Source: Eledone cirrhosa
Taxonomy: Eukaryota
Reading direction: 5' to 3'
NCBI GenBank assembly: GCA_964016885.1
Contig: OZ024740.1
Coordinates: 81,840,001 to 81,904,000 of the forward strand
DNA: 64,000 nt
Part shown: positions 1 through 64,000 of the stretch, piece after piece
How positions within the stretch are numbered: the first letter of the stretch is position 1
Layout: each line of letters begins with the position of its first letter
Made by a program: the position numbers and the translations under genes
Notes under the pieces: generated by a model
What the model was told of the DNA's origin: nothing
Database searches by the model: none
Seen by the model: only the letters and a program-made list of their open reading frames with translations

Positions 1-645
1 TATATTTGTTCTACTTTTAGTTCCATATATTTGCTTTAGTTTGGAGTCTTAGTTTACCATAAATAAGAGTATTTTAAACGCACTCAGCATAAAGTTAAGA
101 TGGAAGAGAGAAGAGAGAAGGATGAAGCGAAGATGAAATCCAACTAGAAATAGATTTTCAAGGAGGAAGAGGGAAAATGTAAAATGGGAATAGAAAAAAT
201 AGGAAAAGAAATCTTCTTTGCAGTCATTTAAATTGCTGCAGCATAAACTGATAGCAAACGTTCAGCAAATAAGGAGATCGATTATACGCCTTCGTATTAA
301 GTGTATATTCTAATATTATTCAGAATTGTTATTGTTGTCATTGTCAACGTCGTCGCTGTTATTGATGTAATAGTTGTCGTCGTCTTCTTCATTGCTGTTT
401 TTGTTTTCGTCACCGCCATAGTTGTGGTTATTTTAGTTGTTGTTGATATCGTTGTTGCTGTATGTTGTAGTTGTTGGGATCATAGTAGTTGTTGTTAGAC
501 ACAAAATCGAGCTCTCATTATTCATTTATTATTTTACTAGTTTTTTTTTATATTAGATAGTGGCCAGGTTGGGCAGTGCTTTACATTGATTCAATCATAT
601 TGATCTTAGTAATTATTTTATTATGTCCGGTAATATATGCGAATA

Positions 646-814
<169 letters not shown>

Positions 815-821
815 ACTATAA

Positions 822-979
822 TTGTTTCTACTTTAGGCACAGCAATTACCCAGTGCATTACTGGTACTTTATTTTATCGACCCCGTAGCGATGAAAGGCA
901 AAGTCAACCTCGGCGGGATTTGAACTCAGATCGTAAAGGGACGTAACTATGCTGGAGAGCATGGTGTCCGACCCTCTAC
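822..979 (-). mobile_element. tRNA-derived SINE, family A
   Basis: The minus strand reads an A box TGGCAGTATCGG, a B box GAGTTCAAATCC, then GCCTTTCATC..GGGGTCGATAAAATAAAGTACCAG. About 10 related copies occur in the window. Confidence 0.85.
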
Positions 980-1265
980 CGATACTGCCAATCCACCAAG
1001 AAAGATAGTTTCAATTGTACATCCATATTTATTATGTTATAATTATTAAAAAGAATAATGCAGTTGTATAACAACTGCCATATGTGTTCTCTTCTGATCA
1101 AAATCAAAACATGTAAATGTTCATTGACATATCAATGGATATTTACATCTGGTTTGGATTTTTATCTTAAGAAAGCACGTAGAGCAGTAATTATACAACT
1201 GATTTACGTCTTTGAAATACGCATAACAAAATAAATAGGGAAGTACAAATGGAACCGTCTTTCTT
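978..1265. repeat. degenerate long palindrome
   Basis: Centre TGTAAATGTTCATTGA-cata-TCAATGGATATTTACA; outer pairs CAGTTGTATAA/TTATACAACTG and AAGAAAGA/TCTTTCTT. Confidence 0.7.
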
Positions 1266-1619
1266 GTTTATCATTATAATACAACTCAGGAGGTCCCAAA
1301 ACCAAGGAGTGCTTTACTTCTGTTAAGAAAAATTCGGCAGATTTTCGATCGACCAACTTTCTTCAATTGAATATATATATATATAAATATATATGTGAAT
1401 GTCTTCTTGTTTTTGAGTCCGTGTTCCTATATCTATATATAAAATACATATGTGAGTGTGTTTCTGTTTGTGAGGGCATGTGCGTATATATATATATATA
1501 TAGCTGTCAAAACGGCCGAAGCTCAGTCGTTGGGGGTCCTGATTCTTTTCCTATATATATATATATATAAAGAATGAATAATAACAGGTAGACATTATAA
1601 AAAGGTAATTTATTCTGTG

Positions 1620-1729
1620 TGCTTACAAATGTTTCCACGGTGGTTATACAGCCTAGTTATGCTATGTGCAAATTTATAACTATTTGCAAAACTCAATTAT
1701 CAAATGGTGACCACTGTATCATCAGAGCA
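1620..1729 (-). ncRNA. type I hammerhead ribozyme with long stem-II insert
   Basis: Minus strand: TGCT-CTGATGA-TACAGTGGT..~65 nt..ACCACCGTG-GAAA-CATTTG-TA-AGCA. The core is intact and the cleavage triplet is GUA. Confidence 0.7.
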
Positions 1730-2648
1730 GAATGGTTAAAATGTACAATGTAAATCCCCTTAAGTGAGGTTATTGGTGAAGATAGAGTAGAAAAGGAAGA
1801 GAGAAAAGAAGTGGAGAGGAAGAGTGAGAGAAAGATATGCAGGGGTTGAGAAATGGGAGAGAGTGGTTTGTAGATATCTTAATCAAAATGTTGTGGTAGG
1901 GGTTTTATTATACTAGTTACTCTTAAAGCGACCACCTTAAGCGATGGTGGTATTTAAGATAAAGTACAGAACCTAATATGCAGCATTGTGTGTGCCGACA
2001 TGTTCCATACGATATACATACTAATCAAAGGTACGATGCCAGATCCCATAGATCCGCACATGCATGTGGGTGAGTGCGGGCGTGCATGATTGTAAAAGTA
2101 GGTGTGTGGATATGTATGTATGTCTATATGTAAGTGTGGGTCTAAGCCTGGGCGGTTATGCGAGCATATGTGGGTGGGTGTAGACGCATGTATGCGTCTA
2201 AACGAACCCACGCATGGAAAGGAATCTATGTGCACGGCTGCGTGTGTATATACTTACGGGCGTGTGCAGGGATAGTCGGGACGTTCAAGAGTTCGAAATA
2301 GACGCATATATATATGTGTATATGTATGTACATGTATGCATGCATGTGTGTATGCATGGATGGGCATACATGTATGTGGCATGTATATATTTGTGTGTGG
2401 GAGCCTGTAGGCGTATGAGAGGGTATATAAGTGTGCGCACATGGGTATGTCTGTGTGTACATCTGTGGTTTGTATGTATGCACGGATGTATGCAGGTATG
2501 TACACCTAAACATGTGCAAGAGTGCCCGTAAGGACGTAGAAATACAGACATGCACAATTGCGAGTGTCTTCAATTATATATGCGTGTGCGTATGTCTCTA
2601 CATCCGTGTGTGTGTACACATGTATATATGGGTGCATATATGTATGTG

Positions 2649-2748
<100 letters not shown>

Positions 2749-2796
2749 ATGAATATAAAATGAAAGTGCTTTTTAAAAAAAAAGGAATTTATTAGG

Positions 2797-2914
2797 TATT
2801 GTCATATGTTTCTGTAACAGACGGAATACCTATGTATCGCTGCTTGCGTATTCATATAATGTTAGCAAGTATTCGATAGCAAATGTATAATCAGTTGTCA
2901 CTTCTTCAGAGATT
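2797..2914 (-). pseudogene. degenerate hammerhead with long stem-II insert
   Basis: Minus strand: CTGAAGA-AGTGACA..TGTTACA-GAAA-CATATG-AC. U16.1 is lost and stem I does not pair. Confidence 0.45.
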
Positions 2915-3276
2915 TTGTATAAATTGGAAAAAATCAGAAAATTTGAAGTATTTATATTAGTTGTAATAGAGGAAGAAGAGAGGGGATAGTATATGACAGA
3001 TGGTAATTTAATTTACTGCTAAACAAGTATATAAAGGGTTTTTAATGAGAATACAATGAGTAAATGGTTTATTTTATCTAAATAAGAATTTTTGGGAGTG
3101 CCTATTTTAATCTATACTTGACCAATTGAACAATGGACAGGGCAGGTCATTTGGTGTAGTAGTATTAATTATAAAGGGTCAATTAAGGAAGGGGGAGATT
3201 TCGACTTCTACTGAACAACATCAATGCCAGCTGGTATTTGCATTAGGGAATTGAATTAAGAAATTTCATTTTACTA

Positions 3277-4258
<982 letters not shown>

Positions 4259-4463
4259 ATACTTGGGGAGGGTCCTATTTGTGTAATATTGTCAGAATTA
4301 ATAACAGAACACACTCACTGCTTGGTTGGTTTTCGCTTCTCGCTGTCTTTTATATCTGTAATCTAACTTACTCGGTCCTCAATGTTGCCATTGACTGACC
4401 GACGGTCAAAAATAATACAGATACAATATAGACACAAACACATATATATAGTTTAAATAATTT

Positions 4464-4504
4464 ACATAAATCTTTCGTTGCACATCTGCAACATCGTCAG
4501 TGGT
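4464..4504 (-). ncRNA. minimal hammerhead in the PLE 3' region (degenerate)
   Basis: Minus strand: CCA-CTGACGA-T-GTTGCA-GATG-TGCAAC-GAAA-GATTTA-TG. Same strand as the ORF, ~270 nt past the stop; stems I and III are weak. Confidence 0.65.
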
Positions 4505-4770
4505 GTTATATTCATTGTTCCTCCTGTTGTGTTGTATGTCTACGCAATTTTTTATTCAGTCTGTCTATATATTTATTTATTTATTTGCTTGTTTGTTTAT
4601 TTTATTTATTTTGTCTTCTTTGCGCATGCGATTGCGTGTGTGTATAGTGTTATGTTTGCTGTGTGACTAGTGTGTATAGTGTTATGTTTGCTGGGTGAAT
4701 AGTGTGTGTTTATGTGCTTGTTGTTATTGTGCTTGTGTATGTATTTATTTATCTTATGTTATTTACTTAT

Positions 4771-6762
4771 TTATACTTCTCTTAGGTCAGTGTTGTTTGT
4801 TTGGGTGTTGTTGTTACTCCACTCATTCTTTCTGTTTAGCTTTGGTCTTCTAATTTCTATTTCACTGGCCTCTTTGATTTGCCTATCTGCTGGGTCATTT
4901 CTATGTTTAGATATTATTCTAATTTCTATGTTGTCTATGTTACCGTCATGTTGTTGTCTAGCATGTTCGTATAGTACACCCCCGTTTTTTCGTCCTTTTA
5001 GTTCCCCCCAGTGTTGGTCTATCCTTTCACCTATGCTACGAGCTGTCTCACCTATGTATGTTGTTGTCATGTTTCTGCAAGTACCCTCTGTACATCTTAT
5101 GCTATAGAATACGTTTCTAGTTTTACAGTTTATCCGGGGGATCACCTTACATATGATACATTTCCTATTGGTACAGTGGGTTTTCTTAAAAGGGTAGGTT
5201 TTGCTGATCAGGGATTTTATGGTGGTTCCTGGCTTCTCTACCATCTTTATTTTTAAGTGGGTCTTTCTCAGGGCCTTTCTACACTGGTTAGCTAATTTCC
5301 CTCCAGGGGTGGCGTCCACAAACATAACACTCTGGTATCTCTGGTTGTCGTACCATGATGTGGCTTTCCCTATCTTATGTCTAGCCCTATCTAAGCTATT
5401 CCATGATTTGCTCCTGTATAATGGGCAAATTCCTTTCATGTCCAGTTCTATGAGGGTATTATACTTTTCCATGGCTCCTTCGTATACTCTGACTCTGTCT
5501 CTTTTGTTGTAGCCTGAGAACTGCATGCGGTTGATGAAGTGTTGGATGTGTCTTTCCATTTCTGTTGGGTCGCACATGCTGGACACATTCTTCATCACTC
5601 GTACCAAATCTGCGATCAGAATATTAAACTTAGCACTACTGGACATTGCTGAGTTTTTGAGTATCAGGTATTTGGAGGCCATGGGTTTAGCATAGTGTGA
5701 GTGGAGAATTTGGGCTCTCTCGTCTATAGTGTTAATCCAGAGTTCTGTGTCTAATACAGGTAGTCTATTGTTAGGGTGTTTGGAAGGGAAGTCTATAGTT
5801 ACAGTTATACTCTGGTGTATGGAATTAGCTATCTGCTGGATGCTTTCCATCGTGCTACGTTCTAAATCAAACTTGTTAGTGCTCTCTAGTGGGGGTGTTC
5901 TTATAACTATATTGATATCGTCTACATAACGAGAGTACATGATGAGGTCTATGGAGCTTTCATTAAGGAGATCTTTAAGTCTCCTTTCCCACCATACCAT
6001 GAAAAGGTTGGCAACATCACCAGCTATGCTGACGCCGATGGCTGCTCCCTCATTTTGGGTGTAGATTTTCTCATTGAACTTAAATATGCGGCCCTTTAGG
6101 GTAGTTTTGATACTAGCCCCTATTGCATGTGCGACCATTTTTCTTACCTGATCATTGTTTGGGGGGGTCCGTATAGCTTTGGTCCACCCAATCCACCTTC
6201 CCATGGGAGTCTTTTTTGCCATTGAGGTTATGGTGGTGTGTCTACCTCTTATAGGTCTACTAGGGCAGAAACATCTAAGGTCATGGCTGTCTAGGTAGTC
6301 AGTGTCGTAGGTAAGTCTAAGTAGGAGGCCCAGTTCGTCTGTGTCGACGTTGCAGAACTCCACCTCACTCTCAATGATCATCTCCACACATCTTTTCACA
6401 GCAAAATCAATGTTAATGGATGGGTACAGTGACACCACATCCATGCTGCCTATTATGCAGTTTGATAGGCTCCTGTTTTTGTGGCACTCACTGATTCTGC
6501 TGAGGAGGTCCTCTGTACTGTCACATACATCTGGGGACATCTTGATTATGGGGCGTATAACCATTGAGAGGAAGTAGGAGATCCTGTAGTTGCTAGCTAT
6601 ATTAGCTCCGCATACGGGTCTTGTTGGTGGTCCTGTTGTCGGGTTTTCGACTGTCTTGTGGTCTTTGCGGAGCCCATAAAAGGGTGGTATGCCATTGTTA
6701 GACGCCAGGAAGTTGTTGGCCGTGCGTCTGCTTGGCTTTAGGATGTCAGTCCACATCATCAT
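4771..6762 (-). CDS. PLE reverse transcriptase + GIY-YIG endonuclease (663 aa, N-terminally truncated)
   Basis: RT motifs FYGLRKDHK, RPVC, MDVVSLYPSI, GAAIG, RYVDD and LPVLD; Cys-rich linker CTNRKCIIC..C; nuclease motif VFYSIRC..YIGETARS..R...H and IKEA..RPKLN. Confidence 0.93.
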   Translation of the reverse strand: MMMWTDILKPSRRTANNFLASNNGIPPFYGLRKDHKTVENPTTGPPTRPVCGANIASNYRISYFLSMVIRPIIKMSPDVCDSTEDLLSRISECHKNRSLSNCIIGSMDVVSLYPSINIDFAVKRCVEMIIESEVEFCNVDTDELGLLLRLTYDTDYLDSHDLRCFCPSRPIRGRHTTITSMAKKTPMGRWIGWTKAIRTPPNNDQVRKMVAHAIGASIKTTLKGRIFKFNEKIYTQNEGAAIGVSIAGDVANLFMVWWERRLKDLLNESSIDLIMYSRYVDDINIVIRTPPLESTNKFDLERSTMESIQQIANSIHQSITVTIDFPSKHPNNRLPVLDTELWINTIDERAQILHSHYAKPMASKYLILKNSAMSSSAKFNILIADLVRVMKNVSSMCDPTEMERHIQHFINRMQFSGYNKRDRVRVYEGAMEKYNTLIELDMKGICPLYRSKSWNSLDRARHKIGKATSWYDNQRYQSVMFVDATPGGKLANQCRKALRKTHLKIKMVEKPGTTIKSLISKTYPFKKTHCTNRKCIICKVIPRINCKTRNVFYSIRCTEGTCRNMTTTYIGETARSIGERIDQHWGELKGRKNGGVLYEHARQQHDGNIDNIEIRIISKHRNDPADRQIKEASEIEIRRPKLNRKNEWSNNNTQTNNTDLREV

Positions 6763-6817
6763 GTGAGCGTTGAGGATTTTTTGTCTCCCATCGTGTGTTT
6801 GTTGTGCAACTTCTCTC

Positions 6818-6871
<54 letters not shown>

Positions 6872-6878
<7 letters not shown>

Positions 6879-7891
6879 CAAATAACGAAACGAAATTAAA
6901 TTTCGTTTCGTTTGCAAGTCACTTTTGTATGACTGACGCTTAAACAATTAAGTTAAAAATCTACATCCACATATGTATACTGAAATACTAGTATGCATAT
7001 GATTACACACACGTATACATATGTAGATGTACCGAGTTTTTCACTGGTCACTTTACTGTGAGTGTCCAGCTATTCTGTATGTAAACACACAGACAAACCG
7101 GTTTTTAGAGTCATACTGGTTTTTGAGGAAACACCTTTCCTCTATTCTCCAGAAAGCCAGACAAGGAATATTGAACTAGTTTCGATGTTGTTACATCTCA
7201 TCAGCAATATTTACCTATCTTCCGGCCTCTCTAGAGAATCGTAAAAGCACATATCGTTATATGCTTTTTCTATGAAAATTAGTAGTGGGCAGACTAATTT
7301 GCATAGAGCGTGAGTAGTACCGGTTCAACGGAGACGATAAAAACAAATAACGAAACGAAATTAAATTTCGTTTCGTTTGCAACTCACTTTTGTATCACTG
7401 ACGCATAAACAAGTTAAGTTAAAAATGTACATCCACATATGTATACTGAAATACTAGTATGCATATGATTACACACACGTATACATATGTAGATGTACCG
7501 AGTTTTTCACTGGTCACTTTACTGTGAGTGTCCAGCTATTCTGTATGTAAACACACAGACAAACCGGTTTTTAGAGTCATACTGGTTTTTGAGGAAACAC
7601 CTTTCCTCTATTCTCCAGAAAGCCAGACAAGGAATATTGAACTAGTTTCGATGTTGTTACATCTCATCAGCAATATTTACCTATCTTCTGGCCTCTCTAG
7701 AGAATCGTAAAAGCACATATCGTTATATGCTTTTTCTATGAAAATTAGTAGTGGGCAGACTAATTTGCATAGAGCGTGAGTACGTACCGGTTCAACGGAG
7801 ACGATAAAAACAAATAACGAAACGAAATTAAATTTCGTTTCGTTTGCAACTCACTTTTGTATGACTGACGCTTAAACAATTAAGTTAAAAA
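6872..7891 (-). repeat. inverted block of ~2.2 monomers of the 466-bp unit (hammerheads at 7167-7211 and 7633-7677)
   Basis: Reverse complement of the main array. It starts at the (TA)n tract and flips orientation at the A-run 7887-7892. Confidence 0.95.
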
Positions 7892-8173
7892 ACCAGTATG
7901 ACTCTAAAAACCGGTTTGTCTGTGTGTTTACATACAGAATAGCTGGACACTCACAGTAAAGTGACCAGTGAAAAACTCGGTACATCTACATATGTATACG
8001 TGTGTGTAATCATATGCATACTAGTATTTCAGTATACATATGTGGATGTACATTTTTAACTTGATTGTTTAAGCGTCAGTCATACAAAAGTGAGTTGCAA
8101 ACGAAACGAAATTTAATTTCGTTTCGTTATTTGTTTTTATCGTCTCCGTTGAACCGGTACGTACTCACGCTCT

Positions 8174-8221
8174 ATGCAAATTAGTCTGCCCACTACTAAT
8201 TTTCATAGAAAAAGCATATAA
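8174..8221 (+). promoter_or_regulatory. possible octamer + TATA module (in every unit); alternatively RNA hairpins
   Basis: ATGCAAAT at 8174-8181, TAATTTTCATA at 8197-8207 and TATAA at 8217-8221. The same motifs and spacing occur at 3784-3831. Confidence 0.3.
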
Positions 8222-8238
8222 CGATATGTGCTTTTACG

Positions 8239-8337
8239 ATTCTCTAGAGAGGCCGGAAGATAGGTAAATATTGCTGATGAGATGTAACAACATCGAAACT
8301 AGTTCAATATTCCTTGTCTGGCTTTCTTCTGGAGAAT
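8239..8337 (+). ncRNA. type I hammerhead ribozyme (first + strand copy, representative of 70)
   Basis: Stem I AATATTG (8267-8273)/CAATATT (8305-8311); CTGATGA 8274-8280; stem II GATG-TAACAA-CATC; GAAA 8295-8298; palindromic ACTAGT; GUU triplet with predicted cut after 8304. Stem I extends through AGG/CCT, AGGCCGGA/TCTGGCTT and ATTCTCTAGA/TCTGGAGAAT. Confidence 0.93.
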
Positions 8338-11300
8338 AGAGGAAAGGTGTTTCCTCAAAAACCAGTATGACTCTAAAAACCGGTTTGTCTGTGTGTTTAC
8401 ATACAGAATAGCTGGACACTCACAGTAAAGTGACCAGTGAAAAACTCGGTACATCTACATATGTATACGTGTGTGTAATCATATGCATACTAGTATTTCA
8501 GTATACATATGTGGATGTACATTTTTAACTTAATTGTTTAAGCGTCAGTCATACAAAAGTGAGTTGCAAACGAAACGAAATTTAATTTCGTTTCGTTATT
8601 TGTTTTTATCGTCTCCGTTGAACCGGTACGTACTCACGCTCTATGCAAATTAGTCTGCCCACTACTAATTTTCATAGAAAAAGCATATAACGATATGTGC
8701 TTTTACGATTCTCTAGAGAGGCCGGAAGATAGGTAAATATTGCTGATGAGATGTAACAACATCGAAACTAGTTCAATATTCCTTGTCTGGCTTTCTTCTG
8801 GAGAATAGAGGAAAGGTGGTTCCTCAAAAACCAGTATGACTCTAAAAACCGGTTTGTCTGTGTGTTTACATACAGAATAGCTGGACACTCACAGTAAAGT
8901 GACCAGTGAAAAACTCGGTACATCTACATATGTATACGTGTGTGTAATCATATGCATACTAGTATTTCAGTATACATATGTGGATGTACATTTTTAACTT
9001 AATTGTTTAAGCGTCAGTCATACAAAAGTGAGTTGCAAACGAAACGAAATTTAATTTCGTTTCGTTATTTGTTTTTATCGTCTCCGTTGAACCGGTACGT
9101 ACTCACGCTCTATGCAAATTAGTCTGCCAACTACTAATTTTCATAGAAAAAGCATATAACGATATGTGCTTTTACGATTCTCTAGAGAGGCCGGAAGATA
9201 GGTAAATATTGCTGATGAGATGTAACAACATCGAAACTAGTTCAATATTCCTCGTCTGGCTTTCTGTAGAATAGAGGAAAGGTGTTTCCTCAAAAACCAG
9301 TATGAATCTAAAAACCGGTTTGTCTGTGTGTTTACATACAGAATAACTGGACACTCACAGTAAAGTGACCAGTGAAAAACTCGGTACATCTACATATGTA
9401 TACGTGTGTGTATTCATATGCATACTAGTATTTCAGTATACATATGTGGATGTACATTTTTAACTTAATTGTTTAAGCGTCAGTCATACAAAAGTGAGTT
9501 GCAAACGAAACGAAATTTAATTTCGTTTCGTTATTTGTTTTTATCGTCTCCGTTGAACCGGTACGTACTCACGCTCTATGCAAATTAGTCTGCCCACTAC
9601 TAATTTTCATAGAAAAAGCATATAACGATATGTGCTTTTACGATTCTCTAAAGAGGCCGGAAGATAGGTAAATATTGCTGATGAGATGTAACAACATCGA
9701 AACTATTTCAATATTCCTTGTCTGGCTTTCTGTAAAATAGAGGAAAGCTGTTTCCTCAAAAACCATTATGACTCTAAAAACCGGTTTGTCTGTGTGTTTA
9801 CATACAGAATAGCTGGACACTCACAGTAAAGTGACCAGTGAAAAACTCGGTACATCTACATATGTATACGTGTGTGTAATCATATGCATACTAGTATTTC
9901 AGTATACATATGTGGATGTACATTTTTAACTTAATTGTTTAAGCGTCAGTCATACAAAAGTGAGTTGCAAACGAAACGAAATTTAATTTCGTTTCGTTAT
10001 TTGTTTTTATCGTCTCCGTTGAACCGGTACGTACTCCCGCTCTATGCAAATTAGTCTGCCCACTACTAATTTTCATAGAAAAAGCATATAACGATATGTG
10101 CTTTTACGATTCTCTAGAGAGGCCGGAAGATAGGTAAATATTGCTGATGAGATGTAACAACATCGAAACTAGTTCCATATTCCTTGTCTGGCCTTCTTCT
10201 GGAGAATAGAGGAAAGGTGTTTCCTCAAAAACCAGTATGACTCTAAAAACCGGTTTGTCTGTGTGTTTACATACAGAATAGCTGGACACTCACAGTAAAG
10301 TGACCAGTGAAAAACTCGGTACATCTACATATGTATACGTGTGTGTAATCATATGCATACTAGTATTTCAGTATACATATGTGGATGTACATTTTTAACT
10401 TAATTGTTTAAGCGTCAGTCATACAAAAGTGAGTTGCAAACGAAACGAAATTTAATTTCGTTTCGTTATTTGTTTTTATCGTCTCCGTTGAACCGGTACG
10501 TACTCACGCTCTATGCAAATTAGTCTGCCCACTACTAATTTTCATAGAAAAAGCATATAACGATATGTGCTTTTACGATTCTCTAGAGAGGCCGGAAGAT
10601 AGGTAAATATTGCTGATGAGATGTAACAACATCGAAACTAGTTCAATATTCCTTGTCTGGCTTTCTGGAGAATAGAGGAAAGGTGTTTCCTCAAAAACCA
10701 GTATGACTCTAAAAACCGGTTTGTCTGTGTGTTTACATACAGAATAGCTGGACACTCACAGTAAAGTGACCAGTGAAAAACTCGGTACATCTACATATGT
10801 ATACGTGTGTGTAATCATATGCATACTAGTATTTCAGTATACATATGTGGATGTACATTTTTAACTTAATTGTTTAAGCGTCAGTCATACAAAAGTGAGT
10901 TGCAAACGAAACGAAATTTAATTTCGTTTCGTTATTTGTTTTTATCGTCTCCGTTGAACCGGTACGTACTCACGCTCTATGCAAATTAGTCTGCCCACTA
11001 CTAATTTTCATAGAAAAAGCATATAACGATATGTGCTTTTACGATTCTCTAGAGAGGCCGGAAGATAGGTAAATATTGCTGATGAGATGTAAAAACATCG
11101 AAACTAGTTCAATATTCCTTGTCTGGCTTTCTGTAGAATAGAGGAACGGTGTTTCCTCAAAAACCAGTATGACTCTAAAAACCGGTTTGTCTGTGTGTTT
11201 ACATACAGAATAGCTGGACACTCACAGTAAAGTGACCAGTGAAAAACTCGGTACATCTACATATGTATACGTGTGTGTAATCATATGCATACTAGTATTT

Positions 11301-14300
11301 CAGTATACATATGTGGATGTACATTTTTAACTTAATTGTTTAAGCGTCAGTCATACAAAAGTGAGTTGCAAACGAAACGAAATTTAATTTCGTTTCGTTA
11401 TTTGATTTTATCGTCTCCGTTGAACCGGTACGTACTCACGCTCTATGCAAATTAGTCTGCCCACTACTAATTTTCATAGAAAAAGCATATAACGATATGT
11501 GCTTTTACGATTCTCTAGAGAGGCCGGAAGATAGGTAAATATTGCTGATGAGATGTAACAACATCGAAACTAGTTCAATATTCCTTGTCTGGCTTTCTTC
11601 TGGAGAATAGAGGAAAGGTGTTTCCTCAAAAACCAGTATGACTCTAAAAACCGGTTTGTCTGTGTGTTTACATACAGAATAGCTGGACACTCACAGTAAA
11701 GTGACCAGTGAAAAACTCGGTACATCTACATATGTATACGTGTGTGTAATCATATGCATACTAGTATTTCAGTATACATATGTGGATGTACATTTTTAAC
11801 TTAATTGTTTAAGCGTCAGTCATACAAAAGTGAGTTGCAAACGAAACGAAATTTAATTTCGTTTCGTTATTTGTTTTTATCGTCTCCGTTGAACCGGTAC
11901 GTACTCACGCTCTGTGCAAATTAGTCTGCCCACTACTAATTTTCATAGAAAAAGCATATAACGATATGTGCTTTTACGATTCTCTAGAGAGGCCGGAAGA
12001 TAGGTAAATATTGCTGATGAGATGTAACAACATCGAAACTAGTTCAATATTCCTTGTCTGGCTTTCTTCTGGAGAATAGAGGAAAGGTGTTTCCTCAAAA
12101 ACCAGTATGACTCTAAAAACCGGTTTGTCTGTGTGTTTACATACAGAATAGCTGGACACTCACAGTAAAGTGACCAGTGAAAAACTCGGTACATCTACAT
12201 ATGTATACGTGTGTGTAATCATATGCATACTAGTATTTCAGTATACATATGTGGATGTACATTTTTAACTTAATTGTTTAAGCGTCAGTCATACAAAAGT
12301 GAGTTGCAAACGAAACGAAATTTAATTTCGTTTCGTTATTTGTTTTTATCGTCTCCGTTGAACCGGTACGTACTCACGCTCTATGCAAATTAGTCTGCCC
12401 ACTACTAATTTTCATAGAAAAAGCATATAACGATATGTGCTTTTACGATTCTCTAGAGAGGCCGGAAGATAGGTAAATATTGCTGATGAGATGTAACAAC
12501 ATCGAAACTAGTTCAATATTCCTTGTCTGGCTTTCTGTATAATAGAGGAAAGGTGTTTCCTCAAAAACCAGTATGACTCTAAAAACCGGTTTGTCTGTGT
12601 GTTTACATACAGAATAACTGGACACTCACAGTAAAGTGACCAGTGAAAAACTCGGTACATCTACATATGTATACGTGTGTGTAATCATATGCATACTAGT
12701 ATTTCAGTATACATATGTGGATGTACATTTTTAACTTAATTGTTTAAGCGTCAGTCATACAAAAGTGAGTTGCAAACGAAACGAAATTTAATTTCGTTTC
12801 GTTATTTGTTTTTATCGTCTCCGTTGAACCGGTACGTACTCACGCTCTATGCAAATTAGTCTGCCCACTACTAATTTTCATAGAAAAAGCATATAACGAT
12901 ATGTGCTTTTACGATTCTCTAGAGAGGCCGGAAGATAGGTAAATATTGCTGATGAGATGCAACAACATCGAAACTAGTTCAATATTCCTTGTCTGGCTTT
13001 CTGTAGAATAGAGGAAAGGTGTTTCCTCAAAAACCAGTATGACTCTAAAAACCGGTTTGTCTGTGTGTTTACATACAGAATAGCTGGACACTCACAGTAA
13101 AGTGACCAGTGAAAAACTCGGTACATCTACATATGTATACGTGTGTGTAATCATATGCATACTAGTATTTCAGTATACATATGTGGATGTACATTTTTAA
13201 CTTAATTGTTTAAGCGTCAGTCATACAAAAGTGAGTTGCAAACGAAACGAAATTTAATTTCGTTTCGTTATTTGTTTTTATCGTCTCCGTTGAACCGGTA
13301 CGTACTCACGCTCTATGCAAATTAGTCTGCCCACTACTAATTTTCATAGAAAAAGCATATAACGATATGTGCTTTTACGATTCTCTAGAGAGGCCGGAAG
13401 ATAGGTAAATATTGCTGATGAGATGTAACAACATCGAAACTAGTTCAATATTCCTTGTCTGGCTTTCTGGAGAATAGAGGAAAGGTGTTTCCTAAAAAAC
13501 CAGTATGACTCTAAAAACCGGTTTGTCTGTGTGTTTACATACAGAATAGCTGGACACTCACAGTAAAGTGACCAGTGAAAAACTCGGTACATCTACATAT
13601 GTATACGTGTGTGTAATCATATGCATACTAGTATTTCAGTATATATATGTGGATGTACATTTTTAACTTAATTGTTTAAGCGTCAGTCATACAAAAGTGA
13701 GTTGCAAACGAAACGAAATTTAATTTCGTTTCGTTATTTGTTTTTATCGTCTCCGTTGAACCGGTACGTACTCACGCTCTATGCAAATTAGTCTGCCCAC
13801 TACTAATTTTCATAGAAAAAGCATATAACGATATGTGCTTTTACGATTCTCTAGAGAGGCCGGAAGATAGGTAAATATTGCTGATGAGATGTAAAAACAT
13901 CGAAACTAGTTCAATATTCCTTGTCTGGCTTTCTGTAGAATAGAGGAAAGGTGTTTCCTCAAAAACCAGTATGACTCTAAAAACCGGTTTGTCTGTGTGT
14001 TTACATACAGAATAGCTGGACACTCACAGTAAAGTGACCAGTGAAAAACTCGGTACATCTACATATGTATACGTGTGTGTAATCATATGCATACTAGTAT
14101 TTCAGTATACATATGTGGATGTACATTTTTAACTTAATTGTTTAAGCGTCAGTCATACAAAAGTGAGTTGGAAACGAAACGAAATTCAATTTCGTTTCGT
14201 TATTTGTTTTTATCGTCTCCGTTGAACCGGTACGTACTCACGCTCTATGCAAATTAGTCTGCCCACTACTAATTTTCATAGAAAAAGCATATAACGATAT

Positions 14301-17300
14301 GTGCTTTTACGATTCTCTAAAGAGGCCGGAAGATAGGTAAATATTGCTGATGAGATGTAACAACATCGAAACTAGTTCAATATTCCTTGTCTGGCTTTCT
14401 TCTGGAGAATAGAGGAAAGGTGTTTCCTCAAAAACCAGTATGACTCTAAAAACCGGTTTGTCTGTGTGTTTACATACAGAATAGCTGGACACTCACAGTA
14501 AAGTGACCAGTGAAAAACTCGGTACATCTACATATGTATACGTGTGTGTAATCATATGCATACTAGTATTTCAGTATACATATGTGGATGTACATTTTTA
14601 ACTTAATTGTTTAAGCGTCAGTCATACAAAAGTGAGTTGCAAACGAAACGAAATTTAATTTCGTTTCGTTATTTGTTTTTATCGTCTCCGTTGAACCGGT
14701 ACGTACTCACGCTCTATGCAAATTAGTCTGCCCACTACTAATTTTCATAGAAAAAGCATATAACGATATGTGCTTTTACGATTCTCTAGAGAGGCCGGAA
14801 GATAGGTAAATATTGCTGATGAGATGTTACAACATCGAAACTAGTTCAATATTCCTTGTCTGGCTTCTGGAGAATAGAGGAAAGGTGTTTCCTCAAAAAC
14901 CAGTATGACTCTAAAAACCGGTTTGTCTGTGTGTTTACATACAGAATAGCTGGACACTCACAGTAAAGTGACCAGTGAAAAACTCGGTACATCTACATAT
15001 GTATACGTGTGTGTAATCATATGCATACTAGTATTTCAGTATACATATGTGGATGTACATTTTTAACTTAATTGTTTAAGCGTCAGTCATACAAAAGTGA
15101 GTTGCAAACGAAACGAAATTTAATTTCGTTTCGTTATTTGTTTTTATCGTCTCCGTTGAACCGGTACCTACTCACGCTCTATGCAAATTAGTCTGCCCAC
15201 TACTAATTTTCATAGAAAAAGCATATAACGATATGTGCTTTTACGATTCTCTAGAGAGGCCGGAAGATAGGTAAATATTGCTGATGAGATGTAACAACAT
15301 CGAAACTAGTTCAATATTCCTTGTCTGGCTTTCTGGAGAATAGAGGAAAGGTGTTTCCTCAAAAACCAGTATGACTCTAAAAACCGGTTTGTCTGTGTGT
15401 TTACATACAGAATAGCTGGACACTCACAGTAAAGTGACCAGTGAAAAACTCGGTACATCTACATATGTATACGTGTGTGTAATCATATGCATACTAGTAT
15501 TTCAGTATACATATGTGGATGTACATTTTTAACTTAATTGTTTAAGCGTCAGTCATACAAAAGTGAGTTGCAAACGAAACGAAATTTAATTTCGTTTCGT
15601 TATTTGTTTTTATCGTCTCCGTTGAACCGGTACGTACTCACGCTCTATGCAAATTAGTCTGCCCACTACTAATTTTCATAGAAAAAGCATATAACGATAT
15701 GTGCTTTTAAGATTCTCTAGAGAGGCCGGAAGATAGGTAAATATTGCTGATGAGATGTAACAACATCGAAACTAGTTCAATATTCCTTGTCTGGCTTTCT
15801 GGAGAATAGAGGAAAGGTGTTTCCTAAAAAACCAGTATGACTCTAAAAACCGGTTTGTCTGTGTGTTTACATACAGAATAGCTGGACACTCACAGTAAAG
15901 TGACCAGTGAAAAACTCGGTACATCTACATATGTATACGTGTGTGTAATCATATGCATACTAGTATTTCAGTATACATATGTGGATGTACATTTTTAACT
16001 TAATTGTTTAAGCGTCAGTCATACAAAAGTGAGTTGCAAACGAAATGAAATTTAATTTCGTTTCGTTATTTGTTTTTATCGTCTCCGTTGAACCGGTACG
16101 TACTCACGCTCTATGCAAATTAGTCTGCCCACTACTAATTTTCATAGAAAAAGCATATAACGATATGTGCTTTTACGATTCTCTAGAGAGGCCGGAAGAT
16201 AGGTAAATACTGCTGATGAGATGTAACAACATCGAAACTAGTTCAATATTCCTTGTCTGGCTTTCTGGAGAATAGAGGAAAGGTGTTTCCTCAAAAACCA
16301 GTATGACTCTAAAAACCGGTTTGTCTGTGTGTTTACATACATAATAGCTGGACACTCACAGTAAAGTGACCAGTGAAAAACTCGGTACATCTACATATGT
16401 ATACGTGTGTGTAATCATATGCATACTAGTATTTCAGTATACATATGTGGATGTACATTTTTAACTTAATTGTTTAAGCGTCAGTCATACAAAAGTGAGT
16501 TGCAAACGAAACGAAATTTAATTTCGTTTCGTTATTTGTTTTTATCGTCTCCGTTGAACCGGTACGTACTCACGCTCTATGCAAATTAGTCTGCCCACTA
16601 CTAATTTTCATAGAAAAAGCATATAACGATATGTGCTTTTACGATTCTCTAGAGAGGCCGGAAGATAGGTAAATATTGCTGATGAGATGTAACAACATCG
16701 AAACTAGTTCAATATTCCTTGTCTGGCTTTCTGGAGAATAGAGGAAAGGTGTTTCCTCAAAAACCAGTATGACTCTAAAAACCGGTTTGTCTGTGTGTTT
16801 ACATACAGAATAGCTGGACACTCACAGTAAAGTGACCAGTGAAAAACTCGGTACATCTACATATGTATACGTGTGTGTAATCATATGCATACTAGTATTT
16901 CAGTATACATATGTGGATGTACATTTTTAACTTAATTGTTTAAGCGTCAGTCATACAAAAGTGAGTTGCAAACGAAACGAAATTTAATTTCGTTTCGTTA
17001 TTTGTTTTTATCGTCTCCGTTGAACCGGTACGTACTCACGCTCTATGCAAATTAGTCTGCCCACTACTAATTTTCATAGAAAAAGCATATAACGATATGT
17101 GCTTTTACGATTCTCTAGAGAGGCCGGAAGATAGGTAAATATTGCTGATGAGATGTAACAACATCGAAACTAGTTCAATATTCCTTGTCTGGCTTTCTGG
17201 AGAATAGAGGAAAGGTGTTTCCTCAAAAACCAGTATGACTCTAAAAACCGGTTTGTCTGTGTTTACATACAGAATAGCTGGAGACTCACAGTAAAGTGAC

Positions 17301-20300
17301 CAGTGAAAAACTCGGTACATCTACATATGTATACGTGTGTGTAATCATATGCATACTAGTATTTCAGTATACATATGTGGATGTACATTTTTAACTTAAT
17401 TGTTTAAGCGTCAGTCATACAAAAGTGAGTTGCAAACGAAACGAAATTTAATTTCATTTCGTTATTTGTTTTTATCGTCTCCGTTGAACCGGTACGTACT
17501 CACGCTCTATGCAAATTAGTCTGCCCACTACTAATTTTCATAGAAAAAGCATATAACGATATGTGCTTTTACGATTCTCTAGAGAGGCCGGAAGATAGGT
17601 AAATAATGCTGATGAGATGTTACAACATCGAAACTAGTTCAATATTCCTTGTCTGGCTTTCTGGAGAATAGAGGAAAGGTGTTTCCTCAAAAACCAGTAT
17701 GACTCTAAAAACCGGTTTGTCTGTGTGTTTACATACATAATAGCTGGACACTCACAGTAAAGTGACCAGTGAAAAACTCGGTACATCTACATATGTATAC
17801 GTGTGTGTAATCATATGCATACTAGTATTTCAGTATACATATGTGGATGTACATTTTTAACTTAATTGTTTAAGCGTCAGTCATACAAAAGTGAGTTGCA
17901 AACGAAACGAAATTTAATTTCGTTTCGTTATTTGTTTTTATCGTCTCCGTTGAACCGGTACGTACTCACGCTCTATGCAAATTAGTCTGCCCACTACTAA
18001 TTTTCATAGAAAAAGCATATAACGATATGTGCTTTTACGATTCTCTAGAGAGGCCGGAAGATAGGTAAATATTGCTGATGAGATGTAACAACATCGAAAC
18101 TAGTTCAATATTCCTTGTCTGGCTTTCTGGAGAATAGAGGAAAGGTGTTTCCTCAAAAACCAGTATGACTCTAAAAACCGGTTTGTCTGTGTGTTTACAT
18201 ACAGAATAGCTGGACACTCACAGTAAAGTGACCAGTGAAAAACTCGGTACATCTACATATGTATACGTGTGTGTAATCATATGCATACTAGTATTTCAGT
18301 ATACATATGTGGATGTACATTTTTAACTTAATTGTTTAAGCGTCAGTCATACAAAAGTGAGTTGCAAACGAAACGAAATTTAATTTCGTTTCGTTATTTG
18401 TTTTTATCGTCTCCGTTGAACCGGTACGTACTCACGCTCTATGCAAATTAGTCTGCCCACTACTAATTTTCATAGAAAAAGCATATAACGATATGTGCTT
18501 TTACGATTCTCTAGAGAGGCCGGAAGATAGGTAAATATTGCTGATGAGATGTAACAACATCGAAACTAGTTCAATATTCCTTGTCTGGCTTTCTGGAGAA
18601 TAGAGGAAAGGTGTTTCCTCAAAAACCAGTATGACTCTAAAAACCGGTTTGTCTGTGTTTACATACAGAATATCTGGACACTCACAGTAAAGTGACCAGT
18701 GAAAATCTCGGTACATCTACATATGTATACGTGTGTGTAATCATATGCATACTAGTATTTCAGTATACATATGTGGATGTACATTTTTAACTTAATTGTT
18801 TAAGCGTCAGTCATACAAAAGTGAGTTGCAAACGAAACGAAATTTAATTTCGTTTCGTTATTTGTTTTTATCGTCTCCGTTGAACCGGTACGTACTCACG
18901 CTCTATGCAAATTAGTCTGCCCACTACTAATTTTCATAGAAAAAGCATATAACGATATGTGCTTTTACGATTCTCTAGAGAGGCCGGAAGATAGGTAAAT
19001 ATTGCTGATGAGATGTAACAACATCGAAACTAGTTCAATATTCCTTGTCTGGCTTTCTGGAGAATAGAGGAAAGGTGTTTCCTCAAAAACCAGTATGACT
19101 CTAAAAACCGGTTTGTCTGTGTGTTTACATACAGAATAGCTGGACACTCACAGTAAAGTGACCAGTGAAAAACTCGGTACATCTACATATGTATACGTGT
19201 GTGTAATCATATGCATACTAGTATTTCAGTATACATATGTGGATGTACATTTTTAACTTAATTGTTTAAGCGTCAGTCATACAAAAGTGAGTTGCAAACG
19301 AAACGAAATTTAATTTCGTTTCGTTATTTGTTTTTATCGTCTCCGTTGAACCGGTACGTACTCACGCTCTATGCAAATTAGTCTGCCCACTACTAATTTT
19401 CATAGAAAAAGCATATAACGATATGTGCTTTTACGATTCTCTAGAGAGGCCGGAAGATAGGTAAATATTGCTGATGAGATGTAACAACATCGAAACTAGT
19501 TCAATATTCCTTGTCTGGCTTTCTGGAGAATAGAGGAAAGGTGTTTCCTCAAAAACCAGTATGACTCTAAAAACCGGTTTGTCTGTGTGTTTACATACAG
19601 AATAGCTGGACACTCACAGTAAAGTGACCAGTGAAAAACTCGGTACATCTACATATGTATACGTGTGTGTAATCATATGCATACTAGTATTTCAGTATAC
19701 ATATGTGGATGTACATTTTTAACTTAATTGTTTAAGCGTCAGTCATACAAAAGTGAGTTGCAAACGAAACGAAATTTAATTTCGTTTCGTTATTTGTTTT
19801 TATCGTCTCCGTTGAACCGGTACGTACTCACGCTCTATGCAAATTAGTCTGCCCACTACTAATTTTCATAGAAAAAGCATATAACGATATGTGCTTTTAC
19901 AATTCTCTAGAGAGGCCGGAAGATAGGTAAATATTGCTGATGAGATGTTACAACATCGAAACTAGTTCAATATTCCTTGTCTGGCTTCTGGAGAATAGAG
20001 GAAAGGTGTTTCCTCAAAAACCAGTATGACTCTAAAAACCGGTTTGTCTGTGTGTTTACATACAGAATAGCTGGACACTCACAGTAAAGTGACCAGTGAA
20101 AAACTCGGTACATCTACATATGTATACGTGTGTGTAATCATATGCATACTAGTATTTCAGTATACATATGTGGATGTACATTTTTAACTTAATTGTTTAA
20201 GCGTCAGTCATACAAAAGTGAGTTGCAAACGAAACGAAATTTAATTTCGTTTCGTTATTTGTTTTTATCGTCTCCGTTGAACCGGTACGTACTCACGCTC

Positions 20301-23300
20301 TATGCAAATTAGTCTGCCCACTACTAATTTTCATAGAAAAAGCATATAACGATATGTGCTTTTACGATTCTCTAGAGAGGCCGGAAGATAGGTAAATATT
20401 GCTGATGAGATGTAACAACATCGAAACTAGTTCAATATTCCTTGTCTGGCTTTCTGGAGAATAGAGGAAAGGTGTTTCCTCAAAAACCAGTATGACTCTA
20501 AAAACCGGTTTGTCTGTGTTTACATACAGAATAGCTGGAGACTCACAGTAAAGTGACCAGTGAAAAACTCGGTACATCTACATATGTATACGTGTGTGTA
20601 ATCATATGCATACTAGTATTTCAGTATACATATGTGGATGTACATTTTTAACTTAATTGTTTAAGCGTCAGTCATACAAAAGTGAGTTGCAAACGAAACG
20701 AAATTTAATTTCGTTTCGTTATTTGTTTTTATCGTCTCCGTTGAACCGGTACGTACTCACGCTCTATGCAAATTAGTCTGCCCACTACTAATTTTCATAG
20801 AAAAAGCATATAACGATATGTGCTTTTACGATTCTCTAGAGAGGCCGGAAGATAGGTAAATAATGCTGATGAGATGTTACAACATCGAAACTAGTTCAAT
20901 ATTCCTTGTCTGGCTTTCTGGAGAATAGAGGAAAGGTGTTTCCTCAAAAACCAGTATGACTCTAAAAACCGGTTTGTCTGTGTGTTTACATACATAATAG
21001 CTGGACACTCACAGTAAAGTGACCAGTGAAAAACTCGGTACATCTACATATGTATACGTGTGTGTAATCATATGCATACTAGTATTTCAGTATACATATG
21101 TGGATGTACATTTTTAACTTAATTGTTTAAGCGTCAGTCATACAAAAGTGAGTTGCAAACGAAACGAAATTTAATTTCGTTTCGTTATTTGTTTTTATCG
21201 TCTCCGTTGAACCGGTACGTACTCACGCTCTATGCAAATTAGTCTGCCCACTACTAATTTTCATAGAAAAAGCATATAACGATATGTGCTTTTACGATTC
21301 TCTAGAGAGGCAGGAAGATAGGTAAATATTGCTGATGAGATGTAACAACATCGAAACTAGTTCAATATTCCTTGTCTGGCTTTCTGGAGAATAGAGGAAA
21401 GGTGTTTCCTCAAAAACCAGTATGACTCTAAAAACCGGTTTGTCTGTGTGTTTACATACAGAATAGCTGGACACTCACAGTAAAGTGACCAGTGAAAAAC
21501 TCGGTACATCTACATATGTATACGTGTGTGTAATCATATGCATACTAGTATTTCAGTATACATATGTGGATGTACATTTTTAACTTAATTGTTTAAGCGT
21601 CAGTCATACAAAAGTGAGTTGCAAACGAAACGAAATTTAATTTCGTTTCGTTATTTGTTTTTATCGTCTCCGTTGAACCGGTACGTACTCACGCTCTATG
21701 CAAATTAGTCTGCCCACTACTAATTTTCATAGAAAAAGCATATAACGATATGTGCTTTTACGATTCTCTAGAGAGGCCGGAAGATAGGTAAATATTGCTG
21801 ATGAGATGTAACAACATCGAAACTAGTTCAATATTCCTTGTCTGGCTTTCTGGAGAATAGAGGAAAGGTGTTTCCTCAAAAACCAGTATGACTCTAAAAA
21901 CCGGTTTGTCTGTGTGTTTACATACAGAATAGCTGGACACTCACAGTAAAGTGACCAGTGAAAAACTCGGTACATCTACATATGTATACGTGTGTGTAAT
22001 CATATGCATACTAGTATTTCAGTATACATATGTGGATGTACATTTTTAACTTAATTGTTTAAGCGTCAGTCATACAAAAGTGAGTTGCAAACGAAACGAA
22101 ATTTAATTTCGTTTCGTTATTTGTTTTTATCGTCTCCGTTGAACCGGTACGTACTCACGCTCTATGCAAATTAGTCTGCCCACTACTAATTTTCATAGAA
22201 AAAGCATATAACGATATGTGCTTTTACGATTCTCTAGAGAGGCCGGAAGATAGGTAAATATTGCTGATGAGATGTAACAACATCGAAACTAGTTCAATAT
22301 TCCTTGTCTGGCTTTCTGGAGAATAGAGGAAAGGTGTTTCCTCAAAAACCAGTATGACTCTAAAAACCGGTTTGTCTGTGTTTACATACAGAATATCTGG
22401 ACACTCACAGTAAAGTGACCAGTGAAAATCTCGGTACATCTACATATGTATACGTGTGTGTAATCATATGCATACTAGTATTTCAGTATACATATGTGGA
22501 TGTACATTTTTAACTTAATTGTTTAAGCGTCAGTCATACAAAAGTGAGTTGCAAACGAAACGAAATTTAATTTCGTTTCGTTATTTGTTTTTATCGTCTC
22601 CGTTGAACCGGTACGTACTCACGCTCTATGCAAATTAGTCTGCCCACTACTAATTTTCATAGAAAAAGCATATAACGATATGTGCTTTTACGATTCTCTA
22701 GAGAGGCCGGAAGATAGGTAAATATTGCTGATGAGATGTAACAACATCGAAACTAGTTCAATATTCCTTGTCTGGCTTTCTGGAGAATAGAGGAAAGGTG
22801 TTTCCTCAAAAACCAGTATGACTCTAAAAACCGGTTTGTCTGTGTGTTTACATACAGAATAGCTGGACACTCACAGTAAAGTGACCAGTGAAAAACTCGG
22901 TACATCTACATATGTATACGTGTGTGTAATCATATGCATACTAGTATTTCAGTATACATATGTGGATGTACATTTTTAACTTAATTGTTTAAGCGTCAGT
23001 CATACAAAAGTGAGTTGCAAACGAAACGAAATTTAATTTCGTTTCGTTATTTGTTTTTATCGTCTCCGTTGAACCGGTACGTACTCACGCTCTATGCAAA
23101 TTAGTCTGCCCACTACTAATTTTCATAGAAAAAGCATATAACGATATGTGCTTTTACGATTCTCTAGAGAGGCCGGAAGATAGGTAAATATTGCTGATGA
23201 GATGTAACAACATCGAAACTAGTTCAATATTCCTTGTCTGGCTTTCTGGAGAATAGAGGAAAGGTGTTTCCTCAAAAACCAGTATGACTCTAAAAACCGG

Positions 23301-26300
23301 TTTGTCTGTGTGTTTACATACAGAATAGCTGGACACTCACAGTAAAGTGACCAGTGAAAAACTCGGTACATCTACATATGTATACGTGTGTGTAATCATA
23401 TGCATACTAGTATTTCAGTATACATATGTGGATGTACATTTTTAACTTAATTGTTTAAGCGTCAGTCATACAAAAGTGAGTTGCAAACGAAACGAAATTT
23501 AATTTCGTTTCGTTATTTGTTTTTATCGTCTCCGTTGAACCGGTACGTACTCACGCTCTATGCAAATTAGTCTGCCCACTACTAATTTTCATAGAAAAAG
23601 CATATAACGATATGTGCTTTTACGATTCTCTAGAGAGGCCGGAAGATAGGTAAATATTGCTGATGAGATGTTACAACATCGAAACTAGTTCAATATTCCT
23701 TGTCTGGCTTCTGGAGAATAGAGGAAAGGTGTTTCCTCAAAAACCAGTATGACTCTAAAAACCGGTTTGTCTGTGTGTTTACATACAGAATAGCTGGACA
23801 CTCACAGTAAAGTGACCAGTGAAAAACTCGGTACATCTACATATGTATACGTGTGTGTAATCATATGCATACTAGTATTTCAGTATACATATGTGGATGT
23901 ACATTTTTAACTTAATTGTTTAAGCGTCAGTCATACAAAAGTGAGTTGCAAACGAAACGAAATTTAATTTCGTTTCGTTATTTGTTTTTATCGTCTCCGT
24001 TGAACCGGTACCTACTCACGCTCTATGCAAATTAGTCTGCCCACTACTAATTTTCATAGAAAAAGCATATAACGATATGTGCTTTTACGATTCTCTAGAG
24101 AGGCCGGAAGATAGGTAAATATTGCTGATGAGATGTAACAACATCGAAACTAGTTCAATATTCCTTGTCTGGCTTTCTGGAGAATAGAGGAAAGGTGTTT
24201 CCTCAAAAACCAGTATGACTCTAAAAACCGGTTTGTCTGTGTGTTTACATACAGAATAGCTGGACACTCACAGTAAAGTGACCAGTGAAAAACTCGGTAC
24301 ATCTACATATGTATACGTGTGTGTAATCATATGCATACTAGTATTTCAGTATACATATGTGGATGTACATTTTTAACTTAATTGTTTAAGCGTCAGTCAT
24401 ACAAAAGTGAGTTGCAAACGAAACGAAATTTAATTTCGTTTCGTTATTTGTTTTTATCGTCTCCGTTGAACCGGTACGTACTCACGCTCTATGCAAATTA
24501 GTCTGCCCACTACTAATTTTCATAGAAAAAGCATATAACGATATGTGCTTTTACGATTCTCTAGAGAGGCCGGAAGATAGGTAAATATTGCTGATGAGAT
24601 GTAACAACATCGAAACTAGTTCAATATTCCTTGTCTGGCTTTCTGGAGAATAGAGGAAAGGTGTTTCCTCAAAAACCAGTATGACTCTAAAAACCGGTTT
24701 GTCTGTGTTTACATACAGAATAGCTGGAGACTCACAGTAAAGTGACCAGTGAAAAACTCGGTACATCTACATATGTATACGTGTGTGTAATCATATGCAT
24801 ACTAGTATTTCAGTATACATATGTGGATGTACATTTTTAACTTAATTGTTTAAGCGTCAGTCATACAAAAGTGAGTTGCAAACGAAACGAAATTTAATTT
24901 CGTTTCGTTATTTGTTTTTATCGTCTCCGTTGAACCGGTACGTACTCACGCTCTATGCAAATTAGTCTGCCCACTACTAATTTTCATAGAAAAAGCATAT
25001 AACGATATGTGCTTTTACGATTCTCTAGAGAGGCCGGAAGATAGGTAAATAATGCTGATGAGATGTTACAACATCGAAACTAGTTCAATATTCCTTGTCT
25101 GGCTTTCTGGAGAATAGAGGAAAGGTGTTTCCTCAAAAACCAGTATGACTCTAAAAACCGGTTTGTCTGTGTGTTTACATACAGAATAGCTGGACACTCA
25201 CAGTAAAGTGACCAGTGAAAAACTCGGTACATCTACATATGTATACGTGTGTGTAATCATATGCATACTAGTATTTCAGTATACATATGTGGATGTACAT
25301 TTTTAACTTAATTGTTTAAGCGTCAGTCATACAAAAGTGAGTTGCAAACGAAACGAAATTTAATTTCGTTTCGTTATTTGTTTTTATCGTCTCCGTTGAA
25401 CCGGTACGTACTCACGCTCTATGCAAATTAGTCTGCCCACTACTAATTTTCATAGAAAAAGCATATAACGATATGTGCTTTTACGATTCTCTAGAGAGGC
25501 CGGAAGATAGGTAAATATTGCTGATGAGATGTTACAACATCGAAACTAGTTCAATATTCCTTGTCTGGCTTCTGGAGAATAGAGGAAAGGTGTTTCCTCA
25601 AAAACCAGTATGACTCTAAAAACCGGTTTGTCTGTGTGTTTACATACAGAATAGCTGGACACTCACAGTAAAGTGACCAGTGAAAAACTCGGTACATCTA
25701 CATATGTATACGTGTGTGTAATCATATGCATACTAGTATTTCAGTATACATATGTGGATGTACATTTTTAACTTAATTGTTTAAGCGTCAGTCATACAAA
25801 AGTGAGTTGCAAACGAAACGAAATTTAATTTCGTTTCGTTATTTGTTTTTATCGTCTCCGTTGAACCGGTACCTACTCACGCTCTATGCAAATTAGTCTG
25901 CCCACTACTAATTTTCATAGAAAAAGCATATAACGATATGTGCTTTTACGATTCTCTAGAGAGGCCGGAAGATAGGTAAATATTGCTGATGAGATGTAAC
26001 AACATCGAAACTAGTTCAATATTCCTTGTCTGGCTTTCTGGAGAATAGAGGAAAGGTGTTTCCTCAAAAACCAGTATGACTCTAAAAACCGGTTTGTCTG
26101 TGTGTTTACATACAGAATAGCTGGACACTCACAGTAAAGTGACCAGTGAAAAACTCGGTACATCTACATATGTATACGTGTGTGTAATCATATGCATACT
26201 AGTATTTCAGTATACATATGTGGATGTACATTTTTAACTTAATTGTTTAAGCGTCAGTCATACAAAAGTGAGTTGCAAACGAAACGAAATTTAATTTCGT

Positions 26301-29300
26301 TTCGTTATTTGTTTTTATCGTCTCCGTTGAACCGGTACGTACTCACGCTCTATGCAAATTAGTCTGCCCACTACTAATTTTCATAGAAAAAGCATATAAC
26401 GATATGTGCTTTTACGATTCTCTAGAGAGGCCGGAAGATAGGTAAATATTGCTGATGAGATGTAACAACATCGAAACTAGTTCAATATTCCTTGTCTGGC
26501 TTTCTGGAGAATAGAGGAAAGGTGTTTCCTCAAAAACCAGTATGACTCTAAAAACCGGTTTGTCTGTGTTTACATACAGAATAGCTGGAGACTCACAGTA
26601 AAGTGACCAGTGAAAAACTCGGTACATCTACATATGTATACGTGTGTGTAATCATATGCATACTAGTATTTCAGTATACATATGTGGATGTACATTTTTA
26701 ACTTAATTGTTTAAGCGTCAGTCATACAAAAGTGAGTTGCAAACGAAACGAAATTTAATTTCGTTTCGTTATTTGTTTTTATCGTCTCCGTTGAACCGGT
26801 ACGTACTCACGCTCTATGCAAATTAGTCTGCCCACTACTAATTTTCATAGAAAAAGCATATAACGATATGTGCTTTTACGATTCTCTAGAGAGGCCGGAA
26901 GATAGGTAAATAATGCTGATGAGATGTTACAACATCGAAACTAGTTCAATATTCCTTGTCTGGCTTTCTGGAGAATAGAGGAAAGGTGTTTCCTCAAAAA
27001 CCAGTATGACTCTAAAAACCGGTTTGTCTGTGTGTTTACATACATAATAGCTGGACACTCACAGTAAAGTGACCAGTGAAAAACTCGGTACATCTACATA
27101 TGTATACGTGTGTGTAATCATATGCATACTAGTATTTCAGTATACATATGTGGATGTACATTTTTAACTTAATTGTTTAAGCGTCAGTCATACAAAAGTG
27201 AGTTGCAAACGAAACGAAATTTAATTTCGTTTCGTTATTTGTTTTTATCGTCTCCGTTGAACCGGTACGTACTCACGCTCTATGCAAATTAGTCTGCCCA
27301 CTACTAATTTTCATAGAAAAAGCATATAACGATATGTGCTTTTACGATTCTCTAGAGAGGCCGGAAGATAGGTAAATATTGCTGATGAGATGTAACAACA
27401 TCGAAACTAGTTCAATATTCCTTGTCTGGCTTTCTGGAGAATAGAGGAAAGGTGTTTCCTCAAAAACCAGTATGACTCTAAAAACCGGTTTGTCTGTGTG
27501 TTTACATACAGAATAGCTGGACACTCACAGTAAAGTGACCAGTGAAAAACTCGGTACATCTACATATGTATACGTGTGTGTAATCATATGCATACTAGTA
27601 TTTCAGTATACATATGTGGATGTACATTTTTAACTTAATTGTTTAAGCGTCAGTCATACAAAAGTGAGTTGCAAACGAAACGAAATTTAATTTCGTTTCG
27701 TTATTTGTTTTTATCGTCTCCGTTGAACCGGTACGTACTCACGCTCTATGCAAATTAGTCTGCCCACTACTAATTTTCATAGAAAAAGCATATAACGATA
27801 TGTGCTTTTACGATTCTCTAGAGAGGCCGGAAGATAGGTAAATATTGCTGATGAGATGTAACAACATCGAAACTAGTTCAATATTCCTTGTCTGGCTTTC
27901 TGGAGAATAGAGGAAAGGTGTTTCCTCAAAAACCAGTATGACTCTAAAAACCGGTTTGTCTGTGTGTTTACATACAGAATAGCTGGACACTCACAGTAAA
28001 GTGACCAGTGAAAAACTCGGTACATCTACATATGTATACGTGTGTGTAATCATATGCATACTAGTATTTCAGTATACATATGTGGATGTACATTTTTAAC
28101 TTAATTGTTTAAGCGTCAGTCATACAAAAGTGAGTTGCAAACGAAACGAAATTTAATTTCGTTTCGTTATTTGTTTTTATCGTCTCCGTTGAACCGGTAC
28201 GTACTCACGCTCTATGCAAATTAGTCTGCCCACTACTAATTTTCATAGAAAAAGCATATAACGATATGTGCTTTTACGATTCTCTAGAGAGGCCGGAAGA
28301 TAGGTAAATATTGCTGATGAGATGTAACAACATCGAAACTAGTTCAATATTCCTTGTCTGGCTTTCTGGAGAATAGAGGAAAGGTGTTTCCTCAAAAACC
28401 AGTATGACTCTAAAAACCGGTTTGTCTGTGTTTACATACAGAATATCTGGACACTCACAGTAAAGTGACCAGTGAAAATCTCGGTACATCTACATATGTA
28501 TACGTGTGTGTAATCATATGCATACTAGTATTTCAGTATACATATGTGGATGTACATTTTTAACTTAATTGTTTAAGCGTCAGTCATACAAAAGTGAGTT
28601 GCAAACGAAACGAAATTTAATTTCGTTTCGTTATTTGTTTTTATCGTCTCCGTTGAACCGGTACGTACTCACGCTCTATGCAAATTAGTCTGCCCACTAC
28701 TAATTTTCATAGAAAAAGCATATAACGATATGTGCTTTTACGATTCTCTAGAGAGGCCGGAAGATAGGTAAATATTGCTGATGAGATGTAACAACATCGA
28801 AACTAGTTCAATATTCCTTGTCTGGCTTTCTGGAGAATAGAGGAAAGGTGTTTCCTCAAAAACCAGTATGACTCTAAAAACCGGTTTGTCTGTGTGTTTA
28901 CATACAGAATAGCTGGACACTCACAGTAAAGTGACCAGTGAAAAACTCGGTACATCTACATATGTATACGTGTGTGTAATCATATGCATACTAGTATTTC
29001 AGTATACATATGTGGATGTACATTTTTAACTTAATTGTTTAAGCGTCAGTCATACAAAAGTGAGTTGCAAACGAAACGAAATTTAATTTCGTTTCGTTAT
29101 TTGTTTTTATCGTCTCCGTTGAACCGGTACGTACTCACGCTCTATGCAAATTAGTCTGCCCACTACTAATTTTCATAGAAAAAGCATATAACGATATGTG
29201 CTTTTACGATTCTCTAGAGAGGCCGGAAGATAGGTAAATATTGCTGATGAGATGTAACAACATCGAAACTAGTTCAATATTCCTTGTCTGGCTTTCTGTA

Positions 29301-32300
29301 GAATAGAGGAAAGGTGTTTCCTCAAAAACCAGTATGACTCTAAAAACCGGTTTGTCTGTGTGTTTACATACAGAATAGCTGGACACTCACAGTAAAGTGA
29401 CCAGTGAAAAACTCGGTACATCTACATATGTATACGTGTGTGTAATCATATGCATACTAGTATTTCAGTATACATATGTGGATGTACATTTTTAACTTAA
29501 TTGTTTAAGCGTCAGTCATACAAAAGTGAGTTGCAAACGAAACGAAATTTAATTTCGTTTCGTTATTTGTTTTTATCGTCTCCGTTGAACCGGTACGTAC
29601 TCACGCTCTATGCAAATTAGTCTGCCCACTACTAATTTTCATAGAAAAAGCATATAACGATATGTGCTTTTACGATTCTCTAGAGAGGCCGGAAGATAGG
29701 TAAATATTGCTGATGAGATGTTACAACATCGAAACTAGTTCAATATTCCTTGTCTGGCTTCTGGAGAATAGAGGAAAGGTGTTTCCTCAAAAACCAGTAT
29801 GACTCTAAAAACCGGTTTGTCTGTGTGTTTACATACAGAATAGCTGGACACTCACAGTAAAGTGACCAGTGAAAAACTCGGTACATCTACATATGTATAC
29901 GTGTGTGTAATCATATGCATACTAGTATTTCAGTATACATATGTGGATGTACATTTTTAACTTAATTGTTTAAGCGTCAGTCATACAAAAGTGAGTTGCA
30001 AACGAAACGAAATTTAATTTCGTTTCGTTATTTGTTTTTATCGTCTCCGTTGAACCGGTACCTACTCACGCTCTATGCAAATTAGTCTGCCCACTACTAA
30101 TTTTCATAGAAAAAGCATATAACGATATGTGCTTTTACGATTCTCTAGAGAGGCCGGAAGATAGGTAAATATTGCTGATGAGATGTAACAACATCGAAAC
30201 TAGTTCAATATTCCTTGTCTGGCTTTCTGGAGAATAGAGGAAAGGTGTTTCCTCAAAAACCAGTATGACTCTAAAAACCGGTTTGTCTGTGTGTTTACAT
30301 ACAGAATAGCTGGACACTCACAGTAAAGTGACCAGTGAAAAACTCGGTACATCTACATATGTATACGTGTGTGTAATCATATGCATACTAGTATTTCAGT
30401 ATACATATGTGGATGTACATTTTTAACTTAATTGTTTAAGCGTCAGTCATACAAAAGTGAGTTGCAAACGAAACGAAATTTAATTTCGTTTCGTTATTTG
30501 TTTTTATCGTCTCCGTTGAACCGGTACGTACTCACGCTCTATGCAAATTAGTCTGCCCACTACTAATTTTCATAGAAAAAGCATATAACGATATGTGCTT
30601 TTAAGATTCTCTAGAGAGGCCGGAAGATAGGTAAATATTGCTGATGAGATGTAACAACATCGAAACTAGTTCAATATTCCTTGTCTGGCTTTCTGGAGAA
30701 TAGAGGAAAGGTGTTTCCTAAAAAACCAGTATGACTCTAAAAACCGGTTTGTCTGTGTGTTTACATACAGAATAGCTGGACACTCACAGTAAAGTGACCA
30801 GTGAAAAACTCGGTACATCTACATATGTATACGTGTGTGTAATCATATGCATACTAGTATTTCAGTATACATATGTGGATGTACATTTTTAACTTAATTG
30901 TTTAAGCGTCAGTCATACAAAAGTGAGTTGCAAACGAAATGAAATTTAATTTCGTTTCGTTATTTGTTTTTATCGTCTCCGTTGAACCGGTACGTACTCA
31001 CGCTCTATGCAAATTAGTCTGCCCACTACTAATTTTCATAGAAAAAGCATATAACGATATGTGCTTTTACGATTCTCTAGAGAGGCCGGAAGATAGGTAA
31101 ATACTGCTGATGAGATGTAACAACATCGAAACTAGTTCAATATTCCTTGTCTGGCTTTCTGGAGAATAGAGGAAAGGTGTTTCCTCAAAAACCAGTATGA
31201 CTCTAAAAACCGGTTTGTCTGTGTGTTTACATACATAATAGCTGGACACTCACAGTAAAGTGACCAGTGAAAAACTCGGTACATCTACATATGTATACGT
31301 GTGTGTAATCATATGCATACTAGTATTTCAGTATACATATGTGGATGTACATTTTTAACTTAATTGTTTAAGCGTCAGTCATACAAAAGTGAGTTGCAAA
31401 CGAAACGAAATTTAATTTCGTTTCGTTATTTGTTTTTATCGTCTCCGTTGAACCGGTACGTACTCACGCTCTATGCAAATTAGTCTGCCCACTACTAATT
31501 TTCATAGAAAAAGCATATAACGATATGTGCTTTTACGATTCTCTAGAGAGGCCGGAAGATAGGTAAATATTGCTGATGAGATGTAACAACATCGAAACTA
31601 GTTCAATATTCCTTGTCTGGCTTTCTGGAGAATAGAGGAAAGGTGTTTCCTCAAAAACCAGTATGACTCTAAAAACCGGTTTGTCTGTGTTTACATACAG
31701 AATAGCTGGAGACTCACAGTAAAGTGACCAGTGAAAAACTCGGTACATCTACATATGTATACGTGTGTGTAATCATATGCATACTAGTATTTCAGTATAC
31801 ATATGTGGATGTACATTTTTAACTTAATTGTTTAAGCGTCAGTCATACAAAAGTGAGTTGCAAACGAAACGAAATTTAATTTCGTTTCGTTATTTGTTTT
31901 TATCGTCTCCGTTGAACCGGTACGTACTCACGCTCTATGCAAATTAGTCTGCCCACTACTAATTTTCATAGAAAAAGCATATAACGATATGTGCTTTTAC
32001 GATTCTCTAGAGAGGCCGGAAGATAGGTAAATAATGCTGATGAGATGTTACAACATCGAAACTAGTTCAATATTCCTTGTCTGGCTTTCTGGAGAATAGA
32101 GGAAAGGTGTTTCCTCAAAAACCAGTATGACTCTAAAAACCGGTTTGTCTGTGTGTTTACATACATAATAGCTGGACACTCACAGTAAAGTGACCAGTGA
32201 AAAACTCGGTACATCTACATATGTATACGTGTGTGTAATCATATGCATACTAGTATTTCAGTATACATATGTGGATGTACATTTTTAACTTAATTGTTTA

Positions 32301-35300
32301 AGCGTCAGTCATACAAAAGTGAGTTGCAAACGAAACGAAATTTAATTTCGTTTCGTTATTTGTTTTTATCGTCTCCGTTGAACCGGTACGTACTCACGCT
32401 CTATGCAAATTAGTCTGCCCACTACTAATTTTCATAGAAAAAGCATATAACGATATGTGCTTTTACGATTCTCTAGAGAGGCCGGAAGATAGGTAAATAT
32501 TGCTGATGAGATGTAACAACATCGAAACTAGTTCAATATTCCTTGTCTGGCTTTCTGGAGAATAGAGGAAAGGTGTTTCCTCAAAAACCAGTATGACTCT
32601 AAAAACCGGTTTGTCTGTGTGTTTACATACAGAATAGCTGGACACTCACAGTAAAGTGACCAGTGAAAAACTCGGTACATCTACATATGTATACGTGTGT
32701 GTAATCATATGCATACTAGTATTTCAGTATACATATGTGGATGTACATTTTTAACTTAATTGTTTAAGCGTCAGTCATACAAAAGTGAGTTGCAAACGAA
32801 ACGAAATTTAATTTCGTTTCGTTATTTGTTTTTATCGTCTCCGTTGAACCGGTACGTACTCACGCTCTATGCAAATTAGTCTGCCCACTACTAATTTTCA
32901 TAGAAAAAGCATATAACGATATGTGCTTTTACGATTCTCTAGAGAGGCCGGAAGATAGGTAAATATTGCTGATGAGATGTAACAACATCGAAACTAGTTC
33001 AATATTCCTTGTCTGGCTTTCTGGAGAATAGAGGAAAGGTGTTTCCTCAAAAACCAGTATGACTCTAAAAACCGGTTTGTCTGTGTTTACATACAGAATA
33101 GCTGGACACTCACAGTAAAGTGACCAGTGAAAATCTCGGTACATCTACATATGTATACGTGTGTGTAATCATATGCATACTAGTATTTCAGTATACATAT
33201 GTGGATGTACATTTTTAACTTAATTGTTTAAGCGTCAGTCATACAAAAGTGAGTTGCAAACGAAACGAAATTTAATTTCGTTTCGTTATTTGTTTTTATC
33301 GTCTCCGTTGAACCGGTACGTACTCACGCTCTATGCAAATTAGTCTGCCCACTACTAATTTTCATAGAAAAAGCATATAACGATATGTGATTTTACGATT
33401 CTCTAGAGAGGCCGGAAGATAGGTAAATATTGCTGATGAGATGTAACAACATCGAAACTAGTTCAATATTCCTTGTCTGGCTTTCTGGAGAATAGAGGAA
33501 AGGTGTTTCCTCAAAAACCAGTATGACTCTAAAAACCGGTTTGTCTGTGTGTTTACATACAGAATAGCTGGACACTCACAGTAAAGTGACCAGTGAAAAA
33601 CTCGGTACATCTACATATGTATACGTGTGTGTAATCATATGCATACTAGTATTTCAGTATACATATGTGGATGTACATTTTTAACTTAATTGTTTAAGCG
33701 TCAGTCATACAAAAGTGAGTTGCAAACGAAACGAAATTTAATTTCGTTTCGTTATTTGTTTTTATCGTCTCCGTTGAACCGGTACGTACTCACGCTCTAT
33801 GCAAATTAGTCTGCCCACTACTAATTTTCATAGAAAAAGCATATAACGATATGTGCTTTTACGATTCTCTAGAGAGGCCGGAAGATAGGTAAATATTGCT
33901 GATGAGATGTAACAACATCGAAACTAGTTCAATATTCCTTGTCTGGCTTTCTGGAGAATAGAGGAAAGGTGTTTCCTCAAAAACCAGTATGACTCTAAAA
34001 ACCGGTTTGTCTGTGTGTTTACATACAGAATAGCTGGACACTCACAGTAAAGTGACCAGTGAAAAACTCGGTACATCTACATATGTATACGTGTGTGTAA
34101 TCATATGCATACTAGTATTTCAGTATACATATGTGGATGTACATTTTTAACTTAATTGTTTAAGCGTCAGTCATACAAAAGTGAGTTGCAAACGAAACGA
34201 AATTTAATTTCGTTTCGTTATTTGTTTTTATCGTCTCCGTTGAACCGGTACGTACTCACGCTCTATGCAAATTAGTCTGCCCACTACTAATTTTCATAGA
34301 AAAAGCATATAACGATATGTGCTTTTACGATTCTCTAGAGAGGCCGGAAGATAGGTAAATATTGCTGATGAGATGTAACAACATCGAAACTAGTTCAATA
34401 TTCCTTGTCTGGCTTTCTGGAGAATAGAGGAAAGGTGTTTCCTCAAAAACCAGTATGACTCTAAAAACCGGTTTGTCTGTGTTTACATACAGAATAGCTG
34501 GACACTCACAGTAAAGTGACCAGTGAAAAACTCGGTACATCTACATATGTATACGTGTGTGTAATCATATGCATACTAGTATTTCAGTATACATATGTGG
34601 ATGTACATTTTTAACTTAATTGTTTAAGCGTCAGTCATACAAAAGTGAGTTGCAAACGAAACGAAATTTAATTTCGTTTCGTTATTTGTTTTTATCGTCT
34701 CCGTTGAACCGGTACGTACTCACGCTCTATGCAAATTAGTCTGCCCACTACTAATTTTCATAGAAAAAGCATATAACGATATGTGCTTTTACGATTCTCT
34801 AGAGAGGCCGGAAGATAGGTAAATATTGCTGATGAGATGTAACAACATCGAAACTAGTTCAATATTCCTTGTCTGGCTTTCTGGAGAATAGAGGAAAGGT
34901 GTTTCCTCAAAAACCAGTATGACTCTAAAAACCGGTTTGTCTGTGTGTTTACATACATAATAGCTGGACACTCACAGTAAAGTGACCAGTGAAAAACTCG
35001 GTACATCTACATATGTATACGTGTGTGTAATCATATGCATACTAGTATTTCAGTATACATATGTGGATGTACATTTTTAACTTAATTGTTTAAGCGTCAG
35101 TCATACAAAAGTGAGTTGCAAACGAAACGAAATTTAATTTCGTTTCGTTATTTGTTTTTATCGTCTCCGTTGAACCGGTACGTACTCACGCTCTATGCAA
35201 ATTAGTCTGCCCACTACTAATTTTCATAGAAAAAGCATATAACGATATGTGCTTTTACGATTCTCTAGAGAGGCCGGAAGATAGGTAAATATTGCTGATG

Positions 35301-38300
35301 AGATGTAACAACATCGAAACTAGTTCAATATTCCTTGTCTGGCTTTCTGGAGAATAGAGGAAAGGTGTTTCCTCAAAAACCAGTATGACTCTAAAAACCG
35401 GTTTGTCTGTGTGTTTACATACAGAATAGCTGGACACTCACAGTAAAGTGACCAGTGAAAAACTCGGTACATCTACATATGTATACGTGTGTGTAATCAT
35501 ATGCATACTAGTATTTCAGTATACATATGTGGATGTACATTTTTAACTTAATTGTTTAAGCGTCAGTCATACAAAAGTGAGTTGCAAACGAAACGAAATT
35601 TAATTTCGTTTCGTTATTTGTTTTTATCGTCTCCGTTGAACCGGTACGTACTCACGCTCTATGCAAATTAGTCTGCCCACTACTAATTTTCATAGAAAAA
35701 GCATATAACGATATGTGCTTTTACGATTCTCTAGAGAGGCCGGAAGATAGGTAAATATTGCTGATGAGATGTAACAACATCGAAACTAGTTCAATATTCC
35801 TTGTCTGGCTTTCTGGAGAATAGAGGAAAGGTGTTTCCTCAAAAACCAGTATGACTCTAAAAACCGGTTTGTCTGTGTTTACATACAGAATAGCTGGACA
35901 CTCACAGTAAAGTGACCAGTGAAAATCTCGGTACATCTACATATGTATACGTGTGTGTAATCATATGCATACTAGTATTTCAGTATACATATGTGGATGT
36001 ACATTTTTAACTTAATTGTTTAAGCGTCAGTCATACAAAAGTGAGTTGCAAACGAAACGAAATTTAATTTCGTTTCGTTATTTGTTTTTATCGTCTCCGT
36101 TGAACCGGTACGTACTCACGCTCTATGCAAATTAGTCTGCCCACTACTAATTTTCATAGAAAAAGCATATAACGATATGTGATTTTACGATTCTCTAGAG
36201 AGGCCGGAAGATAGGTAAATATTGCTGATGAGATGTAACAACATCGAAACTAGTTCAATATTCCTTGTCTGGCTTTCTGGAGAATAGAGGAAAGGTGTTT
36301 CCTCAAAAACCAGTATGACTCTAAAAACCGGTTTGTCTGTGTGTTTACATACAGAATAGCTGGACACTCACAGTAAAGTGACCAGTGAAAAACTCGGTAC
36401 ATCTACATATGTATACGTGTGTGTAATCATATGCATACTAGTATTTCAGTATACATATGTGGATGTACATTTTTAACTTAATTGTTTAAGCGTCAGTCAT
36501 ACAAAAGTGAGTTGCAAACGAAACGAAATTTAATTTCGTTTCGTTATTTGTTTTTATCGTCTCCGTTGAACCGGTACGTACTCACGCTCTATGCAAATTA
36601 GTCTGCCCACTACTAATTTTCATAGAAAAAGCATATAACGATATGTGCTTTTACGATTCTCTAGAGAGGCCGGAAGATAGGTAAATATTGCTGATGAGAT
36701 GTAACAACATCGAAACTAGTTCAATATTCCTTGTCTGGCTTTCTGGAGAATAGAGGAAAGGTGTTTCCTCAAAAACCAGTATGACTCTAAAAACCGGTTT
36801 GTCTGTGTGTTTACATACAGAATAGCTGGACACTCACAGTAAAGTGACCAGTGAAAAACTCGGTACATCTACATATGTATACGTGTGTGTAATCATATGC
36901 ATACTAGTATTTCAGTATACATATGTGGATGTACATTTTTAACTTAATTGTTTAAGCGTCAGTCATACAAAAGTGAGTTGCAAACGAAACGAAATTTAAT
37001 TTCGTTTCGTTATTTGTTTTTATCGTCTCCGTTGAACCGGTACGTACTCACGCTCTATGCAAATTAGTCTGCCCACTACTAATTTTCATAGAAAAAGCAT
37101 ATAACGATATGTGCTTTTACGATTCTCTAGAGAGGCCGGAAGATAGGTAAATATTGCTGATGAGATGTAACAACATCGAAACTAGTTCAATATTCCTTGT
37201 CTGGCTTTCTGGAGAATAGAGGAAAGGTGTTTCCTCAAAAACCAGTATGACTCTAAAAACCGGTTTGTCTGTGTTTACATACAGAATAGCTGGACACTCA
37301 CAGTAAAGTGACCAGTGAAAAACTCGGTACATCTACATATGTATACGTGTGTGTAATCATATGCATACTAGTATTTCAGTATACATATGTGGATGTACAT
37401 TTTTAACTTAATTGTTTAAGCGTCAGTCATACAAAAGTGAGTTGCAAACGAAACGAAATTTAATTTCGTTTCGTTATTTGTTTTTATCGTCTCCGTTGAA
37501 CCGGTACGTACTCACGCTCTATGCAAATTAGTCTGCCCACTACTAATTTTCATAGAAAAAGCATATAACGATATGTGCTTTTACGATTCTCTAGAGAGGC
37601 CGGAAGATAGGTAAATATTGCTGATGAGATGTAACAACATCGAAACTAGTTCAATATTCCTTGTCTGGCTTTCTGGAGAATAGAGGAAAGGTGTTTCCTC
37701 AAAAACCAGTATGACTCTAAAAACCGGTTTGTCTGTGTGTTTACATACAGAATAGCTGGACACTCACAGTAAAGTGACCAGTGAAAAACTCGGTACATCT
37801 ACATATGTATACGTGTGTGTAATCATATGCATACTAGTATTTCAGTATACATATGTGGATGTACATTTTTAACTTAATTGTTTAAGCGTCAGTCATACAA
37901 AAGTGAGTTGCAAACGAAACGAAATTTAATTTCGTTTCGTTATTTGTTTTTATCGTCTCCGTTGAACCGGTACGTACTCACGCTCTATGCAAATTAGTCT
38001 GCCCACTACTAATTTTCATAGAAAAAGCATATAACGATATGTGCTTTTACGATTCTCTAAAGAGGCCGGAAGATAGGTAAATATTGCTGATGAGATGTAA
38101 CAACATCGAAACTAGTTCAATATTCCTTGTCTGGCTTTCTTCTGGAGAATAGAGGAAAGGTGTTTCCTAAAAAACCAGTATGACTCTAAAAACCGGTTTG
38201 TCTGTGTGTTTACATACAGAATAGCTGGACACTCACAGTAAAGTGACCAGTGAAAAACTCGGTACATCTACATATGTATACGTGTGTGTAATCATATGCA

Positions 38301-41282
38301 TACTAGTATTTCAGTATACATATGTGGATGTACATTTTTAACTTAATTGTTTAAGCGTCAGTCATACAAAAGTGAGTTGCAAACGAAACGAAATTTAATT
38401 TCGTTTCATTATTTGTTTTTATCGTCTCCGTTGAACCGGTACGTACTCACGCTCTATGCAAATTAGTCTGCCCACTACTAATTTTCATAGAAAAAGCATA
38501 TAACGATATGTGCTTTTACGATTCTCTAGAGAGGCCGGAAGATAGGTAAATATTGCTGATGAGATGCAACAACATCGAAACTAGTTCAATATTCCTTGTC
38601 TGGCTTTCTGGAGATTAGAGGAAAGGTGTTTCCTCAAAAACCAGTATGACTCTAAAAACCGGTTTGTCTATGTGTCTACATACAGAATAGCTGGACACTC
38701 ACAGTAAAGTGACCAGTGAAAAACTCGGTACATCTACATATGTATACGTGTGTGTAATCATATGCATACTAGTATTTCAGTATACATATGTGGATGTACA
38801 TTTTTAACTTAATTGTTTAAGCGTCAGTCATACAAAAGTGAGTTGCAAACGAAACGAAATTTAATTTCGTTTCGTTATTTGTTTTTATCGTCTCCGTTGA
38901 ACCGGTACGTACTCACGCTCTATGCAAATTAGTCTGCCCACTACTAATTTTCATAGAAAAAGCATATAACGATATGTGCTTTTACGATTCTCTAGAGAGG
39001 CCGGAAGATAGGTAAATATTGCTGATGAGATGTAACAACATCGAAACTAGTTCAATATTCCTTGTCTGGCTTTCTGGAGAATAGAGGAAAGGTGTTTCCT
39101 CAAAAACCAGTATGACTCTAAAAACCGGTTTGTCTGTGTGTTTACATACAGAATAGCTGGACACTCACAGTAAAGTGACCAGTGAAAAACTCGGTACATC
39201 TACATATGTATACGTGTGTGTAATCATATGCATACTAGTATTTCAGTATACATATGTGGATGTACATTTTTAACTTAATTGTTTAAGCGTCAGTCATACA
39301 AAAGTGAGTTGCAAACGAAACGAAATTTAATTTCGTTTCATTATTTGTTTTTATCGTCTCCGTTGAACCGGTACGTACTCACGCTCTATGCAAATTAGTC
39401 TGCCCACTACTAATTTTCATAGAAAAAGCATATAACGATATGTGCTTTTACGATTCTCTAGAGAGGCCGGAAGATAGGTAAATATTGCTGATGAGATGTA
39501 ACAACATCGAAACTAGTTCAATATTCCTTGTCTGGCTTTCTGGAGAATAGAGGAAAGGTGTTTCCTCAAAAACCAGTATGACTCTAAAAACCGGTTTGTC
39601 TGTGTGTTTACATACAGAATAGCTGGACACTCACAGTAAAGTGACCAGTGAAAAACTCGGTACATCTACATATGTATACGTGTGTGTAATCATATGCATA
39701 CTAGTATTTCAGTATACATATGTGGATGTACATTTTTAACTTAATTGTTTAAGCGTCAGTCATACAAAAGTGAGTTGCAAACGAAACGAAATTTAATTTC
39801 GTTTCGTTATTTGTTTTTATCGTCTCCGTTGAACCGGTACGTACTCACGCTCTATGCAAATTAGTCTGCCCACGACTAATTTTCATAGAAAAAGCATATA
39901 ACGATATGTGCTTTTACGATTCTCTAGAGAGGCCGGAAGATAGGTAAATATTGCTGATGAGATGTAACAACATCGAAACTAGTTCAATATTCCTTGTCTG
40001 GCTTTCTGAAGAATAGAGGAAAGGTGTTTCCTCAAAAACCAGTATGACTCTAAAAACCGGTTTGTCTGTGTGTTTACATACAGAATAGCTGGACACTCAC
40101 AGTAAAGTGACCAGTGAAAAACTCGGTACATCTACATATGTATACGTGTGTGTAATCATATGCATACTAGTATTTCAGTATACATATGTGGATGTACATT
40201 TTTAACTTAATTGTTTAAGCGTCAGTCATACAAAAGTGAGTTGCAAACGAAACGAAATTTAATTTCGTTTCGTTATTTGTTTTTATCGTCTCCGTTGAAC
40301 CGGTACGTACTCACGCTCTATGCAAATTAGTCTGCCCATTACTAATTTTCATAGAAAAAGCATATAACGATATGTGCTTTTACGATTCTCTAGAGAGGCC
40401 GGAAGATAGGTAAATATTGCTGATGAGATGTAACAACATCGAAACTAGTTCAATATTCCTTGTCTGGCTTTCTGGAGAATAGAGGAAAGGTGTTTCCTCA
40501 AAAACCAGTATGACTCTAAAAACCGGTTTGTCTGTGTGTTTACATACAGAATAGCTGGACACACACAGTAAAGTGACCAGTGAAAAACTCGGTACATCTA
40601 CATATGTATACGTGTGTGTAATCATATGCATACTAGTATTTCAGTATACATATGTGGATGTACATTTTTAACTTAATTGTTTAAGCGTCAGTCATACAAA
40701 AGTGAGTTGCAAAGCTCTGCCGTCGGGGTCATACTTTTTCCAATTTCCCACTCTACTACCCTAAGTATTGAGTACTCTGGTGCGTTATGGTCCATCTGGT
40801 TATTACCACATTTCCTTTGTTATATATATATATATGTGTGTGTATGTATATGTGTGGGTCAGTGTTTGTGTACATGTTTGTGTATATATTTTTATGCATC
40901 TACCTGACTATGTGAGTATGAATATATGTATGTGTACGTATATGCGCATGGGTGCGCCCGTACGTGCTGGTGTTTGTGCACAAATACGTGTGTGATCAGG
41001 AGTTCTGAGGGTCCTTCTGTGACTACACGTATATGTGGATGTGTGTATGTCGATGTACAGGGAAACTCGGGACAGGCAAGGCAGATCAGAACCCCCTGCC
41101 CACGTAGCAGTAATTCACGCCTGAATGGAAATAGACAGTGGCAGTTTTGAATGGTCAAACATACAGATGACGACTCCAGCTCTTGACCAATGGAAGGGCC
41201 GCGTAAACAGGATGATGACAGATAGATGGAATTCAAAGGGACAGAATACATCAGCCAGAAGATTTGCTTCGAAGTCGCTTGA

Positions 41283-41372
41283 CGTATCTGAGTAACTTGC
41301 GAATCCAGACTCATGTTCAATCCACAAATAGATCTACCTCGACCTGTTCGCCGGAGAAACAATTGTAATACG
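41283..41372 (+). pseudogene. degenerate hammerhead with long stem-II insert
   Basis: CGTAT-CTGAGTA-..GCGAA..TTCGC..-GAAA-CAATTG-TA-ATACG. Stems I and III are perfect, but G8 is altered. Confidence 0.55.
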
Positions 41373-41528
41373 GTAATAAATTGTGTTTCGATACATCACT
41401 GATTGTTCGTTTTCCATATTTTTATATATATTTTATATATATATAAATATATAACCAAATGTTAAACAAGGTTCATTGATTATTCAATGAATATAGTTAA
41501 GCACTCAACAATGAAGTTTTCTGGAGTT

Positions 41529-41855
41529 ATTAATAATATTCAAAATATTAATAAATGGATACATTCACATAATCAAAACATATGTTTTATTATATACATT
41601 TCGGAGGTACTGTGCTGTTTTTTAAGTACGTCTTCATCAGATAAAATACCAAAATTGATGTATGACATACCTCAACTGTGCTGTTGGTTCAATTCCAGTC
41701 TTGGCAGAGACTGGAATTGAACCATCACCACAGTTGAGGTATGACATATATCAATTTATGTATTTTATCTGATGATGACGTACTGAAAAAACAGCACAGT
41801 ACCTCCGAAATATATATAATAAAACATATATTGTGATTATGTGAATGTGTCCAAA
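41529..41855. repeat. fold-back inverted repeat with a hammerhead in each arm (41585-41646 on -, 41763-41824 on +)
   Basis: Centre TTCAATTCCAGTCT..AGACTGGAATTGAA. The + arm reads TTTTAT-CTGATGA-..GTACTG..CAGTAC..-GAAA-TATATAT-A-ATAAAA. Confidence 0.8.
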
Positions 41856-42009
41856 TAAAATATTATAGTTTGCTTGAAGCATTGTATATAGTATATAACG
41901 TTGAAAGAGCGTGAAGGCTAAACAATCCAAATAGACTGTAAAATGAGGATTACGAAAAGTAAAAGTTACCTGGCAATCTTTGTTTTGTTGTTGTTGTTGT
42001 TATTCTTTT

Positions 42010-44600
42010 ATCTGTCCAATATTTCGGGACCTAAAAGTCCCTTCATCAGAGTTTAAGGAGCCTTCAGTGGATAACCTTCCAGCTTACTTTCTTCGGGATA
42101 AAAATTGATTTTGATTAAAAAATTCTTCTTAGTCGTTTTCAAGCGTTTTTCGATGGCTACTGCGATTTCCACACGAATATACTCAATTGCCAATATAGTC
42201 TTTCGCGAAATCAATTTTCTTTTTTGTATGAGATGTTTAGTTTGTGTGCCTGTGAATGTGTCTTCTTATGTCATGTACTCTGTGCTGAGTTCTAATCTAT
42301 TATTTATTTGCGGGTTGAGTCTCCGTGAGAGCAAGGCTTCATTAATTTTTAAGTTGCCCACACTTATATCACTGGCTTTAATGGTAACGGTAAAATGTTG
42401 GTTGATGTTTCTACATTTGTCAATGTGTTTTTTAAATGAGGATGCGCGTGTGTTGAGGTGTTCTTTAATGTGAGTGTTGAGTGCTCGAGTCGTGTTACTA
42501 ATGTAAATCTCCTTACATTTATTGCATTCAATCCGGTATACAAGATGTGTCCGTTGACACATACTTGCATCGCGGATAGGGCAGTTAGACAGCGAGTAAT
42601 GATTGTTGTTGTCTCTGGATTGATTGATTTTTATAGGGGTAGCCACTCAGTGAAGGGCCGGATTGTGTTAACTGTATATCCAGTCCTTTTTGCGGATAGC
42701 TCTGCGGATAGCTCTGCGGATAGCTGAGGTTATGCTTTCAATGAAATGTGGTAATTTCATGCAGCAGGTGTTGAAGGAGGTCTTATGTCTGCGGCGTCTT
42801 CGATTCTTAAGTTGATTCATTGTGGATGTTGGGTATACCTTCGTCTTCAGAACATCTATGAAGTGTGCAGTGTGGGTCCTCCGTCTTGCTACATTTATTT
42901 CAGATATGCGTGAAAGACTGGACCCCATGGGTAGGCCTGTTGTTTGTTTGTATGTGTGGTGGTGGAAGGTGAAATATGTATTTTCTACGATGACGGATAG
43001 AAATTGATGTCTTGTGGAGTGAGGTCAAAGCAGTATATGTTGTATGAAATGATGCACTCAGTCACTAAGTTGAGCGCTGGATGAGCGCGTACTGTCGTGT
43101 AAAGCGAGACAACGTCGGGGCTAAAGGAATATCTTTGAGTTTAAGTTGATTAGATTGTAGTGGACGTAGTTTTAATATGACTCCGTCGGAGCTGTTGACA
43201 TGTCCATGAAAAATAGTAAGCATAGGCTTGAAGATCTGGAAGAGGAACCAGGAGATTTTATAGAGGGGTCCTTCTATACTGGAGTCAATTCGTCTAATCT
43301 GTAGATGAACAATAGTTTTGTGGATTTTAATGAGGTGATGGAGCGTTGTTAGTCTACTGTTTATGATGGTGAGGTCAGTTTTAGATCTGTTTGGGAGTTG
43401 TCTGAATCTGCAGATATTCGTCCAGGCGGTGTTGATGTGATCTTTAATCTGGGATGCAGCTATTTTTGACACTTCTGTATGCAGTTCACCATTTAAGGTT
43501 TTCATATGGCAAGCTGTTGTATGTGTCCCTTGAGAGGACGCAGAATTCTTTCCCTTTTTCGGAAGGGAGTTATACGAGATCCTTCACTAGCATGTTGTTT
43601 AGAATGAGGTGTTCTTTCCTGGAGAGGTTAGGGAGTACCTTCTTATGTTTTAGTAATATGCTAAAAATAGACTCCTTAAGTCTGGAAGGTTTGAGGTCAA
43701 GCTCTCGGTTGGTAGGCGTTGGAGAGAGTGGGTGGTTTAAGTGGTATATAAAAAATATAGTTTTGCTCATTAGCAGTAGTTGTGTTTATTATTGAGAGGC
43801 ACTTGAGTTAATAGGCAGCTCGGCAAAAGCTGGCTTCAAGATTTAGTTATATCCTGTCATCTAGTCGCCGAGTTAATATGAATTTTGGGCCAAGACTGAG
43901 GAGTTTAAGTTTTTCGTGTGATAGCGATCCTGTCAAGTTTGTGACGAGGGTTGTGGTGTTGTTTGAAGTGTCGGTAACTTCAGTGGTGGTAGTTCCTTGA
44001 CTGTCTCTGTTGTTTTAATGTGAAGAATTGTTGTTCCGGTGGTGTTTCTTTCAAAGCCATAGGAATTATTGTTTCAAGCTTTTCTTCTCGAGATTGAGGC
44101 GGTTGTAATAACAGAGATTTAAAGCAGCGGTTGCCTTGGGGAGCACTGACTCTGGGGTTATAATTAGTTTTGGAAGTGTGTCGGTGAATTTTTGTATGTG
44201 TTGCTGGAGTTGGTAGTGTAAGTGCTGTATGATTTTCTTGGTGAAGAATATGCATAAGTATTCTAATGACTGTCTGAGGTTTGGTAAGTGTAAGTTCTTG
44301 ATTGTGACGGGTATTATATTGTTTTTGATGCCACGTTTTAGAAAGCTGATTTGGTAACTGACATATATATATATATATATATATGTGCCTACTGACTGTA
44401 GGTTTCGCTTTGTACTTAGGCAAGGCGGGTCTTCTGTATTACTGTGTACCGCCAAAGATCTCGGTCCAGTGACATTGTCTTGGAGAGGTGTAAGTGTGTG
44501 AGGTCGGAATTTATCAAGTCGTCCCAGTTTTTTCTGGGTTTGCCTACTCCGTGTAGCTTGTCTCCTTCGTTCTACGGTTAGCTATCCTCTTTGTTGTTAT
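42010..44600 (-). pseudogene. decayed Penelope-like element (frameshifted RT + GIY-YIG) with a 3' hammerhead remnant at 42010-42052
   Basis: Fragments GPLYKISWFL..KP, GLPMGSSLS, LVYRIECNKCKEIYISNTTRALNTHIKEH and KINEALL; remnant CTGATGA-A-GGGAC..GTCCC-GAAA. The 5' boundary is approximate. Confidence 0.85.
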
Positions 44601-46767
44601 CTTGACTCACTCGCTTTACGCGTTTTAATTGTCCTAATAACTTAATTTAGTTATTATTGCACCGACGTGAGGTATATGATTTTTAATGCAATGAAATATC
44701 TATGATCGTCGGCAAATCACTGATGAGGGACTTATTTTATTACATGTTATCCATGTGCAACCAGCAGTATTCTTCTCCCCATTTTTTCACATATATATAT
44801 ATATATATACAATGTTCATGATAATGAAAATATGTTTAATCCTTCAAACATTTAATAACTGACGATCGTTTAATCCTAAGCATCCAACGTTCTCTGAGCG
44901 TAATCGTAAACAAACGTCTGAACAATATTACGTAGCTCATAGGACTATCAGAAATGGAATCAATCCTATTTTCGGTGATAGTAAGTTATTTCTGCGGTGA
45001 GTAGCAGATATATCTACAAACAGAAGCACGTCTCTCAGAATTTGCAAAGAGGATTACTAGTGGAAATCTATGCAGGACTTGAAATCCTTCTAGGTAATGA
45101 GGGAAATGAAGCATGAGGAGAGTTAGACAAAATGATATTACCATTTTGACCAAGAATCTGCATATGATTTTAGAGGAGAGAGAGAGAGGGAGAGAGAGGG
45201 AGTGCGGGGGGGGGGGGGGGGGTGAAATAGAGAAAGAGAGCTATTTGTATGCGACGACGATGATGCTATTCTGTCACAATGACATGAAATACCTCTTGAT
45301 AATGCGTGATAATATCCTTCTAGAACAGAAATTACATCAGAACACCCTGATTTAAAATGACCTAAAACTAAATGCTCCCTTAGATGATATAATATTCAGA
45401 TTTTGCTTTGCAAATGTTCAATCATTCAGTTACACAATCGAACTTACATATGTTCACATTATTATTGAACGTGAGGAAAAAGATAAATTTAGTGGGCCGT
45501 CTAAATTTGATAGATGCTGACATATCAGAGCACGAAATAAAACATAGGACACACTGTGTAGAAAACAACAAACCTTTACACGTTGACTTTGTCAACTTGA
45601 TTATAATACCATTGACAAGAGATTTGTAGCGTATAAAGCAATAGGGAAACTTGCCACATTCAGTTAAATATAGTCTGAAACATATATGCAATGTAATTCA
45701 AGTGGAAATAAAGGTACAGCAAGGAATACGTCACGGTGAAACAATGGAAGTATCATTAATCCTCTAGACACTCACTGGCGTACTTAGCGTTCCTGATGCT
45801 TGACAGAACCAGTAAATCTTCAAAATCTACTAGTTCATTGTTTAAAATGAAAATAAGAGGAGGGCCTACTTAAATGCTTATGGGAGAAATGCCTATCTGA
45901 CGGTATGGATTTTGGTGAACCAGGAGTAAACGCTGCATTATGCATAGCAGATGTTATATCACTATGTTTTAGATGAGAATCATTTTAGATGTAGGTGAAG
46001 AATTTGGCAAGGTTGATAAGTTGTATAAAGAATGCCGATATTTTCCTCAAGAAAGGGTGATCATTTTTAAATGGGTTCATCTTACAGAAAGATAATGGAG
46101 CAATATTATAAGAAGGTATCTGCCCAAATGAGAAGTTCACAACAGCTAGCAAAAGGACATAGCGCACCCAAGCTTCTTAAACTATGTCAATGAGTGGATA
46201 CGATATATTGCAGAGACCGAATTATTCCTAATGTTTGCTCAACTTACCGAACTCTTTGCGGTAATTCGCACTTTCAATAGATCAGTCAATCCTGGATTGA
46301 TAGTTTGGCCGTGTGAGCGGCAATTTTTCGAAGAGTTGGTTGAAGGCACTGCATATGATGGTGCAACATGCCAGCGTTGAATATTCAAAGACTACACTGA
46401 AGCCGACACTATATTGCTTGCTAACAACGAAAGATATAACGTGGAAATATTCAGTATATTACACTGTTTAAATGGAAGGCATCGCTGAATAGGTAGCAAT
46501 CATGATGGACAAAATATATACTTGGGTCTTCGTCCTTGATGGCCCTCGACGTAAATGTAAAAAATATAGCTATATAACGCAGGCATGTATATGCATGTTT
46601 CTGTAACTCCTAGCGGAATCGTAGCGCCGCCGAATTGACATACGGCATTTCTAGGGCATTTTGAAACCCAGCGGAATGCATCTTCACTCCTGGTCTGAAT
46701 AAAGTAGGTCTCTGCGAGTGAAGAATAGAGTGCGACAGAATAGAAGTGAGTAAATGAAATAGCAAAA

Positions 46768-46890
46768 AAATCGACCCAGTACTAGACTGGAACATTTTGT
46801 TATTGTCTTTGAATGGACGGAAGGCAAAGTTGACCTCGGCGGGATTTTAACTCAGAGAACAAAGAACGGAAACGAATACCGCCCAGCATT
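46768..46890 (-). mobile_element. SINE family A-related fragment
   Basis: GGCAAAGTTGACCTCGGCGGGATTTTAACTCAG matches the other copies. Confidence 0.7.
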
Positions 46891-46949
46891 CTATCAGACA
46901 TAGCATATTCAAATGACATATAAGTGCATTATCATTCGCAACAACTGGA

Positions 46950-47900
46950 ATTGCAGCGGATATACTAACGAATAGTCGAATAGTTCAGAGCAGTCTGCAC
47001 CACCTAGTGCTTCTTTCTGATATATCAATGTCTTCAATGGGAGTTTCTCGTGCAAAATAAGTATTGTGCATAACCTCCTGCTTGAGTGTAATGTATGAAC
47101 ATCGATTTGTGTAAAAACAACCCGAATCACTAGCATGATGTCTCGTAGGATTTTGGTTAGCAGCAAGATCAGCCTAAAAACAAACAAATTCATAAATAAA
47201 AAGATTTCGAATGTGGTTTAGATACCATTGGTCTTTGTGGATTCTAAAGAATTGTCTGTTATTTCAATCTTTGCTGTCAGTTACAATTAGAAGCGTTGTT
47301 TTGCTGGTGATTTATACTCCCATTTAAGATTTTGAATCTGACGGATTATGTCATCTCGTGTCGCTTTTGACATGTTGACAGCATTTGGTAATAATTTGTT
47401 TTAAGAACAACTCTTTGAACTTATGCTAAATGTCTACCGTGTTGTTGGTTACTAGTAGGTTTAGTAGTCATAATTGTCTATTCAATGACGTTGGTTTTGA
47501 TGGTTTTATTGCAATGTCTTACCGGTGATAGGAGATCTAGGTTTAATTATTACTCGTCCACTGTTAACCTGCGTAGGATCAGACGATTCTGTATTGTGAA
47601 CCAATTTACGCGTAATTTTTGTCTGGTAATTTTAGAAGTATGACTAGCTGGTTTATAGTTCCACAGAATGTTTAGTCATTGTGTAAAACCGAATTGTCTA
47701 CCTCCGTTTGATATAATTTGATTCCTTAATTTTGATCACCAGTGTATATTATCACTATAATTTGATTGGGTCAAAAGACGTATAATTGTTTAGTCTCTTC
47801 ACTGCTATCTGTAATTAACAAATATAACTCTCCATGATATTATGCAAAATCCCGACATGTTTTTCTCATAATGTACAATTGCTCTGCTTGAGCATTATTT
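46950..47900 (-). pseudogene. possible highly decayed PLE relic
   Basis: Only faint peptide echoes (RRLCTILILHEKL resembles the C-x2-C-L-x-EK end of some PLE nucleases); no clear RT motif. Confidence 0.25.
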
Positions 47901-48215
47901 CCTTTCAGATTGACTTGAATTCTACAATTCTATTTAAACATATATATTAGGTGTTATGTACAGGATTGTTCCAAACAGTTACATGGATTATTTATTTATG
48001 TATATAAATATGCAATGATGTAATTATATATATACGTATTTTACAATACATATAATTAGTCTTTCATGACATAGAACGTACCCACATTAAAAAAAGGCTG
48101 GAAACTCAGGTTGTTATGATTTGTTTCTTCAGAATTCGTACACGTTGTTTTCCTCGATCGTATAAATGATAGAAAGATAAATTACGACTGAAAAGTAGGG
48201 GCAAAAACATAAGAA

Positions 48216-48433
<218 letters not shown>

Positions 48434-48613
48434 GAAATTTAGAAAACCACAACCACAAGAAGAGGGTAATGGAAATCGGTTGAACTGCCCATAGAGTTGG
48501 AAAGATTGGCCAGCAAATGATACAGTGGATTAAATGAGTACGTCTCAATACCGGGGTGGGGGGACGTAGCAGTGAGCTACACAACCGCTTAGGTCAATTA
48601 ACGTCTTAAATAA

Positions 48614-48800
48614 CTGTTTCTACTTTAGGCACAAGGCCAGCAATTCACCAGTGCATTACTGGTACTTTTATTTTATCGACCCCGTAAGGATGAAAGGCAA
48701 AGTCAACCTCGGCGGGATTTGAACTCAGATCGTAAAGGGACGTAGCTATGCTGGAAAGCATGGCGTCCGACCCTCTACCGATACTGCCAATCCACCGCCC
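48614..48800 (-). mobile_element. SINE family A, near full length
   Basis: Close match to 822-979. TTAACGTCTTAAATAAC is repeated on both sides, a likely target-site duplication. Confidence 0.88.
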
Positions 48801-49114
48801 TTAACGTCTTAAATAACGCTAAACATTAGCTTTCCAATTTGATAATATTAAAAAAAAATAAACATTGAAACATTGCGTAAGTAGAAATAATTAGCAATGT
48901 AGAAAATATAGAACGCCCGAGAATAGCCACGAAGACAGATTTAGAAAATCGGGGAAAATATCCACTTTTGCCTTGAAGGTCGTATAGTCCACCGATCTCT
49001 ACACTAGTATACATAATAGTAAATTTTGTTCATCTTTATATTTCCGCGATCGAGATTATCCATATTTCTTAAGACACCCACCCACACAGAAATATATATA
49101 TATACATATATAAC

Positions 49115-49210
49115 CGCAGCGGAATTTGAACTCAGAACGTAAAGGGCCATAACTCTATGCCGTTAAGCACGTCGTCCTACAGTCTACAGATAGTGCCAAT
49201 TCACCGCCCT
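49115..49210 (-). mobile_element. SINE family A, 5' (tRNA head) fragment
   Basis: GCGGAATTTGAACTCAGAACGTAAAGGG..TGCCAATTCACCGCC. Confidence 0.75.
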
Positions 49211-49625
49211 ATATATACATATTAAGAACAAAATGGAGTTTTACAAATATATGTGTGTGTGCGTGTGTACACGTGTGTGTATGTGTGTAGGTGTGTGTGT
49301 GTGTGCGCGTGTATGCGTGTGTGTCTGTTCTGTTCTTAAAATGTGTATATATTTTCAAAATTATTTGTGCTATTCGAAAGTTATTTCATTTTGTCCTTTT
49401 CAACGGTTAATCCATTGTACATGCGTTATTTCTCACTAATTCACAGGTAGCGGTAATTAGTTTTCTTTCGTCTGTTTCTATACTATATTGTCACGGACGC
49501 GCCTTTCCTACGGCTGCAGTTTCAAACCGTCGTCCATCATGGAATTAGGAAGATGTTACCACATTAATTTTCGAATTCGTACTTCTAAGAGATAGATGAC
49601 GTCAGAAAACGTTTGTCCCCCGTAA

Positions 49626-49810
49626 CCGTTTATTTTTACTATTGGCACAAGGCCAGCGAATACCCAGCACATTACTGGTACTTTATTTTATCGACCCCGT
49701 AAGGATGAAAGGCAAAGTTAATCTTGGCGGGATTTGAACTCAGAATGGCAAGAGACGTAACTCTATGCGTCAAAGCATGGCGTCCGACCCTCTACCGATA
49801 CTGCCAATCA
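49626..49810 (-). mobile_element. SINE family A
   Basis: CTGGTACTTTATTTTATCGACCCCGTAAGGATGAAAGGC..TTTGAACTCAG..TACCGATACTGCCAATC. Confidence 0.85.
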
Positions 49811-50643
49811 ATAATAATAATAAGTAATACTAATTAATACACTTCCTGCGTAAATTCATAAAATTAAGCAGCCTAACGGTTTAGTAGCAATTTAATAGCG
49901 ATTAATGCAAACCCTAATAATCCTTAATAGATAATTTGAAGATAGGAATGCACAGTATAATATACTTACTATAACAACATGGCCAGTAATTCGGTGGAAT
50001 TTACCTTTACCAAACACAGACCTATTAACTATAAACAACTCAAAACAATTACATCGCAAACTAAAAGAATTCCATGGTTAATAAATATGAGTTACAACCA
50101 ACATCTACATCTATATACGACCTACAATATAAAAACACTTGAGTGAAAATTACCTACCCAATTCAACCACGAGCTTTGCATTACACCTCACATAACATAT
50201 ACCTATTTTTCACCACGTCTTTCACTACCATCTATCACGTCATTTTAAACATCTCTAACACTTATAACATGCTTTATCATTCTACACGAAATATGCTTAT
50301 TTCAGCTGTAATATAACTCTTTCCTCATACATGCCTTATTGATTGTATTGACTCCTGTCGTTGTATACCCCTAGCAACACCTGATCTCCAATGCTAGCAT
50401 ATCTTATATCTTATATCTTCTATCCTTTCTTTCACTTTTCCTTGCTTGTAACTTTTTTGCCTGTATTTTTGCTTGTACATCTTACACTTTCAACCAGTGC
50501 TCCTTGTAATTGTGTTATCTCAAGCATAACATCTTTTAAACTACTGATTCTATACATGATGTCTATGACACGAACAACACTTATGTATCTACTTAAATGT
50601 TCTGAATGACTAGGATCTTAATCACCTATTTAGACATTCCCTA

Positions 50644-50689
50644 TGCTCCGATGAAGCCAGATTCCCCCTGGAAGAAACAATTGTAGGCA
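50644..50689 (+). pseudogene. degenerate minimal hammerhead
   Basis: TGCT-CCGATGA-AGCCAG..CTGGAA-GAAA-CAATTG-TA-GGCA; U4>C. Confidence 0.55.
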
Positions 50690-50734
50690 AATAAATGTAT
50701 TTTAAGATTTGATTGTTTTAACATTTTGTATATA

Positions 50735-51096
50735 TATATTTATGTAATAAACAACATAAGATAATTATTTCATTTACCACTGCATTCTTGAAAGCAAACG
50801 AAATTTGCTTTCAGTCATCAGAATGAAAAAAATCCTCATTTTTATTTCTTATTTTTTTTTTTTATTTTGATGTGACGGCCTTTTGCATCATATAGTTGTC
50901 CATTGTTTTTTATTTTTATTTTTATTTATTTTTTCTTATTATTTTTCTTATAATTAATTGTGTGTGTGCGTATGTAGGTGTGTGTACATATATCTATATA
51001 TATATGTGTGCGTATGTATACGTGTATATATGTGTGTATGTGTGTGTATATGTACATGTGTATATATGTATGATTATATGTGTATATATATATTTA

Positions 51097-51145
<49 letters not shown>

Positions 51146-51261
51146 TACACACATATATACACACACACACACATATGTATGTATGTATGTATATATATAT
51201 ATATGTATGTGTGTGCATGTGTATATATGTGTGTATGTATATATATATGTGTATATATGTA

Positions 51262-51306
<45 letters not shown>

Positions 51307-51580
51307 ATGCATATGTGTGTGTGTGTGTGTGTGTGTGCGTGTGCCTGTGTGTGTGTGTGTGTGTGTGTGCATGTGTATTTATCTACTTTCATATTTATTC
51401 TGTTCCTTTTCCTTCTTCCTTTTCCAGCCTCACTTTCATATAGATTATATTTTTGGTTTTAAAAATCCACTGTCAACAAATACACCAGGATTTTTTCATT
51501 TTGATGACTGAAGGCAAATTTCATTTGCTTTCAAGAAACCACTGGTAAATGAAATAATTATCTTATGTTATTTATTACAT
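50735..51580. repeat. inverted repeat pair with hammerhead variants (50768-50828 on -, 51494-51554 on +) around a microsatellite block
   Basis: The + copy reads TTTCATT-TTGATGA-CTGAAGGCAAA..TTTGCTTTCAA-GAAA-CCACTGGT-A-AATGAAA. The - copy has CTGATGA but GAAT. Confidence 0.75.
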
Positions 51581-51654
51581 AACTATTAAGCTCTGTAACC
51601 TACATAGAGCACTCTTATTTCCTGGACTTTTCCGACGGAATTACGTCATATATA

Positions 51655-52384
51655 TATATAATGAGGTAAATATAACTTTGAGTACTAAGTACCCATAGAG
51701 ATATATAGGGTGTCTATAATATAATTGTTGTTCTATGGTACTAATTTGAGATACCAGAACTATAAAAATTGAGATGAGCAGAACAAACAAACATTATACA
51801 ATAAGTTAAACAATGATTTAAATATCTACCTGTTCAAATGCTATTACCGGCGGTTTCGCTTTACAAAAGATAATACATTCAGGGAATTTCTAACGGAGTT
51901 CTTCTCATCTCAATTTTTATAGTTCTAATATTCTAGTACCATAGGACAACAATTATATTATAGCCACCCTATATATCTCTATGGGTACTTAGTACTAAGA
52001 GAGATATTTACCTCATTTAATATATTCTCCAATCTATGTAGAAAGAAAATTCGTTGTTGCTTACTGCTATTTGTTTAGCAGCAACGCCAGCAACACGTCT
52101 GTAATATTCCCGCTTTCACTAGCCGCCAGTTCACGTGTGGGTCACTTAACGTCCATAACTCATAACGAGCTGGTAGTTGGCATTATATTTGCAGGCTGTG
52201 GAACTTAGTCCTATAGGGTGGAAATAGCTATCTGATGAACTTTACTTTTCCGTTAGAAATTCTCTGAATTTCTAATCTTTTGTAAATCGAACCGCCGGTA
52301 ATAACCTTTGAACAGGTAGATATTTAAATCATTTTTCAACTTATTTTTAGGTTTGTTTAATGTTTGTTTGTTCTGCTCATCTCA

Positions 52385-52390
<6 letters not shown>
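51655..52390. repeat. nested inverted duplications, including a long-loop hammerhead remnant at 52227-52305
   Basis: ~51660-51775 is inverted at ~51903-52020, and ~51765-51897 is inverted at ~52249-52388. The remnant reads GCTAT-CTGATGA-ACTTTAC..GTAAATC-GAA-CCGCCGGT-A-ATAAC. Confidence 0.7.
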
Positions 52391-52434
<44 letters not shown>

Positions 52435-53146
52435 CTGTGTTGTTGTGTGTTTTAAGAAGATATACATATATATATATATATATATGCTTTCGGATTGACT
52501 CAATTCTTTTCTCTCTCTGTCCCCCCCCCCTTCTCTCTCTTCCTCCCTATCCATTTGCTTGTTTTCGGGCCCGGTAGCACGTGCGTCGTAAAACCGTTTT
52601 GGATTAACTCGCTATCCCTCTTACTCACTCCGTCTACCCTCTATCCCCTCTCACTTCCGGTTTCTCCCTCTATCTCTCTCTCTACACTCACTTTACTGAG
52701 AATCGCCACGGAGAAACCTAGCTACTCTGTTATTATGGCCACTGAGCTTATATCCATCGGCTTCGTATAACTTGATCAATTGTCTCTTCAGTTACTTACA
52801 TACATGTGTCATTGTCCTGTGTTCCCCCTTCTATCGGTATGTTTACTTCGTTTTTCGTTCTTTTCTTCTTCCGTTTTTCTTTCTTCCTCTCTCTTCACTA
52901 TCACTATCATGGCCTTTTGATATATAAAAGGCCATGGGCGCGCTACGGATCGATGTTCTATTTTAAGCGCCGAAACATCCAAGAACCGTAGTAGACAGCT
53001 GACGAAGGTAAACTTTTCTCCTCTTCTGTGTGTCCCGATTACCTTCTAACACTTCGTTTTTAGTAACCAAACAGCCTCACCTCCTAACGCGTATTTTTGT
53101 ATATATATATTCAAATAAACATTTGAACGCCCAGTAGGATCTAATG

Positions 53147-53436
53147 CAGTCATGGGTAACCTCAGGCCCGCGGAGCTTTCTGAATGGCTCACCTAAGTCA
53201 CCTAAGTGAAATCTTTCTTATTTTTGTACACCAAAATTTCAGTCGTAATTTATCTTTCTATCATTTTTACGATCAAGGAAAAACGACGTGTACGAATTCT
53301 GAAGAAACATATCAAAACAACCTGAGTTACCGCCCTTTTTTAATGTGGGCACGAATGTACATCAGCGCTTGCGGCCTCCCTGATGATATAGCCATATGCA
53401 TGTGGCCCGCTCTCGAAAATGGTTGCTCATGCATTG
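53147..53436. mobile_element. hAT-like MITE
   Basis: Imperfect TIRs CAGTCATGGGTAACC / GGTTGCTCATGCATTG, subterminal GGCCCGC motifs, and TCTAATG duplicated on both flanks. Confidence 0.6.
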
Positions 53437-53671
53437 TCTAATGCTAAGAAAACTTACGTACTATATTATGAAATACTACTCACAGAATTCGAATTTTGCT
53501 AAGGATATGTTAGAAAAAACTAGAAATAAGAGGGATAATGGATAAGGATTCCGTATTTCATTGTGGAGTCGTAGAGGCAGTGTCATATCCCGTGTGTAGG
53601 GCACATTAAAACCTGTCGGACCCCAAACCTTTCCAGTTCTGAACGCAGCCAATTTTTTCTATGTAGGAAGC

Positions 53672-53820
53672 ATCGACCCCAGTACTGGACTGGTACTTTT
53701 ATTTATCGACCTCGAAAGGATAAAAGACAAAGTTGACCTCGTTAGGATTTGTGCTCAGAGCGCGCAATGATGTCGGGTGAATACCGAAAAGCATTCGTAA
53801 CAACTTTGCCAATTCTACAG
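53672..53820 (-). mobile_element. SINE family A-related copy
   Basis: ATCGACCCCAGTACTGGACTGGTACTTTTATTTATCGACCTCGAAAGGATAAAAGAC. Confidence 0.75.
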
Positions 53821-55275
53821 ACACGGCAGTGCTGTCAGGCGGACCTGCCCGAAATGCGCACAGAGCGACGAAACCGTTCTGCACGCACTCGTTCAGTGTC
53901 CGTGCATTACTGACTCTGAGGAGTTATTTAGAACAGCTGTTGTCACCTGTAGAACTGGTCCGGTTATAGACCGAGTCCATTGAAGATCGACCAGCCGCCT
54001 TCTTTGGGCCGGGTAAGGCAGACAATTTCCCTGTCTGGTGACGGTAGCGAAAGAGGTTGTAAGATGGGCCAGGTTGAAAGGACTTTTCTCCTCGGCCAAT
54101 CCCTCATGAACTCTTTCAAGTTTCCCTTGGAAACGAAGAAGAGGGTGGAGAGACAATTGCTTGCTAAAAGGAGGGGGAATGTGGCGAGAATGGCCGTGTG
54201 AATGGGCCTACTCTGATCATGCACATATAGGGTGGTTGATTTGAGGAAGAGAGAGGGCTGCCCTTGAAACGTCGGATGGTTCAGGATTGTTAGGTTACTT
54301 GAGACGACCTTTGGTGGTCATCCACCCTATTGCGGAATTTTCATTGTTTTATTTTTATTGGTATTCTCTTATTGTCATTCTCTTACTGTTTACACGTATT
54401 TATGTATGTAAAACCGCCAATGTCTTTTTGTATTGTCCCCTATATGTGGGCCCTCGTGGCCATTAAGCAAATTATTATTTTCCAGATGCTCATCGCCGCT
54501 CTTAAAAAATACAAAACGGTGACAGGGCAAAGATAAACCAGGAAAAGTCGGCGGGCTTGCAGCTCAGCATCTGGAGACAAGTCAATATCGTGCGACAGCG
54601 TCAAGGGGCGCTGGGAGGAAAGGTTAAATTGTTCGGGGTCTGGTTCGGACCGAACCTCCAGATGGAGAAAAAACTGGAGCAGGTGACGAGCAGGTTGGCC
54701 TCTCTCACGAGAAATGTTCCGAGGGGAAGCTGTCCCTGAAAGGTCGGGTACAGGTGGGGAATGCGTTCATCGCATCCGTCATCTTTAACCGCCTGACCAT
54801 TGTGCCTTGCCCCGGCCCAACCCTGACCAAAATGGAGAGCGTCCTCTTCCGATTTTTGTGGAAGGGACGTACTCCCATGGTCAGACGTCCCATCTGCTGT
54901 CAGCAATCGTTGCATGGAGAGACTGGGCATGCCGCGGCTGATGATGCGCAAACATGCGCTGGGGCTGTGACATCACTTCCTTGACGGTGAACAGGTGTGG
55001 CCACTGTTTGCCAGACGCATTTTTACCCAGCTCGTCTCATTGATGGAGCTGCAGTCCTGGATCTGGAAAAGACCGAGGGATAGTGCTTGGAAGCTGGAAT
55101 GTCATCAAAAGATCATCACCTTCAACCAGCTGGGCACTAGTATAGAGGACTAGTGGAGGAGAAGAGCGATGACGCTGTCTGGAAGACGCTGGGCGTCGAA
55201 GACTATCAGCTGCTTGCTCTCTTCAAGAGAACATTCAGGCGGGGGTCTTGGACAACTTCCAGAAATCCCTGGCCT
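53821..55275 (+). pseudogene. L1/Tx1-like LINE ORF2 relics (two pieces)
   Basis: GC-richer segment with post-RT peptides YKTVTG..IN..KS, KLFGVWFG, NAFIAS..LFRFLWKG and RPICCQ. A 3'-UTR-like tail lies near 54330-54480. Confidence 0.7.
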
Positions 55276-55280
55276 ACTTC

Positions 55281-55360
55281 TACGGGGTCGATAAAATGAA
55301 GTACCAGTAAAGCACTGGGCAATTGCTGCCTTGCGCCAAAAAGTAGAAACAATTATTATT
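55281..55360 (+). mobile_element. SINE family A, 3' half
   Basis: TACGGGGTCGATAAAATGAAGTACCAG..AAGTAGAAACAATTATT. Confidence 0.75.
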
Positions 55361-55782
55361 AGTAGTAGTAGTAGTAGTAATAGTTGTTATGGTAGAAGTA
55401 GTAGAAAAGTAAAAAAAAAATCTCTCGAAGGAAAGGAAGTTTGCCATCATAGTATTCCTTGAAAAAAAAATAGCTGTAGCATTAGCAGCAGTGCCCCTCT
55501 AAACCATGTTTTGTTATATCTTCTATGGGCGTCTCCTTAATAACTGCTATAACATTCTATAGATAATTATAGTTGCAAAACAAAGGATGCCGTACGGTCA
55601 AATTAATAGTTTTGTAATTGCATCTAATATTAGGTTCATCGCTGCATAATTGTACACTATTGACAATATTTCTAATTAACTTCATTCCTGAGTCTTATCT
55701 AGATGGTAACCTTATTTGTTAAGTAAACGCACATGCATACATATGTAGAGTGATACAATCACTCCCCTCTCTCTCTCTCACT

Positions 55783-55903
<121 letters not shown>

Positions 55904-56002
55904 GTAATATATATAGTAATAATAATACATTTGAAGACTAAAATCCAAAGAGGGCTCGATAAGGATAAATATATATCAAATATATAAGAACCGTAGAGCA
56001 AA

Positions 56003-57810
56003 TATTTATTAAAATAACAGATTAAAGTTTAAGCAAAGAATCGCTGCTTTCACCCTTAACGGGATGTTCTGAAACTAAAAAGTCAACCTGTGAACGCAGA
56101 ATTAAATATTTCGAAAAGTGTTGCAACCGAAGGAAGACAGGAAGACGATTCTTTGGTTCGTGGAAACGTTCCCTGGCAAGGAACGAAAAGAAAACGAAGA
56201 TAATACGTCATTATTTGGACCGTTGAAAACAATTACACGCAAAGACAAAACCACGTTTATGGTATAACTGAAGTCGTAGACTAATATTCTATTAGCTGGT
56301 TCGAGGAGACGTTCTCTGGCAATGAACGGAAAAAACGTAGATAATACGTCATTATTTGGAGCGGTGAGAACATTACACGCAAAGATAAAACCACGATTAT
56401 GGTATGACTGAAGTCGTAGACTAAAATTCTATTTAGGAAACCGAATGATTCTCGGCTTCAGAGTTAAAAATAATGTAAATAGATTACAGAGGTAATTGAA
56501 ATCAACAAAAATTAAATATATACATGCACACATCCATATACGTACATACACATGCATAAGCGAACACTCCCGCCATGTGTATGCAAATACAAGCACGCAC
56601 GCAAAAAAACAAAACGCACAACACAAAAAACACGCACGCACATACAGAACCCACGCAACGCCTGTACCCGCACTCATACGAACGTATACACCAAATACAC
56701 ATAAAAATATATATAAAAAATATAAATATATATGTGTGTTTGTGTGTGCGTATACATATAATTATATAAACGTATATAAATATACACACATAAATACGTA
56801 TATAACGCGCTCACACACATACCTACATGTAAAACACATATGTTCGCTAAACGTACGTCAAGCAAAACAGAAAGTACACATATACACGTACCTTACATAC
56901 GTACGAACCCGCATACTTACACAGACGCAGAACTCAAGTATACACATAACCATATGCTCATGTACCAGTATATATAATATAATATATACGCCTATAACAT
57001 ATACAAGTAAATATACGTACGAGAAAGTATACGTACCTTCACAAAACATACCGGTAATATATACTTACCTATACAAAAAAGTAATGGTATAAACATAAAA
57101 TATAGTTAGCTACCACACCACTACGTAAATCATCCGCGTATAGTTTGTACTATCCGTTAGGGTATAAAAGGGGGCTGTAATACAGGAAATGTTTGGGCAA
57201 TTTATGTTTACAAGCCGAAATTGCCTCAGATATTTTGTTTAAAATGTGGTCATTGGCGTAGAGTATTTCCAGGGTTTCAGCCGCGCAGAGGTCACATGGT
57301 CTTTTATTTCCGTTATATTATATAGCTTCAACTAGGATCTCCCAGTGTAACTTATATTGGATGTGGATGTCTTCTAGACTCCAGATATAAGCTGAAAGTG
57401 ACGTCATATTCCTTCTTAAAGGATTAAGAAAAGTATGGGTGTAAGTGTTCTGAACGCTCCACATAATGACGTATTATCTTCGTTTTTTCCGTTCATTGCC
57501 AGAGAACATCTCCACGAACCACCTAATAGAATATTAGTCTACAACTTCCTTTATACACTAAACGTGGTTTTGTCTTTGCGCGTAATTGTTTTCACCGCTC
57601 GAAATAATGACGTATTATCGTCGTTTTTTTCTGTTCTTTGCCAAGGAACGATTCCACGAACCAAAGTATCGTCTTCCTCTCTTCTTTCAGTTGCAACGTT
57701 TTTCGAAATATTTACTCCTGCGTGTACAGATTGATTTTTTTTAGTTTCAGTAGATCCCGTTAAGGGTGAAAGCAGCGATTCTGTGCTTAAAATTTAATCT
57801 GTTATTTTGT
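56003..57810. mobile_element. fold-back/MITE-like element with ~350-400-bp inverted arms
   Basis: ~56010-56400 is the reverse complement of ~57460-57810. The arms contain a ~140-bp internal duplication (ATAATACGTCATTATTTGGA twice). A fragment of the arm end recurs at ~60650-60750. Confidence 0.65.
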
Positions 57811-57842
57811 TATTTTAATAATATATATATATATTCTTTAAC

Positions 57843-58374
<532 letters not shown>

Positions 58375-58446
58375 AAGAAAAAGGGATGAAATCGAAAATG
58401 CAACTGAAGTCTTATTTTTAAAAAAAATATATATATTTATTTGGTT

Positions 58447-58484
58447 CCTTTACCGGTTTCGCAGTTCTTCTGCTTTTCAAAAGG
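58447..58484 (-). ncRNA. minimal type I hammerhead, U3-A8 variant
   Basis: Minus strand: CCTT-TTGAAAA-GCAG-AAGAA-CTGC-GAAA-CCGG-TA-AAGG. Confidence 0.7.
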
Positions 58485-59532
58485 TGAGTTGAGATGGAGG
58501 GTCTGTGGTTTTTCTCACATCTGGTTGGTCTCGTCTCTAAATGTTACTTGTTTTATATGGAAAAAGTGGCTCGAAAACCAGATTTTTCGAGAAGTAATTT
58601 GATTGGTTTGTCAATAATTATAATAAATTTCGCGCCAGTTCGCGTTACAATAGTTCTTCAAATAAGAGAGGGGGGGGGGGTTGTCACAGGTTGCTTTTTC
58701 ATATATGTGTGTTTGAATTTCTTTTTACTTGAAAAAATGAGGCTCACGAAGGCTTTTTTTGGGTTGGTTATAAATGAAATTTCACTGTCACGTGAACAAG
58801 TTTTCATTACATTTTTGCGCCCTTATTTGGAAAACTATTCTGTAGTCTTTATAGTGAATGTCATGACAATGGAGAGATAGTGGTCAAGGGAAAAGGGATT
58901 GGGAGAAATGTTCTGGTTCAGTGAATATGGCCAGCTGTCAGAGTTCAGGTGTCAGAGTTCAGATTTTCTATTGAGACTGAAGATATGTGTTTATTTGTGT
59001 GCTTGTGTGTGTGTATGTGTGTGTGTGTGTATGTGTGTATTGGAAGATGATTCTATTAGTAGAGATGGGGGAGGGAGTTGTGTGTGTGTGTATATGGGTG
59101 TTATGTGTGTGTGTGCGAGTATGTTAGATAGAGAGAATATATATTTTGTGTGTGTGTGTATATATATATGTGTGTAGGAAAGTGGTTCTATTAGTAGAAA
59201 TGGGGAGGGTGTTGTAGGTGTGGGGGTTGTTATGTGTGTGTATGGGTGTTATGTGTGTGGGAGTATGGTTAGCATGTTAAGATGAAGAGAATATATATAT
59301 ATATATATATTGTGTGTGTGTGTATGTGTGTGTGTAGGAAAATGATTCCTTTAGTAGGAATATTTTTGAATGAACATATTTTTGAAAGAACAAATTTATT
59401 ATAATTATTGACAAACCAATCAAATTACTTCTCGAAAAACCTGGTTTTCGAGCCACTTTTTCCATATAAAACAAGTAACATTTAGAGACCAACCAGATGT
59501 CAGAAAAACCACAGACCCTCCATCTCAACTCA

Positions 59533-59570
59533 CCTTTTGAAAAGCAGAAGAACTGCGAAACCGGTAAAGG
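59533..59570 (+). ncRNA. minimal type I hammerhead, U3-A8 variant
   Basis: CCTT-TTGAAAA-GCAG-AAGAA-CTGC-GAAA-CCGG-TA-AAGG; all three stems pair. Confidence 0.7.
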
Positions 59571-59701
59571 AACCAAATAAATATATATATTTTTAAAAAA
59601 AATAAGACTTCAGTTGCATTTTCGATTTCATCCCTTTTTCTTTATACTTCCACTCGTGTAGGACACCTCGGTTATTTTTCATTTTGTAAAAAAAACCTCA
59701 C

Positions 59702-59803
<102 letters not shown>

Positions 59804-59822
59804 TATATATATATATATATAT

Positions 59823-59854
<32 letters not shown>

Positions 59855-60240
59855 ATATATTATATATATATATATAATTTCTTTAATTTCTTTAGTCAAA
59901 ATACGACGATAACTTACATTTCTAATAATTTCAAACCCCCTCGCTGTTTCGAAAATATTCTTACTTGACATTACAGTCGCTAAGTTTATAGCTTCTAATT
60001 TGAATGGAAAGAGACGTGTGATGTGTTGGTGTAAATAGTAGCACAGTGGTCAGGATAACCAAAGATGTGGGTTCGACTCCCATGTACGTCAATACTCATA
60101 TTTTTCCATTTCTCCGAGGGTTCTTAACCACACTATCAGGCTAAATAATTTATTTAATTTCTTTAGTCAAAATACGGCGATAACTTACATTTCCAATAAT
60201 TTCAAACCCACTCGCTGTTTCGAAAATATTCTTACTATAC

Positions 60241-60274
<34 letters not shown>

Positions 60275-60275
60275 A

Positions 60276-60312
<37 letters not shown>

Positions 60313-60522
60313 CGTTTCTGAACTTGTTTAGCAAGATTCTTTATCTGAAAACGTGTGTTGAAACCGATATTGTTATGCTTTGAGAGGGTTATGTTGCCAA
60401 TAATAAACACACGCACCAGTTGCTTTCACTCCAATTTATTATGAATAAAATTCATAAATTTATAAATTTATAAATTTCCGGTTGGTTGGTTTGTTCCACA
60501 ACCGGACGGTTGTTCATATATT

Positions 60523-60565
60523 GTCAAAGTTCTTTCGTCACACATGCTGTGACCTCTTCAGTGAC
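60523..60565 (-). ncRNA. minimal type I hammerhead
   Basis: Minus strand: GTCA-CTGAAGA-G-GTCACA-GCATG-TGTGAC-GAAA-GAAC-TT-TGAC. Confidence 0.7.
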
Positions 60566-61242
60566 GGGATTCTTTTCTTTGTTTTTGTGCCTCTCCTTTG
60601 TTCTCTCCTACGCCATCTTGTTTTTGTGCGTATATATATATATATTATAAGGACAGTTTAAAGTTTTAGCAAATAATCGCTGCTTTCACTGTTATCGGGA
60701 TCTTCTGAAACTGGTAAAAAAAATCAACCTGTGGACACAGAAGTAAACCTATGAGATATTTAATTATTTAGGTAGATTATCTACTATTACGCACACGTTT
60801 GACAACTATCTAATTCGAAAATAATTGCATAACCAATATTCAAAGGGCCGCATTTTGTATGATAAAAGGATTTCAATTACCATTGTAAATGCAAGTCTGT
60901 AATTTGGTATACTATATGCTTGCATGTTTCATATCTCTCTTCATGTATTAAAGTTTTGTTTGCTTTTTAGATCCAAAGTTTTAGTGGCCAAATCAATAGG
61001 CTGTTCTATATAGATAATTGTTTTCTCGAAAAACGCTGATCCAATTATACTATTTTTGTCGGTAGCACTAAAACAACCTTGTTCAATTTAGGGGTATATA
61101 TAAAATCATTAAACATATGAGAGCATAATATCGATGAAAAACACTTCGCTATGGAAATATGTTTACTCTTTTTGTTCCGTGAACAAGTCTCATTCATTTC
61201 ACTAACCAGAGAGGATATCAGAAAGCTGTTTCAAGATTCATT

Positions 61243-61430
61243 GGCGGATTGGCAGTCTCGGTAGAGGGTCGGACGCCACGGTTTGACGTATAGAGTTACG
61301 GCCCTTGCCATTCTGAGTTCAAATCCCGCCAAGGTTTACTTCGCCTTTCATCCTTACGGGGTAGATAAAATAAAGTACCAGTAATGTACTGGGTAATTAC
61401 TGGCCTTGTGCCAAAAGAAGAAAATTATTA
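61243..61430 (+). mobile_element. SINE family A, full length
   Basis: GGCGGATTGGCAGTCTCGG..GAGTTCAAATCCCGCC..GCCTTTCATCCTTACGGGGTAGATAAAATAAAGTACCAG. Confidence 0.87.
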
Positions 61431-61644
61431 TTTCATCAGTGATTCCTCTGCTACTGGGATAAGAAAACAGGCTGAAGCCAATTTATTGATTTCACGTACT
61501 GAAATAAATTCTTGCTAAAGATGCTCCTTTGCAAAACACTATTATAATAGTTACGGATTTGTGACGAAATACTCATATTATCGCCTTTATTTTGTTAAAG
61601 GTATATGGTTGTATTCTGAAATGCATGGATTATATAATGATTTT

Positions 61645-61853
61645 TAGTATAGGCACAATGCCAGTAATTTGGGGAGAGGAGAAAATGGATTAAATCGACT
61701 CCAGTGCGTGACTAGTGCTTTATTTTATCGACCTCGTAATGATAAAAGGCAAAGTTAACCTCGGCGGGATTTGAAGTTATACCATAAAGGACCGTAACTC
61801 TATGCTGCAAAGCATGGTGCCCGACTCTCTACCGATACTGCCAATCCAGCGCC
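61645..61853 (-). mobile_element. SINE family A
   Basis: Same motifs in reverse orientation. TGCATGGATTATATAAT flanks both sides, a likely target-site duplication. Confidence 0.85.
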
Positions 61854-62344
61854 GTTGCATGGATTATATAATAAAAGGACTTTGCTGCATTTAAGTGGCG
61901 TATATTCATGCAAACGATAGACTATTTGTAGCCTATTTCTTCAAAACAGTAGTTTTCCAATTACTAGATATCTTTGGAAAGGCTTAGCTTGTCCCGTATT
62001 TCAAAAGCTGGAACTTAATTGTCTAGGAAACCATGGTCCAGAAAACCATGTATGAAGCAAGTTCCCTCCTAATAATACATGCATTTTGGGGTTTTGTTTT
62101 ACTCGCTTGTGATTCACGATAACTTTATAAAACAATACTGATGCGTAAATATTTTAGCTTTTGGGATGGATCTGATTTAATTTCTAGATATACAAAGGTA
62201 ATTTACTGCTGATGGTATCTTTGTATTGTTACGTTTTCGTTGTTGTTACCTTTGTTTTATTTGAAATCCAGGAAGCCTCGATTGCACAAACCAACGATCA
62301 AATATATTCCAGTCATAAATATCACGTATTCTTATGCCAGTGTC

Positions 62345-62510
62345 TAGAGCAGCATCAGTCGAGAGTCGGACACCAAGCTTTGCAGCATAGAGTTACGATC
62401 TGAGTTCAAATCCCTCCTCAAATCCTTACGGGGGTCAATAAAATAAAGTACCAGTAACGTACTGGATCGATGTAATCGATTTCCCCTCCCCCTTGTGACT
62501 ATATTAGAAA
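62345..62510 (+). mobile_element. SINE family A, internally deleted
   Basis: GTCGGACACC..CTGAGTTCAAATCCC..CTTACGGGGGTCAATAAAATAAAGTACCAG. Confidence 0.75.
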
Positions 62511-64000
62511 TCACTTTATGTCAGTGTTTTTAACATAGTTTTTAATTAAAAGAAATGTAGTGAAGTTTCTAATAAAGGTTTCTTTGATGTCCCTTTTATT
62601 TACCGACATTTTTTCTGCAAATGAAATTGATTGTATGGTTGCTTTTGTTAAGCAATGTGATGCAATTATAAATTCTCAGGAAAGTGGTTTTAATTGTATA
62701 TAATAGAAATCGACGTTTGATGTTTTATATTTGCTGAAGGATGTTTTATATTTGCAAAAGTTATTTCGTTCAATACAAATAATAATAAATTTGCTATACT
62801 AAATCAAGTATGGTATTGTAAAAATACATGATTTACATATTACTTTAATTGTTATGGTTGAAGTGGCAGCAGGAAATATTTATAATGTTCTCTAACAGAA
62901 TTATCATTAGCTTTGACATCAGCCGGTTAGATTCCAGAAGTCTATTTCTGCATGAGAAAACCTAAGTGGGTTCTATCTGACTGGATTATAGTCTTGTCAG
63001 AACTTGATCAGGAAAGGAATACACATCTTGTGTCCGCTTCAAGATTCGTAACGTAGCTCTACTTAAACGACTCGACTGCAAAGGTCAGTCAAATCTGCGT
63101 AGAAATGCATGCCGTGCCTCATCACTTTTATACTATTTGAAATTTAAGATGTACACCCCTTTCAATAAACAAAAAAGTAAACAACATTTTTATACGGAAG
63201 ATTGTATTGCTTTGTCGACAGAAACAGTGGGATCGCCCTGTGTCAAATAATCAATATTTATCTGTTGACAGACTGGAAATATTATGGTCGTTGTATACGA
63301 AATGGGATCCACTAATCTAGTCAGGATCTGAGTATCCTGATTGTCAACAGTCCAATCAATAGTGCACGGCAGAGTTAAGCTGGAGTTTAGTTGACAAATT
63401 TGCATACATTACAAGTAACTAAAAGATACACATATATCCTTAGACATACATTATATATACTTTCTCTGACACTGCCATATGAAGAATAGAAAGAAGTCAG
63501 ATAGATTCCACTCTTTCCCGGGAAAAGGAATTTGATATAGCAGTTTTATTTACTTTCCTCAGTGAGCCTAAAATGATTGTTTAAAAAAAAAGTGCCTTAA
63601 CATTGAAAGTATATCGAACTTTAGTACAAATCTTCATCCAGAGTTTTAAAATATGACAATTTTAAATACTGAAATCCATGTGTTGCAATGTTCAACATTT
63701 ATATAGAATTTCTAGAACACATCTACATATTTAGAATCCTTCCCTTCCCTTTCTACGATATGCACTTCGAAGGCTATTACGAAATTGATTGAATCTAAAA
63801 CGAAATGTCATTTTATTCAGGATGTTTACTATTTATACATAATAGAGCTATCACAAATTGTATCCTGTCACACGCGTCATATACTATGCATGATCACTAT
63901 TTATGTGATAATCTAATTTACTCGATTAAATGTGTGCTCTGAACATTTGGTTAGGAAGGCTGATAAAATAACTTTGTAGTTAAACGAATCGATTTATTCT

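Follow-up and report, generated by a model that had tools for sequence, protein, structure and literature searches.

A type I hammerhead with a palindromic helix III in a tandem retrozyme repeat of Eledone cirrhosa, and the Penelope-type ends of its array

Introduction

Does the hammerhead motif that recurs through a long tandem array in the octopod Eledone cirrhosa depend on pairing between neighbouring copies, and does such pairing account for the array? The motif lies in a 64,000-nt stretch of contig OZ024740.1 (assembly GCA_964016885.1, forward-strand positions 81,840,001 to 81,904,000), here called the window, to which all coordinates refer. An original prediction held that neighbouring units could pair through a palindromic ACUAGU so that multimers would cleave while released monomers or circles stay stable, which would give the tandem layout a functional reason.

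In most metazoan hammerheads, helices of 6 bp and 4 bp with conserved loop contacts are accompanied by a helix III that is 1-2 bp long and carries a small palindromic loop, and tandem copies can fold as active dimers, which is thought to permit cleavage of multimers but not of monomer circles (Cervera and de la Pena, 2014; PMC4209133). Since that paper, in its accessible part, states the same architecture and gives the dimer-regulation idea nearly verbatim, the pairing proposed for the octopod motif is a published model, and the same helix III palindromes were noted by Perreault et al. (2011; PMC3088659). The feature is therefore known in kind: it is an ordinary animal retrozyme hammerhead, and the dimer model is already in print and tested on an analogue. 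Comparisons with published systems below refer to the accessible parts of the papers cited.

Results

Architecture of the hammerhead

The core CUGANGA, the GAA, the A15.1-U16.1 pair and an NUH triplet were all present in the motif (Table 1), together with a 6-bp helix I, a 4-bp helix II and the tertiary positions (the UA bulge, U1.7 and the last A of loop II). A type I descriptor matched the real unit but none of 20,000 dinucleotide-shuffled sequences. No hammerhead-like family passed for the motif in an Rfam search at the gathering threshold; the top match was Hammerhead_HH9 (36.5 bits, E 2.3e-7), which did not reach the gathering score of 52. Because HH9 models a longer helix III, this score lowers the case for membership of HH9 and not the case for a hammerhead. 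Matches of the unit to Rfam sraA and microRNA families also scored below gathering and were rejected as reflecting AT-rich hairpins.

Table 1. Features of the window (strand "." where none applies).
Feature	Position	Strand	Remark
Type I hammerhead, first forward copy	8263..8313	+	predicted cut after 8304
Distal GG	8263-64	+	
UA bulge	8265-66	+	
A (position 2.7 facing U1.7)	8267	+	
Stem I 5' strand	8268-73	+	6 bp
Core CTGATGA	8274-80	+	
Stem II, 4 bp	8281-84/8291-94	+	
Loop II TAACAA	8285-90	+	6 nt, last base A
GAA	8295-97	+	
ACTAGT palindrome (helix III; A15.1-U16.1 pair + CUAG)	8298..8303	+	intact in 71/72 copies
T17	8304	+	
Stem I 3' strand	8305-10	+	
T1.7	8311	+	
Distal CC	8312-13	+	
Octamer ATGCAAAT	8174..8181	+	100 nt upstream of core, inside a 49-nt block
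Hairpin at unit positions 263-289	8101..8127	+	between array ends 263 and 302
Forward tandem array	7888..40713	+	70.5 units of 464-469 bp, 70 hammerheads
Inverted block, 2.2 units	6872..7891	-	2 hammerheads; sense 3' end at unit position 302, joined to (AT)n
(TA)n tract between inverted block and Penelope-like ORF	6821..6874	.	likely insertion target
Penelope-like ORF	4771..6819	-	682 aa without stop; RT and GIY-YIG-like end, CX4CxxC linker; 5'-truncated
Minimal hammerhead in 3' region of Penelope-like element	4465..4502	-	2-bp stem I, extra base after A9, long stem II
Diverged relative of whole unit	3578..4134	+	nhmmer E 7.8e-26; between (TA)n tracts
Inverted fragment of relative	3331..3452	-	ends at (AT)n just past equivalent hairpin

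These elements identify the motif as a type I hammerhead of the canonical animal form, with the spacing of Schistosoma mansoni. That spacing had been recognized in the original prediction and was borne out by position-for-position agreement with the S. mansoni-derived Sm-alpha scaffold (PMC7118274). Sm-alpha shares the GGUA bulge, the 6-bp stem I, U1.7-CC, the 4-bp stem II and a 6-nt loop ending in A, but has C at position 2.7, the triplet GUC and GC-richer stems where the octopod unit has A at 2.7 and GUU. The combination of this spacing with a palindromic stem III is not unusual: helix III is a 6-nt palindrome in the natural S. mansoni entry AF036740 (PMC5666329) as well.

Two details of the motif required redrawing. 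The 7-nt strand first assigned to stem I is present, but it consists of 6 bp plus position 2.7 facing U1.7. The ACTAGT palindrome is likewise real, but the folding model does not allow the 2-nt loop it was said to close. In that model the A15.1-U16.1 pair had a probability of 0.0, whether the motif was isolated or part of the circle, and forcing the A-U pair of helix III cost ~6 kcal/mol; a single base pair with a CUAG tetraloop is thus the better drawing of helix III. The self-duplex of the 6-mer ACUAGU was scored at -4.8 kcal/mol. As the core pairs dictate four of its six letters, the palindrome by itself is a 1-in-4 event, and only the central UA is informative.

A census of the 72 copies (70 forward, 2 inverted) found core CTGATGA and stem II intact in every copy and GUU, which the original prediction does not name, as the cleavage triplet throughout. 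The single copy without ACTAGT (core at 9678) reads ACTATT, and an uncompensated stem I mismatch occurs in eight array copies. Loop II is TAACAA in 58 copies, and the natural loop variants named in the original prediction were all recovered (TTACAA in 10, TAAAAA in 2 and CAACAA in 2). Contigs from four of six listed sequencing runs were also aligned to one unit and gave 21 variant sites along it, none of them within ACTAGT. In runs X4 and X5, individual contigs carry both halves of a compensatory double change in stem II (A-U to U-A at 21806/21817). While the array has GUU throughout, GUC alleles exist elsewhere in the retrozyme family, with U17 changed to C at 21828 in 15 contigs of X1 and one of X6. 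GUU is slower than GUC; the literature searched gave no rate for the one against the other. Contigs of 495-496 letters with joined ends were seen in X5 and X6, and their end-to-start joins fit tandem DNA equally well; neither these contigs nor the depth of X1 was accepted as a sign of expression or of circles.

A 466-bp retrozyme repeat

The unit is a non-coding tandem repeat of a few hundred bp with a GC content below 50% and a type I hammerhead in each copy, and it folds far better than shuffles (z -9.97). In these respects it resembles the metazoan non-LTR retrozymes (Cervera and de la Pena, 2020; PMC7229834), which are short, non-coding, low-GC tandem units with one type I hammerhead each, form arrays of up to dozens of copies, have a highly self-paired RNA and co-occur with Penelope-like elements. 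We therefore classify the 466-bp repeat, by its sequence features, as a non-LTR retrozyme. It differs in being slightly above the 150-450 bp quoted for those retrozymes, in its GUU triplet, and in an (AT)n-joined end and 39-nt tail, which the accessible part of PMC7229834 does not describe. None of the 25 papers listed, of 2,601 matched in a literature search, is on a cephalopod retrozyme, and the accessible part of PMC7229834 shows no cephalopod example, although its supplement may list some.

The forward array begins at unit position 50 and finishes at position 263, and its 69 whole units have a mean of 3.9 differing columns between units. Repeated haplotype runs were frequent (12 repeated runs of three units compared to a shuffle mean of 0.7, with none of 5000 shuffles as high), and private haplotypes were concentrated at the edges (12/14 and 6/6 edge units compared to 5/49 central units). 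Repeated blocks together with divergent edges point to unequal crossing-over, and the length of the array looks like the product of amplification at the DNA level. Rolling-circle copying of the whole array from one circle was rejected as unsupported, as haplotype blocks recur and the two inverted copies are not identical. Between the right end of the array and the next (TA)n tract lie 109 bases (40714-40822) that have no other copy in the window.

A whole-unit relative, diverged in sequence, lies on the far side of the neighbouring Penelope-like element (Table 1). Its hammerhead (3861-3911) retains GGTA, TAACAA, ACTAGT and U1.7-CC, and has a different but paired stem I, the triplet GUA and a decayed core. 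The best-kept non-ribozyme block in this relative is the 49-nt octamer block, at 80% identity; octamer plus TAATTTTCATA stand at 8174-8221 and at 3783-3831, and a hairpin then follows in both subfamilies. The octamer is intact in 69 forward copies. The promoter of newt satellite 2 includes an octamer. We infer that the octopod octamer is a candidate promoter element of snRNA type, the type that newt satellite 2 is reported to use (PMC2220036). Sm-alpha has a Pol III promoter (PMC2220036), whereas the octopod unit carries two T5 runs on its sense strand. The octamer was discarded as a general trait of the hammerhead class: in the metagenome survey described below, an exact octamer within 250 nt upstream on the same strand was found at 1 of 25 loci, several of which have short flanks.

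Insertion ends and the neighbouring Penelope-like element

At unit position 302 (window 6872) the inverted block gives way to (AT)n. In an independent run, X1, 12 contigs pass from the unit into (AT)n at this position (loose ends at 21664), and two further contigs join (AT)n at unit position 228. The forward array ends at position 263 (window 40713), 39 nt before 302 and across the hairpin, and is not joined to (AT)n. Ends of retrotransposition type therefore occur at dispersed insertions, with the 302/(AT)n junction shared by the window and the 12 X1 contigs and the relative ending at the equivalent place.

Penelope insertions carry an inverted 5'-truncated copy on the 5' side and a tail of 30-40 bp on one end (10.1101/2021.04.23.441226), and the Penelope tail lies between two internal start sites of reverse transcription near a stem-loop (Frangieh et al., 2024; PMC11167929). 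The two octopod ends, 39 nt apart, and the inverted 5'-truncated copy match this pattern of tail and inverted copy, and we identify the array ends as bearing a Penelope-type insertion signature. With Penelope-like insertions the locus also shares (TA)n or AT-rich targets (10.1101/2021.04.23.441226) and, if the comparison holds, reverse transcription that starts inside the RNA at a stem-loop (PMC11167929). The hairpin at 263-289 is, by this analogy, a candidate start signal for reverse transcription. Unlike Penelope-like elements, the unit is non-coding, has a canonical and not a minimal hammerhead, and does not resemble the 3' region of its neighbour in sequence. The internal end was rejected as proof of a circular template because in vitro the Penelope RT uses mainly uncut RNA as its template and begins at internal sites on it (PMC11167929).

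The neighbouring ORF has the marks of a Neptune/Nematis element, namely an RT followed by GIY-YIG with a CX2-5CxxC linker (Craig et al., 2021; 10.1101/2021.04.23.441226). The RT matched Pfam RVT_1 below the cut-off (E 1.1e-4), the best named match was an Octopus vulgaris protein (67%), and the ORF is 5'-truncated relative to a 1045-aa relative. As RT, GIY-YIG-like end, linker, terminal-region hammerhead and (TA)n flanks were all found at or beside 4771-6819, we assign the neighbour to the Neptune/Nematis type of Penelope-like elements, the clade being given by motif only. BLAST of the unit against the 3' region of this element gave no meaningful match, and derivation of the unit from the terminal region of the element was accordingly rejected.

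Several further features were observed in the window. The stretch 3250-6874 holds nested insertions parted by (TA)n: the inverted fragment, the diverged retrozyme, the Penelope-like element and the main array. A degenerate second Penelope-like element on the minus strand (42010-43583), recognized by eye from RT and GIY-YIG-like pieces and without a Pfam match, contains a minimal hammerhead with its core from 42049 on. Another minimal hammerhead-like motif lies on the minus strand at ~60520-60567 (core at 60561, 4-bp stem I, long stem II). A tRNA-Ser(GGA)-like sequence on the plus strand (60019-60092) is possibly the head of a tRNA-derived SINE. Broken frames at 54440-54984 resemble, by eye only, the RT region of a non-LTR retrotransposon.

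The helix III palindrome across the class

Metagenome contigs were scanned for hammerheads of identical spacing with the central dinucleotide left free, resulting in 45 loci with 31 distinct motifs, of which 25 with at least 5/6 stem I pairs and 4/4 stem II pairs were retained and six dropped. The middle dinucleotide was self-complementary in 21 of these 25 motifs (GC 12, CG 6, AT 2, TA 1), one further motif was palindromic only by wobble and three were not palindromic. Compared to the 25% expected, this is a strong enrichment (p 1e-9), and after clustering at 80% identity 7-8 of 11 clusters were palindromic (p 0.008-0.001). The excess over expectation suggests that the palindrome has been selected across hammerheads of this spacing, and the metagenome count gives a simple number for selection on it. 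When 17 of these 25 motifs were aligned with the two from the window, the middle pair showed 10 double changes and three failures in 19 rows; stems I and II of the same alignment had been pre-filtered for pairing and are no independent test. The distal pairs were not a filter and form fully in 23 of the 25 motifs, while the triplet GUU and an A at position 2.7 each occur in 3 of the 25. Viral contigs gave no match to the same pattern. The metagenome contigs of L036/L037, L040/L041 and L043/L044 each bear one hammerhead of this build twice in identical form (648 bp apart in L040/L041), with the triplet GUU in L036, and these are probably retrozymes or Penelope repeats of other eukaryotes.

Folding of single and paired copies

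The double hammerhead is a nested structure and can hence be scored by nearest-neighbour folding, which omits the core and the tertiary contacts. Its cost above the free ensemble was 3.1, 6.6, 6.7 and 7.2 kcal/mol with leaders of 22, 60, 100 and 150 nt, compared to 8.6-12.2 kcal/mol for a single folded copy with 22-150 nt leaders. With the full upstream unit the double form cost 9.1-10.2 kcal/mol and the single copy 8.6-9.5 kcal/mol. The double form was thus favoured in four of six consensus contexts, those with short leaders, and not in the two with the full upstream unit. When a wild-type copy was paired with the natural ACUAUU copy, the cost went up to 7.6 and 15.1. Stems I and II are predicted to form in the circle with no blocking by other pairing, which makes the weak helix III a plausible brake.

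Discussion

The octopod unit has what characterizes a dimer hammerhead, a helix III of 1-2 bp with a palindromic loop in tandem copies. We consider it probable that strand-swapped pairing of neighbouring copies through ACUAGU makes cleavage more efficient, and that insertion was by a Penelope-like enzyme. The suitability of helix III for dimers, as originally proposed, draws on the palindromes of 21 of the 25 metagenome motifs and on the axolotl analogue; full-flank multimers, on the other hand, were not favoured in folding. The axolotl HHR_Amex1 and newt satellite 2 motifs share with the octopod unit the 1 bp plus palindromic helix III tetraloop and all loop 1/loop 2 contacts (PMC7229834; PMC6155905), while AU-rich stems, a UA centre and GUU set the octopod unit apart. 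With all tertiary contacts, the axolotl motif reaches 6% cleavage within one hour as a monomer and much more as a dimer (PMC7229834). Among Xenopus dimers, eight of nine were without cleavage (10.64898/2026.07.22.740005).

A strict dimer gate is another matter, and the full-flank folding model and the DNA-amplified length both count against one in this array. Released monomers had been thought to owe their stability to such a gate, but in a linear monomer the hammerhead is split between the two ends and is therefore inert without it; only circles are at issue. Nor does gating supply a reason for the tandem layout, as any type I retrozyme needs two tandem hammerheads for release and the haplotype blocks that recur along the 70 copies are typical of amplification at the DNA level.

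It is also conceivable, though rather unlikely, that the hammerhead cuts well alone, its core stabilized by the long stem I and by contacts between loop I and loop II, with the palindrome adding little and the circles shielded by proteins or in some other way. In favour of this, no tertiary position is missing, the pairs of the local stem I form with probabilities of 0.64-0.94 and would need to be given up to build a double hammerhead, and folding with full flanks shows no preference for the double form. Invertebrate monomers cleave efficiently, those of coral and mussel at 0.8 and 0.1 per min with a helix III described as longer, and circles have been argued to be blocked in vivo otherwise than by self-pairing (PMC7229834). 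This reading would not predict the enrichment of all four self-complementary dinucleotides, which strand-swapping does predict and a monomer loop does not, and the monomer of the axolotl motif, which is of the same build, cleaves poorly. A largely silent satellite, left by one old insertion with a weak GUU ribozyme, spread by unequal crossing-over and inheriting its palindrome without using it, is unlikely: the haplotype blocks and edge-bound private haplotypes, the GUU of every copy despite GUC alleles elsewhere in the family, the possible pairing of A2.7 with U1.7 in competition with the tertiary contact and the spread of uncompensated stem I changes to several copies would suit it, but core and stem II are intact in all 72 copies, the octamer persists in 69 forward copies (low divergence making such intactness weak evidence either way), and GUU is a listed cleavable site that occurs in three of the 25 natural motifs.

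Under dimer-favoured cleavage with Penelope-type insertion, the array would be transcribed into multimers, possibly from the octamer block, and stems I and II would form while helix III remains unstable within one copy. Two copies would then swap stem I strands and share a 6-bp helix III, and the two active sites would cut after GUU. The freed 466-nt unit would be closed by ligation into a circle, where cutting by its single hammerhead would be slow. With either a circle or an uncut multimer as template, a Penelope RT/endonuclease would nick (AT)n and begin to copy from within the unit, at 302 or 263, yielding tandem and inverted copies, and unequal crossing-over would then extend the array. 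The complete combination, in which an octamer promoter, a slow dimer-gated GUU hammerhead and hairpin-primed copying of Neptune type at two sites 39 nt apart into (AT)n all belong to one octopod retrozyme, is put forward tentatively and falls somewhat short of probable. If it is true, the slow dimer-gated hammerhead would keep circles and multimers intact as templates.

The hammerhead itself adds little to what is known, and the value of the locus lies in its surroundings and in the signature of its insertion ends. The mobilization of retrozymes has been described as open (PMC7229834; 10.64898/2026.07.22.740005). In this retrozyme family an internal end fixed at (AT)n comes together with a tail as long as those of Penelope insertions, an inverted copy and a neighbour with an unbroken RT-endonuclease frame, which makes an in vitro test of mobility straightforward. 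If the proposed combination is true, the ends would be junction-level evidence that Penelope enzymes move animal retrozymes without a shared terminal sequence, which the papers, in their accessible parts, only propose.
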